A DNA stretch of 64,000 bases. It comes from a bacterium (lineage in GTDB: Bacteria > Patescibacteriota > CPR2 > UBA1875 > JAJYID01). Within the stretch, counting starts at the first letter, position 1, and every line of letters starts with the position of its first letter. The translations under genes were made by a program, and so were the position numbers. Positions 1 to 64,000 of this stretch are shown one piece after another. The notes below the pieces were generated by a model. The model did not search any database. It was not told the origin of the DNA and saw only the letters and a program-made list of their open reading frames with translations. The stretch spans positions 18,742 through 82,741 of the forward strand of contig JAJYJC010000001.1 of the NCBI GenBank assembly GCA_021796415.1, written 5' to 3'.

Positions 1-358
1 CGATGCCGCTTTCGATAACCCTTCCGACATCGTAGTTTTGGAGCACATAGCTAAGTCCGGAGACGTGGTCTGCATCCGGATGGGAAACAAAAACGAGATC
101 GATCTTTTTCCTGTAAAACGGCAGGTTTTTGCCAAGGCATTCCAAGACCTTCTTGTCCGGACCGCCGTCAACCAAAGCGCTTTTGCCGTCGGGGAATTCA
201 AGCAAAGCCGCATCCCCTTGCCCGACATCGCAAAAAATAACTTGAAGCGCATGGTGTTCCGGAGTAAAAACATTTACCCAGATAAATAAGAAAGCGACGC
301 TCAGCACAACGAGAACGGGAAAAGAAAATATCTTTTTTGCTTTGCCTTCAGTTTGCAA
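1..358 (-). CDS. ComEC C-terminal metallo-beta-lactamase domain protein. Partial: it runs off the window start. It is a separate ORF or a frameshifted continuation of the ComEC competence domain gene.
   Basis: The minus-strand reading frame stays open from position 358 to position 1. It encodes ...QVIFCDVGQGDAALLEFPDGKSALVDGG...VFVSHPDADHVSGL, a Lactamase_B start that includes the HxHxDH motif. A TTG lies 4 nt after AGGAGG and overlaps the upstream ORF's stop, in a +1 frame relative to that ORF. Confidence 0.55.
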   Translation of the reverse strand, partial: MQTEGKAKKIFSFPVLVVLSVAFLFIWVNVFTPEHHALQVIFCDVGQGDAALLEFPDGKSALVDGGPDKKVLECLGKNLPFYRKKIDLVFVSHPDADHVSGLSYVLQNYDVGRVIESGI

Positions 359-1862
359 GGCGCCTCCTTCTCAGCCTTTTGATTATAAATATAAGCTCAA
401 GAACAATGATGTAGTAAATCACAGCGCTTAAAAAAGATATGCTGATCCCGCTTACAGCCGCAAACGGCAGGGAGGCAAAGAAGTGAATAGCCCAAATTAT
501 GGATTTCAAGGCAAAAAGTGCCGTCCACGAAAAGACGAGGCCAAACCCTTGCCAAACCATACCTATAACAACCGAGATAAATCCAAGCAGCATGACAAAC
601 GGAATGAAAGGAAGAATTACCAGATTGGCCGCAAATGACACCAGCGAGAAAGTGCCGAAGTAATAAATAATTAAAGGATAAGCCATCACTTGGGCTCCCG
701 CCGTCATGGCAAGCATATCTTTTATAAATTCATTTTTTATCTTCAAAACACTTTTGATGAGAGGCGCTAAATAAACGATGCCGATAAATGCGGCAAATGA
801 GAGCTGAAAACCCACATCGAAACGCAGAATAAACGGGTTTAAAATGACCATTATGGCAGCGCTTATGATAATCGCCATCGTCGCCGAAGATTGCCGGCCG
901 ATTCTATATGCAAGCATCATCATCGCCCCCATGACACCGGCCCTAACCACGGAAGACGAAGAACCCGTCATAATTACGAAAGCGATAATGGCGGCAAGAG
1001 GCATATAAAAACTGAGTTTTGCCGACTTTCGCTTAAATATCAGCCTCAAGCCCTCAATAATGACAGTGATATTGAATCCCGAAAGGGCGATTAAATGCGT
1101 GGTGCCGCTTTTTTGCAAGTCTTGAGTCAGCCAGTTTGGCAGATTCCTCTTTATGCCAAGGAGCAATCCGGCGAGAAATGAAGCCTCCGGTTCGGGAAAG
1201 GTGGAGTTAATGCTATTTTCGAATCGATTTCTGATGCCGTAAAGCGCGCCTTTTAGCCGCATCCATGCCGACATCTCACCCGGCGCGCTCTTTGCAATCA
1301 CGGGAAAAGCCATTTCATATGCTATCCCCTTAACCAATAAAGAATTTTTTTTATTATCAGCCGGTTTTTCTATATTTCCTTGAACCGTGACGTAATCGCC
1401 GTAATGAACATTTGTAAAAGGTTTTAGCACCAAGAGGATTTTCGCCTTCTTTCCATTGTCTGCAAGCACAGCTTGTACCGACTTGTCCGTTTGTTCCGGA
1501 GGCTCGGCTATCTGCCCCTCGATTTTTATATTTTCGCCTGTCGGATAGGTGATATTCTCAAAGCTCGCTTGATAGCTTTGAAATCTTAAAACGCCAAGGA
1601 AAAAGAAGGCGATAGCGATCATGGAAATCCAAAGCCACTTCTGCGGAATGAAAGAGATGCTCAAAATAAAAAAGATACCGAAAAGGGCGAAAAGGCTGAG
1701 ACTTGACACATCAAAATAAGGGGAAACAAGAATGCCAAGCATGATGGCACACAAAATAACCGCCGCAAAAACTGCTTTCATGTTTAGATTATGCTTAACA
1801 AGCATAAAATTTTCAATAACCAAATGCCAACGATCAATCAATTTGCAGATACTAAGCCTCAA
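348..1862 (-). CDS. comEC: ComEC/Rec2 competence-domain integral membrane protein (DNA uptake channel)
   Basis: Polytopic membrane protein containing the Competence-domain motif (HLIALSGFNITVI). The MBL domain is encoded immediately downstream in a different frame. Confidence 0.8.
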   Translation of the reverse strand: MRLSICKLIDRWHLVIENFMLVKHNLNMKAVFAAVILCAIMLGILVSPYFDVSSLSLFALFGIFFILSISFIPQKWLWISMIAIAFFFLGVLRFQSYQASFENITYPTGENIKIEGQIAEPPEQTDKSVQAVLADNGKKAKILLVLKPFTNVHYGDYVTVQGNIEKPADNKKNSLLVKGIAYEMAFPVIAKSAPGEMSAWMRLKGALYGIRNRFENSINSTFPEPEASFLAGLLLGIKRNLPNWLTQDLQKSGTTHLIALSGFNITVIIEGLRLIFKRKSAKLSFYMPLAAIIAFVIMTGSSSSVVRAGVMGAMMMLAYRIGRQSSATMAIIISAAIMVILNPFILRFDVGFQLSFAAFIGIVYLAPLIKSVLKIKNEFIKDMLAMTAGAQVMAYPLIIYYFGTFSLVSFAANLVILPFIPFVMLLGFISVVIGMVWQGFGLVFSWTALFALKSIIWAIHFFASLPFAAVSGISISFLSAVIYYIIVLELIFIIKRLRRRRLAN

Positions 1863-1906
1863 ATTTTCATGACTTTCACATAGTGACTGTTTATGCTTAA
1901 TGCATT

Positions 1907-2028
1907 GTCATTCCCGCGCAGGCGGGAATCCATTCAAGATAAGGGGCTCCTCTACTTTCCACTAATGTAGTGACGGCCCGCCTGCCTGTCCGTCCGGCAG
2001 GCGGGCCGGACGGACAGGTCGGAATGAC
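1907..2028. repeat. Hairpin-repeat cluster: one type-A unit plus a long GAATGAC-terminated palindrome
   Basis: gtcattcccgcgcaggcgggaatcc sits at 1907-1931. A second element at 1972-2028 has the stem cctgtccgtccggc/gccggacggacagg and ends in ggaatgac. Confidence 0.7.
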
Positions 2029-2058
2029 AAAATGGGATTTGTGTCGTACAATAATACT

Positions 2059-3006
2059 ATGGCCAGCGTAAATGACCTTGTCAGCGACTTTTTGGAATAT
2101 TGCGAGATAGAGAAAAATCACTCGGATCTGACGATTCGAAACTACGAACACTATCTCGGCAGGTTTTTGGATTTTGCCGAAAAAAACAGAAGTACCGATC
2201 TGCGCCCCGAACAAATCACTCTGGATATGGTGCGAAAATACCGCCTGCACTTAAACAGGCTGACAAATGGTATGGGGCAGCATCTGGCGAAAATCACCCA
2301 AAACTATCATATAATCGCACTTCGCGCCTTCCTGAAATATCTGGCTAAAAGAGACATTAAGTCATTATCGGCTGAGAAGCTGGAACTTGGCGACGCAAAT
2401 AGAAAGCAAGTTGAGTTTCTGGAAATAACCGAGGTGCAGGATCTTCTCTCGGCGCCCGAAAAATATCCGTCAAAAAAAGAGATTATTACTCTTCGCGATG
2501 CGGCAATTTTTGAGACCCTTTTCTCAACCGGCCTTCGCATCAGCGAGCTGGTCGGTTTAAACCGCGAGCAAATTAATCTGGAAAGGGGCGAGTTTAATGT
2601 CAGGGGCAAAGGCGGCAAAAACAGAGTTGTTTTTCTATCAGACCAAGCGTCAAAAAAAATTAAGGAGTATCTAGCCAAGAGAGCTGACAATGCCAAGCCT
2701 CTTTTTATACATTATTCGGGAGTGAAAGAAGATTTGGATGACGGCGAATACATGCGCCTCACTCCAAGGAGCATCCAGAGAATTGTTTCCCGTTATGCGC
2801 ATCTTTGCGGCATCACGAAAAAAGTGACGCCGCATATGCTTCGCCACTCTTTTGCCACCGATTTATTAATAAACGGCGCCGACATCAGAAGCGTCCAAGC
2901 AATGCTCGGCCATGCTTCCATCACCACAACCCAGATTTATACCCACTTAACTAATACTCGACTCCGCGAAGTCCACAAAAATTTTCACAATAAAAAGAAA
3001 AACTGA
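2059..3006 (+). CDS. Tyrosine site-specific recombinase, XerC/XerD family
   Basis: C-terminal catalytic motifs are present (HMLRHSFATDLLINGADIRSVQAMLGHASITTTQIYTHL). There is an N-terminal SAM-like domain. The ORF is open from 2032, but the ATG at 2059 is the likely start. Confidence 0.85.
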   Translation: MASVNDLVSDFLEYCEIEKNHSDLTIRNYEHYLGRFLDFAEKNRSTDLRPEQITLDMVRKYRLHLNRLTNGMGQHLAKITQNYHIIALRAFLKYLAKRDIKSLSAEKLELGDANRKQVEFLEITEVQDLLSAPEKYPSKKEIITLRDAAIFETLFSTGLRISELVGLNREQINLERGEFNVRGKGGKNRVVFLSDQASKKIKEYLAKRADNAKPLFIHYSGVKEDLDDGEYMRLTPRSIQRIVSRYAHLCGITKKVTPHMLRHSFATDLLINGADIRSVQAMLGHASITTTQIYTHLTNTRLREVHKNFHNKKKN

Positions 3007-3009
3007 TGC

Positions 3010-3052
3010 ACTTGCCAAGGGACTTCCCTAGGCAAGTGCTTTTGAACTTTAA
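3010..3052 (+). terminator. Rho-independent terminator hairpin downstream of the recombinase gene
   Basis: gcacttgccaaggga-c-ttccctaggcaagtgc forms a near-perfect stem, followed by TTTTG. Confidence 0.5.
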
Positions 3053-3087
3053 AATCTCAGTGTGAGAGAGAAGATTATTGAAGGTTC

Positions 3088-3190
3088 TCGGCCACGCCTC
3101 CATCATTATAATCTAAATCTACACCCATCTGACCAATAAGCAGGTTTCGTGAAGTTCACAAAAGTTTCTATAACAAAGGCAATAGAACTT
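3088..3190 (+). pseudogene. Degenerate duplicate of the recombinase gene 3' end
   Basis: Positions 3088-3190 align with 2905-3000 (LGHASI..QIYTHLTN..VHK). The copy carries stop codons and a frame shift. Confidence 0.5.
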
Positions 3191-3270
3191 AGATTTCCAA
3201 ATTAGTTTCCTTTTGAAAACCATCCCATTCTTATTTGATGTCCTGTGATTTTGCGATGAACTTTAAGTTG

Positions 3271-4308
3271 TTATTGTTGCCACCTAAGAAATAGACCAAC
3301 ATTCTCTATGAGCGTATCAGTGCCACTAGTCATTGTGAGTTGGCCAGCTCCACCACGGTCTATAGAAGATGATTGTGGGTAAAAAGCATAATTCGGTGTT
3401 ATTGCAGGAGAATTGTCTAATGTTACAACACCTATGCATGTTCCATTTCCATTATCGTCAACAACTTTCAGGGAAGTCGTGCTTCCCGGCCTATATGTAA
3501 GGATAAATTGGAAAGGGCCTGTTCCGGTGCTGGTATCAATGTAAGTTGATGGTAGTGCCGGAGGCAAAGCACTGCCAAGAGCCATTTGCTCCAGATAAAT
3601 TTTTTTATCTTCTATATCTAGGCCGATTGCATTATTATTGCTATCACCTTCAGCTAAACCGGTTTGGAAACTGCCGCTTACGGGATTTATGTAACCGCTG
3701 AAAGTGTAGGCCGAGGCACCGGGGGGCAGATAAAATCCGATGCCTTGATAATCCTTAGATAAATTAATAAATTGATTGCTGTAACCTGGAACATTAGTTA
3801 GAGCCACATTATTATCGTTAAAAGATATTGAATTACCCTGAGTTAATGGGATGTCGCTCTGGCTGCCTTCTATCCTGCGGGCGATATCACCCGCCTCTCC
3901 CTGGCTGTAATAACAATACACATATTCTCCGAGTCTAGTTGTGGAGCAATTACGCGAGGGATCCCAAGGCAGAGGCTGAGAGTCAGTGCCACCAACTTTA
4001 CCTACTTTAAACACCTGAAAATCGTAGGTTGCAGAAGACGTAGAGTCTACGGGATTATTAGATTTTTTACCTGCTGTATCTATGCTGTTTGCAATATAAT
4101 TATTGACCCTTTCCATACCTGCTTCTGCAGCCATATACGCCTGAGTGGAACTATCAATCTCACTTGATTGCCTGATCTCGGTAATAATGACCGCCGTCAC
4201 CGCGCTAACGCACAAAAAGTACAGGCCTATGGCAAGCATTGTCCATAAAAGCACCGTGCCTTTTTGATTTTTCATGACCTTATTGTTTATCATTTTAAGC
4301 TTTCTCAT
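3271..4308 (-). CDS. Putative pilus-assembly protein (PilX_N-like N-terminus), secreted or membrane-anchored
   Basis: The N-terminus (KGTVLLWTMLAIGLYFLCVSAV) resembles PilX_N. It is the first gene of a minor-pilin cluster. Confidence 0.35.
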   Translation of the reverse strand: MRKLKMINNKVMKNQKGTVLLWTMLAIGLYFLCVSAVTAVIITEIRQSSEIDSSTQAYMAAEAGMERVNNYIANSIDTAGKKSNNPVDSTSSATYDFQVFKVGKVGGTDSQPLPWDPSRNCSTTRLGEYVYCYYSQGEAGDIARRIEGSQSDIPLTQGNSISFNDNNVALTNVPGYSNQFINLSKDYQGIGFYLPPGASAYTFSGYINPVSGSFQTGLAEGDSNNNAIGLDIEDKKIYLEQMALGSALPPALPSTYIDTSTGTGPFQFILTYRPGSTTSLKVVDDNGNGTCIGVVTLDNSPAITPNYAFYPQSSSIDRGGAGQLTMTSGTDTLIENVGLFLRWQQ

Positions 4309-4361
4309 ATTTTACTCCGCCTTTCATGCAACATCACACTATCTTCATACTTTGTCCGGCT

Positions 4362-4410
4362 GGATTCCCGCCGGAGTTTATGCTGAACTCTGATTCAGTG
4401 CGGGAATGAC
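4362..4410. repeat. Hairpin repeat (GGATTC...GAATGAC family)
   Basis: ggattcccgccggagtttatgctgaactctgattcagtgcgggaatgac. Confidence 0.7.
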
Positions 4411-4441
4411 AGTGTGAATGGTTTTTAACATTTTACATCCC

Positions 4442-4987
4442 TTAAAGCTCATTGTGCATTATCAGATAATCTTCAAAGTCCATTTTCTCACCCGTGCCGG
4501 CTGAAGTTTCCCCGTTTGGAAGATTTGTTTCTTCTATTTGCATCTGATATTTCAAGGTTTTCGGATAAGTTGCTACAACTCCGCGAGAGACATTAAAACT
4601 GTCGACTTTTACTTGGTCTGTTGTCAAATTGTACGCACCTGAATCCATTTTCAGTTGGTTGCTTTGGCATTCGAAATTTATGGTTGTGCTATCCATCATG
4701 GTTAAGCTTAGCGTATCACCGGTCGAGCAAAGGTCATCTCCTGTCGATAAATTTCCAGAGCCTGTAACACTTACAGCTTTAGCTTCTCTGGTGATTCTTG
4801 AGAAGGTTTCCGAGGCAAATCTGCCTTCATCCAGCATATTGGAGGTCTGCCGGTACTGCGACTGAAGCTTTTGGATGGTTATAAAAAATCCGACAGTCAA
4901 GGTTAGAACTAGAGTAAAAAGCGCCATACTGACAACCAGTTCGACAAGAGTCATCCCCTTGTTATTTAATTTAAATATCTTCATCAT
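4442..4987 (-). CDS. Type IV minor pilin / pseudopilin (prepilin-type N-terminal domain)
   Basis: The N-terminus is KGMTLVELVVSMALFTLVL (a class III signal). Start and stop overlap the neighbouring genes. Confidence 0.6.
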   Translation of the reverse strand: MMKIFKLNNKGMTLVELVVSMALFTLVLTLTVGFFITIQKLQSQYRQTSNMLDEGRFASETFSRITREAKAVSVTGSGNLSTGDDLCSTGDTLSLTMMDSTTINFECQSNQLKMDSGAYNLTTDQVKVDSFNVSRGVVATYPKTLKYQMQIEETNLPNGETSAGTGEKMDFEDYLIMHNEL

Positions 4988-5547
4988 TGTTTTGACATTA
5001 TGGTTGATACGCTTGTGGTAACATCACTGTTCGGACCGGTGACCGTGACCGTGATGTAATAATATCGGTCAGTACAATCATAGTCATTCGGGCTTATCGG
5101 GGTTTGGCCGCAATCAGAGCCTGTTTGAAAATTAGAGCCAGTGATAATAGGGTCGGAACTCAGAAGACTGCTTAAATTTTGAATGGTTATATTTCGCGAG
5201 AAATTGTCGAAATTTGAAATTTTGTTCGGAGTGCCGGTAGTCTGAATGGTTTCGTCGTTCGTGGATTCAGTGTCTCCTTTGATAACAAAATTTGTAGTCC
5301 CAGAAGCAACGCTAGAGCTAATCGATGAAAAGCTGCAACCGATATCGCGCTGATGCCTGGCTATTTCAATCCCTTCTTCCGCCAAAGTATTGGCTTTGGT
5401 GATGTCTGATGAGTTGTAAACCAGATTTTTAGTGGCAACGGTCAGGCTCATCATAGCTGCCAAGGATATGCCAATAATCCCAAAGGCAACGACAGTTTCG
5501 ACAAGTGTTTGTCCTTTTTTGCTCTTTACTATGAAAAATTTCTTCAT
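4984..5547 (-). CDS. Type IV minor pilin (prepilin-type N-terminal domain)
   Basis: The N-terminus is KGQTLVETVVAFGIIGISLAA. Confidence 0.6.
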   Translation of the reverse strand: MKKFFIVKSKKGQTLVETVVAFGIIGISLAAMMSLTVATKNLVYNSSDITKANTLAEEGIEIARHQRDIGCSFSSISSSVASGTTNFVIKGDTESTNDETIQTTGTPNKISNFDNFSRNITIQNLSSLLSSDPIITGSNFQTGSDCGQTPISPNDYDCTDRYYYITVTVTGPNSDVTTSVSTIMSKQ

Positions 5548-6233
5548 TATTTCAACTCCGCACTGCCCGCCGGGCTTATTACAACTTGGTGCGACGAACC
5601 GCCGTTCGGATCAGCGAATGTAATAGTAACTTGGCCTAAATTAAGCGAATTGGTCGGACTCCAAATCTGAGTAGACTGATCTTTGCTCCAATCGCTTGGT
5701 GAAGACATTGCGTAAAATTTACCATATGGACTTGTGAAAAAAAGGTAAAGAGTACCAGAGATTCCATCCGATGCATTACTTGCTGTTACCTTAAGATTCT
5801 GTTTGAAGTTAACGGACGTAGAAGGATCGAGTGGCGTGGTAGTGCCTTGCGTTGGCGTTGAAGCGCCGGTGTCACAAAATGGAGTAACGCTAAGGGGTGC
5901 CGGTGTGGCGGAAGTGTCGATAGACGTCCCAAGCTGGAGTTTAATCATCTTTATAACTGTTGATCTGCCATCACAAACACCTCCGGGATCGCTAATTTTC
6001 TTGGTCGAAACCGCATCCACAAATGCCTGGCGCATCTGTGTCTGGAAGGTATTTGCCACATAATTGATGTAGTTTTCCTGCCTGGCAACCGTAAATCCGC
6101 TAAAGACCAAAATCATCAGAAAAGAAAGGATACCCATCACCACAACCATTTCAACCAGGGTAAATCCGTCCCGAGATGATATTCTTTTACTTAATCTTGA
6201 AACCCTCCGTAACATAATAAAAACCTTTATCAA
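5547..6233 (-). CDS. Type IV minor pilin (prepilin-type N-terminal domain)
   Basis: Contains DGFTLVEMVVVMGILSFLM, with the G|FTLVE cleavage/methylation motif. Confidence 0.6.
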   Translation of the reverse strand: MIKVFIMLRRVSRLSKRISSRDGFTLVEMVVVMGILSFLMILVFSGFTVARQENYINYVANTFQTQMRQAFVDAVSTKKISDPGGVCDGRSTVIKMIKLQLGTSIDTSATPAPLSVTPFCDTGASTPTQGTTTPLDPSTSVNFKQNLKVTASNASDGISGTLYLFFTSPYGKFYAMSSPSDWSKDQSTQIWSPTNSLNLGQVTITFADPNGGSSHQVVISPAGSAELK

Positions 6234-6236
6234 TTT

Positions 6237-6640
6237 GTCATTCCCGCGCAGGCGGGAATCCAGTCAGTCAATGTTATCATATAAATCTTTCCATTTGGGA
6301 TTAAAATCTTCTATAAGTTTCATCTTCCATTGTCTGTTCCACTTCTTGATTTGTTTTTCTCTTTTGATAGCCTCTTCAATGCTATTTGTTTCTTTAAAGT
6401 AAACAAGATTGTGGCATTTGTATTTTTTGGTAAAGCCTTCGATTAAATCATTTTTATGTTCATATGCTCTTTTCTTTAAATCTTTGGTAACTCCCGTGTA
6501 GAGCGTTCCGTTTCTGTCGCTGGCCATGATGTAGACATAGTAGGATTTCATTAATAATTATTTTAACTCAACTTTATACTTTATTTAAGCCTCACGGTTC
6601 TTGCTTAGCTTGACTGGATTCCCGCCTGCGCGGGAATGAC
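6237..6640 (-). mobile_element. GIY-YIG nuclease gene flanked by inverted palindromic hairpin repeats (copy 1, a REPIN-like unit)
   Basis: gtcattcccgcgcaggcgggaatcc sits at 6237-6261 and its reverse complement at 6616-6640. The entire unit is 100% identical to 10616-11019. Confidence 0.7.
6264..6551 (-). CDS. Stand-alone GIY-YIG nuclease (UPF0213/YhbQ-like), copy 1
   Basis: YYVYIMASDRNGTLYTGVT...RAYEHK...GFT is a GIY-YIG motif. The protein is 95 aa. Confidence 0.85.
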   Translation of the reverse strand: MKSYYVYIMASDRNGTLYTGVTKDLKKRAYEHKNDLIEGFTKKYKCHNLVYFKETNSIEEAIKREKQIKKWNRQWKMKLIEDFNPKWKDLYDNID

Positions 6641-6664
6641 AGAGATGAGAATAAATCATTTTCC

Positions 6665-7564
6665 TTATAAAAACATTCTACCATAAACAGCAAGAATTTG
6701 GACAAGAAAGAAAAAGCTTATAAAGGTTCCTGTCACCAGAAACGGCCCAAAAGGAATCTTTGACCCTAATTTTTTCTGGCCGCTAACTAAACTGATAGCA
6801 CCAAAAACTGCCCCCAAGATAAATCCAGCGTACAAGGCGACAATTATTCCCGGCCAGCCCAAAACAAGCCCCATAAAAGCAACAAGCTTAATGTCGCCAC
6901 CCCCCATCCATTTGCCTCCGGAAATCATCGCCAGAATATAGAAAAACCCTCCTGCGACAAGACCTGAGAGTAGATGGTCAATTAAATACTGATAATGGCC
7001 AAGCAGTGCAGTATTAACTCCCACAAATACAAGCCCCAAAACCAAAAGGGTATAAATAATTTCATTTGGAATGATCTGATGCTTTAAATCATAGACAAAA
7101 ATAGCAGCTAACCCGGCAGCAAAAACAAGCCAAAAGAGGAGGTTGAAAATACCCAACATTGACTGGATTCCCGCCTGCGCGGGAATGACAGAGGAAGGAG
7201 CGGGAATGACAGTGAGAGTAGAAGCAGAAAAATGAATAAAGAAACTACCTGCCTGCCCGGAATCCAATCCGGCACCTGATAAAAAATGAGGTCCGATGGC
7301 AGCAAACAAAAACCCCGTCGCCAGCTCCACTAACGGATATTGATCCGAGATATTTGCTTTGCAATATCTGCATTTTCCGCCCAAAACCAGCCAAGAGACC
7401 ACCGGAAAGAGATCATACCACTTAATTTCTTTTTTACATTTGGGGCAAAATGATCTGCCTCCCAAACCTCTGCCAATTTCCAAACGATAAATCAAAGCAT
7501 TCAAAAAACTGCCAATGATAAGGCCAGCTAGAAAAAATAAAGTCAAAACGATATAAAGATGCAT
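6665..7564 (-). CDS. pilD: Prepilin peptidase (A24 family) carrying an in-frame hairpin-repeat insertion
   Basis: Has an N-terminal CxxC...CxxC zinc domain (CPKCKKEIKWYDLFPVVSWLVLGGKCRYC) and GSFLNALIYRL. The segment [17 protein letters not shown] is encoded by the repeat at 7165-7210. Confidence 0.8.
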   Translation of the reverse strand: MHLYIVLTLFFLAGLIIGSFLNALIYRLEIGRGLGGRSFCPKCKKEIKWYDLFPVVSWLVLGGKCRYCKANISDQYPLVELATGFLFAAIGPHFLSGAGLDSGQAGSFFIHFSASTLTVIPAPSSVIPAQAGIQSMLGIFNLLFWLVFAAGLAAIFVYDLKHQIIPNEIIYTLLVLGLVFVGVNTALLGHYQYLIDHLLSGLVAGGFFYILAMISGGKWMGGGDIKLVAFMGLVLGWPGIIVALYAGFILGAVFGAISLVSGQKKLGSKIPFGPFLVTGTFISFFFLVQILAVYGRMFL

Positions 7565-7639
7565 GAGAATATTATAAGTACTAAAAACCCAAAATACAAA
7601 AGGGAATTTCACTTGCCAAGGGACGGACCCTTGGCAAGC

Positions 7640-8419
7640 TTAGCCGCCTAACTTTTGCAAGATATAATCCTTGAATCCCGTAACTCGCTCTATGTCGCTT
7701 GGATTCATCAGAAAAGGCTGCACATCTTTAGCAAGAGCATCAAAATCAAGCGTCTCAACCTTCGAAAAAAGCTGTTTCTTGATTTGCTTCTCGGAATATC
7801 CATGGGCTTTCTCCAGAAAAACATAGTCCGGCTCTGTTTTGCCCAATAAATAAGAAACATCATAAAAATCACGTCCCTTCTCTCGCTTTCTTTCCATGAT
7901 TGCAATAAGTTTCTGAGCCAAAATAACCGAGATGCTGTTCACTAATATTTTCCTGTAAACATCAAAGTTATTTAAAATATAAATTTCCGGCTTCACAAGC
8001 TCGCGCTTCAGCGTCGCATCAATCCGCACCAGAATCTTCTCCCCTTTCTGGCCGGATATACCATGTTTAAACAGTAAATCGGGAAACTTTATATAGCAAT
8101 GATATGCTTCTTTTTCTACGAAACGAAACTCTATCTCAAAGCCTTTAAGCTCCATCGTCTTTGCAGTTTTGTCAAGAAGTGTTTTGAAACCGTCGAAAGT
8201 AAGGCCAAAGTTGTCAAAGTCCAAATCCTCGGAAAAGCGCGAGCTGCCATACACTATTCTGATAGCTGTCCCTCCGATAAAGCTTAGCTTTTCGCTCTCA
8301 TTTTGCTGAAAAATGGAATCCAAAAGTTCATACTGCAGGTATTCGACCAAAGCAGCTTTTGGATTTTTTCCAAACACATCGCCTGGAAAATTCGTTTTAA
8401 TTTGCTCCATCGTTAGCAT
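7640..8419 (-). CDS. AbiEii-family nucleotidyltransferase toxin (type IV TA / abortive infection)
   Basis: Contains FIGGTAIRIVYGSSRFSEDLDFD, a DUF1814/AbiEii-type motif. Its start is adjacent to the stop of the upstream partner gene. Confidence 0.6.
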   Translation of the reverse strand: MLTMEQIKTNFPGDVFGKNPKAALVEYLQYELLDSIFQQNESEKLSFIGGTAIRIVYGSSRFSEDLDFDNFGLTFDGFKTLLDKTAKTMELKGFEIEFRFVEKEAYHCYIKFPDLLFKHGISGQKGEKILVRIDATLKRELVKPEIYILNNFDVYRKILVNSISVILAQKLIAIMERKREKGRDFYDVSYLLGKTEPDYVFLEKAHGYSEKQIKKQLFSKVETLDFDALAKDVQPFLMNPSDIERVTGFKDYILQKLGG

Positions 8420-9055
8420 TTATTTCTCCACCGTAATCTTTAAAATACGATCTAACTTTTTGCTGTTAAAAACTTCTGCGTACTGCATCAGTTTTTCTTT
8501 ATCGACAGCCTCACCCATGGAAAACCGGTTCAGCCTCAGCTCTTCTATATCTGCCTCGTCATGCAACTTGGCAAGATTCAAATACAAATAGTCTAAAAGC
8601 GCTTTTTCAGGTTCGGCCAAAAGATACATACCCTTGCCGTCATCTACTTTTTTGTATCCAAAAAACAAATCCTTTTTGAGATGACGATAGGCGAATAAGC
8701 CTATATCGTTTTTGAAAGTTCTAGTTGTCTTTGATGTGACAGATGTCACATTATAAACCATCTCGGGGATGATACCGTAGTGCGACAGAGCCCATTCAAG
8801 GCTGATATAGCTTGGTTGATAGATTGTAAAAGCAACGCTTTCATTACTAACTAAATCTTTTCTTGCAGTAAAAAGATATATGCCGTTTTTCAACTTGATC
8901 AACAACTCTTCATCCCTCCACAAAGACAGTTGATATGGGTAGACCCTAAGGCCTGTTTTTCTAATGTCTGCAAGAGAGAAGATTGGCTCTTTGATCTGTC
9001 GATTCATCTCGTTATATTTCATTTTATTATCACTTTCAATAATAAACTGAAACAA
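8420..9055 (-). CDS. AbiEi-like antitoxin / transcriptional regulator partner of AbiEii
   Basis: A ~210-aa protein immediately upstream of the AbiEii gene and end-to-end adjacent to it. This is the typical abiEi-abiEii architecture. Confidence 0.45.
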   Translation of the reverse strand: MFQFIIESDNKMKYNEMNRQIKEPIFSLADIRKTGLRVYPYQLSLWRDEELLIKLKNGIYLFTARKDLVSNESVAFTIYQPSYISLEWALSHYGIIPEMVYNVTSVTSKTTRTFKNDIGLFAYRHLKKDLFFGYKKVDDGKGMYLLAEPEKALLDYLYLNLAKLHDEADIEELRLNRFSMGEAVDKEKLMQYAEVFNSKKLDRILKITVEK

Positions 9056-9062
9056 TATTAAA

Positions 9063-9194
9063 TTAAAAGTTAGCTTGTGTCAAGAATTTTTTGCCTTCAA
9101 AACGGCAGGTGAGAACATTCAAAAAACTGCCGGCAGTAAGACCGAGAAAGAAAAGAAACAAAATCAAAAAGATCAGCATAAATATATTATACAT
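9063..9194 (-). pseudogene. Truncated duplicate of the pilD 5' end (43-codon fragment)
   Basis: The fragment MYNIFMLIFLILFLFFLGLTAGSFLNVLTCRF aligns with the PilD N-terminus LTLFFLAGLIIGSFLNALIYRL. The upstream hairpin ttgccaagggg...ccctttgccaa is also duplicated (7607-7640 versus 9226-9260). Confidence 0.5.
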
Positions 9195-9327
9195 TAAACC
9201 CGGGAGGACAATTTTTTTCATTCACCCATTTGCCAAGGGGCAGCCCTTTGCCAAGCTTGGCAAAAAATGACAAAAATAACATACACAAAATCAGCTTAAT
9301 GAGAGAGTTATCCCCTACATTCCTCTA

Positions 9328-9882
9328 TCACTCTTGATGGAAAATATCGCCAGCCGGAATAATACTAGTGTTAAAATTACATTTACATGTATCAGCAACA
9401 GTGCATACCCCTGTTGCTAAAAGTTTTGCCGCCGTTTCTTCCGTCACAACCCAAAGCCTATATTCGTTCGGTACCGAATACATATGCACATAACAAATAG
9501 TTCCACCGTTTTGAGCCTGGTTTGTAGGAGGGTGAGACGGATCTGGTAAATATTTATTTAGAGATTCACCGTTTTGTAACATGACATAAGCCTGCCTATC
9601 ATTGTTACTACCGGAAACCCCTTGATCAACACCAGGCGGCATACTCTGATTATCACCATAATATTTTTCTATATAAGTTTCTATACTTTTAGCGTCGTTT
9701 CTAAGCTGCGTATCTCTTGCTTGCTGCCTGGCAATAGCAATGGCCCCAATTATCAACGCGGCCAAAACAGCAATAATGGCCATTACTACAACCAATTCAA
9801 TAAGTGTAAAACCTTTTTTTGTACGAAGATTGACTCGCTTTTTAATATTTCCCATAACAACCACGGCGAGTAGCCTCGCCAT
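9328..9882 (-). CDS. Type IV pilin (major pilin-like, PilA family)
   Basis: Contains KKGFTLIELVVVMAIIAVLAALIIGAIAIARQQ, a canonical type IVa pilin N-terminus. There are C-terminal Cys residues. An alternative start lies at 9855. Confidence 0.7.
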   Translation of the reverse strand: MARLLAVVVMGNIKKRVNLRTKKGFTLIELVVVMAIIAVLAALIIGAIAIARQQARDTQLRNDAKSIETYIEKYYGDNQSMPPGVDQGVSGSNNDRQAYVMLQNGESLNKYLPDPSHPPTNQAQNGGTICYVHMYSVPNEYRLWVVTEETAAKLLATGVCTVADTCKCNFNTSIIPAGDIFHQE

Positions 9883-9947
9883 GGCTAGTTATAATGGACA
9901 TCAAAAACCTTCAAGTGAAGAATTTTTGGTAGAAACTGGCACCATCA

Positions 9948-10385
9948 TTAAGGACCCGATATAGTGCCGATGTTATAACCACCTTGACCGTTTGTATTGC
10001 AGTTCCACGGTGCGATTGTAATTGTGTAATTGTGGTTAGTGGAACTACTTACTATATTACCTCCACCACTATTGTCTTGGGTACCACCCCCGTTTCCTGT
10101 ACACGCGCTAGTCGAGAGGTTTGTTGCTGCTATGTTTAGAGTGGTGTCGGTGGTGTTGTCGCTAATCGCCGTACCTAATATGTCAGGATAATTCTTGTTA
10201 GAAGCATAATAAGCCTCCAAAGCAGTTTGAACGGTCCTAGCATTGGACCTGTTGGCAGTTTCAGTAGCTGTGTGTCTGGCGATTGTAATAGCTCCGATGA
10301 TAAGAACCGCTAGAATAGCGATAATTGCCATAACGACAACTAACTCAATAAGGGTAAAACCTTGTTTTTCTTTTAGCTTTCTCAT
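9948..10385 (-). CDS. Type IV pilin (PilA family)
   Basis: Contains KQGFTLIELVVVMAIIAILAVLIIGAITIARH...TALEAYY. Confidence 0.75.
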   Translation of the reverse strand: MRKLKEKQGFTLIELVVVMAIIAILAVLIIGAITIARHTATETANRSNARTVQTALEAYYASNKNYPDILGTAISDNTTDTTLNIAATNLSTSACTGNGGGTQDNSGGGNIVSSSTNHNYTITIAPWNCNTNGQGGYNIGTISGP

Positions 10386-10449
10386 ATTTCACCTCCTTTC
10401 TAATTTTCTTTTTATGTTGATATTTAACCAATATCCTTAAGGTGTGTCA

Positions 10450-10475
10450 ATGATATTCTGTCAGCAGAATATCAT
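10450..10475. promoter_or_regulatory. 11-bp perfect inverted repeat (candidate operator) in the pilin upstream region
   Basis: atgatattctg-tcag-cagaatatcat. It lies about 65 nt upstream of the pilin start and has no T-tract on either side. Confidence 0.3.
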
Positions 10476-10615
10476 CAAATTCTAATCTCTAAATGCTAAA
10501 TGCTAAACAAATCATAAATTTTTAAATTCAAATTATTTAAACACTAATTCGGGATTTATCAAGTATTGCGCCAAGTATTTTCATTGCAACTCATTTTCAA
10601 AAATCATTATCCCCT

Positions 10616-11019
10616 GTCATTCCCGCGCAGGCGGGAATCCAGTCAGTCAATGTTATCATATAAATCTTTCCATTTGGGATTAAAATCTTCTATAAGTTTC
10701 ATCTTCCATTGTCTGTTCCACTTCTTGATTTGTTTTTCTCTTTTGATAGCCTCTTCAATGCTATTTGTTTCTTTAAAGTAAACAAGATTGTGGCATTTGT
10801 ATTTTTTGGTAAAGCCTTCGATTAAATCATTTTTATGTTCATATGCTCTTTTCTTTAAATCTTTGGTAACTCCCGTGTAGAGCGTTCCGTTTCTGTCGCT
10901 GGCCATGATGTAGACATAGTAGGATTTCATTAATAATTATTTTAACTCAACTTTATACTTTATTTAAGCCTCACGGTTCTTGCTTAGCTTGACTGCATTC
11001 CCGCCTGCGCGGGAATGAC
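10616..11019 (-). mobile_element. GIY-YIG nuclease gene flanked by inverted hairpin repeats (copy 2, identical to copy 1)
   Basis: Identical to 6237-6640 except for one mismatch in the right hairpin (gcattc versus ggattc). The flanking sequences differ. Confidence 0.7.
10643..10930 (-). CDS. Stand-alone GIY-YIG nuclease, copy 2
   Basis: The protein is 100% identical to copy 1. Confidence 0.85.
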   Translation of the reverse strand: MKSYYVYIMASDRNGTLYTGVTKDLKKRAYEHKNDLIEGFTKKYKCHNLVYFKETNSIEEAIKREKQIKKWNRQWKMKLIEDFNPKWKDLYDNID

Positions 11020-11133
11020 AGAGAGAGGCAGTTCTTCTTTTTGGATCATATGCCTTTTTGTTTATAATTTCTGTCATTTGATATTGTTTAGTGTTTCGGA
11101 TTTCGTGCTTCGGATTTCGAATTTATTAAAGTA

Positions 11134-12342
11134 CTAGTGTTGCATGAAGATGCCGACATTGTAGATGGGCATGATGATGGAGATAATTATGCTGCCGACA
11201 ATTAGACCCATAACCACTATCATGATAGGCTCAAGCAGCGACTGAAAGCTTTTGACCCAGTTGTCTATCTCGTCGTTATAGTAGTCCGCCAAGTTTGAAA
11301 GCATAGAGTCAATCTCACCGGTGTTTTCGCCGACGCCGATCATCTGCGACACCATGACGGGAAATATGGGATTTTCCTTGATAGCTTGCGACAAACTGCC
11401 CCCTTGTTTTACCTTGCCCCTGGTTTCTCTAATGGCATTTTCATAATGGATGTTTGGCATGGTATCCCCGACGATTTTTAATGCTTCAAGAATGGGCACT
11501 CCGGAGGATATAAGGCTCGACATAGTGCGCGAAAACATCGCCATATAGGACATTTGCAGGAAGTTGCCGAGCAATGGTATGCGGAGCTTCAAGCTGTGCC
11601 AGATGTATCTGCCCGAGTCAGTTTTCACATACATTCTAAGGGCAAAGAAAATAGCCACAACCATCAAAATGACCAGATAATAATAGTGGGCCATCACATT
11701 GCTAAAACCCATAAGTATTTGGGTGGGCAAGGGGAGCTGAGCGTTGCCGAAGCTTGAGTAGAGTGTCTGCATCTGAGGCAAAACGAATATCATCATGAGG
11801 GCGACCACACCGATAACGACACAGAGGAGGAATGACGGATATATAAAGACGGTTTTAATCTTTTTGGCTGTTTTATAGCTTTTTTCAGCTTGGGATGCCA
11901 TATATTCTAAAACCTCATCAATTTTACCGCTTGCCTCGCCGGCCGCAATCATAGAAAGATCAGTTTTGGTAAAGACATCCGGAAATCTCGAAAATGTTGT
12001 TGCCAAGCTATCACCGGCCTCCACATCGCGGATCATTTGCTCTACCATTTTTTTAATCTGATCAGAATGAGTCTGTTCAAGCAATGTGGATAGTGATTGA
12101 GATATTGGAAGGCCGGCATTTGCCATGGTTGCCAGCTGTCGAATAAAGAAAACTTTGTCTTTGACCTTCACCTTATTTAAAAAAGGAATAGCAAATTTTT
12201 CGTGTTTTTCTTCCTTGATTCTGACGGGATATAGCTTCTTGGCAGTAAGCAAAGTTGAAGCTGAACTTTCGGTTTCCGCCTCAACAGTTCCCGTTACCAG
12301 CTCGCCTTGATTATTTCTGGCTTTATATGTAAATTCGCGCAT
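11134..12342 (-). CDS. pilC: Type IV pilus assembly platform protein PilC (GspF family)
   Basis: Two T2SSF-type repeats within a polytopic membrane topology. The ORF's N-terminal extension (IPDQVRNDKKG) is encoded by a hairpin repeat, so the likely start is the ATG at 12342. Confidence 0.85.
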   Translation of the reverse strand: MREFTYKARNNQGELVTGTVEAETESSASTLLTAKKLYPVRIKEEKHEKFAIPFLNKVKVKDKVFFIRQLATMANAGLPISQSLSTLLEQTHSDQIKKMVEQMIRDVEAGDSLATTFSRFPDVFTKTDLSMIAAGEASGKIDEVLEYMASQAEKSYKTAKKIKTVFIYPSFLLCVVIGVVALMMIFVLPQMQTLYSSFGNAQLPLPTQILMGFSNVMAHYYYLVILMVVAIFFALRMYVKTDSGRYIWHSLKLRIPLLGNFLQMSYMAMFSRTMSSLISSGVPILEALKIVGDTMPNIHYENAIRETRGKVKQGGSLSQAIKENPIFPVMVSQMIGVGENTGEIDSMLSNLADYYNDEIDNWVKSFQSLLEPIMIVVMGLIVGSIIISIIMPIYNVGIFMQH

Positions 12343-12354
12343 GATTCCTTTTTT

Positions 12355-12440
12355 GTCATTCCGGACTTGATCCGGAATCAAGTTTTATTTATATGGATCC
12401 TGAATCCCCGCCTGCCGGACGGGCAGGAAGTTCAGGATAA
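12355..12440. repeat. Composite hairpin repeat (two units) at the pilC 5' end
   Basis: gtcattccggacttgatccggaatc followed by ggatcctgaatccccgcctgccggacgggcaggaagttcagga. The same two-unit architecture occurs at 52683-52770 and 38107-38153. Confidence 0.7.
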
Positions 12441-12452
12441 CAATGGAAAAAA

Positions 12453-13529
12453 TTACCCGTGAAGCAATCTTTCAAGCTCCTTCTGGTCGATTGCATAACC
12501 CTTGGCTTCATCAAGGGTAATTCTGCCTGTCTTTATCAAGTTCGCAAGCGTTCTGTCCATAGCCTGCATGCCTTCTGAGGCACCGGTTTGTATTACCGCC
12601 TCGAGCTGATGTGTTTTTTGCTCGCGAATAATGTTTCGTACCGCGGGAGTCACTACTAAAATCTCAGCGGCAGCTACTCTTCCGCCACCAATGGAAGGTA
12701 TAAGCCTTTGGGAAACGATTCCCTGCAAGATATTTGAAAGCTGTACCCTTATCTGCTGCTGCTGATGCGGCGGAAAAACATCAATAATTCTGTCAACTGA
12801 TTGGGCGGCGTTGTTGGTATGCAAAGTAGCAAAAACCAAATGTCCGGTTTCAGCTATGGTAATGGCGGCTGCAATAGTCTCGAGATCGCGCATTTCACCG
12901 ATCAGAACGACATCAGGGTCTTCCCTCAAAACACTGCGAAGGGCGGCTGCAAATGATCTGGTATCATAGTGCACCTCGCGCTGCTCGATTATTGATTTAT
13001 TATGATTATGCGTGTATTCAATCGGGTCTTCAACGGTAATGATGTGGCAGGCTCTTTCTTTATTAATCTTATCAACCATTGCCGCCAGCGTTGTGGACTT
13101 GCCTGATCCGGTCGGCCCGGTTACAAGTACTAAACCTCTCGGATATTCCGTGAACTTTTCAAGGACTTTAGGCATACCCAGTTGCGCCAAACTTCGGATA
13201 TTTACCGGGATAAGCCGGAGAGCTAAACCGACATTGCCTTTTTGGTGGTAAGCATTCGCTCTAAACCTTGCTAAGTCACCATAAGTAAAGGAAAAGTCAA
13301 CCTCTTTGTCACGCTCCAAAATATCTTTTTGGACATCATCTAAGATTGAATATGTGAGAGCCTGTACATCGGTATCTGTTAGACCACTCACCCCGGCTAT
13401 AGGCCTTAACGCACCGTCAATTCGAAGCATGGGAGGCACGCCAACCGTCAGATGAAGATCGCTTGCATCATGCTTAATGACTTCTTCAAGAAAATTCTCA
13501 ATTTTTAATTTTGTGGTCTGCTCAGGCAC
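12453..13529 (-). CDS. pilT: Twitching-motility ATPase PilT
   Basis: Contains LVLVTGPTGSGKSTTLAAMVDKIN (Walker A), HIITVEDPIEY and an Asp box. Confidence 0.85.
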   Translation of the reverse strand: MPEQTTKLKIENFLEEVIKHDASDLHLTVGVPPMLRIDGALRPIAGVSGLTDTDVQALTYSILDDVQKDILERDKEVDFSFTYGDLARFRANAYHQKGNVGLALRLIPVNIRSLAQLGMPKVLEKFTEYPRGLVLVTGPTGSGKSTTLAAMVDKINKERACHIITVEDPIEYTHNHNKSIIEQREVHYDTRSFAAALRSVLREDPDVVLIGEMRDLETIAAAITIAETGHLVFATLHTNNAAQSVDRIIDVFPPHQQQQIRVQLSNILQGIVSQRLIPSIGGGRVAAAEILVVTPAVRNIIREQKTHQLEAVIQTGASEGMQAMDRTLANLIKTGRITLDEAKGYAIDQKELERLLHG

Positions 13530-13585
13530 GCACCCTCCTATTTATTAATATTCTAATGTTTTTTTAAAAATTTGCAAAGGCATAA

Positions 13586-15367
13586 TCATTCCTCAGAAGT
13601 GGTTCTTACAACTTCCTCGACGGTAGTGATACCGGCCAGCGCCTTTAAAAAGCCGTCTTGCTGCATGGTAACCATACCTTCTTTTACTGCCTGATCTTGG
13701 ATATCACTAGCTGAAGACTGGGACGTTATCAGATCCTCTATCGTTGGGCTGACATTAAATATCTCGTATACCCCAATTCTTCCCCAAAACCCTGTATTCT
13801 TGCAGGATTCACAGCCTTTCCCTTTGTAAAGCTTAAAGGTTTCATCTTCGACAAAAGGCAATTTATCAAAACCAAGCTCCGTGGTCTTTTCCTTGGGATC
13901 ATTCTTTGAGGGCAGAACCCCTTTCAATGAAGCTTTAATGGCTTTGGTCAGTGCGAGAGTTGCCCTGTATTCTACCTTGCAGTTTTCACAAATTCTTCTC
14001 ACCAGCCTTTGCGCCACTATTGTATTAACCGTAGATGCGATAAGAAACGGCTCAATGTCCATGTCAATCAATCGCGGCAAAGCGCTTGCGGCTGAGTTTG
14101 TATGCAATGTGGAAAGGACAGTATGGCCGGTCAAAGCTGACTGAACGGCAAGATCAGCCGTCTCTTTGTCGCGAATCTCTCCAACCATTATGACGTCCGG
14201 GTCCTGGCGGAGCATTGACCGAAGACCTGATGCAAATGTAAGCCCGACGCCATTATTTACCTGGATCTGGTTTATGCCCGGCACATTATATTCAACAGGG
14301 TCTTCGATGGTTATAATGTTGACACTCGGAGTATTTAGCTTGGACAAAATAGCGTAAAGTGATGTTGATTTACCCGAACCAGTCGGTCCAGTCGACAGAG
14401 TCATGCCATGAGGTTTCTTGAAGCTTTCCTCAATAATCCTGTAAGCTCTTCCCTTGATGCCTAAGTTTTCTAAGGTAATCATACCGTTTGTCTTATCAAG
14501 AAGCCTGATGACTACCTTCTCTCCATATACTATTGGCGTAATCGAAATACGAAGGTCAATTTCGCGGCCTTCCATATTTAGCTGAAATCTGCCATCCTGA
14601 GGTACCCGATGTTCGTCAATTTTCAGATTAGATAGAATCTTAATTCTGGAAACTAAGGCCGGATGAATATGTTTCGGGAGGGCCATGGTGTTATAAAGCA
14701 AGCCATCAATCCTATAACGAACTTTGATATCCTTGTCTCTCGGTTCAATGTGGATGTCCGAAGCACGAGACTTAGCAGCATATTCCAAAATTGTATTTAA
14801 TGCCCTCGTAATAGGCGCGTCTTGCGTAATCGTTGCGGCATTATTCTCTTTTTCTTTTTTCTTCTCATTTTCCTGCAGGCTGGACTCCGGCTGTTTCTGT
14901 ATATCACCTATAACCGTTTCGACCTCAAATGAATAATCGTCATACTGCCCCAACAGTTTTGAGATGCTTTCTGCTGAAGCTAAATATGGCTTTACTTTTA
15001 GTCCCGTCTTTTTTTCTATAAACTCAATAGACTGAATGTCATTTGGGTTTAACATTGCTACATTTAAAAATTCCCCAACTTTTCCAAAAGGTATAATCTT
15101 GTATTTTTCAGCGACTTTTTTAGAAATAATATCAAGGATCTGTTTGTCAATCCTTTTTGCCTTTAAATCCACATAAGGAAGACCGGAACTGACCGCTACT
15201 ACTTTGGTTAGCTCTTCATTAGATATTCCAGGCATATCACGCAAAATATTCTCGACAGATTTTCCGGTTTCTGCACTCTGTACTTTAATGAGATCAAGCT
15301 GTTTTTGGCTTATGAGACCGAGCTTAACCAGAAGATCTACCAGCTTTTTTTCATCTCTGACAGCCAT
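13586..15367 (-). CDS. pilB: Type IV pilus assembly ATPase PilB (GspE family)
   Basis: Has an N-terminal T2SE_N domain and LSTGPTGSGKSTSLYAIL, plus a C-terminal zinc-binding CxxC pair. Confidence 0.85.
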   Translation of the reverse strand: MAVRDEKKLVDLLVKLGLISQKQLDLIKVQSAETGKSVENILRDMPGISNEELTKVVAVSSGLPYVDLKAKRIDKQILDIISKKVAEKYKIIPFGKVGEFLNVAMLNPNDIQSIEFIEKKTGLKVKPYLASAESISKLLGQYDDYSFEVETVIGDIQKQPESSLQENEKKKEKENNAATITQDAPITRALNTILEYAAKSRASDIHIEPRDKDIKVRYRIDGLLYNTMALPKHIHPALVSRIKILSNLKIDEHRVPQDGRFQLNMEGREIDLRISITPIVYGEKVVIRLLDKTNGMITLENLGIKGRAYRIIEESFKKPHGMTLSTGPTGSGKSTSLYAILSKLNTPSVNIITIEDPVEYNVPGINQIQVNNGVGLTFASGLRSMLRQDPDVIMVGEIRDKETADLAVQSALTGHTVLSTLHTNSAASALPRLIDMDIEPFLIASTVNTIVAQRLVRRICENCKVEYRATLALTKAIKASLKGVLPSKNDPKEKTTELGFDKLPFVEDETFKLYKGKGCESCKNTGFWGRIGVYEIFNVSPTIEDLITSQSSASDIQDQAVKEGMVTMQQDGFLKALAGITTVEEVVRTTSEE

Positions 15368-15369
15368 GA

Positions 15370-15615
15370 TTAAAATCCAGCAAAGGGGTTATCCCTGCCT
15401 ATACCATCCATGGGCACACTTCCATAATCCTTTCTTTCCTGCAGCTTTTGGATAGCAGTATTATCAATATTGGAGTTAAACTCTGTAGTTTGGGTGGTGC
15501 TGCCGGCAGTTTTTACTTGTCCGCCATTACCGCCAACCCCCCCCATAATGAAATAAATACATGCCGCAATAACAATAATACAAACAGCTAGCACTATGAT
15601 GTCCTTTTTCTTCAT
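15370..15615 (-). CDS. Small membrane protein within the pilus operon (function unknown)
   Basis: One N-terminal TM helix. Its coding sequence is end-to-end with pilB and pilO. Confidence 0.3.
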   Translation of the reverse strand: MKKKDIIVLAVCIIVIAACIYFIMGGVGGNGGQVKTAGSTTQTTEFNSNIDNTAIQKLQERKDYGSVPMDGIGRDNPFAGF

Positions 15616-16268
15616 TGCTTAGATCCTCCTGTTTGCCCGGATTGTCTGTAATACGCTTTGTAGTTCAAGCTAACTTTAAAGCTGTCCCCTTGTGATGTAT
15701 CCACTTGGAAGCTATTTAAATAAACAAATCTGTGGGCATTTTCGGAAATTGACAGGAAATTTTTAAAGTCATTATAACTCGGGAATGTCACATCATAACT
15801 ATAATCAGAAGATGTAAGATTGATTCCGGAAGATCCGGTTGCTGACTCTCCGGAGACGGCTGCTGAAGATTGAGCTCCAGAAGCAGTTGTTGCAGCGGGC
15901 GCAGAGCTAGCGCTTGAGTTTGCTGAGGCTTCCTTGATCCCGGTAGTGCTTCCGTTGGCCGCAGCTATCATTCCGTCAATTTGCACAAATAAACCGCCGA
16001 CATCTTTCTGGTCCGGGATGGCACCATTTACCACGTTTTCCTGGTCTTTTAAGTCTGATTCTTTATCTTTTAAGACCCTGAGTTTGTCTAGTTTGTCCTT
16101 CAAAAGTGAGAGTTCTTGTTTGTTTGTCTTTAAATCCTGCCCGCTTTTCCCGATACCCTTAAAAAGAGGGACCATAATAAATAATATTAAGATAAACATT
16201 GCAATAAGCGTTATGACAACCACGCCCAACGTCCAATAATATTTTTCAAATTTTTTGTTTCCTACCAT
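15612..16268 (-). CDS. pilO: PilO-like pilus biogenesis protein
   Basis: An N-terminal TM helix followed by a coiled coil. Located between pilN and pilB. Confidence 0.55.
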   Translation of the reverse strand: MVGNKKFEKYYWTLGVVVITLIAMFILILFIMVPLFKGIGKSGQDLKTNKQELSLLKDKLDKLRVLKDKESDLKDQENVVNGAIPDQKDVGGLFVQIDGMIAAANGSTTGIKEASANSSASSAPAATTASGAQSSAAVSGESATGSSGINLTSSDYSYDVTFPSYNDFKNFLSISENAHRFVYLNSFQVDTSQGDSFKVSLNYKAYYRQSGQTGGSKQ

Positions 16269-16837
16269 AAGACACCTTGCTTAAGATCAAAGGAAATGTC
16301 GAACTTTACATTTCCATTTGTACCTTGGTCATATCCGGTAACAACAACGTTATTAAAAAGTTTTTGATTCTGATTATTCCCGCTTTGCTGATAATTATAA
16401 TCATCTAAAGCTTTGATTGCCCTGGCAATAGAAACTACATTCTTGCCAACTGCACTGGCTTTGAATGTATTGCCATTTTGCGAAAACTGCGTATATTGAA
16501 TGTCGTTTGGCGTCACCTTTTCAAGCTGGGGCAAGAAAAGCGACCATTTAGGTTCTTGTGCCTGAACCTGATTGATAGCCGCGAGTCCCTGGTTGATATC
16601 ATCCACAATTCTCTCAATATCGGCGTAATTTTTCAGCTCATCATTTGTGCTCGCAATATCCTGTTTAGTCCTTGATAAATTATAATCTAAAGCCCACTTG
16701 TAGCCTTGCAATACTAGCAAGGCAAGGATTGTGATTGCTAAAATAGCCATAGCCGCAATAGTAACAAAAAAGTTTCGGCGCTTAGTTTTGATCTTTTCTT
16801 GTTTTACATCGGGCATTAGATTTATTTTTGACATCAT
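16262..16837 (-). CDS. pilN: PilN-like fimbrial assembly protein
   Basis: Starts with the KINLMPD (INLLP-type) motif followed by a TM helix. Confidence 0.6.
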   Translation of the reverse strand: MMSKINLMPDVKQEKIKTKRRNFFVTIAAMAILAITILALLVLQGYKWALDYNLSRTKQDIASTNDELKNYADIERIVDDINQGLAAINQVQAQEPKWSLFLPQLEKVTPNDIQYTQFSQNGNTFKASAVGKNVVSIARAIKALDDYNYQQSGNNQNQKLFNNVVVTGYDQGTNGNVKFDISFDLKQGVLW

Positions 16838-17874
16838 AGCCCCCTCATGGCCAGCCCGACAGCCACTGCATAATCGGCGGCATTTTGGTTTAGCTGATTT
16901 GTGATATCCGGCTTATGAACCACTGAAGCCCAGGGATTACCGTAAACAACATTTATTCCCAGATTGTCCGACAGAAAATCTTGCATACCCAAGAGCTTAG
17001 AGCAGCCGCCAGTCATTTTAAGCAAGGTTATATTTTGGCTGTATTGATCCTGATAATATTTAGTTGAGCGTTCTATCTCTTCGGTGAGATTATTTAAAAT
17101 AGACCTAGCTGCCTTAAATATTTTCCCTTCCATCTTGTCTTTATCAATGCCAAACTTGGTTTTGAACTGTTCTGCTTGAGTAGTTTCCATACCAAGATTT
17201 TGCGCTATCGCCCTGGTTATCACTTGCCCTCCCACGGGAACAGTTCTCGTAAGAGTCAAGACACCATTTTGCACCACGCTTAGCTCTGTCATAAAGGTGC
17301 CGATATCAACTATCATATAGAGCGGTTCATTGGTATGCAATGCCCTGGCGACGGCTATTGCATTTATTTCGATCGCATCAAGGTCTAAACCGGCCTCCTC
17401 TACCACATTAGCCATTTTCTGGGTTTTTTGGATAGGGGCAGCAATAATCATAACGGATATTTCCCCTGTATCCGGAGATTGTCCGATTACCTGCCAATCA
17501 ATCTTTATCTCTGAAATTTTCAGGGGAACATTTTGTTCCGCTTGATAGCTGATGGCCTTTTTCACTTCAGCCATTGGCATTTTGGGTATTTTAACCACTG
17601 TAGTAAATATAGATCCGCCGGGCAACGAGACTATGACATTTTTTGTCACTAAATGCATTGAATGCACTAATTCCTTTACTATTCCGCCCAGCCTCTTCAC
17701 ATCAACGGCGCTGTCACTCTGGGCTAATCCTTCAGGAATTGGAGCACTGCCAAAGGATATCAGCTCAAACTTACCGAAAGATTTTTTCAGCTGAACGATT
17801 TTTACCGCGCTTGTTCCTATATCAATCCCAAAATAGTTGGTATTTTCTTTTAAAATATTGAGGCCAGGTAACAT
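16834..17874 (-). CDS. pilM: Type IV pilus assembly protein PilM (actin-like ATPase fold)
   Basis: Contains FGIDIGTSAVKIVQL. It is the first gene of the pilMNO-B-T-C operon. Confidence 0.8.
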   Translation of the reverse strand: MLPGLNILKENTNYFGIDIGTSAVKIVQLKKSFGKFELISFGSAPIPEGLAQSDSAVDVKRLGGIVKELVHSMHLVTKNVIVSLPGGSIFTTVVKIPKMPMAEVKKAISYQAEQNVPLKISEIKIDWQVIGQSPDTGEISVMIIAAPIQKTQKMANVVEEAGLDLDAIEINAIAVARALHTNEPLYMIVDIGTFMTELSVVQNGVLTLTRTVPVGGQVITRAIAQNLGMETTQAEQFKTKFGIDKDKMEGKIFKAARSILNNLTEEIERSTKYYQDQYSQNITLLKMTGGCSKLLGMQDFLSDNLGINVVYGNPWASVVHKPDITNQLNQNAADYAVAVGLAMRGL

Positions 17875-18057
17875 TTACCCTCCAAAAGTAATAAGTTGTT
17901 ATCCTTGTAAACCATTAAACAGCAAAAGAGGAATAAGAGTCAAGGAGAAATTCGCTAATCGCTCATAATTTCCAATTCCCAATTTCTAATTTCCAATCAA
18001 AAGCCCAATGATTAAATGCCAAAATAAGAAATCGTACAAGACCACCTTACAAGATAT

Positions 18058-18137
18058 GTCATTCTGGCTTGTCCAGAATCAATTTTTAAGATTTAAGGAA
18101 AAGGATTCCGGCCTCCTAGATGTCGCCAGAATGACGA
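18058..18137. repeat. Composite hairpin repeat (two units)
   Basis: gtcattctggcttgtccagaatc followed by ggattccggcctcctagatgtcgccagaatgac. Confidence 0.7.
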
Positions 18138-18275
18138 GTTTAGATACTTTTTCAACGGTCTCGAATTTTGAGTGGTAGAATATGGAATTTATCTTGACGA
18201 TCTGCCAACTCGCCGAATTCAATATTCCAAATTCTCATTCTATTATTCAACTATTCTAGATTCAAAATTATAATT

Positions 18276-19526
18276 CTAGTGCGGCGGCACCGGCTGCGAT
18301 GATCCGGACTTATTGGGTTCTACTGTTACTTTCACCCCGCCACTAGGGCATGTTTCACTTAATTTTCCGGAACTGTCCTTTGCTTTATACGTTACAGCTA
18401 AATCATAATTAGTGGTTAGCGAAGGCACAGTCTGAAGGCTGCCTCCTGAAACAGTAACGCCATTTATGCTGGCGAGGGCACCTGAACTTGGATGCTGTTC
18501 AATATTAATAGTAGAGACATCGCTGCCGCCGCCCCAACTGAGAGTTACCGGCGTGCCCTGCAGTACCGTGGCGCTATCGCCACCATTTACATGAAGATAG
18601 GGACAAGAGTTAGTAGGAGCGGCTGGTTGTGGTGCAGAACAGTTCGGGCTCGTCATGGGTGATCCAATAAGCAATGCATTGGGATCATTTCCGGATACAT
18701 CGATGCCGTAAGCATAAAACGAATGTACGCCGCTTAAGTTGATAAAGGTATAATCAAATCCATAAGGGCCGACGTCTTGACGGCTCACATTGGCTTTGCC
18801 GATATCGTACCCTTGAGTGGTGCCGTCGACATAGACATGGACATCAGTTTGCGCAGCCAGATTTGTATAATCAGGGTCCATACTCCAACCCTTAACCTCT
18901 ATACCACCGCCCGTAGCGCATGTTACACTGTCAAGGTAGCCCTGTGGCTGCTTTTTAATCAGATGAAATGTATGTATAACATAACCAGTATTAGTAACGG
19001 TTGTATCCCAGGTTGTGCCGTCTGTAGCTATATAATCGCTGGGGACGGTAATGGTCACCCTTATAGTATTACCAGAGGATGGAACAATGCCAGGATTGCC
19101 TGGATTGCAAGCGCATGATGCGCCATCGCCCCATAAGAGTTGTCCCGGTGAAACGCCCCAAAAACCGGTCTGTCCCGGAGCATTTTGATAATTCGTGTTA
19201 TTACTTTGGGTGCCTTGATAGGCATGGCCATTATCACCCGTGCTGCCATACCAAGTGGTATCGGGCTTCGCATCAGGAGGGTTTGACGAAGGACCATCAT
19301 AGAAAATTACCCCATTGTTGCAAGACACGCTGCCATATCCAAGGTACGTGTAACTGCCGCTTACAAGGCTGTCTATCCTAACCGGCACACCATTAATAGG
19401 ATTACCACCCGTATCCTGAACGTTAACCCAAACACCGCCCAGATTATCAGCTTTTGCCACTTGCGGCGCAAGCGAGAATATCCATAAAACCACGGGCGTT
19501 AATAAGAGGAAAATCAGCTTTTTCAT
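18276..19526 (-). CDS. Secreted protein of unknown function
   Basis: Has a signal peptide (MKKLIFLLLTPVVLWIFSLAPQVAKA). The mature region is rich in Gly, Thr and Asn. Confidence 0.4.
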   Translation of the reverse strand: MKKLIFLLLTPVVLWIFSLAPQVAKADNLGGVWVNVQDTGGNPINGVPVRIDSLVSGSYTYLGYGSVSCNNGVIFYDGPSSNPPDAKPDTTWYGSTGDNGHAYQGTQSNNTNYQNAPGQTGFWGVSPGQLLWGDGASCACNPGNPGIVPSSGNTIRVTITVPSDYIATDGTTWDTTVTNTGYVIHTFHLIKKQPQGYLDSVTCATGGGIEVKGWSMDPDYTNLAAQTDVHVYVDGTTQGYDIGKANVSRQDVGPYGFDYTFINLSGVHSFYAYGIDVSGNDPNALLIGSPMTSPNCSAPQPAAPTNSCPYLHVNGGDSATVLQGTPVTLSWGGGSDVSTINIEQHPSSGALASINGVTVSGGSLQTVPSLTTNYDLAVTYKAKDSSGKLSETCPSGGVKVTVEPNKSGSSQPVPPH

Positions 19527-20572
19527 AATTTTATTCTATCAACATAAGTTTTTACTTGATATAGCTTTTCTTCATTTTGAAGCCAACTGGTAAAGTCGTT
19601 AGTTTCACCTTTATAACCATCCTTTATGTAAACTACAGCATACATAACACCCTGTTTTACGTTATCTTTGCCTTGCCCCTCAACTCGTACCAGATAATAT
19701 TTATTTTTCTCGGGACTTAATGCAACTAACTGAGGTGAACTCTGAAAAACAGTAGTTACGTATTGTGTACTATTGTCAGCAGATGGAGGTGTTCCGTTTG
19801 GAGCCGGTGGCACCAGTCCTAGAGAAGCATCCTTTTTAAGTTCTTGTCCAAAATCCATTGTATAGGGGCGCCAAGCAGCTTCTCCAATCACAGGATCTGC
19901 CTTAAGTTTGGCTAATTCGTTGCTGTAATCTGCTGTACCGGCTTCAAGCCTTTGCTCAACCTTTGTGCAATAGTCTTTGGCATATGCTTCTTGGCTTGCG
20001 CGCTTCGCGGCTGCATCGGGTTTTCCTGACATGTCGCTCATGTCTGAACGATTAAAATAACAGTAGAGAGCATATCCTTCCCGCCAGCTTTGTATTTTCG
20101 ACTGAAGCTTTGTCTTGCCTATTTGAAGTTTCACGAAATTCCGATATGCACTTTGTGCTTCCCTTCCTACATTGTCATAATTTTTATATTTACTTTTGGC
20201 GGCAACGGTAATCTCCGAATCTGTAATTTGTATATTTCTCTTTGCCAGTTCTTTATCAATAATTTTTGAATCGATAACATCGTCAAGAATAGAACCTTTA
20301 ATATTATCATTTAAATAAGCAGGATTTTCTGGAGTGCCTTCATTTGTAGCAGCAAAAAGCCATGTCTTATATTCCGGCAAATGAATCTCTTGTCCGGCTA
20401 CCTCGGCTACAACGTCAGAATTTACAGGGGCTGCTTTTTTTATGAAAAATTGATAACCCAAAAAACCGCCGGCTACTAAGACAAGTGCTGCACAGACTGT
20501 CAAAATTACAGCCATAGTCTTTTTGCTGAACCGTTTTTGATTTTTTTGATTTTGGTTGTAGACTTCCGCCAC
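19523..20572 (-). CDS. Membrane-anchored protein, possibly with a SurA/PrsA-like chaperone N-domain
   Basis: One TM helix near the N-terminus. No clear PPIase motif is present. Confidence 0.3.
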   Translation of the reverse strand: MAEVYNQNQKNQKRFSKKTMAVILTVCAALVLVAGGFLGYQFFIKKAAPVNSDVVAEVAGQEIHLPEYKTWLFAATNEGTPENPAYLNDNIKGSILDDVIDSKIIDKELAKRNIQITDSEITVAAKSKYKNYDNVGREAQSAYRNFVKLQIGKTKLQSKIQSWREGYALYCYFNRSDMSDMSGKPDAAAKRASQEAYAKDYCTKVEQRLEAGTADYSNELAKLKADPVIGEAAWRPYTMDFGQELKKDASLGLVPPAPNGTPPSADNSTQYVTTVFQSSPQLVALSPEKNKYYLVRVEGQGKDNVKQGVMYAVVYIKDGYKGETNDFTSWLQNEEKLYQVKTYVDRIKL

Positions 20573-20709
20573 TACCCCTCCGAAAAATATGATATTAAGT
20601 TAACATAAGTATAACATTAGGATGGCAATGTTTGTCAATTCTTTTTTGCAACGAAAACGGCCGCTTGCCCTGAAGGGCAAGCGGCCGCGTGGAGGAGAAA
20701 ACCGGGGAC

Positions 20710-22416
20710 TCAGTTTATTACGGTCCCCAGCACTTCATTGAAGTAGCCGTTCCACATCACCCGCTGGGAAGACATCACTTTAGCAGGCGTCCCTTTGGTC
20801 GGATCCGGATCTCCGGTCCAAGCCTGAACCTCAACCGGTCCGCCCATCACGCCGGGGAACATCGGTGTTACCTTGCCGCCGGCTTTGATAAATCCGGGAT
20901 TGTCGGAGGTATTGGGCTCGACAGCGCCGCCGACGATTATATGGTAATAGACATCATCGGAGGCCGAGGGATTGGCCACCAAAACCCAGTTGAGTGAACC
21001 GGGGCTTTGCTGGTCGTACCAAGTCCAGTGGTAATCACTGGATAAAGCCGAGGACGAGTAGCCGGGCACTTCTTCGAACGAAGGGCCGGCAATGACTCTC
21101 TGCGAGGCAATCAAATTCGGAGATGTTCCGGAACATGCCCCATACTGGTCAAAGACCGCGCTGCAGCTTTTGACCTCGACCGGCCCGCCCATCACGCCGG
21201 GGAACATCGGTGTTACCTTGCCGCCGGCTTTGATAAATCCGGGATTGTCGGAGGTATTGGGCTCGACAGCGCCGCCGACGATTATATGGTAATAGACATC
21301 ATCGGAGGCCGAGGGATTGGCCACCAAAACCCAGTCGGTCATCCCCGCACTCTGCTGGTCGTACCACGTCCAGAGATAATCTCCAGAAAGATCGCCAGCC
21401 GTTATGCCAGGAACCTCATTGAAGGCATTGCCGTAATTTGATAACACCCTCTGTGACGCCATGACATTGACAGGTGTTGTCTTGCTGCTGTCGGTCCATG
21501 CCTGGACTTCGACAGGACCACCTATTTTCCCAGGGAAGGTGGGGGTGATATTCTGGTGGCCCAGTAGCCATCCTGAAGAACAATTGGGTCCTGTACCGTG
21601 ATAGCATGCTGTTCCCGGATCCTGGCCGGCGATCGTGATTTCGTAATAGATCATCGAGTCGTTCGGGTTGGCTATCAACACCCAGTCGGTCATCCCTGAG
21701 CTTTGCTGGTCGTACCAGGTCCAGTAGTAGTGATCGGAGAGGCTCGATTCGTCTGTCCCCAACACTTCTTCAAGCGAGTTGCCTCCCTTGGGCCAGAGAA
21801 TGCGCTGGCTGACGATTCCTTTGTCTCCGGTCATAGACGATGCTGTGACCGGTCCACCCATAATGCCGTATCGCGGCGTGATGGTCTGTCCCGGACCGAT
21901 AGCTCCGCCATTGGGCAGAGCTTTATTACTGCCGGCAATGCTTAACTGGAAGTTAAGCGGAGCGGCAGCGCTAGCCGGATTGGACAGAAGTACCCAGTTG
22001 TCGCCACCTGCATCGTCGTACCAGGTCCACAGATAGTTCCGTACCGTTGGAGCGTTTTCGACATTAATAGTTACCTGGTTAGAAGAACAACCGCTTTGCG
22101 CGGGGACAAAATATTCGTAATAAGTCCCCGGGGTTGATGGCGGCGTTACACTATATGTAACGGGAGTGCTATCAAGTCCACCCCAGCCACCGCCTCCTCC
22201 CCAGCTGTTATACTCAAGATAAGCAGCTGAGGGATTTGAAGCCACCGTAATTGTAACTGACTGACCAGGGGCCACCGTAACCGACGGATTTGCTTCCGCC
22301 GTCGGTGCCGTAAAGGTCAGTGTGGGGCATGTAGCCGCCATCGCCGTTGAGGCGAAAGCAGCCAGAGCCATCACCGCAATGAGTGCGGCGATGAATATGA
22401 CGAATAACTTCTTCAT
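20710..22416 (-). CDS. Secreted repeat protein with five ~90-aa W-x-W-Y-D repeats
   Basis: Has a signal peptide (MKKLFVIFIAALIAVMALAAFASTAMA). WTWYDQQS...DWVLVANP modules recur. An internal ~160-nt segment is duplicated perfectly (20855-21000 and 21179-21340). GC is elevated. Confidence 0.5.
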   Translation of the reverse strand: MKKLFVIFIAALIAVMALAAFASTAMAATCPTLTFTAPTAEANPSVTVAPGQSVTITVASNPSAAYLEYNSWGGGGGWGGLDSTPVTYSVTPPSTPGTYYEYFVPAQSGCSSNQVTINVENAPTVRNYLWTWYDDAGGDNWVLLSNPASAAAPLNFQLSIAGSNKALPNGGAIGPGQTITPRYGIMGGPVTASSMTGDKGIVSQRILWPKGGNSLEEVLGTDESSLSDHYYWTWYDQQSSGMTDWVLIANPNDSMIYYEITIAGQDPGTACYHGTGPNCSSGWLLGHQNITPTFPGKIGGPVEVQAWTDSSKTTPVNVMASQRVLSNYGNAFNEVPGITAGDLSGDYLWTWYDQQSAGMTDWVLVANPSASDDVYYHIIVGGAVEPNTSDNPGFIKAGGKVTPMFPGVMGGPVEVKSCSAVFDQYGACSGTSPNLIASQRVIAGPSFEEVPGYSSSALSSDYHWTWYDQQSPGSLNWVLVANPSASDDVYYHIIVGGAVEPNTSDNPGFIKAGGKVTPMFPGVMGGPVEVQAWTGDPDPTKGTPAKVMSSQRVMWNGYFNEVLGTVIN

Positions 22417-22696
22417 CTTCTTCACCCTTTCCTTGTTTTTGTTTTTTTTGATTGAATGAATAAAGCTATATCTCCACAAGAAGAGTCTCCTCCGATCTCT
22501 TCTTGATTATTCTTATTACAAGGAACAAATCAACTTAAGTACATCTTCTTCCTTAGTATTGGACACTAAATAAATTTTATCCTTAAGCTGATTTGTTATC
22601 ATATCACATAAGCATTATTTTGGCAAGATTTTTTTGCTGAACCACATGCACTTTTTGTCATCCATGGATTTTTACTAGGAATTTGTGCTTTAAAAT

Positions 22697-22719
22697 GATT
22701 CTGGTCAAGCCAGAATGAC
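22697..22719. repeat. Hairpin repeat (type B)
   Basis: gattctggtcaagccagaatgac. Confidence 0.7.
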
Positions 22720-22846
22720 GCTATTGGTTTTTTTTATGAACGATTTTAAAAAGTGCACGTGAGTCAGATTTTTTTGATTGATTTAATGGCTCCTGTCAAT
22801 TATCTTCCGTTTGTGCTAAAATTAACTGGTTAATCTAAGGAGCTCT

Positions 22847-24013
22847 ATGGGCCTATCTATCGGAATAGTCGGTCTGCCGAATGTCGGCAAAAGTACGCTT
22901 TTCAACGCCTTGACAAAAAACCAAGCGGAAGCTTCAAATTACCCCTTTTGCACCATCGATCCAAATGTAGGCATTGTGGTGGTCCCGGACGAACGGTTGC
23001 AAAAGCTGGCTGAAGTTATTCCAACCCAGAAAATCGTCCCGGCAATCGTTGAATTTATCGATATTGCGGGAATAGTGAAGGGCGCAGCAGAAGGCGAAGG
23101 CCTCGGCAATAAATTTCTGGCCAATATACGCGAGTGTGACGCGATTGCTGAAGTCGTACGTGTATTTTCAGATACAAATATCACTCATGTGGCCGGAAAA
23201 GTTGATCCAACCTCCGACATGGAAACCATTAAAATGGAACTGGTGCTTTCCGATCTCGAAACAGTGGGGAAAAGGGCAGCCAAGCTGGCTAAAGAAGTAA
23301 AAGGCGATCCAAAACTCAAAGAAGCTTTGGATTTAGTCCAAAAAATTCAGACCGAACTTGAGAAAGGAAGGGCAGCCCGAGAATTGGATTTGTCTGAAAA
23401 AGATATCGAGAAAATTAAAGACTTAAACCTGCTTACTTTAAAGCCGCATATTTATATTTTCAATGTCGATGAAGAAAATCTTACCTCTCATGTCATTCCC
23501 GCGCAGGCGGGAATCCAGGACATTATTGGTATAGATTCCCGCCTGCGCGGGAATGACAAAGATGACAGAAATGACAAAAATAGTGGAGAAAATAAAGTCG
23601 CTCAAAATGACAACAACCATGTCTTAATTTCAGCAAAGATTGAATCTGAACTAAACGAGCTTTCCGAGGAAGAAAAGAAAGAATATCTTTCAGAGCTGGG
23701 ACAATCTGAGACGGGATTAAACCGGCTAATCAAGATAGGATATGATCTGCTTGGCCTCCAAACCTACTTCACAGCCGGAGAAAAGGAGATCAAGGCATGG
23801 ACCATTCATAAAGGGGACAAAGCGCCGCAAGCCGCCGGCGTCATCCATACCGACTTTGAAAAAGGGTTCATCAAAGCCGAGACTGTTTCCTGGCAGGATC
23901 TAGTTGAACATAAAGGCTGGGCAGGCGCTAAAGCGGCTGGCAAAGTCCGCCTCGAGGGCAAAGATTACACCGTCCAAGACGGCGATGTGATGGTGTTTAA
24001 GTTTAATGTTTAG
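22847..24013 (+). CDS. ychF: Ribosome-binding ATPase YchF (Obg-like GTPase) carrying an in-frame hairpin-repeat insertion
   Basis: Contains [18 protein letters not shown] (G1) and a TGS domain at the C-terminus. The roughly 45-aa insert [10 protein letters not shown]...[11 protein letters not shown] is encoded by repeats at 23492-23556. Confidence 0.9.
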
Positions 24014-24044
24014 GGAGATCGTCAATCCACTACTTTTTTCGCTC

Positions 24045-24400
24045 GTCATTCCCGCGCAGGCGGGAATCCAGCCTAAATAATTTCATTATACAAATCTCTC
24101 CATTCAGGATTAGATTTTTCGATTAGTCGCAGCTTCCATCTTCTTTCCCATTTCTTAAGCCGTTTTTCTCGTTTTATTGCTGCTTCAGCTGTCTGATGTT
24201 CTTCGAAGTAAACTAAAAGGTGCGTTTGATATTTATTACTGAATCCCCCAACAAGATCATTTTTGTGTTGGTAAACTCTTTTAATTAGCTCAGAGGTAAC
24301 CCCAATATAAAGAGTCCCATTTTTCTTACAGGCCAAAATATAAACCCAAAATTTTTTCATATCTCACAACTTTCTGGATTCCCGCTTGCGCGGGAATGAC
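24045..24400 (-). mobile_element. GIY-YIG nuclease gene flanked by inverted hairpin repeats (copy 3)
   Basis: gtcattcccgcgcaggcgggaatcc sits at 24045-24069 and ggattcccgcttgcgcgggaatgac at 24376-24400. Confidence 0.7.
24073..24360 (-). CDS. Stand-alone GIY-YIG nuclease, copy 3 (divergent paralog)
   Basis: Contains FWVYILACKKNGTLYIGVT...RVYQHK. Confidence 0.85.
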   Translation of the reverse strand: MKKFWVYILACKKNGTLYIGVTSELIKRVYQHKNDLVGGFSNKYQTHLLVYFEEHQTAEAAIKREKRLKKWERRWKLRLIEKSNPEWRDLYNEII

Positions 24401-24433
24401 GCTATCTCCCCATTCAAGTTCAGAATGACAGAA

Positions 24434-26509
24434 TCACGATGATAATTTATTGCTAATTCTCCCCACGAAAAACAAATATCCTATTCCTGCAAAACCGAGC
24501 GCAATACCGGTCCAGTCGATCCAACCGTACGTGAAATACAACCTCACATGATGCGAAGTGGGCACGACCATCATATAAGCAGGGGATACCAGATAGGGGC
24601 CATTTGCGCCCTGAGCTCTCCAGGTAGGAAAGTAAGATATTTTCACCACAACCGGTGAGCCGATTTTATCAGTATCGAACTCAATCGAATCATTAGTTTG
24701 TTTAATGTTGCTTATCTTGGCCGCCTCAAACTTTGAGTCCTTAGGCTTTAAGTTTGATAATATCGTTTCCTGGGCATTACTCTGGGCAAATACTATGGGC
24801 TTAGACGGGTCTGCATGCTCGTACCAATTAAACGATTCGTTTAACCAGTTCTTATCTTTCAGTTCCACTGAAAAATCTTCAATTGACTCAACCATTTCGG
24901 AATTTTTAACTTTATAAACATTAAAAGGGCCAACATCTTGTATTTTTTCAAGGTCGTGATTTGCATTTGCATCTTTTTTAATTAAATCAGAATAAGCCAC
25001 AAAGTAGCTAGCCCCAGACATTTGCAAATGTTTTACGCCTTTATCAAAGTCAAACGGCGGGTATTTAAATCCGGCGACTGCCGAGGTAGGCTTATCGGTA
25101 GTTTCAGCTTGGTTGACGAAATGAAACGGTCCGGTTAGCCCTGATTCTATCAAAAGCCCTTCATATGTCGGTTGGCCGGAAAAAACGGGAATAGTTTCTA
25201 GAATGCGCGGCGTCCCGTATTTATCATATTCCGGCCTATACTCCCACATCACCCTTCCTTTCGGTAAAGCGCCCAGATACTTGAAGAGGCTGTCAGCTTC
25301 GGGCCATGGCGATTTTGCTTCATAACCTTCAAAGTTCCACTTAAACCAAGCCGGCAGGAATGAGATATTTACCCTAACCAGAGCTACCGAAAGCCCGGAA
25401 ACGATTAGAAAAATCACCATCATCACTGCATGAGATTTCTTTTTCATAAATGCCAAGATGTCGCCGCCAAAGTACGCCGCCAAAAATATTATGGAAAATG
25501 AAATGTATGGCAAAAAACGAGTGTTCCAAACGGTCGAGTTGTTTAGGTGAAGATACACGGCAGAAGATAAAATTAAAAGCCCGAAAAACGCCAGCAAGCT
25601 TCTTTCCTTTTTGTAAATTGCCAAAACTATCCCTCCAATAGCCGAGACGACGAGGGGCAGCCAATAGGCTGGAAAAAGTTCATCCAATTTTATTTGGGCC
25701 ACCCATTGCATGGTGCCGCTATAGCCCTTATACCACACCAGCCCCAACGTCCAAAAAGCGCTAAGTAAAAATATCCCCAAAAATACAAGAGCCGTATAAA
25801 TGAAGTTGTTTTTATATTTGTTTGTCTGAAAAGGGAAAATTATGGCGATAGCTATCATCAAAAGCCCGGAAATTGGATGAGTCAAAATAACCGCGGAACC
25901 AAGTAGGATATTCCAAACGAGATATTTTTGCTCCCTTAAGCCTTTATACATAAGCCCGACAAACATAAAAAGAAGAGCAATACTTGCGGTGTGGGCAAAC
26001 TGTCCGGCGAGAAGCGAGGCCGCATTACCTCCATAAATAGTATATTTTTCCAGAAATATCAGAAACAAACTAAGCACGGCGCCAAGCTGAGGGACGGGAT
26101 ACTTTATGCCAAGCCACTTAAGCGACAAATAAAAAGCTACTGGAAAAATCAAAATACCGGAAAAAATGACAAGCTTGAAAGCTATATTTAGAGGGATCAA
26201 GAAGCTCAAAATAACGGTAACGGCATACAGAAGAGGCGGATAGAAATACAGAAAAGGAAATCCGCTGTACCAATCCGGCGACCACCATCTGATCCGGGGA
26301 AAGATTTGCTTTAGATAGTAGGGAATGTAGATATGGGAACCCGTGTCTCCGCCGGCCACATGGGTATTGGTAAAAACCAGGCCTACGTTAAACATAAAGA
26401 AGATGAATCCATAGGCTATCAGAAAACTTATAACCGTTAGGCTCGCTTCCGGATGAGTGGCAAAAAAATCCCAGACCCTTTTTAAACTTCCTCTGAATTT
26501 TGCTCGCAT
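24434..26509 (-). CDS. Large polytopic membrane protein, putative GT-C-fold glycosyltransferase (PMT/ArnT/YfhO-like)
   Basis: About 12 TM helices followed by a soluble C-terminal domain. It is adjacent to a GT2 gene (DPM-synthase-like) and their coding sequences overlap. Confidence 0.45.
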   Translation of the reverse strand: MRAKFRGSLKRVWDFFATHPEASLTVISFLIAYGFIFFMFNVGLVFTNTHVAGGDTGSHIYIPYYLKQIFPRIRWWSPDWYSGFPFLYFYPPLLYAVTVILSFLIPLNIAFKLVIFSGILIFPVAFYLSLKWLGIKYPVPQLGAVLSLFLIFLEKYTIYGGNAASLLAGQFAHTASIALLFMFVGLMYKGLREQKYLVWNILLGSAVILTHPISGLLMIAIAIIFPFQTNKYKNNFIYTALVFLGIFLLSAFWTLGLVWYKGYSGTMQWVAQIKLDELFPAYWLPLVVSAIGGIVLAIYKKERSLLAFFGLLILSSAVYLHLNNSTVWNTRFLPYISFSIIFLAAYFGGDILAFMKKKSHAVMMVIFLIVSGLSVALVRVNISFLPAWFKWNFEGYEAKSPWPEADSLFKYLGALPKGRVMWEYRPEYDKYGTPRILETIPVFSGQPTYEGLLIESGLTGPFHFVNQAETTDKPTSAVAGFKYPPFDFDKGVKHLQMSGASYFVAYSDLIKKDANANHDLEKIQDVGPFNVYKVKNSEMVESIEDFSVELKDKNWLNESFNWYEHADPSKPIVFAQSNAQETILSNLKPKDSKFEAAKISNIKQTNDSIEFDTDKIGSPVVVKISYFPTWRAQGANGPYLVSPAYMMVVPTSHHVRLYFTYGWIDWTGIALGFAGIGYLFFVGRISNKLSS

Positions 26510-27210
26510 AACGAAATTTTAGCATCTTTATAACTATGAAATCTAATCCTTATCAGGTCTCGAACAAAAAAGATGCCTTCTCGGAAGTTAAAATAGCTTA
26601 ATCTTTTCGGGTAATGCGATACGTCTAAAGTGACGGTTTGAATCTTGGATTGCGCTTGTTTGGCAAGAAAAAGCATCTCAACATCACTGGCAAATCCGGA
26701 TACGAAGGTTTTGGGGAATATTTTTCCAGCCGCCACTCTTGAAAAACCCTTGAGTCCGGCTTGCGTATCGTGGAACGGAAGCAAAAAGACAACTCTGATA
26801 AAAATGTGAACTATTTTTCGGGCAAATTTGTATGCAAGCGATCTGCTATATGCATTTTTCTCCGCTATAACCACATCCAAGGTCGGATCTTTTTCAAAGG
26901 CCAAGATAATATCTTTGATTCCGCTTGTGCCAAATGGCAGATCGGCATCGGTAAATATGACAATATCACCTTTGGCGGCAAGCACCCCCCGCTTTATAGA
27001 GTAGCCTTTGCCTCTATTTACCGTATTTCTTATGTATTTGGCTTGCTTGAATTTTCTTCCTGCACTCTTTGTTCCATCTGTGCTTGCATCGTCAACTAAA
27101 ATAACTTCGGCATCTGGAAAATTTTCCATAACGCTTTTCAGATTCTTTACTATGCTGCCTTCTTCGTTGTATGCAGGTATGATTATTGAAATCTTCATTT
27201 TCCCAGCCAT
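26482..27210 (-). CDS. Family 2 glycosyltransferase (dolichyl/polyprenyl-phosphate sugar synthase-like)
   Basis: Contains ISIIIPAYNEEGSI...VILVDDASTDGT...DADL. Confidence 0.75.
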   Translation of the reverse strand: MAGKMKISIIIPAYNEEGSIVKNLKSVMENFPDAEVILVDDASTDGTKSAGRKFKQAKYIRNTVNRGKGYSIKRGVLAAKGDIVIFTDADLPFGTSGIKDIILAFEKDPTLDVVIAEKNAYSRSLAYKFARKIVHIFIRVVFLLPFHDTQAGLKGFSRVAAGKIFPKTFVSGFASDVEMLFLAKQAQSKIQTVTLDVSHYPKRLSYFNFREGIFFVRDLIRIRFHSYKDAKISLCEQNSEEV

Positions 27211-28034
27211 ATTAGAAATTCCTTATTTCCTTTCGCGCCCGTTATCGGCGATTCGGTCATGCCCTTTACTTTAAATCCTTGCTCGCTTGCAAAGGCTTTA
27301 ATGCCAGTTACTACTTCTTGCCTTAAATTTTCATCTTTTATAACACCTTTGGTTTTGTCGGCTTCTTTCTTGCCAACTTCGAATTGGGGCTTGATCAGTA
27401 AAACACATTCGGTCTTGTAATCGGCAATTTTTTTGATCTGGGGCATGATCTTTTTGAGTGATATAAATGAAACATCGCAAAGGAAATAATCTACCTGATC
27501 AACCGTCATTCTGGCTTGGCCAGAATCTGTGTTTTGATCATGGTTTTTTGATCCTGGACAAGCCAGAGCCTGTTCTGGTCGTAATCCAGAAATAACCCGC
27601 TTAGAAAAATCTTGCCAAGAATCAATATTACGAAAATTAGTCCGCTCCATCACAACGACGAGCGGATTTTCCCTCAGCTTTTGGTCAAGCTGCCCCCAAC
27701 CGACATCTATAGCATAAACTTTTCGAGCGCCTTTTTGTATGGCAAAATCCACAAAACCGCCCGTTGAAGCGCCAATATCACAAATTACCTTGTCTTTAAA
27801 GCACAACTGGAAATCTTCGTAAGCCTTTTGAATCTTTAAAGCACCGCGGGAAACATAGGGCAATTTTCCCTTTATCTCAATGTCAGAAGCCTCGTCAATC
27901 GTTGTGCCGGCTTTATCAATCCTCTGCCCGCTGGCAAAAACCTGCCCGCTCATAAGCAGGGCTTGGGCTTTGGTTCTCGAGTCAGCCAAACCCCTTTCAA
28001 CTAATAATATGTCGATTCGCTTTTTCATTTTCAA
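27195..28034 (-). CDS. tlyA: TlyA-family rRNA 2'-O-methyltransferase carrying an in-frame hairpin-repeat insertion
   Basis: Has an S4 domain (RIDILLVERGLADSRTKA) and an FtsJ-like MTase (VICDIGASTGGF). The insert ...SGQARMTV... is encoded by the repeat at 27505-27571. Confidence 0.85.
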   Translation of the reverse strand: MKMKKRIDILLVERGLADSRTKAQALLMSGQVFASGQRIDKAGTTIDEASDIEIKGKLPYVSRGALKIQKAYEDFQLCFKDKVICDIGASTGGFVDFAIQKGARKVYAIDVGWGQLDQKLRENPLVVVMERTNFRNIDSWQDFSKRVISGLRPEQALACPGSKNHDQNTDSGQARMTVDQVDYFLCDVSFISLKKIMPQIKKIADYKTECVLLIKPQFEVGKKEADKTKGVIKDENLRQEVVTGIKAFASEQGFKVKGMTESPITGAKGNKEFLIWLGK

Positions 28035-28036
28035 TT

Positions 28037-28439
28037 GTCATTCTGAACTTGATTCAGAATCCAGGGATTTCTCATACAAACCATCCCAATTTGGATTTAC
28101 GCCTTCAATCAAATCTAGCTTCCACTTACATTTCCAATTCTTAATTTGTTTTTCTCTTTTAATGGCCTCTCCTACGCTATTCGTTACTTCAAAATAAACT
28201 AGCTTATGAACCGGGTATTTACCAGTAAATGATTCTGATTTAATGTTTTTGTGTTCGTAAATTCTTTTTATTAAATCATTTGTAGCACCAGTATAAATAG
28301 TTCCGTTTCTTTGATTTGCTGTCATGCAAACATAATATGATTTAATTGCTTTTTATTTCTGGATTCCGGATCCACCTGCGCTAAAGCTACGGAGGGACAG
28401 GTCAACTGATTATATATTTATTGTATAGTCCGGAATGAC
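28037..28439 (-). mobile_element. GIY-YIG nuclease unit flanked by hairpin repeats (copy 4, decaying)
   Basis: gtcattctgaacttgattcagaatcc (28037-28061) encodes the C-terminus and the stop codon. A composite hairpin lies at 28361-28439. Confidence 0.6.
28038..28325 (-). CDS. Stand-alone GIY-YIG nuclease, copy 4 (ancestral start codon apparently mutated to ATT)
   Basis: The in-frame upstream sequence reads IKSYYVCMTANQRNGTIYTG, compared with MKSYYVYIMASDRNGTLYTG in copy 1. The C-terminal LDSESSSE* is repeat-encoded. Confidence 0.65.
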   Translation of the reverse strand: MTANQRNGTIYTGATNDLIKRIYEHKNIKSESFTGKYPVHKLVYFEVTNSVGEAIKREKQIKNWKCKWKLDLIEGVNPNWDGLYEKSLDSESSSE

Positions 28440-28508
28440 AAGGCGATTGCGTATAGTCAATGAGTGCGGAAGTCGTGTTTGATCAAGTTCAGAATGGCAG
28501 AGGAAAAA

Positions 28509-29069
28509 CTATTTAGCCCGTTCGACATATGATCCGCCACGGGTGTCAATGCGGATCCTGTCTCCCTTTTTTATGAAAAGAGGCACGTTCACTTTGAGTC
28601 CCGTTTCGATTTTAACAACCTTCGTTGCTCCGGTTGCCGAATCTCCCTTCAGACCCTTTTCAGCTTCGGTTACGGTAAAGTCCATTTTTATAGGAAGATC
28701 GATAGCAATAGCTTTCCCTTCAAACAGTTGCAGCTGGTAAGCCTCTCCTTCAATCAAATACTTAGACGCTTCACCGACAAAATCTCCGCTAAGCGCAACT
28801 TGCTCGTAAGTTGCCTGGTCCATAAAATTGAAATTGTCGCCGTCTCTATATAAGAATTGGGCTTTTTTTCTCTCTATCGACACTGGCGGGAATTTCTCCC
28901 CGCCGCGGAATGTCTTTGAAATAATGACCCCGGTCATTAAATTTTTTATCTTTGTCTTTAAGACTGCTCCGCCGCGGCCCATTTTGGAATGCTGATATTC
29001 GAGCACGACATATGGCTCTCCTTCAAATTCAAAGACTATGCCTGTTTTTAGATCTGTTATTCCGTACAT
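28509..29069 (-). CDS. efp: Elongation factor P
   Basis: Contains GIVFEFEGEPYVVLEYQHSKMGRGGAVLKTKIKNLMTG. Confidence 0.9.
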   Translation of the reverse strand: MYGITDLKTGIVFEFEGEPYVVLEYQHSKMGRGGAVLKTKIKNLMTGVIISKTFRGGEKFPPVSIERKKAQFLYRDGDNFNFMDQATYEQVALSGDFVGEASKYLIEGEAYQLQLFEGKAIAIDLPIKMDFTVTEAEKGLKGDSATGATKVVKIETGLKVNVPLFIKKGDRIRIDTRGGSYVERAK

Positions 29070-29159
29070 AATTGGTTATCGGGTAATTAGGTTAATAGGT
29101 AAGTCGGTAATAATTTTATCCCATGAACCGACAAACCGAACAACCCATAAACCCATCTC

Positions 29160-29402
29160 CTATCTATTCACAAAAGGAAGCAAAGCTATAATTCTTGCGC
29201 GTTTTATTTCAAGAGCAACCTTGCGCTGATGTTTAACGCAGTTGCCTGTTCTCTTTCGCGACTCTATCTTGCCATAGCCGGAAATGAACTTCTGAAGCCC
29301 TTTGACATCTTTGTAGTCAATTTTCAAATCCTTGTCTATGCAAAATCTGCACCCTTTTCTGGGCACAAATGTGGTTTGTTTGTCTCTAGAACGGTATGTC
29401 AT
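29160..29402 (-). CDS. rpsR: 30S ribosomal protein S18
   Basis: Contains CRFC...IDYKD...GKI..RKRTG.C.KHQRK...IKRARIIALLPF. Confidence 0.85.
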   Translation of the reverse strand: MTYRSRDKQTTFVPRKGCRFCIDKDLKIDYKDVKGLQKFISGYGKIESRKRTGNCVKHQRKVALEIKRARIIALLPFVNR

Positions 29403-29859
29403 CGATATTTATCTCCTCTTCTTCCGCTTCAACTTTAGCGGATTCTTTGTCATCTTTTTTCGCTTTTTTGCTATCGGCTTTTTTCACCGCCGGTTTTTCA
29501 TCATCTATCGGGAAGTCGCCGCCATCACGCCTCGAATCAACAAAGGCTATGTCCTGGGCAACAATCTCGGTTTTTTGCCTTTTTGCGCCGTCTTGTCCTT
29601 CCCAGCTTCTGGTTTGGAGGCGGCCCATCACGTGAACCTTTCTGCCTTTTGTTAAATACTGGCTGCAGAGTTCGGCCAGCTTGCCCCATACAACAACTTC
29701 GTGGAATTCCACTTCGTCTTTTTTCTCGCCGTTTGCATCTTTCCAAGAACGATTAGTGGCTACCCCAAATGATGTTACCGGTTGGCCGTTCGGTGTGTAT
29801 CTAAGCTCCGGATCGCGCGTTAGATTACCCATTATGATTGCCAGGTTTACATTTTGCAT
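29386..29859 (-). CDS. ssb: Single-stranded DNA-binding protein
   Basis: Has an OB-fold N-terminus (NLAIIMGNLTRDPELRYTPNG) and an acidic tail ending in DDIPF. Confidence 0.9.
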   Translation of the reverse strand: MQNVNLAIIMGNLTRDPELRYTPNGQPVTSFGVATNRSWKDANGEKKDEVEFHEVVVWGKLAELCSQYLTKGRKVHVMGRLQTRSWEGQDGAKRQKTEIVAQDIAFVDSRRDGGDFPIDDEKPAVKKADSKKAKKDDKESAKVEAEEEEINIDDIPF

Positions 29860-29962
29860 GGCTTTCTCCTTTTGTCCTAGTAAACTAGGAACTTAGTTAA
29901 TTGGTTGATTAGGTTATTTTTATATCCCGCCCGAATTCCTAATTACCTAGGTACCTATGCAC

Positions 29963-30436
29963 CTAATTTCCTTCTCCCTCTCCTATTATTTCTTTTAACT
30001 TTTCGTCGAGTTCTTTTTGTCTTTCTTTTTCTTCCTTTGCCGTTTCGGTTTTTGTTTTCTTTTGTGAAATTTTTGGTGCCTCGTCTTTCTTCGCCGGTGA
30101 CTCTTTTTTCATTGTTGTTTTCTTCTTCGTGGTTTCAGCCTTGACTTCTCGGCCTTCCACAACCAATACTATCATTTGACGGATAATCTCTTCTGAAAGC
30201 CGTAATAGCCTTTCAACTTCATTGATAGCGGCTGGGTCGATTTCTACAACCATATATTCATAAATCCCATATGTATTGTGCTTTATCTCATATGCTAGCT
30301 TTTTCTTCCCCCAGCTTTCTTCACTAAGAATTTTGCCTTTCCTGCCTTCAACGTCTTTTTTGACCTTTTCTGTAATTTTGGCGGTACTACCTTCAAGATC
30401 TGGGTGTATAATGTAGACGATTTCGTATTTTTTCAT
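29963..30436 (-). CDS. rpsF: 30S ribosomal protein S6
   Basis: Starts MKKYEIVYIIHPDL. This is the classic rpsF-ssb-rpsR arrangement. Confidence 0.85.
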   Translation of the reverse strand: MKKYEIVYIIHPDLEGSTAKITEKVKKDVEGRKGKILSEESWGKKKLAYEIKHNTYGIYEYMVVEIDPAAINEVERLLRLSEEIIRQMIVLVVEGREVKAETTKKKTTMKKESPAKKDEAPKISQKKTKTETAKEEKERQKELDEKLKEIIGEGEGN

Positions 30437-30557
30437 TAAAAAAATTCCTTTCCACGGACCCTTATAGGGGCTTCTGGCTTTTAGCCGAAGCAAAAACGAA
30501 AATTATTTATTATTATTTAACTGTAGATATTATATAAAATTTAAGAATATAAGTCAA

Positions 30558-31085
30558 ATGCAAAAACTGTTCTCTGAGTTTAATAAAACGCTCGTTATCA
30601 GCCGGCAGGAAAAAGCCGCCATTGGTTTTTTGAAAAATGTGATACTCAACCCGGAAAACGGTAAAGCTGTGGGCATATCTTTCAAAACTCCCGATAGAGA
30701 CAATATGACATTGGTAGCAAGCACTTCGGCCATAGTGGGCACCGGGCTTAACTTTATAATGATCGACAAGATAGATTCAGTAGGTTCGCCCGATGAGATA
30801 ATAAGGGTGAAAGAGATTTTGGACAAGGGCATTGAACTGATTGATTCCAAAGTCATAGATGAAGATGGCAGAAATATGGGCAGAGTCAATAATTATTCCA
30901 TAAACCTTAAGACCTTAAGACTGCGCAGGTTGTATGTTTTAAGCTCAAGCCTTATAAAGATCATTGCGAAGGAAATCATTATCCCCGAAGAAGACATTAT
31001 AAAGATAGAGAAGAATAAAATTACCGTTAGAAGCGGCAAGATTAAGGCAGGTAAAAAAATCCCCGCTCTGGCGGAAGAGCCTTAA
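30558..31085 (+). CDS. Hypothetical protein (tentatively two PRC-barrel-like modules)
   Basis: Repeated GKAVG/GRNMGRV motifs, each followed by a hydrophobic beta stretch. The similarity is weak. Confidence 0.3.
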   Translation: MQKLFSEFNKTLVISRQEKAAIGFLKNVILNPENGKAVGISFKTPDRDNMTLVASTSAIVGTGLNFIMIDKIDSVGSPDEIIRVKEILDKGIELIDSKVIDEDGRNMGRVNNYSINLKTLRLRRLYVLSSSLIKIIAKEIIIPEEDIIKIEKNKITVRSGKIKAGKKIPALAEEP

Positions 31086-31152
31086 CCTAAAAACACCTCG
31101 ATTTAAGCGCAAAGAAATTATTGGATAGTATATTTTACTTTAGAATATTATA

Positions 31153-32172
31153 ATGAGTTCAATGGAGGACCATAGCACTAAACAAATAAACTTGGCGCTG
31201 TTGGGCAACTTTTTAGTGGCTGTTTTAAAATTTCTGGTTGCTGCCGTTTCCGGGTCTGCCGTAATGTTTTCGGAAGGATTGCATTCTGTTGCCGACACAG
31301 CAAATGAGGTATTTCTCCTTTTTGGTCTGAAAATGTCAGGCCGGCCGGCAAACAAGGAGCATCAGTTCGGTTTTGGCAAAGAAAGATTTTTTTGGAGCCT
31401 GATCGCTGCCTTTGGTATCTTGATAGTCGGCTGCGTGTTGTCTATTCAAAAGGGAATGAATGCGATACTTCACCCGGAGGAAATAAAGCTTATTCAGTGG
31501 CCGCTCCTTGTGATTATTATCTCAATCATCATCGAAGGATACACACTTTTTGTCACTTATCGTTTCCTGCACAAAACGAAAGGCAAGGCAAATCTCTTGA
31601 AATTTCTCGACGATTCATCTGAAACGGCTGTCATTACCGTTTTCTTCGAGGATACGGCGGCTGTTACCGGATTGATTATCGCGGCATGCGGCATCTTGCT
31701 CTCATACTTCTTCAGAACCTCGCTCTATGACGGCATCGCATCGGTTGCGATAGGCGTCCTTCTGGGGCTGGTTGCCATTTTTTTAGCCAATAAGAACAAG
31801 GATCTCCTAACCGATCAGGCGCATCTAACGATTAATAAAAGAGCAGGTGAAATTCTGATGAGACATCCTGCCGTGGAAAAATTCCATGATCTTCGCACTA
31901 TAATTTTCGGACCAAAACACGTTGTGGTGGTTTCAGATGTCGAGTTTAAGGAAGAATTTATATATGATAATATCGAGAATGATCCGGGGAAAGACCGAAA
32001 GGAGTATACGGAAGAAGTCATTAAAACAATCGGAGATCTCACTGACCAGCTGGAAGCACAGATAAGGAATGCCTGCCCGGAAGTCAAAGAAATTTACCTC
32101 GAAGTTGAGCAGGGTAAGGCTTTGACACTAGGTAATAATATCTCAACATTGAATCAAAAGAATACAACCTAA
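31153..32172 (+). CDS. Cation diffusion facilitator (CDF) family metal efflux transporter
   Basis: Has six TM helices (LHSVADTANEVFLLFGL) and a C-terminal cytoplasmic domain. Confidence 0.8.
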   Translation: MSSMEDHSTKQINLALLGNFLVAVLKFLVAAVSGSAVMFSEGLHSVADTANEVFLLFGLKMSGRPANKEHQFGFGKERFFWSLIAAFGILIVGCVLSIQKGMNAILHPEEIKLIQWPLLVIIISIIIEGYTLFVTYRFLHKTKGKANLLKFLDDSSETAVITVFFEDTAAVTGLIIAACGILLSYFFRTSLYDGIASVAIGVLLGLVAIFLANKNKDLLTDQAHLTINKRAGEILMRHPAVEKFHDLRTIIFGPKHVVVVSDVEFKEEFIYDNIENDPGKDRKEYTEEVIKTIGDLTDQLEAQIRNACPEVKEIYLEVEQGKALTLGNNISTLNQKNTT

Positions 32173-32420
32173 AAAGCACTTGACAGTGGATAGTATAAGG
32201 AGTATCATTTGTTGCGTCGTCTTAAAAGAGAGGATGTTGATGTTGACAATAGTTTTGTGGGTAATCGCCCTTGGCTTTACCTACGGTGTAATAGCACGAT
32301 AAAAAAGTTCCCCGAAAGGGAATTTTTTTATTTCCGGAGCAAAAAATCTTAAGTCTCTTCAATAAAACTAAAGTAGTTTGTTTAATATATCTAAAAGTTC
32401 GAACCTGCTATGGTCCATCA

Positions 32421-33023
32421 TTAAATATTCATTTCAATGACAACCTTTTTAAAAATATCGTACGAAAAACCTCTCCGGGATAGGTTCTCATAGAGCTTTT
32501 GTTTTTTTGTTTGTGAATCTTCTTTTTCGTATTTTTTCAGAACCTTCTCAGCAGCTTTTTTTGCATTCTCCAACTCTATTGCATCATCCTTTTCCTGAAT
32601 TACTTGTTCAATAGTCTCCTTATCAATGCCTTTTTTTTGAAGCTCAAGTCGCACTAATCTTTTGCCTTTCTTGCTATCTTCGGCAAAATGTTGCGCAAAT
32701 TCCTTGTCATTTAAAAGGCCCGATTTTTCTAACCGGCAAATAACCTTATCAATTATCGGTTTTTCAAAGTTTTTACTCAGCTTTTGTCTCATTTCACCCG
32801 AACTATTCGCCCGGTATGAAAGTATCAGCAGGCTTCTATCAAATGCTTTCGACTCCGGGTCCTTTTCTTTCAGCTCTTGAATTTGTTTCTCTGATAATTT
32901 CTCATTTTCCTGTAATCCAGAGTCTTCAAGTGTTCTTCTTGCCAGCGAAAATCTATAAACGCCATCGAGATAGATGTTGCATCTATCTCGCTTGGACTGT
33001 TTTTCTATTTTGGTGATTTTCAT
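32421..33023 (-). CDS. recX: RecA regulator RecX
   Basis: Has a helical-repeat architecture and lies downstream of recA. The ORF's N-terminal extension (RFWPSQNDAT) is hairpin-repeat-encoded, so the likely start is at 33023. Confidence 0.65.
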   Translation of the reverse strand: MKITKIEKQSKRDRCNIYLDGVYRFSLARRTLEDSGLQENEKLSEKQIQELKEKDPESKAFDRSLLILSYRANSSGEMRQKLSKNFEKPIIDKVICRLEKSGLLNDKEFAQHFAEDSKKGKRLVRLELQKKGIDKETIEQVIQEKDDAIELENAKKAAEKVLKKYEKEDSQTKKQKLYENLSRRGFSYDIFKKVVIEMNI

Positions 33024-33042
33024 TCTAAGCTCCCGAGTGGCG

Positions 33043-33385
33043 TCATTCTGGCTTGGCCAGAATCTATCTAAGAATTTCTCCATACAAATCCTTAAATTCA
33101 GGATTTTCCTTTCTGATTAAATCCAATTTGTCTCTTCTGTTCATGTCTTTAATTTGTTTCTCTCGAACAATAGCTTTTATAGCTGTATCAAATACCTCAA
33201 AATAAACTAATTTATGAATATGATACCTTTTCGTAAATCCTTCAACCAGCTCATTTTTATGCTGGTAAACCCTTTTTCTGAGGTCATTAGCTATACCGGC
33301 GTAGAGCGTTGGTCTTTCGTTTGTCATAATATATGTGAAGTATTGTTTATTCATAGGCTTTGATTCTGGCCAAGCCAGAATGACG
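33043..33385 (-). mobile_element. GIY-YIG nuclease unit flanked by type-B hairpins (copy 5), inserted between recA and recX
   Basis: gtcattctggcttggccagaatc sits at 33043-33065 and gattctggccaagccagaatgac at 33363-33385. Confidence 0.7.
33064..33354 (-). CDS. Stand-alone GIY-YIG nuclease, copy 5 (divergent paralog)
   Basis: Contains YFTYIMTNERPTLYAGIAN...RVYQHK. Confidence 0.85.
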   Translation of the reverse strand: MNKQYFTYIMTNERPTLYAGIANDLRKRVYQHKNELVEGFTKRYHIHKLVYFEVFDTAIKAIVREKQIKDMNRRDKLDLIRKENPEFKDLYGEILR

Positions 33386-33409
33386 AGAAGGAAGGATGCT
33401 TAGGTCTAG

Positions 33410-34414
33410 TTACTTCTTTACCGGAAAGTATTTGTCTCGTAAAACTTTTTCAAGTTCTGAGAATACTTTTTCATTATCTTTCAAGAACTGCTTGGCCGCT
33501 TCTCTGCCTTGCCCGATTTTCTTGTCCTTATATTCATACCAAGCTCCGCTTTTTTTAATAAGGTCGTCCTTTACCGCCAAGTCTAGGAGGTCGCCGTATT
33601 TTGATATACCTTCGTTATACATCACATCAAATTCCGCCGATCTAAATGGCGGCGCAACCTTATTTTTTACTACTTTTACCATCACGTGGTTTCCGATAAC
33701 GGTATCTCCGTCTTTGATCTGCTCTTTTCTGCGGATATCCATTCTGACCGAGGAGTAGAATTTTAGGGCATTCCCGCCGGTTGTTACCTCTGGATTTCCA
33801 AACATGACACCTATTTTCATTCTCAACTGATTAATGAAAACTAGAGTGGTATTTGACTTTGATGTCGCTCCTGTTAGTTTTCTTAGAGCCTGTGACATAA
33901 GCCGAGCCTGAAGGCCGAGGTGAGAATCCCCCATTTCCCCTTCTATTTCATTTTTTGGCACAAGAGCCGCTACAGAATCTACAACAACCACATCAACAGC
34001 ATTCGAGCGGACTAAGGTTTCTGTAATTTCGAGAGCCTGTTCCGCCGTATCAGGCTGAGAAACAAGCAACTTATCAATGTTTACCCCAATGTTTTTGGCA
34101 TACTCGGTATCCAGAGCATGTTCTGCGTCAATGAAAGCGGCCACTCCGCCCTTCCTTTGGGCCTCACTTACGATGTGGTATGCAAGCGTTGTTTTTCCGC
34201 TGGATTCAGGACCATATATTTCGATAACCCTTCCTCGCGGTACACCGCCGACACCGAGCGCAATATCTAGTGACAGCGACCCGGTCGGTATAACCTGCAC
34301 ATTTTGAGTCCCGGCATCACCGAGCTTCATTATAGAACCCTTACCAAACTGCTTTTCAATCTGATCTACGGCCATCTGAATGGCTTGCGTTTTCCCTGAT
34401 TTTTCGTCTGTCAT
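33410..34414 (-). CDS. recA: Recombinase RecA
   Basis: Contains [20 protein letters not shown] (Walker A) and the L1/L2 loops. Confidence 0.95.
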
Positions 34415-34478
34415 TTCTTCCTCCTTTTGTAACTAATTACTAATATTAAACGAATCTACAAATATTACGAATTGTATA

Positions 34479-34880
34479 CTAATCGCTCAAGTTAAGAATT
34501 CTTTTAAATCTTACTTCATCAGGACCAAAATTTACCAAGATTCCAAGTTTTAATCCTGTGGTTCTCAAATATTCACTTATCTGTTTTACACTAGCCCTAT
34601 TAAGTCTATTTCCTGCTTTCAGCTCTATAATTATTTTGTCTTCTATTAAGAAGTCAAGGAAGCGGCTACCAACTTTTTCGCCCTTAAAGTAAATCGGGCA
34701 ATGAATCTGTCTCGTATAGTTTAAAGCTGCTTCCTTAAAGGCCAATTCCAAAGAATCTTCATAGGATTTTTCTCGCAGCCCGGGCCCCAATTCATTATGC
34801 ACTTTGAACATCAATCCTATTAGCTTGTAGGAAAGTTCAGGATAAGCTATTTCTTTTCTAATAGTTGTATTTATAAACAT
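34479..34880 (-). CDS. GxxExxY family protein (PD-(D/E)XK-like)
   Basis: Contains ...EYLRTTGLKLGILVNFG..., a family often associated with 23S rRNA intervening sequences. Confidence 0.55.
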   Translation of the reverse strand: MFINTTIRKEIAYPELSYKLIGLMFKVHNELGPGLREKSYEDSLELAFKEAALNYTRQIHCPIYFKGEKVGSRFLDFLIEDKIIIELKAGNRLNRASVKQISEYLRTTGLKLGILVNFGPDEVRFKRILNLSD

Positions 34881-34936
34881 TGATTTGTTTTTGTAATATT
34901 TGTAGATTCGTTTGGCTTTGTAATTCGTTACAAGAT

Positions 34937-35329
34937 TTATTTTGCGAATTTTAAATTAAATAAGTATTGTTCTTTGACCTTATTTCTTTTCTCAACCTTG
35001 ATCAATCCTTCGAGCAATCTGATCAAAAGGTCCCCTTGGGTTTTTATCATTTTGTAGCTGGCTAAGGTTATCCTATTGTATTCCTTAAACAGCCTGGCAT
35101 AAAACAAGACATTTTCACAAAGCTTTATCGCTTTTCTGTAACACTCAATTCTTTCTTTTTCGTTATAGCATTCATAACTCATGGAAACCAGTGATGTTAT
35201 CTCGACCGAATCCTCTCTCATTGCTTCCAGAAAATTACTGTATTTTTTAATCTTTTTTGTTTTTGATTCCACCAGCGCAAAAAATTCGTTGGCTTTTTTG
35301 ATGATTTGCACTTCGATATACTCTCTCAT
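34937..35329 (-). CDS. Hypothetical protein
   Basis: An ORF predicted to be helical, with no recognisable motif. Confidence 0.3.
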   Translation of the reverse strand: MREYIEVQIIKKANEFFALVESKTKKIKKYSNFLEAMREDSVEITSLVSMSYECYNEKERIECYRKAIKLCENVLFYARLFKEYNRITLASYKMIKTQGDLLIRLLEGLIKVEKRNKVKEQYLFNLKFAK

Positions 35330-35345
35330 GGCTCGCTCCCTTGCG

Positions 35346-35981
35346 TTACTCTTTAAAATTTTTAATAACCCCTATCACCTTTCCCTGGATCATAAATGTG
35401 CCAGGTTCCGGAATAATAGTCTTGTGATCTTTGTTCGAGCTCATCGGCTCAAACATCGCCTTGCCCTTATCGGTTCGCAGTTTTTTGACTGTTGCTTCCG
35501 TCCCAATCAAAACAACTACCTTGTCACCGTTCTCAGCATGGCTTGTCTTTCGAAAAACAATATAGTCGCCATCATCGATACCGGCAAGGTTCATGGAATC
35601 GCCTTTTGCCGTCAGCATAAAGACGTCTTGCGCTCTTTTGACCAGTTTGGTTGAAAGGGGAATCCAATCCTCAATCATTTCCTCGGCATATATCGGCATA
35701 CCGCAGGCAACCCGGCCGACAAGAGGGACATTGACCACGCCTTCATTTTCGGCAACCGGCTTTCGCCCATCTAATATGACAATTCCTCTGGCTTGGTTCT
35801 CCAATCTTCGAATTTGCCCTTTGCTTTCAAGCGCTCTTAAGTGGGAAACAACTCCCATCGGAGAAGAACAGCCGATCTTTTCCTGCAATTCCCGCACTGT
35901 CGGCGCACCGCCGGTTTTATCGACGGATTCCTTAATCCAGCTAAGGACTTTCTTTTGTTTGTCAGTTAATTCTTTTGCCAT
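35346..35981 (-). CDS. lexA: SOS repressor LexA
   Basis: Has an N-terminal wHTH and a C-terminal S24 peptidase domain (GDSM...K). Confidence 0.9.
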   Translation of the reverse strand: MAKELTDKQKKVLSWIKESVDKTGGAPTVRELQEKIGCSSPMGVVSHLRALESKGQIRRLENQARGIVILDGRKPVAENEGVVNVPLVGRVACGMPIYAEEMIEDWIPLSTKLVKRAQDVFMLTAKGDSMNLAGIDDGDYIVFRKTSHAENGDKVVVLIGTEATVKKLRTDKGKAMFEPMSSNKDHKTIIPEPGTFMIQGKVIGVIKNFKE

Positions 35982-36036
35982 GATTGTCTCCGTTTTAATT
36001 GTTGTAAATGTTTTAGCTGTTCTAAATGTTATAATA

Positions 36037-36127
36037 CTATACAGCTTAATTATTTTGTATAGTGTAAGTGTATACTATAACTTATCCACAGGTCAAGGGT
36101 TTTGTATAGTATAAACGAGTATACAAA
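36037..36127. promoter_or_regulatory. Cluster of TATACA/TGTATA inverted repeats in the lexA promoter region (candidate SOS operators)
   Basis: ctataca-N12-tgtatag lies at 36037-36062 and ttttgtata-N11-tatacaaaa at 36099-36127, with gtatac at 36071. A related tacaa-N10-ttgtatac lies upstream of recA (34455-34480). Confidence 0.35.
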
Positions 36128-36175
36128 ATGAAAAAGAACCTCAGCTAGGCTCTTTTTCTGTCAGTGTTTTTTTAT

Positions 36176-37957
36176 TTAGACTTCGATAATCACCGAGATG
36201 ACCATCGGGCTGCGCTTGGTGTGTTGATAGAGGAACGAGCTGACATGATCGCGAATCTTAACCTTCATGTTTGCCCAGTTCGGCAATGGCTCGCCTTCCC
36301 GCCGTGACATCATCCTTTTGACTTCATTGCGCGCGTTATTGACCAACTGTTCGTTCTCGCGCATATAGATGAAGCCGCGGGAAATAATGTCCGGACTCGT
36401 AAGCAGCCGTCCGGTTTTTTTATCAACCGTGCAAATGACCACAAATATGCCTTCTGTCGCCATAACCTTGCGATCACGCAGGACTATTTCGCCGACATCG
36501 CCGATGCCAAGCCCGTCTACCAACACTACGCCGTTTTGAACTTTCTTCTCAGCTTTGGCCACCCGTCCGTTTGCAATTTCCAGAACATCACCGTTATCGC
36601 AAACAAAGGTGTTCTCGACCGGAATACCGACGCTTTGAGCAAGCTCGGCGTGATGAACTAGGTGATGCACCTCGCCGTGCCAGGGGATTAGATACTTTGG
36701 ATGCACAAGCTCAATCATAAGCTTCAGCTCTTCCTGTCCCGGATGTCCGGTCACATGAGTTCTGGAGCCGTTTTTCTCGTCAAAAACTACTTCTGCGCCC
36801 CGCCTAAAAAGATCATCTATGACAGTAGTGATGGCTGACTCATTGCCCGGAATGGGAGAAGATGAGAATACCACTGTATCGCCTCTTTTAATCTTGATCT
36901 GTTTGTGTTCGCCTCGAGCCATTCGTGATAATGCAGACATCGACTCGCCTTGAGAGCCCGTACTCATAACTGACACCTGATTGTCGGCGTATTTGCCGAT
37001 GTCTTGGATTTTTATAACCGTATCTTGCGGAATTTTTAAATATCCAAGCCGGACTGCCACCTCCACATTCTTAAGCAAGCTTCTGCCCGAGAAGGCGAGC
37101 TTCCTCTTGTGCGCTTTTGCGGCATTTATAATGAGTTGAATCCTGTTTATCTGGGATGAGAAAGACGCGATGATAATTCTGCCCGTGGCTCGATCAAAAA
37201 TCTTGTCAAATGTTACCGCCAGCTCTTTCTCGCTGATGGAATATCCCGGCACCTCAGCGTTGGTTGAGTCCGAAAACATCGCCAAGACACCTTTCTCTCC
37301 GAGAGCCGAGAGCTTTGGAATGTCGGTTTTGCGCCCGTCGACAGGGGAGTGGTCAAATCGAAAGTCTCCGGTGTAGAAAACCCGGCCGGCTGGAGTATTT
37401 ATAACCACGCCAACCGCATCGGGAATGGAGTGAGCCACGCGCACCCATTCGATTTCGAATGCGCCAAGTTTCAACTTGTCCTTGTCCGGATCAATGACGT
37501 TTAATTTTAGACCTTTGTAAGGGTGTTCCGCCATTTTGGCTTCAATTAAACCGCAGGTTAGTTTCGGCGCGTAAATCGGCGCATTTATTTGCGGCATTAT
37601 AAACGGAATAGCGCCGATGTGATCTTCGTGTCCGTGCGTGATCAAGACACCGCGGATTTTGTCCTTTTTATCCTGCAGATAAGAGATGTCGGGTATGAGG
37701 TAATCAATGCCAAGCATGTCCCCGTCAGGGAAGTTAAATCCCATATCGACGATAATTATGTCGTTTTCGTACTCATAAACAGTCATGTTTTTGCCGACCT
37801 CGCCCAAACCGCCGAGGGGAATGACTTTCAAGACGCCTTTCCCTGGTCTGGCTTGAGCAGAGCTTTGCATCACTGATTCGTTTTTTGTCTTTATATTTTT
37901 GTTTTTGAGCGACGCGTCATATGGCGTCTGTTTTCTTTGCTTTGTCTTTGCGTTCAT
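36176..37957 (-). CDS. rnj: Ribonuclease J (beta-CASP metallo-beta-lactamase RNase)
   Basis: Contains VIPLGGLGEVGKNMTVYEY...ITHGHEDHIGAIPF. Confidence 0.9.
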   Translation of the reverse strand: MNAKTKQRKQTPYDASLKNKNIKTKNESVMQSSAQARPGKGVLKVIPLGGLGEVGKNMTVYEYENDIIIVDMGFNFPDGDMLGIDYLIPDISYLQDKKDKIRGVLITHGHEDHIGAIPFIMPQINAPIYAPKLTCGLIEAKMAEHPYKGLKLNVIDPDKDKLKLGAFEIEWVRVAHSIPDAVGVVINTPAGRVFYTGDFRFDHSPVDGRKTDIPKLSALGEKGVLAMFSDSTNAEVPGYSISEKELAVTFDKIFDRATGRIIIASFSSQINRIQLIINAAKAHKRKLAFSGRSLLKNVEVAVRLGYLKIPQDTVIKIQDIGKYADNQVSVMSTGSQGESMSALSRMARGEHKQIKIKRGDTVVFSSSPIPGNESAITTVIDDLFRRGAEVVFDEKNGSRTHVTGHPGQEELKLMIELVHPKYLIPWHGEVHHLVHHAELAQSVGIPVENTFVCDNGDVLEIANGRVAKAEKKVQNGVVLVDGLGIGDVGEIVLRDRKVMATEGIFVVICTVDKKTGRLLTSPDIISRGFIYMRENEQLVNNARNEVKRMMSRREGEPLPNWANMKVKIRDHVSSFLYQHTKRSPMVISVIIEV

Positions 37958-38106
37958 TTTGTTGTAATTTTCTCCTTTTTACCCCGAGTATTTGGGGTCT
38001 GCCCCGAACAATCACCGAGGACTTTGAGTTCTTTAATTAATATTAGTTTTTAATAATTTACCTTGTCATTCTGAAACATGACTTAAGAATCTATATAATA
38101 AATGCT

Positions 38107-38153
38107 GGATTCCGGATCCCCGCCTGCCGGACGGGCAGGAAGTCCGGAATGAC
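38107..38153. repeat. Hairpin repeat (long unit)
   Basis: ggattccggatccccgcctgccggacgggcaggaagtccggaatgac. Confidence 0.7.
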
Positions 38154-38162
38154 CGCGATTTG

Positions 38163-38921
38163 TCAAATTAATTTTTGTTGTTTAGGTTGATTGTCATTAT
38201 TATTTAAATTTTCTTCTTCAATTCTCTTCAGAATCTTGGGGATTTTATTGAAATCTGCTTGCAGTGTTTTCTTCATGCTTCCGTTATAAAGCGCGACTGC
38301 GGGATGATATAGTGCCAAAAATACTTGTTTTCGGCCACCCTTTGCCTGCCCCACACTTGAAATAGTGCGTGGGTCATTCTCATCCCCCCCTTTGTCATCC
38401 CCGCCTTCTCTTTTGTCATTCCCGCGCAGGCGGGAATCCAGTCCTTCAAAATGCAATTCCTTGCGAAATGCATTGCCATGAGCCTTTGAAATCTGTAATG
38501 ACGGGAAAAATCTGTTCATGGCATGCCGGCCTAGAAATACGATTAACTTTGGATCAATAAGTTCAATTTGCTTTTTCAAATACGGCCAGCACATTTGCGC
38601 CTCTTCCGGCAATGGATCGCGGTTGTTCGGCGGCCTGTGCTTCAAAACATTTGCTATGTAGACATCTTTTCGCTGCCAGCCTAAGCTTTGAATCAATTCA
38701 GTTAGAAGCTGTCCCGCTCGGCCGACAAATGGTTCGCCTTGCTGGTCTTCATCCTTGCCCGGCGCCTCGCCGATAAACATGACGTCAGCCGTTTCGCTGC
38801 CGACTCCCGGCACATCCTTGGTTTTTGTCTTAAACAGCGAACATCGCTCGCAAGCAGAAATAAGCTTATTCAAAGCCGAAATACTATCAGCACCTAAAAT
38901 ATCCTCGTCAGTTATTTTCAT
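38163..38921 (-). CDS. Family 4 uracil-DNA glycosylase carrying an in-frame hairpin-repeat insertion
   Basis: Contains [32 protein letters not shown]. The insert [19 protein letters not shown] is encoded by repeats at 38373-38439. Confidence 0.8.
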
Positions 38922-39067
38922 TTTGTTTGTCAGCGTAAATCCGCGTATATTCCGCGTGAATCTGCGAATTATTTATTAGAGAACTTCAAAACGTTGGCTC
39001 AAGTATAGCAAATTCAAAGGTATATGTCAATGACATTTCTGCCCGCAATGGGACAGTTTCTTGGCAG

Positions 39068-40039
39068 CTAAATCTCGCTGATTATTTCAAACCCTTTGAA
39101 ACTCCCCGTGATTGCCAGGCCAATAATTTTGCCTTTTACGAGACCTTTTTGGCGAATCTTCTTAGCCGTTTCATTCAAAGTCGCTCCTGAGCCAACGGCA
39201 TCATCTATCAGAAGCACATTTTCATAAACCCCGCTATCTTCCACCACGATCGTTTCGCGGGCATTTGCCACCCTATCTTCAATTTTATTCAATGTCTTTT
39301 GCGGCACAATGATGGGAGTTTTGACCTTTGTGATTGAGAGCCTTCGCATGTCCAAACTCAAATGTTTTTCCAACTGCTTCATCAGCTGAAGTTCTCTTTT
39401 GACCGTCGGCGGAATAAATCCCACGCCGTCAATTTTATAGTCTTTAATCAGTTTCAAAATAGCGGGCTTCACCATATCTGCAATTTCATTGATCATTTGC
39501 CTATCCTGGCTTTGTTTTGCAAAAAGCAGCAGCTGCCCTAGCTTGGTTTTGCCAAATATTTCAAGGCTGTAAAAATCCAGATAGAAGACGCGATCGAGAG
39601 CTACATCGCGAAATGTAGATTTCATCTTGTACATGCCGTCAATCAGGCCGTTTTTTCTGTATTTTTCGTAGTATTTAAGCTTTGAGATATAAGTTTGCGC
39701 CATTTTTACCGTATCCAAACCTCGTTCTTGGCACCAATAAGCAAACCCTTCCCAGCCGCTCATCATTGCACCAAGCGGAGTAATATAGAGGAAATTCCTG
39801 TCAATAATCTTTTTAGCCGCTTCATCAATGGCAATGCCATCGGCCGTGAACTCAGCTTTTTGGGAAATAGAATAGAAAACCTTCGGCGGCTTGCCGGATT
39901 TAGTGATTTGACCGTTTTCAAGCAATTTTCTCAAAATCTTGTGCGTCGCCTGCCTGGAAATACCCAAATATTCCGTAAGTTCATTAACGGTTGTTTGATT
40001 TCTCTCAAGATGTTTAATTATTTTTTCTGAATTATTCAT
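39068..40039 (-). CDS. wHTH plus phosphoribosyltransferase-domain protein (PurR-like regulator)
   Basis: Has an N-terminal HTH (TVNELTEYLGISRQATHKILRKL) and a C-terminal PRTase motif (VLLIDDAVGSGATL). Confidence 0.4.
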   Translation of the reverse strand: MNNSEKIIKHLERNQTTVNELTEYLGISRQATHKILRKLLENGQITKSGKPPKVFYSISQKAEFTADGIAIDEAAKKIIDRNFLYITPLGAMMSGWEGFAYWCQERGLDTVKMAQTYISKLKYYEKYRKNGLIDGMYKMKSTFRDVALDRVFYLDFYSLEIFGKTKLGQLLLFAKQSQDRQMINEIADMVKPAILKLIKDYKIDGVGFIPPTVKRELQLMKQLEKHLSLDMRRLSITKVKTPIIVPQKTLNKIEDRVANARETIVVEDSGVYENVLLIDDAVGSGATLNETAKKIRQKGLVKGKIIGLAITGSFKGFEIISEI

Positions 40040-40124
40040 ATAAGCAACATTATATCATAGTTTACAGTTCACTGTAAACTGTAAACTTTTCAAATAAAAA
40101 ATATACTTTGTCTGTCATTCCGAG

Positions 40125-40167
40125 CGACTTCGCGGAACGACGAGTCGAGGAATCCCTTGAAAGATCA
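40125..40167. repeat. Hairpin repeat at the left border of the high-GC island
   Basis: gtcattccgagcgacttcgcggaacgacgagtcgaggaatccc. Confidence 0.7.
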
Positions 40168-40268
40168 TGTTATCTGATCTCCAACTTCTAATCTTTAACA
40201 AATGGAAAAGGCGGTTCCTTCAACTGAGTTTTATCTCAGCTCAAGTAACCGCCCGTTTTGGCTTTGGC

Positions 40269-41063
40269 TTAATTTGCCAGATCTAATCCGGCCTTTCGAA
40301 AAGCCCGCGCCATTGCGGTTTCTGTCTCTCCCTCCAGTGAAGAAACCGGGGTACCCAACACCGTGTCGGCAATATACCCGACTACGCGGTTGGGGTCGGC
40401 GCCCATAAAGAAGTCGGGGTCTCTCGAGACCTCCTCGAGATGGGCCTTCACCCTCGCTCGACCACACTGTAGGATGATGTGATCATCCAGACGATCGAGC
40501 GGAAGCCCCGCGACCTTGGCCATGAACTGACGAGTCAACTCCTCGTCGCCCCGGAAGGCAATGAAAAGCTCCCGTGGCAGACCATTCTCCTTCTCACCGG
40601 CATTGTCCGGTTTGTAGGAAATTATTTGTCCGCCATAGTCCCTCTCATCTACAAACTGGCTGGCGATATTCTCCGCCCAGCCAATTGGAGCAGAAACGAG
40701 GACCCAAGTTTCGCCACCCGATCCTCCGCTTGTAGAAGCGTCAGAGAGCTGGCGAACCTCGGACCCAAACTCGACATGGAAGCTCGGCCACCGCTTGGCA
40801 CCGGATCCGTTGCTATACTGCTGGACCAGCACCAGTTCCTTTTGAGGCTCGCCCTCGTAAGGAACCAGCACGACTCCTTCATCCACGATAGCCACATGGA
40901 CTTTATTCAAGTTGCCATCGGGCGCGGAAGTACTGGCAAGTAGTCCGGTGTTGTGCCGCGTCATCCCCGAATGGGGATTGAACGGAACTTGGCCATCGTT
41001 GACCGCAATCCCGTTCTCGACGCTGTTGCCACGGAGCGTGAGGGCGATATGTGTGGTTTTCAT
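40269..41063 (-). CDS. Hypothetical protein on the high-GC island (no recognisable domain)
   Basis: GC-rich codon usage. GGAGGTGA lies 6 nt before the ATG. Its start overlaps the stop of the upstream gene. Confidence 0.5.
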   Translation of the reverse strand: MKTTHIALTLRGNSVENGIAVNDGQVPFNPHSGMTRHNTGLLASTSAPDGNLNKVHVAIVDEGVVLVPYEGEPQKELVLVQQYSNGSGAKRWPSFHVEFGSEVRQLSDASTSGGSGGETWVLVSAPIGWAENIASQFVDERDYGGQIISYKPDNAGEKENGLPRELFIAFRGDEELTRQFMAKVAGLPLDRLDDHIILQCGRARVKAHLEEVSRDPDFFMGADPNRVVGYIADTVLGTPVSSLEGETETAMARAFRKAGLDLAN

Positions 41064-41578
41064 AGCCACTCACCTCCCCCCTGCTCGACCTTCTGCAAGG
41101 CCAAGCGAGCTTTCCGCTCCTCGGGGCTCTCCACCTGCCACTCTGTTCCGGTCCACATGTACCACGTGGAGGCGTACTTAGAGTTGAGGCGGAAAGTCGC
41201 GCCCGGCGCGACAATCGCGAGAATTTCCTCGCCGCTATTCGTCCGGCCCGCTTGCCCAAAGGCAATGGTGCCGGATAAAATAGCTTCGACGCCCTGTGCG
41301 TCAAAGATGCCATATGACCGGTAACGGTCGTAGCCGCCCACGGCGTTGATCACCGCGAGACACCGACCCTCGTCGTCCCAGTTACCGCGGACTAGGACAA
41401 CGCCATCATCCGTTTTTTTGACCCGAACATCAGGGCCCTCCCCGATAATGGGGATAATCCCTTCTTCGCGACCTCGACCAGCCTCTCCAAGCCGGACCTC
41501 TGACAACGGTCCGGCTTCGGTATCAAGCCCCAAGTGAGATGGGGCTGACCCCGGGTATTCTATCTGATAGAGCTTCAA
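41060..41578 (-). CDS. Hypothetical protein on the high-GC island
   Basis: AGGAGG precedes a TTG start. Coding sequence overlaps the downstream gene (translational coupling). Confidence 0.45.
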   Translation of the reverse strand: MKLYQIEYPGSAPSHLGLDTEAGPLSEVRLGEAGRGREEGIIPIIGEGPDVRVKKTDDGVVLVRGNWDDEGRCLAVINAVGGYDRYRSYGIFDAQGVEAILSGTIAFGQAGRTNSGEEILAIVAPGATFRLNSKYASTWYMWTGTEWQVESPEERKARLALQKVEQGGGEWL

Positions 41579-41993
41579 AACTCCTCCTTTGGTTGTATTT
41601 TTTTCAAATTGCCTGCATATGAGATTTCATATGCAAATTGTTTGATGAAAATTTTGGATTTGGGGAGGCACCGAAGTGCCTCCCCATTTGGCTTTTCGGG
41701 GCTTTTGTTTTTGAGCCGTCTCGGCATCAAGGCAGCTGCCTGACCGACTGCCACTCTTTAAAGCCCCTCTTGACTGATGAGGTCTCGCCCTCCTTAGAAA
41801 ACACCGCCATTTTTAGGCATTTTCTAAGGATGGGTCCCCTCTCTAGCTGTCAGTCGCGGCATCCCCAGCCACCATAATCATCACCTGCAACTCTCCGATG
41901 AGAGCCACATGGTGACTAGATGACCGCCTTCATTACTGAAGGCTTAACCCAGGGTGGGGTTACGGAGCTCCCGGCGGGTGCCCTGAACTCGCC

Positions 41994-42890
41994 TTAGAGC
42001 GAGTTCAGCTTCCCGAGCGCCTCATCCAGCCGTGAAGCCGGAATCGACACTCGGAAAGGCGCCCCCGAAGGCAGGCCGAAGACCTCGACCAAGCTCACGT
42101 CTTTGCGACGCGTAGCTATGGTTAGGTAGTCCTCGCCTGCCCGGAGGTTCTGCGACACCACCACCGCGAACGGAGCAAGGCCCTGACCGGCCAGCAAAAG
42201 CTGGGTCCGGTCATAGTTGCGCTCGCTCTCGCGAGCATCAACCACCGCCACATTACCGGTTACCTGGTAAGTGGCAGAAAGCCGCTCCGTCTCCGCCTGG
42301 ATCGCCGCATACCTTTCGGCGGCGGATTCCAGGACGGAGCGCTGATTCTCGTCGCCGAGGAGCCAGTAAAACGCGGCCTCGCGGACAGAATCGTCCGAAA
42401 GGTCGGCCTTACAGGCCCGCTCGATCAGGTCCGCTTTCTTCGAAAGCGAGCCCTGACGAGTGTCGGCCGCGGTGGCGTCAGCCGCCAAGGGTGTCCAGTT
42501 ATCCTCCTCGCAGAGGATGCTGGCACAGGAGAGAGCTTCTTCGTCAATGATGAATCTCTCATCATCATCGACAAGCCCCTCCCACCCATGGTGGTGGTCA
42601 TACCACCGGTAGAGCTTGTCGCCCAGGCGTTCGACGAAATCGAGCGTCTGCTGCGGATTACGGTTATTCACCGCAATATCCACAACAAACACCGCCTCGA
42701 CCTCCTCGACCTCGACCTTATCCAGCGTAAATGGCTGGACAAAAGTCACCAAGGTTTCAGCTTGGCCCCCAAATTCTTTCCAGGAGTCATGCCAATCCCT
42801 CGCGACCAGCACCGCCGAAACGATGCCGTCGAGGTCGCCGTGAGCGACGATGAGGGTACGACGCTGAATCGCACCCGCATCTCTTGCCAT
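41994..42890 (-). CDS. DHH-motif phosphoesterase-like protein on the high-GC island
   Basis: Contains LIVAHGDLDGIVSAVLV (DHH motif I-like) and YRWYDHHHGW (DHH motif III-like). There is a strong RBS (aaaggaggtgatatatATG). No DHHA1 GGGH motif was seen. Confidence 0.5.
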   Translation of the reverse strand: MARDAGAIQRRTLIVAHGDLDGIVSAVLVARDWHDSWKEFGGQAETLVTFVQPFTLDKVEVEEVEAVFVVDIAVNNRNPQQTLDFVERLGDKLYRWYDHHHGWEGLVDDDERFIIDEEALSCASILCEEDNWTPLAADATAADTRQGSLSKKADLIERACKADLSDDSVREAAFYWLLGDENQRSVLESAAERYAAIQAETERLSATYQVTGNVAVVDARESERNYDRTQLLLAGQGLAPFAVVVSQNLRAGEDYLTIATRRKDVSLVEVFGLPSGAPFRVSIPASRLDEALGKLNSL

Positions 42891-43099
42891 ATATATCACC
42901 TCCTTTAAAAAGGTGAGGCCCGATCATGCCGCTTATAAAACGCGGTTCTGTATCATGTCGGGATTGGTAATGGCTTCATAAATAAGAATTGATTCTCACT
43001 CACAAAGCCACTACCAAATCAATATGGCTTTTGTTTTCTAACTTTCTCTCAAATTACCTGCCCGCAAATGATTCACGAGCAAATTGTTTGATGAAATGA

Positions 43100-43222
43100 G
43101 ATTCTTCGTTACACTCAGAATGACACGTCTAGTTTGTTTCTTATTATTCAATTGTCAAATTGCGTTTTCTGGAACCCGGATTCTGGTCAAGCAACGTCAA
43201 ACGTTGTTATGCCAGAATGACG
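43100..43222. repeat. Two hairpin repeats at the right border of the high-GC island
   Basis: gattcttcgttacactcagaatgac sits at 43100-43124. ggattctggtcaagcaacgtcaaacgttgttatgccagaatgac sits at 43177-43222. Confidence 0.65.
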
Positions 43223-43737
43223 AATTATTTCTACTCTCCAGATCCTTGTGGACGAGTGAGCACAAAGCTTTTTTCATAGGCCTTACATTCACTTCTGCCT
43301 CCTACCCTCCACAAGTCATCTTGAGACTAGTTTTGGTCTTTCGATATACCTTTTAGACATCTATCAGCCGAGCCGTCTCCTCGGATCCGCACCTTCCTTA
43401 GTTCACCTCCATCGCGTAAAGCTATGGAAGTCAGTCGGACTGTTTGGATCACCCCGGTTCGGGCTTAACCGCTAAGCCATGCGGTGGCCGAAATCTATTA
43501 GGTAATGTGGTTCAATGTTCGTCAACCTTGACTAAAAGTCGTTTTGATTGGTTGATGTGCATATAGTACCACGGCGCTAACGCTCTGTCAATACTTTCTT
43601 GTCTTTTCATGTTTTCTTTTTCGTGCCTAGAATAGCAATTTCATACTGCTTTGTCAGAATGTACTTGACAGATATGTACGGGAAAAGTAAAATGGAAAAT
43701 GGAAAAGGTTATGTAAAACATTCAAAAGAAAAGGTAA

Positions 43738-44121
43738 ATGTCAGAAGAAAAAGGAATAATCAAAGAAGACTTCAGTGAATTCTTTCAAAAGAAGATTTAT
43801 CGATTCACTTTGGATTTAATTAAATTCTTGGAAGATCTTAAATATGATGCGACCGTAAAAGTTATACGAGATCAGCTTCTGAGAAGCGGGACAAGCATCG
43901 GAGCAAACCAAATGGAAGCACAATCCGCAAGCACTAGAAAGGATTTCACCAACTTTTACCATTATTCGCTTAAATCTGCCAACGAAAGCAAGTTCTGGCT
44001 TTATCTTTTGAGAGACACAGAGAAAGCAGATCCACAAAAAGTTGAAGCCCTTTTAAGTGAGTTAGGGGAGATATCAAAAATTCTAGGAAAATCAATCATA
44101 AACCTGAAGAAGCAAAAGTAA
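43738..44121 (+). CDS. Four-helix-bundle protein (23S rRNA intervening-sequence protein family)
   Basis: Contains SIGANQMEAQSASTRKDFTNFYHYSLKSANESKFWL. Confidence 0.65.
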   Translation: MSEEKGIIKEDFSEFFQKKIYRFTLDLIKFLEDLKYDATVKVIRDQLLRSGTSIGANQMEAQSASTRKDFTNFYHYSLKSANESKFWLYLLRDTEKADPQKVEALLSELGEISKILGKSIINLKKQK

Positions 44122-44166
44122 TGCATTTACATTTACCCTTTTACCTTTAACATTTAACATTGCCCT

Positions 44167-44922
44167 ATGAAAACTGATGTTTTGGAAAAAATCGGTTTAA
44201 ACTCAAACGAAAGCTACATATACAACATCCTGCTTACAAACGGAGAGCTGAACGCACCGGCCGTCGCCGAGAAGGCTCACTTGAAGATAACCAGGCAAAA
44301 TACCTACACCGTGCTCAAGTCACTGGTCAAGAAGGGATTGATAGAGGAGTTCGACAAGCGCAAAAAACTTACTTACCGCGTAGAGCATCCGCAAAAGCTG
44401 CTTGAAACAATAGAAAACCAGAAAAAAGAGCTTGAAGAGAACGAAAAAACGATCGAAGCGCTCATGCCCGAGATTATTTCTGACTACAATCTCGCCCACA
44501 ATAAGCCGGGAATCGTGTACTACGAGGGGTTAAGCGGCGTAAAGAAAATTTTCGAAGATGTGTATTCACCTGGTAAGGATGAGGTATGTGGCTGCGTGGA
44601 TCCCACGCTTTTTGATAAAAGCTTTGATATAGTCTTTAAGACCTTAGTTCCGCAAAGAATAAAAAATAAGCTTTTTTCTAGGGCAATCTTGACTGATTCC
44701 GCCTTTTCCAAGGCAATGCAAAAAAAGGATAATGAACAACACAGGAAAAGCATCCTAGTTGACCCCCAAAAATACCCCATAACAGCAGAAATAGATGTAT
44801 ATGAGGACAAGATAGCAATGATGGATATTTCTAAAGGAAAAAACTTTGTGGGTATAGTGATTGAGAATAAAGCTATTTCCGAAACCCTCCGCAGTATTTT
44901 TAAGTTAGCTATGAATGAGTAG
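44167..44922 (+). CDS. TrmB-like HTH transcriptional regulator
   Basis: Has an N-terminal wHTH (YIYNILLTNGELNAPAVAEKAHLKITRQNTYTVLKSLVKKGLI) and an extended C-terminal domain. Confidence 0.45.
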   Translation: MKTDVLEKIGLNSNESYIYNILLTNGELNAPAVAEKAHLKITRQNTYTVLKSLVKKGLIEEFDKRKKLTYRVEHPQKLLETIENQKKELEENEKTIEALMPEIISDYNLAHNKPGIVYYEGLSGVKKIFEDVYSPGKDEVCGCVDPTLFDKSFDIVFKTLVPQRIKNKLFSRAILTDSAFSKAMQKKDNEQHRKSILVDPQKYPITAEIDVYEDKIAMMDISKGKNFVGIVIENKAISETLRSIFKLAMNE

Positions 44923-47668
44923 GATATCCCCTACGAAAAGCCATTGACGAAGATGCTTCGCCTGTTTTTTGTGCAATAACGGTCATGCGAGGCCTACCGG
45001 CTTGAGTGCGCCATTCTGGCGCCATAAATGGATCCTCGGTAACAGCTCCTAAATCTTGGCCGCCTTGTACAAGCACGCCATTTAAACCATTTTGCGCATT
45101 AAGGACATGGAATCCATTTTCACGCAAAAAGTCCAAAAGTTCTAAGCGTGGATATAAATGAAAGTTTTTAGCTTGCGTACTTCCCCCTGAGGCAAACTCA
45201 ACTTCCATGGTGCCATAGGGTTTATCCGGATGTTCTTCATGATATTTTCTTGCTCCTTCTTCATAGCTACCTACCCCGCCTTCAAGCCAAGGGACATCGA
45301 GATAAAGTAAACCACCCTTCTTTAAAACTCTTGAATATTCTCTAAATGCTTTATTTTGCTCATCTCTGCCAAGCAGATCGTTGATTATTGACCAGTTATT
45401 TACCACGGCATCAACACTTTCGCTTGCAATCTGCTCTTTCATGTCTGTGATGCTACCCTTCTTATACTCGATATTTTCACCACCTAAATGATCAGATTGC
45501 AATGAATCTATTCCTATAACTTTTGCCGCAAGTCGCTCCTTTTTGGCAAATCGTGCCATAGGTTCAGTCATTCTAACCCCATCACCACAACCAGCATCCA
45601 GTATGACGCCCTTATGAGGAACTGCTCTTTTGACGAAATCAAAAAGCCTTGCCTGTTCCTTTTCCGTATCAGCAGTTGTTTCAGAGGCATCTTTGTTCAT
45701 CTCTTGATACTCGGTATAAAACTTATCCCTTGTTTCTCCGGTCAAAGAACTTGTTGCATTCTTCTCGCTTATAGCCTCATGTAGAGTTATGGCTTCCCTT
45801 AAAGTTCTGGGGATACTTGCTAAATTCGGATCCTTTGTTGTATAAACATCACATAAATAAAGTATTTTGTCGCTATTTTTCAATAAATCATTTGCGACTT
45901 TAGCCAAATCTTCAGGTCCATTTGGCATATCAAAATAAGCTCGCAAATACACCTGATATACTTTGAGGGCATTCTCAGGATTTATACCAAGTGCCTCAAA
46001 TGGATTTTCACTGTTATGCTTCCTTGCCACCTGCATTCTTTTTTCATAGGGAAGCGACCCGACTAAAATCTCCTTGGCCCTTCTCATAATGCCTTCGTAT
46101 AAATAGCTTAATTCCTTTTCGGTCATTCCTCCTCCAAGCATATCTACGTACTGGGATGCGAGATTATATACTTCGGTATACTCTTTAAATATTTTTGCAG
46201 CCAATGCAGGGTTTACTTCTGCAAGTGCTATCACGGCATCACTATTCTCAAGACCATATTCAACTGACAAAAAAGCGGTGAGGCCCTCTCTGCCAAAATC
46301 TCGAGCAAAACTGAGCAGTTCTGCCTCCTGCTTATCTCTCAGACCTTCATGCTTGTGCATATTCAGTGCAACAGAGGCCAAAGAACAAATTTCATGGATA
46401 TTGAATCCATAAATGTTTTCTTCTCCCATCTCCTGCGATAGTTTTGCGGCCAGATCAAGTCCATAAACAAAGTTCTCTGTAAGTTCCTTGAGTCTAAGTT
46501 GGTAGGCGTGTTCATTTTCATCGGCCCTCTGCGGGAAAAAGGATTCCGGTCTAAATCTTTCGATATTCATCTCTTCTTGCTTAATATAGTCAGTACCGGA
46601 CCTAGGCTTGTTATTCAGAGAAAAAATATGGGTCGGTTCAGTTCTATCTTTCATTCTTTCTAAAACAACCGCAATGTCGTCATTTACCTTTTGAACTTCT
46701 TTCCCCCTGAAAATTTCACCCTTCAAGACGTATCTTTTTGAATCAATCATGAATTGACCGTTTCCGGGAATTTCCTTTGATATTCTCCTTTTTTGGCCTC
46801 CTCTCTCCGAAAGTACCTGGAAATCCTCCTGAACTAACAAATGATTCTTCACAAGATCGGGCACAACCTTCTCAGCATCTGTTGAAATACCGACAATAGT
46901 CTGGCTGCCCATACCATAAGATTCAAAAAAATCATAAGATATCGGCCGCGGTTCGCTCGCGCCTTTACTCAAAACCATAAGATCACCCTCGGCATTCCTT
47001 TGTCCGGCGCCGTATCTGGGATGGAAGATAGTGTAAGCCATTCTAGCCTCCATATATGGAATTTTTTCTTTTGAGAAAGGGTAGTCTCCACCCGGCGAGC
47101 GAGACATTTCCCATGGTGCTATTTGAAACCTTGACCCGGCAATGGCATGCGGGCTAAATGCCTCCTTCTTGGTTTTAGGAATGTAAAACAATGGTTTCTC
47201 TTCTTTCAAACCCCTGCGCCAATCTTGCTTTGCAACAACACCACCTTCTCCTAATGCGGCAAAAAGGAATTCGTTTTTTGTTGGCGGTTGCGCAAAAAAA
47301 CCCTTGTCATTATGCGTATCTCTTTCTTTCTGCCTGTACCAATCTTCGATTCTATCTCTGTTCTCCAGCGGAGTATTTTCCAGGAATTGCAACCTATTTG
47401 AGGTACCGTTTTCCCTTTGTATAGCTCTCATTTTCTTATCACTGGTTTCCTTGAGCGCCTCCACATCTAAAACTTTGTATTCTTTGCCACCCTCTTTATG
47501 GATTTCAAGAAAACCTTCTTTTTCTAATGTCTCAAGCAGTACGTTGGCTTCACCTTGCTCAGATTGCTCTGCTTGACCGCCTCGAAGCAGAGTCAAGTTT
47601 GGACCTGACTCTGTAATTTCCGGGGTTATATGTCTTTCTGCATTTTCCATAAGCACATTGTAGCACAA
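44909..47668 (-). CDS. Large (919 aa) protein with a class I SAM-dependent methyltransferase domain near the C-terminus; function unknown
   Basis: Contains GVILDAGCGDGVRM (motif I) ...VVNNWSII...KKGGLLYL. The N-terminal ~600 aa carry no recognised motif. Confidence 0.6.
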   Translation of the reverse strand: MCYNVLMENAERHITPEITESGPNLTLLRGGQAEQSEQGEANVLLETLEKEGFLEIHKEGGKEYKVLDVEALKETSDKKMRAIQRENGTSNRLQFLENTPLENRDRIEDWYRQKERDTHNDKGFFAQPPTKNEFLFAALGEGGVVAKQDWRRGLKEEKPLFYIPKTKKEAFSPHAIAGSRFQIAPWEMSRSPGGDYPFSKEKIPYMEARMAYTIFHPRYGAGQRNAEGDLMVLSKGASEPRPISYDFFESYGMGSQTIVGISTDAEKVVPDLVKNHLLVQEDFQVLSERGGQKRRISKEIPGNGQFMIDSKRYVLKGEIFRGKEVQKVNDDIAVVLERMKDRTEPTHIFSLNNKPRSGTDYIKQEEMNIERFRPESFFPQRADENEHAYQLRLKELTENFVYGLDLAAKLSQEMGEENIYGFNIHEICSLASVALNMHKHEGLRDKQEAELLSFARDFGREGLTAFLSVEYGLENSDAVIALAEVNPALAAKIFKEYTEVYNLASQYVDMLGGGMTEKELSYLYEGIMRRAKEILVGSLPYEKRMQVARKHNSENPFEALGINPENALKVYQVYLRAYFDMPNGPEDLAKVANDLLKNSDKILYLCDVYTTKDPNLASIPRTLREAITLHEAISEKNATSSLTGETRDKFYTEYQEMNKDASETTADTEKEQARLFDFVKRAVPHKGVILDAGCGDGVRMTEPMARFAKKERLAAKVIGIDSLQSDHLGGENIEYKKGSITDMKEQIASESVDAVVNNWSIINDLLGRDEQNKAFREYSRVLKKGGLLYLDVPWLEGGVGSYEEGARKYHEEHPDKPYGTMEVEFASGGSTQAKNFHLYPRLELLDFLRENGFHVLNAQNGLNGVLVQGGQDLGAVTEDPFMAPEWRTQAGRPRMTVIAQKTGEASSSMAFRRGYPTHS

Positions 47669-47678
47669 GATAGAAGAT

Positions 47679-48287
47679 TTATTTTAGGATTTTGAGCTCG
47701 GCTTTTAGGGTTTTTAGGTCAAAAACGGCAAAACTGGCGCGGCCGAACTGGCCGGCTACTTCTCCGGGATTAATCAATTGGGTTTTGCCAATCTGTTCCT
47801 CCCAAGGAGTGTGAGTGTGGCCGTAGAATACGGTGTCGTATCGTTCGGACTCGGCTAATTCTTTAGCCTTTCGATTGTTATGGACATAGGCAATTTTACG
47901 CTTTTCAAGCACGACTTCGCCGAAATCCGGGGCAAAAACCACATTCTCCGGAAAGAGTCCACCACCCCTGTCATTCCCGCCCTCCTTTGTCATTCCGAGC
48001 GACTTCGCGGAGCAACAAGCCGAGGAATCCCTTTCGCCTTTATCAGTACCATCTGGGCAGGCGGATAAACTCCGGCGGGAATCCAGTCCATTTTTCAATT
48101 CAAAATCTAAGTTCCCCAAGTTTAAGTAAAGAATTTCAAATGACTTTGCCACTTCGCTCACTGTGTCTAAATCGCCAATATCCCCGCAGCAAAAGCCAAT
48201 TTTAACTCTTTCAGCTTTAATAATCTCCGCCGCTTCCCGCCAGCGCTCTAAGTTGTCATGCACATCGCTAAAAACCGCTATTTTCAT
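47679..48287 (-). CDS. YfcE-like metallophosphoesterase carrying an in-frame composite hairpin-repeat insertion
   Basis: Contains MKIAVFSDVHDN...CCGDIGD...GHTHTP. A roughly 45-aa insert LDSRRSLSA...GMTKEGGNDRGGG is encoded by repeats at 47970-48089. Confidence 0.75.
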   Translation of the reverse strand: MKIAVFSDVHDNLERWREAAEIIKAERVKIGFCCGDIGDLDTVSEVAKSFEILYLNLGNLDFELKNGLDSRRSLSACPDGTDKGERDSSACCSAKSLGMTKEGGNDRGGGLFPENVVFAPDFGEVVLEKRKIAYVHNNRKAKELAESERYDTVFYGHTHTPWEEQIGKTQLINPGEVAGQFGRASFAVFDLKTLKAELKILK

Positions 48288-48310
48288 AGCTTATATTATA
48301 CACTACCTCT

Positions 48311-48376
48311 GTCATTCTGAACTCGATTCAGAATCTATTAAATAAGGCCTGGATTCCGGATCAAGTCCGGAATGAC
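48311..48376. repeat. Composite hairpin repeat (two units)
   Basis: gtcattctgaactcgattcagaatc followed by ggattccggatcaagtccggaatgac. Confidence 0.7.
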
Positions 48377-48419
48377 AATATAAAAAGACCCTTGAGGTGG
48401 GTCTTTTTTATTTGAAGCT

Positions 48420-50585
48420 TTATTTCTTCACTGCTTTCATAGAGAGGTTGTTGCGGCCTTGCGAATCGATTTCGACAAGTTTAACGTCTACCTCTTGCCC
48501 TTCTTTCAATACATCCGTCACCTTGTTCACTCTCTCTTGGGAAATTTGGGATATGTGGACCAGGCCTTCTTTACCAGGCATGAACTCGACGAAGGCGCCG
48601 AAGTCCATGATTTTAACCACTCTGCCTTTATAAACCTTGCCGATTTCCGGTTCGGCGGTGATTGATTTGATCCAATCGATAGCTTTCTGGGCGTTTTCAC
48701 CATTTACGGCGGCAATAACCACATTCCCGTCATCATCGATATCGATTTCGACACTGCATTCGGCAATAATTTTATTAATCATTTCTCCGCCTTTGCCGAT
48801 AACATCGCGGATTTTTTCGGGATTGATGTGTAGTGTAGTCAGTCTCGGCGCGTAACCGGAAAGGTCGCCTCGAGGCTCAGAAATGGCTTTGTCCATAGCG
48901 TCCAGGATCTGAAGTCTGGCGTCCTTGGCGCGCTTTATAACCTCGACCAAAAACGCATGGGTGAGGCCTTTGACCTTGATGTCCATCTGGATGGCGGTCA
49001 TGCCGCCTCTAGTGCCCGCCAGCTTGAAGTCCATATCGCCGGCAAAGTCCTCCGCTCCTTGAATGTCGGTCAGAATGACGTATTTTTTGGAAAGATCGCC
49101 GCCTTCAGTCATAAGTCCCATGGCCACGCCGGCAACAGCCGCTTTGATAGGCACGCCCGCATCCATAAGAGCCAGCGATGAGCCGCAGACCGAACCCATT
49201 GAGGATGAGCCGTTTTCGGATAAGATTTCACTGACAACGCGAATAGTGTAAGGAAAGTCTGTTTCCTTGGGTAAAACCGGTTCAAGCGCTTTTTCTGCCA
49301 GAAATCCGTGGCCGATGGCGCGCCTTCCCGGGCCAAGCCGTTTGATATCACCGTACGAAGCGCCCGTATCTACATAATGATGGATGTATCGCTTGTTGAA
49401 ATCCTGATCCATTGAGTCGATCATCTGCGCTTTTGATGGAGAGGCGAGAGTGGTAATGGAAAGAATCTGTGTTTCGCCGCGAGTGAAAAGGCCGCTTCCG
49501 TGGGTTCTCGGTAGTAACCCAACTTCAGCAGACAGCGCCCTAACTTCGTCCATTTTCCTGTGGTCCGGACGGATGCCTTCCTCAAGTATTACCTTTCTCA
49601 CTTCTTCTTTGATAACCTTATCAAACACAAGAGAGATTTCCTCTTCCTCAAATTCTTCTTTGAATTGCTCATGAACCACGTCTTCCAGCTCGTTGATAAT
49701 TAAGTTTCGAGCCATCTTGTCCTGATGTCTGACTGCCTCACCAAGCTTGTCTTCCAGGTATTTGGTAATGGCAAGATAGGCGCCTTCATGAGGCTTATTC
49801 AGTTCATACTCGCGCGCTTTCACCTTCATTTCTTTAATGAGTTTTTCTTGAGCTTCAATCAAAGGCTGCATGCCTTTGTGGGCAAACTCAAGCGCCCCTG
49901 CAACAATGTCTTCAGAAACTTGATCTCCGCCGCCTTCAATCATCGTAATGGCTTCCTTCGTGCCGGCAACCAAAATATCAAGATCTGATTTTTCCATTTC
50001 CTCGTAGCTTGGGTTTAGTATGAGTTTTCCGTCAACCCGGCCAACCCTGGCGGCACTTATCGGCCCCTCGAAGGGCGCGCCACTGAGCATCAGAGAAGCT
50101 GAAGCTGCGTTCATACCCAAAACAACGGGGTCTATTTCCAAATCCATAGAAAGGGGAGTAACAATAACCTGCACTTCGTTCATGTATCCCTTCGGGAACA
50201 TCGGCCGGATTGGCCTATCAATCATGCGTGAGCGCAAAATACCAAGCTCTGATCCCCGGCCTTCACGCTTCACAAACCTGGAACCGGAAATTTTACCGGT
50301 CGCGTACCATTTGTCCTGGAAATCAACTGAAAGAGGGAAGTAGTCGATGCCTTCCTTTATTCCTTCCGAGACCACGACCGTTGCCATAACAATAGAATCG
50401 CCGCTCGATACTACACACGATCCGCTTGCAAACTTGTTTAGTTTGCCTGTTTCAAATTTAAATTCTTTACCGTCTGATTTTGCATCAACACGGACTTTTC
50501 CCAGAGATTTTCCTTTCTCCATTTTTTCCTTTCTATCCGGCAGCTGCCGGACCCTTTCCAAAACGGAGATTTCAAACGAGTTCAA
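48420..50585 (-). CDS. pnp: Polynucleotide phosphorylase
   Basis: Two RNase PH domains followed by KH and S1 domains at the C-terminus. Confidence 0.95.
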   Translation of the reverse strand: MNSFEISVLERVRQLPDRKEKMEKGKSLGKVRVDAKSDGKEFKFETGKLNKFASGSCVVSSGDSIVMATVVVSEGIKEGIDYFPLSVDFQDKWYATGKISGSRFVKREGRGSELGILRSRMIDRPIRPMFPKGYMNEVQVIVTPLSMDLEIDPVVLGMNAASASLMLSGAPFEGPISAARVGRVDGKLILNPSYEEMEKSDLDILVAGTKEAITMIEGGGDQVSEDIVAGALEFAHKGMQPLIEAQEKLIKEMKVKAREYELNKPHEGAYLAITKYLEDKLGEAVRHQDKMARNLIINELEDVVHEQFKEEFEEEEISLVFDKVIKEEVRKVILEEGIRPDHRKMDEVRALSAEVGLLPRTHGSGLFTRGETQILSITTLASPSKAQMIDSMDQDFNKRYIHHYVDTGASYGDIKRLGPGRRAIGHGFLAEKALEPVLPKETDFPYTIRVVSEILSENGSSSMGSVCGSSLALMDAGVPIKAAVAGVAMGLMTEGGDLSKKYVILTDIQGAEDFAGDMDFKLAGTRGGMTAIQMDIKVKGLTHAFLVEVIKRAKDARLQILDAMDKAISEPRGDLSGYAPRLTTLHINPEKIRDVIGKGGEMINKIIAECSVEIDIDDDGNVVIAAVNGENAQKAIDWIKSITAEPEIGKVYKGRVVKIMDFGAFVEFMPGKEGLVHISQISQERVNKVTDVLKEGQEVDVKLVEIDSQGRNNLSMKAVKK

Positions 50586-50658
50586 GGAGCTAATAGCATG
50601 CTATTTACTCATCTTACCCGACCAAAATTCCGTTTTAATTTATTAATGTTCTCTTGCT

Positions 50659-50884
50659 GTCATTTCGACTCCGCCTTCGGAACGGATAAACTCCGTGGAG
50701 AAATCCATTTTTCCTTTAGCAACTTGCCAACTTATAATCTTAGTAACTCTTTCAAGGGATTCTTCGGCTCCGCTCAGAATGACAATATTTTTATTTTATT
50801 AATGTTCTTTTTTTGTCACTCGGATCCTTCTTGTCCGTCATCCTGGCTTGGCCAGGATCTATTTCTACAGGATTCTGGACAAGC
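50659..50884. repeat. Hairpin-repeat cluster in the rpsO-pnp intergenic region
   Basis: gtcatttcgactccgccttcgg...cgctcagaatgac runs to 50783. gtcatcctggcttggccaggatc and ggattctggacaagccagaatgac cover 50806-50884. Confidence 0.65.
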
Positions 50885-50935
50885 CAGAATGACTCTCAAT
50901 ACTATATACTCAATACCCAATACTGAAACTTGGAG

Positions 50936-51205
50936 CTACTTCCTAAGTCCAAGTTTCTTCACCACTTCGGCATATCGCTTCTTGTTCGTATTCATAAGGT
51001 AATCAAGCAGTTTTCGCCTTTTGGAAACCATTTTCAAAAGCCCGCGCCTTGAGTGGTTATCTTTCTTGTGAGTCTTAAGATGATCGGTAAGCTTTTTTAT
51101 CTTTTCGGTAAAAATAGCAATCTGAACTTCCGGCGATCCGGTATCCTTTTCATGTGTCTGGACATCTTCGATTACTTTTTCTTTTTCTTCCTTTTGTAAA
51201 GCCAT
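50936..51205 (-). CDS. rpsO: 30S ribosomal protein S15
   Basis: Starts [33 protein letters not shown]...GLRK. This is the rpsO-pnp arrangement. Confidence 0.9.
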
Positions 51206-51366
51206 TATTACTCCTTGATTAGCAAATACTATTTGTATCGCCATACTATTTTACCACTGAACAGCCCTATCTTCAAGGCAATTCAAAAATTTTCCTATCA
51301 CGAAGCTATATTTTAGCAAAAAAGCGTTGTGTAGTCAACCAGTTTTCATTCGTGAATCTAACCTCT

Positions 51367-51525
51367 GTCATCCCGAGCTCGCCTTCGCAAAGCTACGAAG
51401 CGGAGAAACTCCGCGATAGCGGAGTCGAAGGATCCCTTAAAATATTTAAATAAAGTTCAAGAGATTCCTCCGCTCGCAACTCACGTGGTGTCGGCCCGCC
51501 TGCCGGACAGACAGGTCGGAATGAC
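51367..51525. repeat. Hairpin repeats (a long hairpin-repeat unit plus a cccgcctgccggacagacaggtcggaatgac unit)
   Basis: gtcatcccgagctcgccttcgcaaagctacgaagcggagaaactccgcgatagcggagtcgaaggatccc sits at 51367-51436. A second unit lies at 51495-51525. Confidence 0.65.
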
Positions 51526-51566
51526 AACACATTCTGATTTATGGCAGGCTAAAGGATTCACGGGTT

Positions 51567-52412
51567 CTAATTCATTAAGTTTAATGCAGGATCTATCTCG
51601 GCTGCTTTTTTACCTTGTTCACTTGCCTTGCTCTGATCGCCCATTTTTTCATAAATCTTTGAGCTAAGAATATAAGCATCTCGATAATTATCTTTTTCTC
51701 TCTCTAAGGCTAGCGTGTCACTCAGTGCCAATTGCAGATAATTGTGCTCGTAATAGAAATTTGCTGCTTCCAGCTTTACGTAAAGAGGGCTTTGAGTATC
51801 TTTGCGCTTGGCAAAATACTTATCTATTCCGAAAATATTACAACCTTTTACTTTCCCAAAAGCATTTTCGGCTTTTTTGAAGTTATTCAAATAAACAAAG
51901 GCGGCATAACAGTTGCTTGAATCTGAATCTAGGGCAGAAAGCTGACTTAAGTAATTTTCAGCCTCTCCCCTATCGCCTTTTTGAAGCTGAGACAGAACAA
52001 GGCCCTTTAATGAATCTGGGTTTAAATTTTTATTTTTTGCCTTTGTAAAAACATCTTCTGCTTCTTGGGCCTTATTTTCATCTAGATACAAATTTCCTAA
52101 TTTGTTTAAAATTTGAACCTCTCCCCTACCCACCATGATTTTCTCCGCAAGATCGTCCCTGCCGATAGAAACATAGAGATCGGCAAGGGTAATAATATTG
52201 TCAGGTTTTGAATACAATTCAACAGACTTTTCTAGAGCCAATATCTTTGCTTGTTTATCGTTTGTTTCACGTGAAACATCTGCATAATAATCAGCCCTAC
52301 CACTTGCCCAAAGAAAATAACCAGTCGATAATCCAACAAGTAAAATCGGAATTAATGACAAGATTATTATCTTCTTTTTCTTCATATAATCAGTATAACA
52401 CTCTTGGGCCAT
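51567..52412 (-). CDS. TPR-repeat protein with an N-terminal membrane anchor
   Basis: A TM helix followed by several TPR-like helix pairs. Confidence 0.55.
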   Translation of the reverse strand: MAQECYTDYMKKKKIIILSLIPILLVGLSTGYFLWASGRADYYADVSRETNDKQAKILALEKSVELYSKPDNIITLADLYVSIGRDDLAEKIMVGRGEVQILNKLGNLYLDENKAQEAEDVFTKAKNKNLNPDSLKGLVLSQLQKGDRGEAENYLSQLSALDSDSSNCYAAFVYLNNFKKAENAFGKVKGCNIFGIDKYFAKRKDTQSPLYVKLEAANFYYEHNYLQLALSDTLALEREKDNYRDAYILSSKIYEKMGDQSKASEQGKKAAEIDPALNLMN

Positions 52413-52415
52413 AGA

Positions 52416-52476
52416 GTCATTCCGGTTTGTCCGGATTCAAAAAAGATCAATACGATTCTGGTCAAGCCGGAATGAC
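52416..52476. repeat. Composite hairpin repeat
   Basis: gtcattccggtttgtccggattc followed by gattctggtcaagccggaatgac. Confidence 0.7.
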
Positions 52477-52682
52477 AACCTATTAGACGGGCGAGCTAAA
52501 ATGATGAAATTGGTATAGTATCCGTTTGTCCGTTATTCTGTTATTCCGTTCCTTAGTTCTTTATTTTTCTGTCTACAAGCTGTGCATAAAAACGTATCCT
52601 AGCTCAGCTTGTTCTCAAAAAGTTTTATTTTGAGCACAAATTTGACAAATTTTTCAGATTATTGTTTTTCCACAAGACTGCT

Positions 52683-52770
52683 GTCATTCCGGACTTGATC
52701 CGGAATCCAGATAATTTTATATAGATTCTGAATCCCCGCCTGCCGGACGGGCAGGAAGTTCAGAATGACA
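52683..52770. repeat. Composite hairpin repeat (same two-unit architecture as 12355-12440)
   Basis: gtcattccggacttgatccggaatcc followed by gattctgaatccccgcctgccggacgggcaggaagttcagaatgac. Confidence 0.7.
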
Positions 52771-52813
52771 AAACATTTGTTTCACGTGAAACAACGCCTA
52801 ACGTTGTGAAACC

Positions 52814-55165
52814 TTACAGACTTATAACCTTCTCGACTCTTTGGGTCTTTTCCAAGAATTCTTTTTGTGAGTCAGCCAATTTCTCTTTCGTTTTATATTC
52901 CGGGATTTCTTTTCCGATAGAAATTCCTTGCTTGGTTTTATGGGTGCGGATTTGATCTACAAGTTTCAAAATTCTTTCAAATTCTTTTGATTTTCCGTAT
53001 AAATCTTCTTTTTCCGGCCAGCTTGCAAGGTGGATGCTTTTATCTTTATCGATGTTTTTGAAGTAATTTTGGTATATTTCCTCTGTTATGAAAGGTAGAA
53101 TTGGCGCATACAGTTTTAAAATAGAACTTAAAACCTTCGAAACCATATATAATGCGGCATTTTTGCTTTGTTTATTGTTTCCATAAACACGATATTTGAT
53201 AAATTCCAGATAATAATCACAAAAGTCATTCCAGAAGAAACCGTCTACTTCATTTCTGGCCTTGGAATATTCATAATTATCAAAGTATCTCTCACAATAT
53301 CCAATAGTACTCATAAGCCTGTCATGTATCCATTTGTCAGCATCTTCAAGCTCATTTTCGGCTGGATTTTCAATATTTTCACTCTCCAGGAACCCGATTA
53401 CAAACTTGGAGGCATTCCAAAGCTTGGTAACTGTTTTCTTTCCCTTCTTTATCTCCTCTTCATTCCAACGCATATTACCGCCCAGGGTTGCGCCCGTTGC
53501 CCAGTACCTAAGCGCATCAGCACCGTACTGCTCTACAATATCGTGCGGATTTACATAGTTTTTGAGCCTCTTTGAGATTTTTCGGCCATGCTCATCTAAA
53601 CCATGCCCCGAGATCATAACATCTGTAAAGGGAACTGAATTGTCATGATAAAGCGACTTAACAACGGTATAAAAAAGCCAGGTTCGGATAATCTCAAAAG
53701 CCTGAGGCCTTAAACTTGATGGGTATAATTTTCCTTGAATCTTCTCGTCCTGAACTAGCGTAGCGCCGATTTTTGGTGTTAGCGATGAGGTCATCCAAGT
53801 GTCCATAACATCATTTTCAGCTTCAAATTCCGTACTTTTACACTTTGGACAAGGTCTTTGGGGCATATCGCTAGTCGGATCAACTGGTAGATCCTTTTCA
53901 TCCGGCAATATAACTTCACCGCATTTTTTACAGTACCACACAGGAAAAGGAACACCGTAGTAGCGCTGCCGGGAAATGCACCAATCCCATTTGAGGCCCT
54001 CTACCCAGCTTTCATAAAGCTGCTTCATGTTTGTCGGATACCAGCTTAGCTCCCGTCCCTTCTTGAGCAGTTCTTCTTTGGCGCTTAAAATATCAATAAA
54101 CCAGTTTTTGGTCATTATGTATTCTACGTCAGTGCCGCATCGTTCATGGGTAAAGGTTACATTTTCTCTATCTTCGACTTTTTCTAGCGCATCGGCCCTC
54201 TTTAAGTCTTCGACAATTTTTTCTCTTGCATCACAAATCTTCAAACCGGCGTATTTTCCGGCCTTTTCATTGAATTTGCCATCGGTATCAAGCATGTGCA
54301 CGGGTTTTGCGTCAGGATGTTCGGTAAGCCACTCGATGTCGTCATGGCCGCCAAACGAACAGTAGTACACAACCCCTGTCCCCATCTTGGGATCCACATT
54401 TTCGTCGGCGTAAATATATACTTTTTGCTTTGTCAAAGGCAATATCGCCTTTTTTCCGATTAAATCCTTGTACCTTTTATCGGTCGGGTTAACGCTCATA
54501 CCCATGCAAGCCGGCAGCATCTCCGGACGGGTTGTGGCAAAAGTTAGCTCTCCCCCATCGTCAGTTTTGGCTTTAATGAAGTAAAACTTGCTTTTGCGCT
54601 CTTCGGCTTCCAGATCGGCTTGCGAGATGGCCGTTTGGCAGTGCGTACACCAAAGTACGGGCGCTTCCTTGCGATAAATTTTATCTTTTTTATATAAATC
54701 CAGAAATGACCATTGCGACAGCCTCTGGCAATGCTGGTTGATTGTGCTGTAAGTTTTGCTCCAATCCACCGAAATCCCTATTGATCGCCATAAGTCTTGG
54801 TAGTTCTTTGCGCCGATTTTGGTTTCCTCAAGGCATTTTTCGACAAATTCTTTTCTTGAGATTTTTGACTTGTCTATATTGTATTTTTTCTCAACAAATC
54901 TTTCGGTTGGCAAGCCATTATCATCAAATCCCATCGGATAGTAAACATTGAAACCCTTCATCCTCTTGTAGCGGACAATGAATTCAGCTTGTGAATAGCT
55001 CATTATGTGGCCCGCATGAAGGTGCTCGGCTGAAACATAAGGCGGGGGAGTGTCTACTGAGTAGATTGGCTTGTTTGAGCTCTCATCAAAGCGATAAATG
55101 CCTTCTTCTTCCCAGAAGTTTCTCCAATGTTCTTCTCTTTCCTTGAAATCATATTTCTTCTGCAT
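52814..55165 (-). CDS. valS: Class I aminoacyl-tRNA synthetase, most likely valyl-tRNA synthetase
   Basis: Contains PPPYVSAEHLHAGH (a HIGH-like motif) ...RYKRMKGFNV...WCISRQRYYGVPFPVWYC...KISKR (KMSKS-like). A candidate T-box leader with a GUA (Val) specifier lies upstream. Confidence 0.6.
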   Translation of the reverse strand: MQKKYDFKEREEHWRNFWEEEGIYRFDESSNKPIYSVDTPPPYVSAEHLHAGHIMSYSQAEFIVRYKRMKGFNVYYPMGFDDNGLPTERFVEKKYNIDKSKISRKEFVEKCLEETKIGAKNYQDLWRSIGISVDWSKTYSTINQHCQRLSQWSFLDLYKKDKIYRKEAPVLWCTHCQTAISQADLEAEERKSKFYFIKAKTDDGGELTFATTRPEMLPACMGMSVNPTDKRYKDLIGKKAILPLTKQKVYIYADENVDPKMGTGVVYYCSFGGHDDIEWLTEHPDAKPVHMLDTDGKFNEKAGKYAGLKICDAREKIVEDLKRADALEKVEDRENVTFTHERCGTDVEYIMTKNWFIDILSAKEELLKKGRELSWYPTNMKQLYESWVEGLKWDWCISRQRYYGVPFPVWYCKKCGEVILPDEKDLPVDPTSDMPQRPCPKCKSTEFEAENDVMDTWMTSSLTPKIGATLVQDEKIQGKLYPSSLRPQAFEIIRTWLFYTVVKSLYHDNSVPFTDVMISGHGLDEHGRKISKRLKNYVNPHDIVEQYGADALRYWATGATLGGNMRWNEEEIKKGKKTVTKLWNASKFVIGFLESENIENPAENELEDADKWIHDRLMSTIGYCERYFDNYEYSKARNEVDGFFWNDFCDYYLEFIKYRVYGNNKQSKNAALYMVSKVLSSILKLYAPILPFITEEIYQNYFKNIDKDKSIHLASWPEKEDLYGKSKEFERILKLVDQIRTHKTKQGISIGKEIPEYKTKEKLADSQKEFLEKTQRVEKVISL

Positions 55166-55391
55166 TTTCGCCTTTCCTAAAATAAAAAAGCCCGCTCTTG
55201 GGGTCCGGTATTTACCGGAGGTACCACCCCAATTCCACGTGGCACTTCATTTTGCTTAACGGAGCTTCCCGGCAGGTTCTACTCCGGCGGTTGCCGGATC
55301 TTCCTGCAGCTTGCAAGGTGACATTAATCCTTGCTCAAACGCCTTTTCATATTTGACCTAATTTTACTTGAAATGAAGAAAAAGTCAAGTT
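55166..55391 (-). promoter_or_regulatory. Candidate T-box riboswitch leader of valS
   Basis: The minus strand reads ...GGAGUAGAACC...GAAUUGGGGUGGUACCUCCGG..., against the T-box consensus AAUUAGGGUGGNACCGCGG. UGGU would pair with an ACCA tRNA 3' end (discriminator A). This is followed by GGACCCCAAGAGCGGGCUUUUUU. Confidence 0.45.
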
Positions 55392-56561
55392 CTAAGTTAG
55401 TTTCAGATTTGGGTTAGCTACTAGGCTTCTTGGCTCGATAAAGCCAAATTCCTTCTGTTTGTAGTATGCGGCGGCACCGATCATGGCCGCATTATCGGTG
55501 CAATAATTTAAATCGGGCATGTGAAACTCAACCTTCAATTCCTTGCATAATTTTTCTAGCCCTGAGCGCAAAAGGGGATTGGCCGCCACGCCTCCGGACA
55601 ATATGAATGATTTTGGTTTGTACTGGGCTATCGCTCTCTGGTTGTTTTGAACTAGGGTATCGACCAAAGTTTTCTGAAAAGAGGCGGCAATATCCGCTTT
55701 TGTTTTGCTCTCAATCCCACACCCGGTGTGGGATTGGCATTGTTTTACAATATTCAAAACAGACGTTTTGAGGCCGGAGAGTGAAAAGTCGAGGCTGGGT
55801 TTGGGGTAAACGAGAAAGCCATCTTTGCCGCGTTTTGGTTCGGGAGTGAGATCTATAACAGGAAATTCATATTTATCAGCGTTACCATTCTCTGCTAATT
55901 TGCTAATATTCGGCCCGCCGGGGTAGGGGAGGGCAAGCAGTGCTGCAACCTTGTCGAAAGCTTCGCCGGCAGCATCATCGCGGGTTGCTCCCACAATTTG
56001 AAAATTGTAATGCCTTTTCATGTAAATTAGCATTGTATGCCCACCCGAAACTACTAGGGCCACGAGAGGAAATTGCGGGACAGTATTGTGTATTGGGTAT
56101 TGGGTATTGAGGTTGGGATTCTTCATTGCCTCAGAATGACTTTTTTTATTTTGAATTTGATTGGAAATTGCTGATTGGAAATTGGAAATTTTGCCAACAA
56201 TCCAATTCGCATACACGTGTCCTTCGAGATGATTCACGGCAATTAGCGGCTTGTCCTTTAAAATTGCAAGTGTCCTTGCCGTTTCGATCCCGGCAATCAA
56301 ACTTCCAACAAGTCCCGGTCCTTGGGTTACGGCGATAGCGTCGATCTGGGGCCAATCCAGTTTTGCCGCATTTAAAGCCTCCTTGATCGTTGGAATAATG
56401 GCCTGTACATGAACCCGCGCCGCTACCTCCGGCACCACACCGCCATACTTGGCATGAAGATCAACTTGCGAAGCGACCACATTCGATAAAACATTCCGAC
56501 CGTCACTCACAACTGCAGCCGCTGTCTCGTCACAGCTCGATTCTATAGCTAAAATATTCAT
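55392..56561 (-). CDS. tsaD: tRNA N6-adenosine threonylcarbamoyltransferase TsaD carrying an in-frame hairpin-repeat insertion
   Basis: Contains MNILAIESSCDETAAAVV...NHLEGHV. A roughly 40-aa insert (..SHSEAMKNPNLNT..) is encoded by the repeat at 56116-56140. Confidence 0.9.
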   Translation of the reverse strand: MNILAIESSCDETAAAVVSDGRNVLSNVVASQVDLHAKYGGVVPEVAARVHVQAIIPTIKEALNAAKLDWPQIDAIAVTQGPGLVGSLIAGIETARTLAILKDKPLIAVNHLEGHVYANWIVGKISNFQSAISNQIQNKKSHSEAMKNPNLNTQYPIHNTVPQFPLVALVVSGGHTMLIYMKRHYNFQIVGATRDDAAGEAFDKVAALLALPYPGGPNISKLAENGNADKYEFPVIDLTPEPKRGKDGFLVYPKPSLDFSLSGLKTSVLNIVKQCQSHTGCGIESKTKADIAASFQKTLVDTLVQNNQRAIAQYKPKSFILSGGVAANPLLRSGLEKLCKELKVEFHMPDLNYCTDNAAMIGAAAYYKQKEFGFIEPRSLVANPNLKLT

Positions 56562-56617
56562 AACAGTGAAGATTATATCAAATTTTTCCCTGTATTTATA
56601 CGTTAATTTGTGCTTAA

Positions 56618-57694
56618 ATGGGTCCTATGGAAATGCTGAGTATTCTGGCAAAGAAGTCAAATAACCTTTTTCAGTCCGGCGTTTGGGCTGATTTTCAGGC
56701 AGATCTGAAGCGCAAATCATTTTTAATCAAAAGTGATCATGTGGAAGCCTTGGTCATCAAATATCCTTTGATTGGGCGAAATTTATTTTCAAAAATAGAT
56801 TCCCGCCGGAGTTTATCCGCCCGAAGCTCTGCGAAGGAGGACGGGAATGACAAAGGAAGGGGAGATAAGTATTATTTTTATTCCCCTCGAGGACCGATTG
56901 CTGATTCAAAAGTGAAGCTGAAGGACTTGAAAGTATTCTTCAGAAAAGTCGAGTCTCTTGCCAAAGAAGAGAATGCTGTATTTTACCGAATAGAGCCTTA
57001 TTCTTTAGGTCAGGTTGATATTTATAAGTTCGGTTTTAGAAAAATCGCAAAACACGCACCGCTATCAGCACAATCCTCACCCGAAAATACTCTCGTTTTA
57101 GATATCACAAAACCTGAAGAAAAAATTCTAGCCGAAATGAAGCCGAAGTGGAGATACAACATCAACTTGGCGTCAAGAAAGGACGTCAAAGTGCGCCAGG
57201 GGAAAAGTCTAAATGATATCAAGATTTTCTATAACCTCACTTTGGAAATGGAAAAAAGGGGAGGGTACAAGGGGCATGAGTTTGAATACTACAAAAAGAT
57301 GTTTGAGGTTTTAAGCAGCAAAAATGTGCTGAAACTTTATATCGCAGAATACGAAGGTGAGCCTTTGGCGGCGATTTTGGTTTCTTTCTACGGCCAAGTC
57401 GCAACATACTTGCACGGCGCCTCGGGGAATGAAAAGAGGGAACTGATGCCAACTTACGCGCTTCAGTGGGCGGCTATCCAAGACGCAAAGAAAAAGGGCT
57501 GCAAGATTTATGATTTTTGGGGCATAGCGCCAGATGGCGCAAAAAATCATTCGTGGGCAGGCGTCACCAGATTTAAAAAGGGTTTTGGTGGAGAGGCCCT
57601 TCATTTTAGCGGCGCATACGATATGGCATTTGACAAAAATTATTACCGCCTGCTTTCTGCGGCAAACAGAGTTAGAAAGGTTTTGAAAAGATAA
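56618..57694 (+). CDS. FemAB-family peptidoglycan aminoacyltransferase-like protein carrying an in-frame hairpin-repeat insertion
   Basis: Has a FemAB/GNAT-fold C-terminal half (LYIAEYEGEPLAAILVSFYGQVATYLHGAS...WAGVTRFKKGFGG). The insert IDSRRSLSARSSAKEDGNDK is encoded by the repeat at 56798-56850. Confidence 0.6.
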   Translation: MGPMEMLSILAKKSNNLFQSGVWADFQADLKRKSFLIKSDHVEALVIKYPLIGRNLFSKIDSRRSLSARSSAKEDGNDKGRGDKYYFYSPRGPIADSKVKLKDLKVFFRKVESLAKEENAVFYRIEPYSLGQVDIYKFGFRKIAKHAPLSAQSSPENTLVLDITKPEEKILAEMKPKWRYNINLASRKDVKVRQGKSLNDIKIFYNLTLEMEKRGGYKGHEFEYYKKMFEVLSSKNVLKLYIAEYEGEPLAAILVSFYGQVATYLHGASGNEKRELMPTYALQWAAIQDAKKKGCKIYDFWGIAPDGAKNHSWAGVTRFKKGFGGEALHFSGAYDMAFDKNYYRLLSAANRVRKVLKR

Positions 57695-57798
57695 TGTAAC
57701 TAACAAGGGACTAATTGGGACTAATCGTTGCTTATAGGGGCTAATAGACAATAAGCCACAAAAAGCAACCACAAGTTACAATAAGTCACATTTATCAC

Positions 57799-59118
57799 AT
57801 GGAAAAGTTATTGAAATTAATTAAAAAAATTATTCCCAAGCCGGTTTTCTTGTTTTTCCAACCGGCATACCATTTCCTTCTCGCTGTAACCGGCAATGTA
57901 TTGTATCGTTTTCCGGGATATAAACTGATCGTCATCGGAGTTACCGGCACAAACGGCAAAAGCACAACGTGCGATCTTATCGCAAGGATTCTAAAGGAAT
58001 CTAATGAGTTGGTGGGCATGATATCAACAGTGTCTATAGAAATTGCCGGGAAGAGATACGACAACGTCACAAACCGCACAACCCTAGGCAGATGGAAAAC
58101 CCACAAACTGATGCGCCAAATGGTTCGGCAAAATTGCAAATATGCGGTTATCGAGGTAGCAAGCGAAGGGATCGCCTGGTACCGAATCTTTGGCATACCT
58201 TTTGATGCGGCGGTTTACACCAATCTTTCGCCCGAACATTTGAACTTCCACAAAACGATGGAAAACTATCGAAACACCAAAGGCAAACTGTTTGCCAAAC
58301 TGGACAGTCCCTTCAATTTCAAGAAGACCAAGAGAGTAAGCATAGTCAATGCCGACGATAAAGAAGCGCCGTATTTCTCCGGTTTCAAAGCAGGTGAAAA
58401 AATGACTTACGGTATAAAAAACGGCTCTGTGCGAGCAAAAAATATTGAACACTTGCCAAGCTGTATAAACTACCAAATTGAAAATGGAGCAACTATCACC
58501 GGTGTCACAACAAAGACGATAGGGGAATTTAATGTCTACAACGAGCTGGCGGCATTTTGCGTCGGTCTTGCATACGGCATAAAGCCGGAAATTATGGCAA
58601 AGGCTTTCAAAAATTTTGCCGGAACAAAGGGCCGGGTTGAAAAAATTGAGGAAGGACAGAAGTTCCAAGTCATTGTGGACTACGCCCACACCCCGGATGC
58701 CCAAGAGAAGGTCTACACCGAGCTTCGCAGATTTTCAAAAGGCAGGATAATCAGCGTTTTTGGAGCAACGGGGGATAAAGATAGGGGAAAAAGACCTGAA
58801 ATGGGAAGGGTGGCAGCTCATCTGACAGACATTGCCATCATTACCGATGATGAAACATACGGTGAAAAATCAGAGAAGATTATTCAAGAAATATATGCGG
58901 GTGTGCCTCAAAAACTGCAAAAAAAGGTCAAAATAGTACCGGATAGATTTGCCGCTATCAAGGAGGCGCTTTTAATTGCGCGCCCTGAGGATATCGTCAT
59001 TATCACTGGTATAGGCCACCAAAAATATAGAATTATGGGTGGCAAAAGAACCGGGTGGAATGAAAGAAAAATCGTTTCAGATTTGTTAAAAAATTTAAAG
59101 AAAAGAAAGGTAAAATAA
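57799..59118 (+). CDS. murE: UDP-N-acetylmuramoyl-tripeptide synthetase (Mur ligase; MurE-like)
   Basis: Contains VIGVTGTNGKSTT and the Mur ligase middle and C-terminal domains. Confidence 0.75.
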   Translation: MEKLLKLIKKIIPKPVFLFFQPAYHFLLAVTGNVLYRFPGYKLIVIGVTGTNGKSTTCDLIARILKESNELVGMISTVSIEIAGKRYDNVTNRTTLGRWKTHKLMRQMVRQNCKYAVIEVASEGIAWYRIFGIPFDAAVYTNLSPEHLNFHKTMENYRNTKGKLFAKLDSPFNFKKTKRVSIVNADDKEAPYFSGFKAGEKMTYGIKNGSVRAKNIEHLPSCINYQIENGATITGVTTKTIGEFNVYNELAAFCVGLAYGIKPEIMAKAFKNFAGTKGRVEKIEEGQKFQVIVDYAHTPDAQEKVYTELRRFSKGRIISVFGATGDKDRGKRPEMGRVAAHLTDIAIITDDETYGEKSEKIIQEIYAGVPQKLQKKVKIVPDRFAAIKEALLIARPEDIVIITGIGHQKYRIMGGKRTGWNERKIVSDLLKNLKKRKVK

Positions 59119-60474
59119 ATGCCCACGCAATCAAGCATTAATCCCAAGATTTTTAAAGCTTATGACATAAGAGCGCTCTATCCCGAGGAAATTAACGAAG
59201 AAGCAGCCTACAAGATAGCCAAAGCATATGCCGCCTGGCTAAAGCCCAAAAAGGTAGCACTCGGCTATGATGTGCGCACTTCAAGCAAACCTCTTTTTGA
59301 GGAAGTAAAGAGGGGGCTTACTGAAATGGGCGTGGAGGTTTTTGATGTCGGCCTTATCACAAGCGACATGATAGTCTTTGCTACGGGAAATTATAATCTG
59401 GACGGGGGCATCGTTGTGACTGCTTCCCACAATCCGGCTGAATATAACGGCATGAAGCTTTACCGCGAAAATGCGGCGCCAATTTCGATAGATAGCGGCC
59501 TGGCGGAAATCCGGGATATCGCGCTTGCCGGAAAGTTCCCGGAGAGTAGCGCGCTTGGCAAAGTTACAAAGTTGGAAATAAAAGCAGATTACTTGAAAAA
59601 GGTTTTCTCGCTCGTTGACACATCAAAAATCAAACCGATGAAAGTGGTGGTCAATCCAAATTTCGGGGCAGCGGGAGAAATGATTGAGCATATTGCGAAA
59701 AAACTAAACCTTGAGCTAGTCAAGCTAAACTTTGAGCCTGACGGCACTTTTCCGAAAGGCCAGCCCGACCCTTCACAACTTGAAAACCAGAAGGAAACCG
59801 GTGAGCTGGTCAGAAAGTCCGGCGCTGCTTTTGCCGCCATGTGGGACGCTGATGCCGACAGATGCCTTTTCCTGGATGAAAACGGTGAGTTTGTGATGGG
59901 CTGCTATGCCACAGCTATTCTGGCAGAGGCAATGCTTGATCAGCACCCGAAGTCAAAAATCGTATTTGACACAACCCTCATCTGGCCGGCAATAGACAGA
60001 GTCACAGCTGCCGGAGGTGTGCCTCTGGTAAATAAGGTGGGGCATCCGTTCATTAAAGAGCGAATGAAAAAAGAAGATGCCATTTTCGGCGGGGAAACAT
60101 CAGGGCATTTTTACTTCAAGAATTATTGGTATTGCGATAACGGGATGGTGCCGTTTCTTTTAATGTTAAAAAAGCTAAGCACTTCCGGCAAAAAGATGTC
60201 AGATTTGGCAAACTACCTGAGAAATAAATACCCAAACGGATTCAAGCTAATCCGAAAAGAAGAAGGAATTCCCGAGAAACTAAAGGAAATCGAAAAGAAA
60301 TATGCCGACGCTAAAATCGAGCACATCGACGGGGTTTCGGTCGAATATCCGGATTGGAGATTTAATGCCAGAGCTTCAAACACCGAGCCTCTGCTCAAGG
60401 TCTTCCTTGAGGCAAAAAGCCAAAAACTAGTTGATGAAAAACTAAAAGAGGTGGTTGATTTAATCGAGAACTAG
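59119..60474 (+). CDS. Phosphomannomutase/phosphoglucomutase family protein
   Basis: Contains TASHNPAEYNGMKL (the active-site Ser loop). The architecture is alpha-D-phosphohexomutase. Confidence 0.8.
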   Translation: MPTQSSINPKIFKAYDIRALYPEEINEEAAYKIAKAYAAWLKPKKVALGYDVRTSSKPLFEEVKRGLTEMGVEVFDVGLITSDMIVFATGNYNLDGGIVVTASHNPAEYNGMKLYRENAAPISIDSGLAEIRDIALAGKFPESSALGKVTKLEIKADYLKKVFSLVDTSKIKPMKVVVNPNFGAAGEMIEHIAKKLNLELVKLNFEPDGTFPKGQPDPSQLENQKETGELVRKSGAAFAAMWDADADRCLFLDENGEFVMGCYATAILAEAMLDQHPKSKIVFDTTLIWPAIDRVTAAGGVPLVNKVGHPFIKERMKKEDAIFGGETSGHFYFKNYWYCDNGMVPFLLMLKKLSTSGKKMSDLANYLRNKYPNGFKLIRKEEGIPEKLKEIEKKYADAKIEHIDGVSVEYPDWRFNARASNTEPLLKVFLEAKSQKLVDEKLKEVVDLIEN

Positions 60475-60508
60475 GGTTATTCCGCTGCAAGGGTCGGACC
60501 CTTGCAAA

Positions 60509-61696
60509 CTAGAGGCCTAGACCGACGGCCTTTTTGACGCGGGACAATGTGTCTTTTGCGCGAGGCGCGACCGCTTCGGCGCCATCGGCGAGAATTTTGC
60601 GAACTTTATCTTCATTTTTATCGTACTCGGCAAGTTTTGCTTGAATGGGTTTTAACATTTCGATCACACATTCGGCAACATCAGCTTTAAACTGGCCGTA
60701 ATTTGAGCTTGCATACTTCTTTTCGAGATCGGAAATCGGAATTTCGGTACAAACTGACATAATGTTTAAGAGATTTGAAATGCCAGGTTTCTTTTCTTTA
60801 TCGAATTTAATTTTATTGTCGGAATCTGTGACCGCACGGGCAAATTTCTTGCGAATCGTTTCGGCATCGTCGCGAAGAAGCACATAGCTGTTTTCGTTCT
60901 GGTCGCTTTTGGACATCTTCTTGGTCGGATCAGTAAGGCTCATGATGCGAGCACCCTCTTTTTTAATCACCGGTTGCGGTACAACCACAACTTTGCCGAC
61001 TCGCTTATTTAATCTTTGGGCAATATCGCGAGCGATTTCAACGTGCTGCTTCTGGTCCTCGCCAACCGGCACTTCCTCGGTGTCGTACAGCAAGATATCT
61101 CCGGCCATAAGTACCGGATAGTCAAAAAGCCCAACAGTTGATACACCCTCAAGTTTATCAATAACTCCATCCAGAATGTCATCAACCAGACCTTTATTCA
61201 CTATTTGGTCTAATTGTTTCTGGATGGTTAGTTCCATCTTCAACCCATCAAAAGGTCCTTCTTGACTCGGCAATTTATAATTTTTTACCAATTCTTCTCT
61301 TATTTTTTCTTGTACAAATTGCCTTAACACATGCAAATTAACATCTAGCCCAGATTTCTGCTTATACTGAATCATTTTTTTCAGTTCACCCATACGTGTA
61401 AAGCAATTCAAGATCCAGGCCATTTCAGAGTGTTCCGGCCGTTCTGATTGGACAAAAAGTGTGGATTTCTTCGGGTCAATGCCGGAGGCCAGGAGAACTT
61501 TGGCAAGCTCCATGGTATTTGCCTTCAATTTATTTGGATCCTGAGGAACAGTTATGGCGTGAAGGTCGACAATACAAAAGATGTTATCGTGCGCGTCTTG
61601 CCCGCGAACCCAATTCACGATGGCGCCCAGATAGTTGCCGATATGAAGATCGCCGCTTGGCTGAATGCCTGAAAAAACTCTTTTCTTATTGCTCAT
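60509..61696 (-). CDS. trpS: Tryptophanyl-tRNA synthetase
   Basis: Contains FSGIQPSGDLHIGNYLGAI and KMSKS. There is an internal insertion relative to ~330-aa TrpRS. Confidence 0.8.
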   Translation of the reverse strand: MSNKKRVFSGIQPSGDLHIGNYLGAIVNWVRGQDAHDNIFCIVDLHAITVPQDPNKLKANTMELAKVLLASGIDPKKSTLFVQSERPEHSEMAWILNCFTRMGELKKMIQYKQKSGLDVNLHVLRQFVQEKIREELVKNYKLPSQEGPFDGLKMELTIQKQLDQIVNKGLVDDILDGVIDKLEGVSTVGLFDYPVLMAGDILLYDTEEVPVGEDQKQHVEIARDIAQRLNKRVGKVVVVPQPVIKKEGARIMSLTDPTKKMSKSDQNENSYVLLRDDAETIRKKFARAVTDSDNKIKFDKEKKPGISNLLNIMSVCTEIPISDLEKKYASSNYGQFKADVAECVIEMLKPIQAKLAEYDKNEDKVRKILADGAEAVAPRAKDTLSRVKKAVGLGL

Positions 61697-61828
61697 GGCT
61701 ATAAATATAGCAGGGAAAGGCACATTAGTAAACATTAGGCTTTGGTCCACTAAACTGGTTTAGTGTATTTGGAAATCCTTCCGTTACACTAATATGTATT
61801 AGTGTAACGACCTATTAAAATCTTAATA

Positions 61829-61851
61829 GATTCTGGACAAGCCAGAATGAC
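61829..61851. repeat. Hairpin repeat (type B)
   Basis: gattctggacaagccagaatgac. Confidence 0.7.
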
Positions 61852-61867
61852 GAATTATAATTGAATT

Positions 61868-62137
61868 ATGGAATTAAACGATATAAGAGACGGGATCGAC
61901 AAAATTGATAATCAAATTTTCGATTTAATTGTCGAGCGCGTCGATCTTGCAAGGGAAGTCGTAAAGGCCAAAAGCGCGCTTGGAAAACCGATTTATGACG
62001 CCGAGAGGGAAAAGGTTGTGATCGGTAAGCAAGTCGAAAAAGCAGAAAAGCTAGGGCTGCCAACAGAGTTTGTGGCTGACATTTATAAAGCATTGATTCG
62101 CGGCTGCACCAAGGTAGAAGAAGAACTAGGGGACTAA
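61868..62137 (+). CDS. Chorismate mutase (AroQ class), small stand-alone
   Basis: Contains IRDGIDKIDNQIFDLIVERVDLAREVVKAK, with the CM_2 helix pattern. Confidence 0.55.
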   Translation: MELNDIRDGIDKIDNQIFDLIVERVDLAREVVKAKSALGKPIYDAEREKVVIGKQVEKAEKLGLPTEFVADIYKALIRGCTKVEEELGD

Positions 62138-62147
62138 ACTGCCTATC

Positions 62148-62219
62148 TGTCATTCTGGGGACGAAGGACTCCAGAATCTAAAGCGCATATATCCTTGATT
62201 CTGGACAAGCCAGAATGAC
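62148..62219. repeat. Composite hairpin repeat
   Basis: gtcattctggggacgaaggactccagaatc followed by gattctggacaagccagaatgac. Confidence 0.7.
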
Positions 62220-62315
62220 AATTATGAAAATATTGACAAAGATTTTACGCTTTGTTATATTGATTTAGCACTCGTGGGGGTAAGAGTGCTAATTTGAACT
62301 AAAATATTATTAAAT

Positions 62316-62368
62316 GTCATCCTGAGTGAAACGAAGGATCCAGAGATTCTTCCTTGTTTCAGAATGAC
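62316..62368. repeat. Hairpin repeat immediately upstream of groES
   Basis: gtcatcctgagtgaaacgaaggatccagagattcttccttgtttcagaatgac. Confidence 0.7.
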
Positions 62369-62388
62369 GAATTTGAGGAGAATATTAT

Positions 62389-62652
62389 ATGGCAAAACTA
62401 AAACCATTGGGCTACAAAATTATTGTGGAACGCCAAGCAGCAAGCGAGAAGACCGCTGGCGGAATTGTCATACCCGACAATGCAAAAGAGAAGCCGGAGC
62501 AGGGCAAAGTTATCGCAGTAGGCAAAGACGTCGAGGAAGTAAAAGTTGGCGATACTATTATTTTGGGAAAATTCGCCGCCACAGAAGTCAAAATTAACGG
62601 AAATGAATATTTAATTGTAAGGGAAAAAGAAGTTTTAGCAATTATTTCATAA
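62389..62652 (+). CDS. groES: Co-chaperonin GroES
   Basis: Contains KPLGYKIIVERQAASEKTAGGIVIPDNAKEKPEQGKVIAVG. Confidence 0.9.
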   Translation: MAKLKPLGYKIIVERQAASEKTAGGIVIPDNAKEKPEQGKVIAVGKDVEEVKVGDTIILGKFAATEVKINGNEYLIVREKEVLAIIS

Positions 62653-62685
62653 TTTCAAATCCCAATTAATCAATCCCAAAAAAAT

Positions 62686-62708
62686 GATTCTGGCCAAGCC
62701 AGAATGAC
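62686..62708. repeat. Hairpin repeat between groES and groEL
   Basis: gattctggccaagccagaatgac. Confidence 0.7.
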
Positions 62709-62741
62709 AGGATGGAATTAGTAGATTAGTATCATTAGTAA

Positions 62742-64000
<1,259 letters not shown>

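Follow-up and report, generated by a model that had tools for sequence, protein, structure and literature searches.

A GC-rich islet in a Patescibacteria-type genome is composed of two independently inherited cassettes in a hypervariable hot spot, with a possible link to nucleotide-based phage-host conflict

Patescibacteria have tiny genomes, their immunity is poorly understood and the majority of their accessory genes lack annotation. The 64-kb stretch of DNA analysed here (64,000 nucleotides, referred to as the window) contains three adjacent genes of raised GC content at 40.2-43.0 kb: what could these genes do, do they belong together, and are they native to the genome? An earlier note on this DNA had read the segment as three minus-strand genes for proteins of 298, 172 and 264 aa, and open reading frame calls with AGGAGG-type ribosome-binding sites in front of each of them agree. 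Gene A (41994..42890, minus strand, ATG start, ribosome-binding site AAAGGAGGTGATATATATG) is a transcription unit of its own and encodes a divergent DHH-family phosphoesterase of 298 aa. Gene B (41060..41578, minus strand, TTG start) encodes a highly conserved, predicted all-beta protein of 172 aa with a C-terminal helix, and gene C (40269..41063, minus strand, ATG start) a 264-aa protein translationally coupled to B. Searches of the three proteins against Pfam, PHROGs, PADLOC and NCBIfam returned a sub-threshold DHH match on A as the sole match. In PADLOC-DB 2.0, A, B and C were unmatched up to an E-value of 1, as were the B and C homologues of locus L082.

B and C are adjacent and overlapping at every chromosomal locus at which both are intact (L001, L003, L011, L012, L077, L082 and L087). 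The overlap reported earlier for the window does exist, but its length of 10 nt corresponds to an alternative GTG start at 41069, giving a C of 266 aa, whereas the ATG start of the 264-aa protein gives 4 nt (ATGA). A divergent C-like open reading frame overlaps B in phage L013/L014, B-C fusions are found in P0269, P0273 and P0297, and D-C fusions in P0226 and P0204. Given the constant adjacency, the overlap and the occasional fusion, B and C almost certainly act as one complex. In the C protein, a beta N-domain that is conserved (about residues 1-155) is followed by a helical C-domain that varies and by a conserved C-terminal tail (..AxRKAGL). Both proteins have confidently predicted folds, and these models match no solved structure nor, for B, any of the BFVD viral predictions. 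With B, C and the large B-domain proteins P0320 and P0294 as queries, sequence profile searches of the PDB gave no match, and ten proteins of 590-860 aa with B-like domains contain no Pfam domains. Homology between B and the N-domain of C is only hinted at by profile alignment (hhalign, E 4e-3, probability 8%). B-C may be a cytosolic, acidic heteromer, in which conserved flexible loops rich in Gly, Arg, Tyr and Lys would bind a phosphate-bearing ligand.

In Pfam, PF01368 matched A with E 1e-3 and 19.9 bits, under the gathering threshold of 28.1 bits, and a precomputed match was present in 20 of the 72 homologues. It had been proposed that A carries DHH motifs and lacks the GGGH motif, and an alignment of 35 homologues bears this out. 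Residues H17, G18, D19 and D21 of motif I (HGDLDG) are invariant, D19/D21 aligning with the DFDG of PggH, and so are D71 of motif II (VVDIAVNN), D98-H99-H100 of motif III, aligned with the DHHH of PggH, and D143 of motif IV (AADTR), an assignment made by position only. The C-terminal domain has a conserved FGLPSGAPFR motif with invariant S275 and G276, in which SGAPFR replaces the GGGH of DHHA1; the GGGH motif, its His and a Pfam DHHA1 match are all absent from this domain. On this alignment, A is a stand-alone DHH-family enzyme with four invariant catalytic and metal-binding motifs and a divergent DHHA1-like domain. Its top PDB profile matches were PggH (7d62, E 4e-3) and the PAP phosphatase 8a8k. 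Indeed, A shares with the NrnB/PggH DHH-DHHA1 nanoRNases (COG2404; Vibrio cholerae PggH) a length of about 300 aa, a two-domain organization and intact motifs I-IV, and distant relatives of A are named "oligoribonuclease NrnB/cAMP/cGMP phosphodiesterase" by JGI. However, the similarity is marginal at this E-value, the Pfam match is under cut-off, GGGH is replaced, and A lies in a variable, GC-anomalous islet instead of a housekeeping context. A distant branch of the A family (about 30% identical) shows conserved synteny on the chromosome and has the appearance of a resident housekeeping gene, so that A could simply be a nanoRNase. A, which resembles NrnB/PggH enzymes, would hydrolyse short oligonucleotides or nucleotide-derived signals, and its functional analogues would be the ring-nuclease enzymes MAD and NrN. 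It also recalls the DHH enzymes of type III CRISPR systems (the membrane-associated DHH-DHHA1 nuclease MAD and CorA-associated DHH nucleases; PMC8284326) by its place beside candidate conflict genes, the equivalent spot next to B-C being taken by Csx3 in other lineages, but A is without a membrane segment and the likeness is known at the level of the DHH superfamily.

Further hints come from the loci at which B-C is found elsewhere. The pair occurs at many unrelated chromosomal sites, adjoined by tRNA genes in L011, L012, L077 and L003. A phage contig with B-C also carries NrdD, primase, RNA ligase and helicase genes, and a mobile element of 70% GC, with DUF932 and a clamp-like gene, has a B that is 79-80% identical. 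By tblastn, B had no match among INPHARED phages and PLSDB plasmids, and the C profile found nothing in IMG/VR. The accessory or defence-type setting suspected from the window alone was met with in L082, where B-C lies in a defence island with the gene order Csx3, TM-SAVED, pVip-like radical SAM, B-C, PDC-S01 ATPases and HicA, and again in L087, where a P-loop protein, a Csx3-like protein and B-C follow each other inside a GC-rich islet. Csx3 corresponds to Crn3, a ring nuclease for cA4, which DHH-DHHA1 enzymes degrade as well (PMC8284326). B-C neighbours a Csx3-family gene at these two loci as cOA-activated effectors do in Csx3/Crn3 ancillary modules, although Csx3 is absent from the window, and B and C are unlike any known cOA effectors or sensors, being devoid of CARF, SAVED and HEPN. 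The window also differs from type III CRISPR and CBASS modules, since no Cas10, CorA, CARF or SAVED was present among the neighbours examined; a Pfam scan of the 10 larger open reading frames between 33.4 and 50.6 kb detected no Cas10, CD-NTase, CARF or SAVED, and SAVED and Csx3 were present only at the L082 and L087 loci. Csx3 is near B-C in 2 of about 11 distinct contexts, the remaining ones giving no functional hint. Two further candidates were discarded: a 156-aa protein of L007 had no Pfam support as CYTH, and a 180-aa protein of L082 had neither Pfam support nor a PDB sequence match as DEDDh exonuclease.

B-C is accordingly found beside a signal-degrading phosphodiesterase in three lineages, namely DHH in the window, Csx3 in L082 and a Csx3-like protein in L087. 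From this adjacency, we propose that a pathway of nucleotide-based phage-host conflict may use B-C as its sensor/effector, or alternatively as a module for sequestration, and that the adjacent phosphodiesterase would be its interchangeable off-switch. Phage-host conflict tied to nucleotide signals is our best guess for the function; the role in nucleotide-signal turnover suggested in the earlier note is a conjecture that finds some support in the gene neighbourhoods, with Csx3 elsewhere where DHH sits here. That the segment is a two-cassette islet in a hot spot, with B-C and a phosphodiesterase working in such a pathway, appears to us reasonably probable as a joint reading. Far more tentatively, B-C could be an undescribed two-protein module of new fold that senses, executes or sequesters an immune signal derived from nucleotides, in Patescibacteria as well as in their phages. 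Its partners would be interchangeable signal-degrading phosphodiesterases, a GGGH-less DHH enzyme in the window and Csx3 in other lineages, and it would spread in leader-bracketed cassettes that enter and leave hot spots through recombination of the repeated leaders. In any case, a strongly conserved gene pair has been isolated that is carried by phages and mobile elements and recurrently linked to ring-nuclease-type enzymes. Should B-C be a nucleotide-signal effector or sponge, a new protein family would be added to cyclic-nucleotide immunity, reaching into the candidate phyla radiation; otherwise it keeps its value as a well-delimited family for which models, fusions and genomic contexts are at hand.

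Alternatively, B-C could form a toxin-antitoxin or abortive-infection pair foreign to nucleotide signalling, A being an unrelated nanoRNase-type enzyme in the same hot spot. This is rather unlikely in our view. As in type II toxin-antitoxin systems, two small genes are co-transcribed with an ATGA overlap. Their distribution is sporadic, they are carried by mobile elements, HicA is near them in L082, and the perfect palindrome in front of B may serve as an operator for autoregulation; the housekeeping look of one A-family branch would also fit. However, no toxin or antitoxin domain was recognised in B or C by Pfam, NCBIfam or PADLOC, by the standards of such pairs B and C are large and strongly conserved, B-C fusions would be unusual, and the repeated adjacency of Csx3 would be a coincidence. 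That a degraded phage or mobile element left the islet as its cargo, with an anti-defence role in which A destroys the immune nucleotide signals of the host while B-C sequesters them or inhibits an effector, is less plausible still. The carriage of ring nucleases by viruses and mobile elements is a known strategy (PMC8284326), the GC excess indicates a foreign origin, and B-C is found in a phage early or nucleic-acid-metabolism region and in the high-GC mobile element. Against this, no phage or integrase genes were seen among the neighbours examined around the locus, no homologue of A was found in INPHARED phages or PLSDB plasmids (tblastn) or in IMG/VR (profile), and diverged relatives retain A, at 70% identity, at the same chromosomal site, which indicates that the host keeps it.

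The preferred reading, that of two cassettes, contradicts another claim of the earlier note, according to which A, B and C work as a single system of three genes that was acquired in one piece, as a cassette with hairpin repeats at its borders. The three genes are indeed adjacent, on the same strand and alike in GC excess, and the same upstream motif precedes both transcription units. Yet A and B-C were together on no contig besides that of the window (72, 69 and 101 homologues), B or C was present in none of 60 A-only loci, 58 of which came from a metagenome scan, close relatives hold A with other genes replacing B-C, and the hairpin repeats are genome-wide. The single-system reading is already contradicted by these observations and is left with little probability. 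The islet instead combines two cassettes with separate inheritance, drawn from a mobile gene pool of higher GC, the first consisting of A and its structured 3' spacer and the second of the B-C pair, so that a misleading apparent operon is now split into its true units.

The site itself is variable. Positions 39015..43230 are enclosed by flanks that relatives conserve: an ncRNA-like element, IVP and TrmB at one end, and UDG, RNase J, LexA and RecA at the opposite end. In L006 and L085, which share synteny with the window, A is 70% identical and the genes downstream of it differ. L085 aligns to positions 43601-43229 and 38921-34028 with 75-78% identity; the interval between these blocks is filled in L085 by a 123-aa gene, A, genes of 129 and 85 aa and a DUF4143 ATPase, and in the window by A, B, C and MarR-PRT. 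Because the relatives keep A at this site with other cassettes downstream, the islet occupies a hypervariable hot spot on the chromosome of a Patescibacteria-type genome, running from IVP/TrmB to UDG-RNase J-LexA-RecA. In addition, L085 differs from L006, to which it is 93-96% identical, by the 123-aa cassette lying between two copies of the ribosome-binding-site leader, and recombination between such repeated leaders would exchange cassettes. The locus is a concrete, reproducibly assembled case of cassette turnover at a hot spot. TrmB, whose synteny with A recurs in bacteria and in the archaeon L009, was considered as a cassette part and not counted, as it is only 31% identical and of host-like GC in L009.

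Conserved flanks, variable content among relatives and GC-anomalous cargo are shared with defence islands and hot spots, and L085 has a candidate defence gene (DUF4143/PDC-S01-type ATPase) at the same site. However, the present one is very small (about 4 kb), has no integrase, and shows an atypical layout in which cassettes are bracketed by repeated leaders (hairpin, upstream motif and ribosome-binding site). It likewise resembles integron cassette arrays, as cassettes of one or two genes replace each other at a single site with a partly palindromic repeat between them, but differs in that no IntI-type integrase, nor any integrase-type gene, was detected (Pfam, the same 10 open reading frames), the repeats read by eye are without GTTRRRY/RYYYAAC cores, they lie 5' of the open reading frames, ribosome-binding site included, and the cassettes are not obviously promoterless.

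The foreign composition first noticed at 40.2-43.0 kb was reproduced by sliding-window GC and GC3. In 400-nt windows from 40200 to 42999, GC was 0.505-0.630 versus 0.37-0.44 on either side, and overall the island has 55-63% GC in surroundings of about 42%; the composition changes abruptly at both edges, and the 1-kb bins at 41-43 kb are the top two in 64 kb (0.557 and 0.580). The excess extends to synonymous sites, with a GC3 of 0.71 in A, 0.66 in B and 0.63 in C versus 0.37-0.56 in eight neighbouring genes, and is also present in homologues within the low-GC hosts L007, L009, L011, L012 and L087. Together with a site content that differs among close relatives, these GC3 data establish the horizontal acquisition that had been postulated, and the segment is a genuine accessory islet. 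Compositional deviation and variable presence are those of a classical genomic island, except that no integrase was detected among the neighbours examined and no tRNA gene was found in the window; no att site was present at the locus. Ordinary native genes, with a high GC due to amino-acid composition or expression level, are very improbable: GC2 is somewhat raised (0.41-0.48 versus 0.27-0.37) and B-C has about the GC3 of the host in L001 and L003, but the rise in GC3 amounts to 0.15-0.3, here as in four further low-GC hosts, presence is patchy (2 loci only among 185,579 species representatives), the B of the 70%-GC element is 79-80% identical and near-identical strains differ in content, all of which largely contradicts this reading. 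Four contigs from four other samples and assemblers are 100% identical to 39034-43670, 38614-42306, 40117-41659 and 40670-41649, the first two covering both island junctions between them. The joining of a high-GC contig into a low-GC genome, which the sharp compositional step at both edges might have suggested and which the earlier note wished to see checked, is therefore contradicted and hardly credible, the more so as A occupies the same site in relatives.

One island-specific upstream element is common to both cassettes, as had been noticed. Its TTCAnnnGCAAATTGTTTGATGAAA segment occurs at 41626-41650 and 43072-43096, and its 17-nt core TTTCATCAAACAATTTG is found exactly twice in 64 kb, in these two elements. 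When 3 mismatches were allowed, 2 matches were obtained, which is not significant since 21 of 100 shuffles reach 2; chance is argued against by the copies being exact, lying upstream of both units and recurring twice each in L006 and L085. Copy 1 (41605..41651, minus strand; TTTCATCAAACAATTTG ... CAGGCAATTTG) lies 27 nt upstream of the B start, includes the perfect palindrome TGCATATGAGATTTCATATGCA at 41614-41635, and has homologues at L006 5887-5954 and L085 9704-9771, which lie in front of another gene. Copy 2 (43050..43097, minus strand) is about 160 nt upstream of the A start, and the element is likewise upstream of A in L006 (3911-3927) and L085 (7282). This shared element would co-regulate both cassettes; a simple consensus scan for canonical sigma-70 promoters does not pick it up.

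The hairpin repeats described at both island edges are present, as a palindromic repeat at 40112..40158 (matching L006 3829-3875, with a relative at 47988-48040 of the window) and two palindromes of the same genome-wide family at 43100..43222. Their interpretation as island borders did not hold, because dozens of copies of this GTCATTC...GAATGAC family are spread across the whole window, those of the D4/D7 type (GATTCTGG..CCAGAATGAC) including 18058, 22696, 27505, 33042, 33361, 50837, 61828, 62196 and 62685, among others.

Between A and B, a GC-rich spacer (41652..41993, minus strand) is predicted to be highly structured, with a minimum free energy of -161.4 kcal/mol (z = -7.7 on the minus strand, -4.65 on the plus strand) and a terminal hairpin GGGGAGGCAC-UUCG-GUGCCUCCCC at 41661-41686. 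Its core is kept downstream of A in L006 and L085, and 3 of 22 predicted pairs are altered on both sides yet still paired. The spacer has no Rfam match, and Rfam gave no credible match in the whole window or, more permissively, at 39.9-43.8 kb. A hammerhead ribozyme was rejected on reading the sequence, as CUGAUGAG (plus strand) is not accompanied by the remaining core and L006 does not conserve its C. Downstream of C, the B-C operon probably ends at a terminator read at 40204..40259 (minus strand), GGCGGUU...AACCGCC followed by UUUUCC, which a simple scan misses because of a nested hairpin inside its loop.

GC content across 40200-42999 was 0.505-0.630, against 0.37-0.44 on both sides (400-nt windows), and 41-43 kb gave the top GC bins in the entire 64 kb (1-kb bins). 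The GC at third codon positions (GC3) was 0.71 in gene A, 0.66 in gene B and 0.63 in gene C, compared with 0.37-0.56 in the genes for RecA, RNase J, UDG, a MarR-phosphoribosyltransferase fusion (MarR-PRT), a 23S-IVP-family protein (IVP), TrmB, a 919-aa protein and PNPase. Because GC3 is raised relative to these neighbours, the GC excess is more than an amino-acid effect, and the compositional island described in an earlier note is real. It holds the three minus-strand genes announced there, A (41994-42890, ATG start, 298 aa), B (41060-41578, TTG start, 172 aa) and C (40269-41063, ATG start, 264 aa), each preceded by an AGGAGG-type ribosome-binding site. B and C do overlap, but the 10 nt first reported are obtained only with an alternative GTG start, whereas the 264-aa ATG gives an ATGA overlap. 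A chimeric assembly can be dismissed: four contigs from four other samples and assemblies were 100% identical to window positions 39034-43670, 38614-42306, 40117-41659 and 40670-41649, the first two crossing both composition steps, so that the junctions are reproduced independently.

The island had been read as a single three-gene cassette bordered by hairpin repeats. The hairpins exist, but their GTCATTC...GAATGAC family has dozens of copies in the window, one of them within the UDG gene, and they therefore do not delimit the island. A fixed three-gene unit is contradicted as well, since A and B-C share no contig beyond those carrying the window's own sequence. Among the homologues listed for A, B and C (72, 69 and 101 proteins, respectively), no contig was common to the A and the B or C lists except the window's own 108-kb contig. 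A metagenome scan gave 58 A-family loci; in all, 60 loci have A without B or C, and A occurred together with B or C only in the window-identical contigs L073 and L074. B and C, for their part, were adjacent and overlapping in the comparison loci L001, L003, L011, L012, L077, L082 and L087. In a phage contig (L013/L014), an overlapping 138-aa ORF directly after B was read as a divergent C-like gene, which a tblastn search with C did not detect. Homologous proteins also included B-C fusions (P0269, P0273 and P0297), fusions of a B-like "D" domain to C (P0226 and P0204), a tandem B-B protein (P0263) and proteins of 600-860 aa with two B-like domains at the N-terminus. Taken together, conserved adjacency, translational coupling and fusions argue strongly for B and C functioning as a single complex.

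The island lies in chromosomal surroundings typical of Patescibacteria: RecA, LexA, RNase J, UDG and MarR-PRT flank it on one side, and the genes on its other side encode IVP, TrmB, the 919-aa protein (with a methyltransferase domain), a metallophosphoesterase and PNPase. Two close relatives, L006 (GCA_027425075.1) and L085 (GCA_027336405.1), share 93-96% identity, and their flanks align to the window with 75-78% nucleotide identity (43601-43229, and 38921-34028 from UDG to RecA). Both hold A at the same place, with 70% amino-acid identity to the window protein. Downstream of A, however, the position held in the window by B, C and MarR-PRT is taken in both relatives by a gene of 129/131 aa, one of 85 aa and a DUF4143 ATPase. 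Moreover, a GC-rich 123-aa gene present in L085 and without counterpart in L006 has a copy of the leader GGGTCTCRCCTTAAAAAGGAGGTGAAAGATATGGCA on either side; this 38-nt leader includes the ribosome-binding site and the start codon (L085 7515-7552 and 7971-8008, compared with L006 4144-4181). This difference indicates a recent gain or loss of a cassette via recombination at the leader. Since flanks and A are shared while the downstream genes differ, the IVP/TrmB-UDG site is a hypervariable hot spot with turnover at the cassette level. Genomic islands are frequent in Patescibacteria (PMC12455944). The islet is made up of two cassettes, each acquired horizontally, within a variable hot spot; the earlier interpretation is partly supported, the observation itself being confirmed.

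The two upstream motif copies and the palindrome mentioned in the earlier note are present. The 17-nt core of the motif, TTTCATCAAACAATTTG, has exactly two copies in the window, both inside the island, and forms block 1 of a shared element; a variable spacer separates it from block 2 (CAGGYAATT), after which come an A-rich stretch and then the ribosome-binding site. In the window, the element lies upstream of A and of B-C, in L006 and L085 upstream of A and of the 85-aa gene, so that one and the same leader would drive different cargo. It was not called by a consensus sigma-70 scan; from its position only, we infer a promoter or operator. Repeated leaders also bracket cassettes in L003 (7883-7998, 9288-9402 and 10115-10231), L077 (~5850-5905 and ~7460-7520), L082 (~4680-4740 and ~8380-8440) and L087 (~7340-7470 and ~8930-9040), which suggests that cassette exchange through recombination between leaders is a general mode. 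The 342-nt spacer between A and B (41652-41993) is exceptionally structured and folds much more stably than its shuffled counterparts: its minimum free energy was -161 kcal/mol, with z = -7.7 for the coding strand versus z = -4.65 for the other. Its core is kept after A in L006 and L085, and 3 of 22 predicted pairs show compensatory changes (two-sequence alignment). On the minus strand it contains a long irregular hairpin (P1 GACUGA/UCAGUC), which is kept via compensatory changes in both relatives. The spacer matched no Rfam family; it might serve as an attenuator, as a site of processing or recombination, or as a stable RNA.

The Pfam DHH match to A was below threshold. In an alignment of 35 homologues, the invariant residues H17, G18, D19, D21, D71, D98-H99-H100 and D143 are exactly the DHH catalytic set, and the C-terminal domain has an invariant SG inside FGLPSGAPFR instead of GGGH. 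The top profile matches among solved structures, both marginal, were the pGpG-specific PggH (7d62) and an archaeal PAP phosphatase (8a8k), and distant members are named NrnB-type by JGI. A was concluded to be a putatively active but divergent DHH phosphoesterase; within a known enzyme family, it represents a branch that is new and divergent. In every AT-rich host, the A homologue was GC-richer than the host. In L007/L008, A lies in an islet of ~6 kb that is rich in GC, carries an rve-type integrase and is inserted between rpsP and khpA-trmD; another homologue is on an archaeal contig (L009), and a ~30%-identical branch shows conserved chromosomal synteny and has a housekeeping look. In one branch of the A family (four loci, L024-L027), a protein of ~510 aa (L024 7957-9486) is encoded directly 3' of the DHH gene and carries a 2H/LigT phosphoesterase domain at the C-terminus; this second pairing with a phosphoesterase may be informative about substrate. 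The homologues P0023, P0033, P0045, P0003 and P0020 end in a Cys-rich tail, PCQCGSGEPWxxCxxNSPYCG, which resembles a SEC-C-type metal-binding motif and is absent from the window protein.

B and C had no match in Pfam, PHROGs, PADLOC or NCBIfam, nor in PDB sequence profile searches. Confident models were obtained for the two: that of B (pLDDT 91, pTM 0.85) is all-beta with a C-terminal helix, and that of C (pLDDT 89) combines a beta N-domain with a helical C-domain. B is unusually conserved, full-length homologues being 52-83% identical in the first search, with its invariant Gly/Arg/Tyr/Lys residues concentrated in two lower-confidence loops (GExGRGR, VGxYDRxRSY and FGQAGR); C has analogous loops (YSPGSGxKRWPSF and GGSG). 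All three proteins of the island are acidic, and no signal peptide or membrane segment was seen in them by eye. The B profile retrieved 326 clusters among 1.84 billion representatives, hence a small family.

The B-C pair is mobile. Its sites are unrelated to one another: it was found after groES-upstream genes (L001), within a cluster of cassettes that ends at a tRNA gene (L003), 3' of tRNA genes (L011, L012 and L077), after rplS (L077) and after rpsI (L082). In an IMG/VR phage contig its neighbours are genes for NrdD, primase, RNA ligase and helicase, and an element of 70% GC, which also contains DUF932 and clamp-like genes, carries B at 79-80% identity and just a stub of C. Only two B-C loci were found in 185,579 species (one genome each). 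The GC3 of B-C was 0.2-0.3 above that of the host in L011 and L012, and in L087 the pair was ~0.15 GC-richer than its surroundings. B-C is a well-defined two-gene module, borne by mobile elements, for which no structural match was found.

The neighbours of B-C hint at its function. In L082-L084, it lies between a Csx3/TM-SAVED/viperin-like radical-SAM cluster and two PDC-S01-type ATPases with HicA (PADLOC E-values of 3.6e-25 for Csx3, 4e-20 for SAVED, 1.6e-9 for the radical-SAM protein and 1.9e-115 for PDC-S01); this Csx3 matched PDB 3WZH at 2e-9. In a different, AT-rich lineage (L087-L089), the islet that holds B-C is GC-rich, and the pair directly follows a P-loop protein and a Csx3-like protein of 102 aa (a weak PF09620 match, and 6YUD at E 5e-3). 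Csx3 is the cA4 ring nuclease Crn3, and DHH-DHHA1 enzymes, which accompany CorA effectors, degrade cA4 (PMC8284326). The neighbour is thus an enzyme class removing nucleotide signals in three lineages, DHH here and Csx3 twice. The turnover of nucleotide signals suggested earlier gains partial support from these neighbours, whereas a fixed three-gene unit is contradicted. This guilt by association, from 3 of ~11 B-C contexts, is a lead rather than a demonstration; with modest confidence, the most likely role of B-C is in phage-host conflict tied to nucleotide signals.

Several minor observations were also made. Directly 3' of B-C, L077 (7372-7419) has a type III hammerhead-ribozyme-like motif in which the CUGAUGAG...CGAAA core is complete and three stems are present, below the Rfam threshold (RF00008, 31.3 bits versus a gathering score of 48.5, E 0.01), and L079 has a 5'-truncated copy after the C stub (~6560-6600); none was found in the window. 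In every lineage examined, accessory cassettes (B-C, Csx3 and uncharacterised genes) are flanked by lineage-specific 50-115-nt leader repeats with hairpins (e.g., GAGUAGCG...CGCUACUCA), located just 5' of the ribosome-binding site and without match in Rfam. A conserved non-coding element on the minus strand (43225-43591) lies behind a near-consensus promoter, TTGACA-17-TACTAT (43591 to 43563), and shares 77% identity with L006 3358-3711 and L085 6740-7093, a variable hairpin being inserted in its middle. With a fold z-score of -2.4 and no Rfam match, it could be a small RNA or the long 5' leader of the A transcript. Several short palindrome families (GTCATTCCCGCGCAGGCGGGAATC, GTCATTCTGGCTTGGCCAGAATC and others) are scattered over the window (e.g., 1904-1941, 6234-6271, 10613-10650, 23489-23526, 38412-38449, 18058-18087, 33361-33393 and 62685-62717), and the copy inside the UDG reading frame (38163-38921) encodes an in-frame insertion. 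A 300-nt exact duplicate occurs at 6236-6535 and 10615-10914, 4.4 kb apart, with 62% identical copies at 24045 and 28031. Finally, three ~345-nt tandem units, 74-85% identical, lie at 20828-21738, in the GC-rich 21-kb bin.

Follow-up and report, generated by a model that had tools for sequence, protein, structure and literature searches.

Positions 52416-52770 lie in the spacer (52413-52813) that separates a TPR gene from a gene for a class-I aminoacyl-tRNA synthetase, and hold two doublets, that is four copies of a short hairpin-forming repeat. The whole stretch of DNA that was analysed, referred to below as the window, is 64 kb long and comes from a bacterium whose nearest named YchF and RecA proteins belong to candidate division WS5 and to Patescibacteria. 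About 38-40 well-formed hairpins were counted in the window by the hairpin rule. The coordinates of the elements are given in Table 1.

A repeat unit has the layout (C/T)GTC - ATTCnnnn - loop - nnnnGAAT - CCA(G). The stem comprises 8 bp and begins with ATTC, and both the GTC head and the CCA-like tail are unpaired. The base preceding GTC is T in 26 of 40 units and C in 11 of 40. The loop usually spans 3-5 nt and is longer in some copies, several of which carry loop inserts of 20-57 nt. Four main stem types occur: type 1, CCCGC-GCAG-GCGGG (~13 copies); type 2, CTGGC-TTG-GCCAG (~13 copies, with a 3-nt loop); type 3, CCGGA-CTTGA-TCCGG; and type 4, CTGAA-CTTGA-TTCAG. Further classes comprise units with GAG...CGA loops and several long-core variants. 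Units are used in both orientations and are mostly arranged as inverted pairs with outward heads, 11-25 nt apart; the tally for the window is ~14 short doublets and five gene-containing units versus ~12 singles. When folded as single-stranded DNA, type-1 homodimers are able to form one 24-bp hairpin and type-3/type-4 heterodimers form two separate small hairpins.

The head word GTCATTC occurs 55 times on the two strands of the window, compared with 7.8 +/- 2.8 times in dinucleotide shuffles, none of which reached 55. About seven occurrences have no hairpin and fall in ordinary coding sequence, approximately the number expected by chance. The resulting spacing, one head word every 1.2 kb, bears out the density of more than one element per 2 kb proposed in a sequence-only reading of this DNA. 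The accompanying statement that most intergenic regions contain an element was overstated: on a rough gene map, the head word is present in 20 of the 45 spacers with a length of 20 nt or more, and in 16 of the 28 that reach 100 nt. Nor are the outer and inner words fixed in every copy, as had been claimed; the enrichment of the head word holds, but GTCATCC...GGATC and GTCATTT...GAAAT versions exist. The core sequences quoted in that reading were all found in the window. Among 44 cores picked by the fixed words only (GTCATTC to the first GAATC), 31 contain at least three further contiguous pairs, where ~2 are expected at a probability of (6/16)^3 per core. The self-complementarity ascribed to every core was overstated for the long CGAGCGACTTCGCGG... 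core, which is only weakly self-complementary.

The variation of the cores preserves the stems. The set examined, picked by head and tail only, comprised 108 distinct 27-mers drawn from the window together with 80 unrelated loci. Of its stem cells, 90.9% are paired; shuffling lowers this to 76.7%, and sliding the partner column to 22-50%. Cells changed on both sides number 102 versus 22.4 in shuffles, and double-sided changes are present at seven of the eight stem pairs. This compensatory variation upholds the earlier proposal of selection on secondary structure. The elements extend beyond this contig region: ten head words are present in 9.3 kb of a related genus (L083), although only two were found in the relative L084.

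Table 1 Repeat units and SRM-ssn-SRM units of the 64-kb window, with the genes that carry in-frame copies.
Feature	Position	Strand	Remarks
Doublet, two decayed SRM units	52416-52476		heads outward, 15-nt spacer; one 61-nt hairpin, -14.4 kcal/mol, z -4.5
Heterodimer doublet	52683-52769		two separate hairpins, -18.4 kcal/mol, z -4.6 (ssDNA folding vs shuffles)
Type-3 unit of this doublet	52683-52710	+	ATTCCGGA-CTTGA-TCCGGAAT
Type-4 unit of this doublet	52722-52769	-	ATTCTGAA...TTCAGAAT; 21-nt GC-rich module in loop
SRM-ssn-SRM unit 1	6237-6640	-	404 bp; ORF 6264-6551, 95 aa; type-1 (NTS-type) hairpins 6237-6259, 6618-6640
SRM-ssn-SRM unit 2	10616-11019	-	ORF 10643-10930
SRM-ssn-SRM unit 3	24045-24429	-	unit 24045-24400, ORF 24073-24360; type-1 hairpins; adjoining type-4 half unit to 24429
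SRM-ssn-SRM unit 4	28037-28439	-	ORF 28038-28325; type-4 hairpin 28037-28060, type-3 with 57-nt loop 28363-28439
SRM-ssn-SRM unit 5	33042-33384	-	ORF 33064-33354, 96 aa; type-2 hairpins ATTCTGGC-TTG-GCCAGAAT; between recA and recX
Composite doublet, type-1 unit and long GC-rich unit	1907-2028
Single type-1 stem, 28-nt loop	4364-4410	-
Half unit and full type-1 unit	7167-7210	-	in frame in prepilin peptidase gene (6665-7612), peptide VIPAQAGIQ
Type-3/type-4 (with module) doublet	12355-12441		right head decayed
Doublet, type-2-like units	18058-18135
Doublet, left decayed, right type 2	22657-22719
Type-1 homodimer doublet, 66 nt	23492-23557		in frame in ychF (22847-24013); -32.7 kcal/mol, z -12
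Old decayed type-2 doublet	27505-27590		in frame in ftsJ/tlyA (27195-28028), peptide SGQARMT
Type-4 (decayed)/type-3 (with module) doublet	38065-38153
Two partial heads and full type-1 unit	38373-38437	+	in frame in uracil-DNA glycosylase gene (38163-38921)
Single unit, long CGAGCGACTTCGCGG... core	40114-40153	+
Two single units	43100-43221	-	GAG-loop type 43100-43124; type 2 with long loop 43180-43221
Half unit and long-core unit	47970-48030	+	in frame in Metallophos_2 phosphoesterase gene (47679-48287)
Type-4/type-3 heterodimer doublet	48311-48376		no loop inserts
Two composite doublets	50656-50893		rpsO-pnp spacer; 50656-50783 and 50815-50893
Composite, two long-core units	51367-51525
GAG-loop unit	56116-56140	-	in frame in tsaD (55392-56561)
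Type-1 stem, long loop	56799-56851	-	in frame in FemAB-family gene (56618-57694)
Cluster	61830-62708		single 61830-61851; doublets 62149-62219, 62316-62368 (GAG-loop units); single 62687-62708

The element class and its enzyme are already known, under the names CGTC REPs, dRS3/NTS and SRMs, and the combined system was published in 2025. The system is described from Neisseria meningitidis and other bacteria. Across phyla, the NTS motif CGTCATTCCCGCGMAVGCGGGAATCYRG, or one of the degenerate versions of it termed SRMs, is found at the flanks of ssnA, a GIY-YIG gene encoding 94 aa; the SsnA protein, a member of the Ssn family (cd10448), binds the hairpin and cuts only single-stranded DNA, upstream of the motif, without cutting the reverse strand, double-stranded DNA or RNA, and Ssn homologues each have their own specificity (Chenal 2025, PMC11893778). 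CGTC REPs are defined by an unpaired CGTC or TGTC head, an 8-9-bp stem starting with AT, a 4-5-nt loop and a CCA tail; they fall into families CGTC-1 to CGTC-4, of which CGTC-1 is the Neisseria dRS3, and form inverted dimers, and no dedicated enzyme was found for them (Di Nocera 2013, PMC3733652). New here are the host lineage, three putative pairs of hairpin class and ssn paralogue, the evidence for mobility and the frequent in-frame insertions.

The published SRM pattern matches ten sites in the window versus 0.13 expected from 100 shuffles. Two of these are exact copies of the NTS consensus (24044-24071 and 24374-24401), and the remaining eight have T in place of C at the first base and no other difference. 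The pattern detects type-1 units only and misses the CTGGC, CCGGA, CTGAA and GAG-loop types. Because most stem types found here are missed, surveys that use the pattern undercount, and for the same reason recognition by Ssn is extrapolated for three of the four main stem types. The units have the anatomy of CGTC REPs, including the C/TGTC head, AT-start stem and CCA tail, with the exception of type 2, with its 3-nt loop, and the variants with 20-57-nt loop inserts. Inverted dimers predominate, heterodimers are frequent and intragenic copies occur, as among CGTC REPs; long NIME-like arrays were not found in the 64-kb window. Unlike CGTC REPs as first described, the window units bracket a GIY-YIG gene, as in the system of Chenal 2025.

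Five minus-strand ORFs of 95-96 aa with a GIY-YIG domain (PF01541, E 1e-12 to 1e-16) are present in the window and are referred to as ssn-1 to ssn-5. The domain spans residues 3-77 and is the only one found. All five genes lie between two SRMs with outward heads, in modules of 343-404 bp. Ssn-1 matches the N. gonorrhoeae chromosome at a single place (tblastn E = 1e-26), where it is 55% identical over 89 aa to a 94-aa NTS-flanked ORF (BLASTP 2e-37, below the E < 1e-10 adopted for Ssn homology by Chenal 2025); the identity of the five window proteins to this ORF ranges from 43 to 56%. The gonococcal ORF is presumably the ssnA orthologue, given its length, its NTS flanks and the lack of a second match in the record. 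Membership in the Ssn/SRM system is established because the sequences agree on both the DNA side and the protein side: the same 28-nt motif, a 94-96-aa single-domain GIY-YIG protein, a repeat on both sides of the gene, and abundant, mostly intergenic repeats. The two settings differ in the host, Patescibacteria/WS5-like here and Pseudomonadota there; in gene number, five ssn genes in 64 kb versus one matching place in the N. gonorrhoeae record; in the additional stem types that escape the published pattern; and in the recent duplication and empty sites seen here. The gonococcal NTS copies (579-606, 1000-1027 and 1075-1102 of L087, NZ_CP119140.1) have their CGTC heads toward the gene, whereas in the window and at most loci of other phyla the heads point away. 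PLSDB files two 2.17-Mb N. gonorrhoeae chromosomes (NZ_CP119140.1 and NZ_CP119142.1) as plasmids.

The flanking hairpins differ among the five genes: ssn-1, ssn-2 and ssn-3 have type 1, ssn-5 has type 2, and ssn-4 lies between a type-4 and a type-3 hairpin, an arrangement repeated in four gene-less doublets (at 12355, 38065, 48311 and 52683, the last in the spacer described above). Three hairpin classes (CCCGC, CTGGC and the CTGAA/CCGGA heterodimer) thus appear to be matched each to its own ssn paralogue. Nonetheless, ssn-1 and ssn-3 have type 1 in common despite being only 59% identical, and clustering of 44 Ssn proteins gave no clean correlation between protein similarity and the loop class of the flanking hairpins. 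The ssn-4 gene (28038-28352) has ATT at the expected ATG, Cys at the position of the GIY Tyr and a one-residue deletion, and its frame continues through the downstream hairpin to stop at the TGA of GAATGAC; it is probably decayed and looks inactive. An ORF beside SRM units at 61866-62153 equals the ssn genes in size (95 aa) but is probably not a gene, as it has no GIY-YIG match and is only 18% identical to Ssn-1. NCBIfam, PADLOC and PHROGs contain no informative model for the Ssn protein, and the PDB yielded only distant UPF0213 structures. A search of the whole window against Rfam gave no match at gathering thresholds, and tRNA and tmRNA scans of the window found none.

The association of hairpins with the gene is not confined to the window. 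Outward SRMs on both sides of ssn were observed at 61 of 80 GTDB loci from many phyla and at 53 of 67 metagenome loci. In control windows taken from the GTDB loci at distances above 1.2 kb from the gene, a unit is present in 3-5% of cases. The best Ssn match in the GTDB scan is 73% identical, and no copy of ssn-1 above 85% identity was found in the metagenome scan. These counts bear on the idea that the repeats are classical REPs or REPINs moved by a Y1 (HUH) RAYT or IS200/IS605 transposase encoded elsewhere, with the GIY-YIG genes as passengers. The short palindromes, inverted doublets and high copy number do look REP-like, and the window covers only 64 kb of the genome. However, bracketing of ssn at ~77% of 147 loci in many phyla is unexpected for passengers, the head is (C/T)GTC rather than GTAG, CGTC REPs were found to flank no transposase gene (PMC3733652), and none of ~60 ORFs scanned matched Y1_Tnp, which makes this origin very unlikely. 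The resemblance to the REPIN/RAYT systems of Pseudomonas and enterobacteria lies in the organization, with a single-copy-type gene between inverted REP hairpins, dispersed gene-less doublets and coexisting pairs of hairpin and enzyme; a hydrolytic GIY-YIG nuclease and a GTC head are found here, as opposed to an HUH Y1 transposase and a GTAG head.

Of the two functions put forward in the sequence-only reading, a substrate for a structure-specific nuclease and terminating or transcript-stabilising hairpins, the first is supported by cognate GIY-YIG Ssn genes lying between hairpins in the window and by homologues that bind the hairpin and cut single-stranded DNA (PMC11893778); that reading had overlooked both the genes and the repeat family. 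The second, an RNA-level role as intrinsic terminators or 3' stabilisers of the kind proposed for classical REPs, is unsupported and very unlikely. Many copies are intergenic, their stable stems would be expected in transcripts, and two or three units are terminator-like (e.g., 62687-62705 and 50840-50858). However, terminator-like sites in the window are at the chance level (23 versus 22.2 expected) and few overlap the repeats, TTTT occurs within 12 nt of only 9 of 36 units, and the combination of a GC-rich stem and a direct T-run oriented with the upstream gene is not characteristic of the units. Copies run in either orientation, form outward-facing pairs and are found in frame within at least seven genes; the 48311-48376 doublet has a canonical terminator downstream of it, distinct from the hairpins; neither the unpaired GTC head nor the CCA tail, both conserved, plays a part in termination; and RNA is not bound by SsnA (PMC11893778). 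Promoter-like sites in the window number 48 versus 33 expected.

A gene for a Xer-like tyrosine recombinase (2032-3006) starts 4 nt past an SRM head. This integrase-family ORF directly adjoins the 1907-2028 composite, and dRS3 is a known phage integration target (PMC1797815), such that the recombinase might be considered the partner of the repeats. This is very unlikely, as one integrase is set against ~48 element copies, no prophage or cargo other than ssn lies between copies, the compensatory stems point to recognition of structure rather than of a duplex core site, and the direct biochemical partner of the motif is Ssn (PMC11893778).

Comparison of copies and of orthologous sites reveals both copy and presence/absence polymorphism. 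A single base separates units 1 and 2 over their 404 bp, and their flanks are unrelated; the matching stretch opens one base ahead of the left head and closes five bases past the right head. The unit 2 locus was also found in other assemblies (L001, L002). The unit 4 site is empty in the relative L084, where the ftsJ-efp gap is 5 nt. The unit 5 site is empty in L170, in which recA and recX are 56 nt apart, and in L171, in which they overlap, and the unit is present in L172 and L173. Several ychF orthologues lack the doublet, and in others the loop is occupied by a different insert; the doublet is lineage-specific, and the FtsJ insert is old and common to related genera. L086 was rejected as an empty site, belonging to the same strain-level lineage. 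With respect to the classical IS/MITE signature, units 1 and 2 have the inverted ends but not the direct duplication, no target-site duplication being found at their flanks. The near-identical copies with sharp boundaries, together with the empty orthologous sites, provide concrete genomic evidence pointing to movement of the SRM-ssn-SRM unit, for which the original paper had a hypothesis only (Chenal 2025, PMC11893778).

The manner of spread can be considered from the enzyme and the arrangement of its sites. IS200/IS605 elements also depend on an enzyme that recognises imperfect ssDNA hairpins and cleaves at a fixed offset; there, however, a covalent Y1 transposase cuts both ends on the same strand, whereas the unrelated enzyme here has one cleavable site per strand. 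GIY-YIG enzymes cleave DNA hydrolytically, with no covalent intermediate, and to our knowledge no strand-transfer chemistry has been described for GIY-YIG Ssn. Because the enzyme is hydrolytic and only one SRM per strand is cleavable, IS200/IS605-like cut-and-paste is unlikely, and break-induced copying seems the more likely route.

Taken together, the hairpins are SRMs, which Ssn probably binds as folded units in single-stranded DNA and cuts on the 5' side, and the SRM-ssn-SRM units and gene-less doublets probably constitute one mobile or homing repeat family. A single-stranded unit would fold into its hairpin, and Ssn would bind hairpin and head and cleave that strand a few nucleotides to the 5' side of the head. 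The stem would be free to drift as long as pairing holds, with head, first four pairs and tail fixed; if recognition is structural, stems may therefore change by compensatory steps, such that the termini stay fixed and the cores covary. The three hairpin classes would each travel with their own ssn paralogue, and the gene-less doublets, which resemble a short form of the SRM-ssn-SRM unit, may behave comparably to REPIN/RAYT, spreading through intergenic DNA and, in frame, into tolerant protein loops. By analogy with SsnA, the window proteins presumably cut their flanking hairpins. Ssn may likewise drive the spread and have a role for the host, e.g., in controlling imported ssDNA. More tentatively, and with the balance somewhat against it, the SRM-ssn-SRM units could be autonomous mobile or homing elements that are active at present and owe their movement to a hydrolytic GIY-YIG ssDNA nuclease, which would make them the non-HUH equivalent of RAYT/REPIN. 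Several orthogonal pairs of nuclease and hairpin would then coexist in one small candidate-phyla genome, seeding gene-less doublets and in-frame insertions in essential genes; the units would also be neighbours, and perhaps effectors, of the DNA-uptake and RecA machinery.

In-frame hairpin units occur in at least seven housekeeping genes, to which they add short peptides. Rickettsia palindromic elements likewise insert in frame into genes and add short peptides to surface loops, but, compared by description only, they are longer (~100-150 bp); RPE-4 and RPE-6 have been equated with CGTC REPs (PMC3733652).

The findings add a Patescibacteria/WS5-like lineage, in which one genome has several paralogues, to the known range of the Ssn/SRM system, and offer candidate cognate pairs of nuclease and hairpin with different stems at a time when Ssn enzymes are under development as site-specific ssDNA cutters. 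In the window, the ssn units occur amid genes for DNA uptake and ssDNA handling (348-17874 and 28509-35981), including ComEC, a type IV pilus cluster (pilins, PilD, PilC, PilT, PilB and PilM), SSB, RecX, RecA and LexA; the pilus cluster contains ssn-1 and ssn-2, and recA and recX flank ssn-5. SsnA is a modulator of transformation in Neisseria. The proximity of ssn to uptake genes may be a coincidence, given one repeat per 1.2 kb.

A second mini-element lies nearby at 34448-34913. It contains a PDDEXK_3 (PF13366) ORF (34479-34880) between 24-nt inverted repeats (34448-34471 and 34890-34913) that are 96% complementary, and is missing at that spot in L170 and L171. In L168 and L169, the spacer between recA and recX (L168, 3506-4023) contains a different PDDEXK_3 gene, likewise with inverted repeats of its own, exactly at the position of the ssn-5 unit.

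Three further sequence features accompany the units. The rpsO-pnp spacer contains a 30-nt direct repeat, 87% identical (50633-50662 and 50789-50818), directly upstream of two SRM heads, which suggests a longer conserved left end of a subfamily or a local duplication. A recurrent composite consists of a half unit GTCATTCCCGC, which stops exactly where the 5' stem arm ends, 7-10 pyrimidine-rich bases and a full unit (7167-7210, 38394-38437 and 47970-48030; also L086 2292-2332 and L088 ~1135-1175); an unrelated metagenome contig also has a CCTCCTTT version upstream of an ssn gene. The composite may have arisen as a repair footprint or by nested insertion, or may represent an extended site. The 21-nt GC-rich palindromic module CCTGCCCGTCCGGCAGGCGGG, whose core 12-mer CCGGCAGGCGGG was not found in 86 other loci compared, is present at 12407-12427, 38119-38139 and 52735-52755, with variants at 1985-2005 and 51495-51515, and occupies an identical position (CTT^GA) and orientation in the loops of two different stem types.
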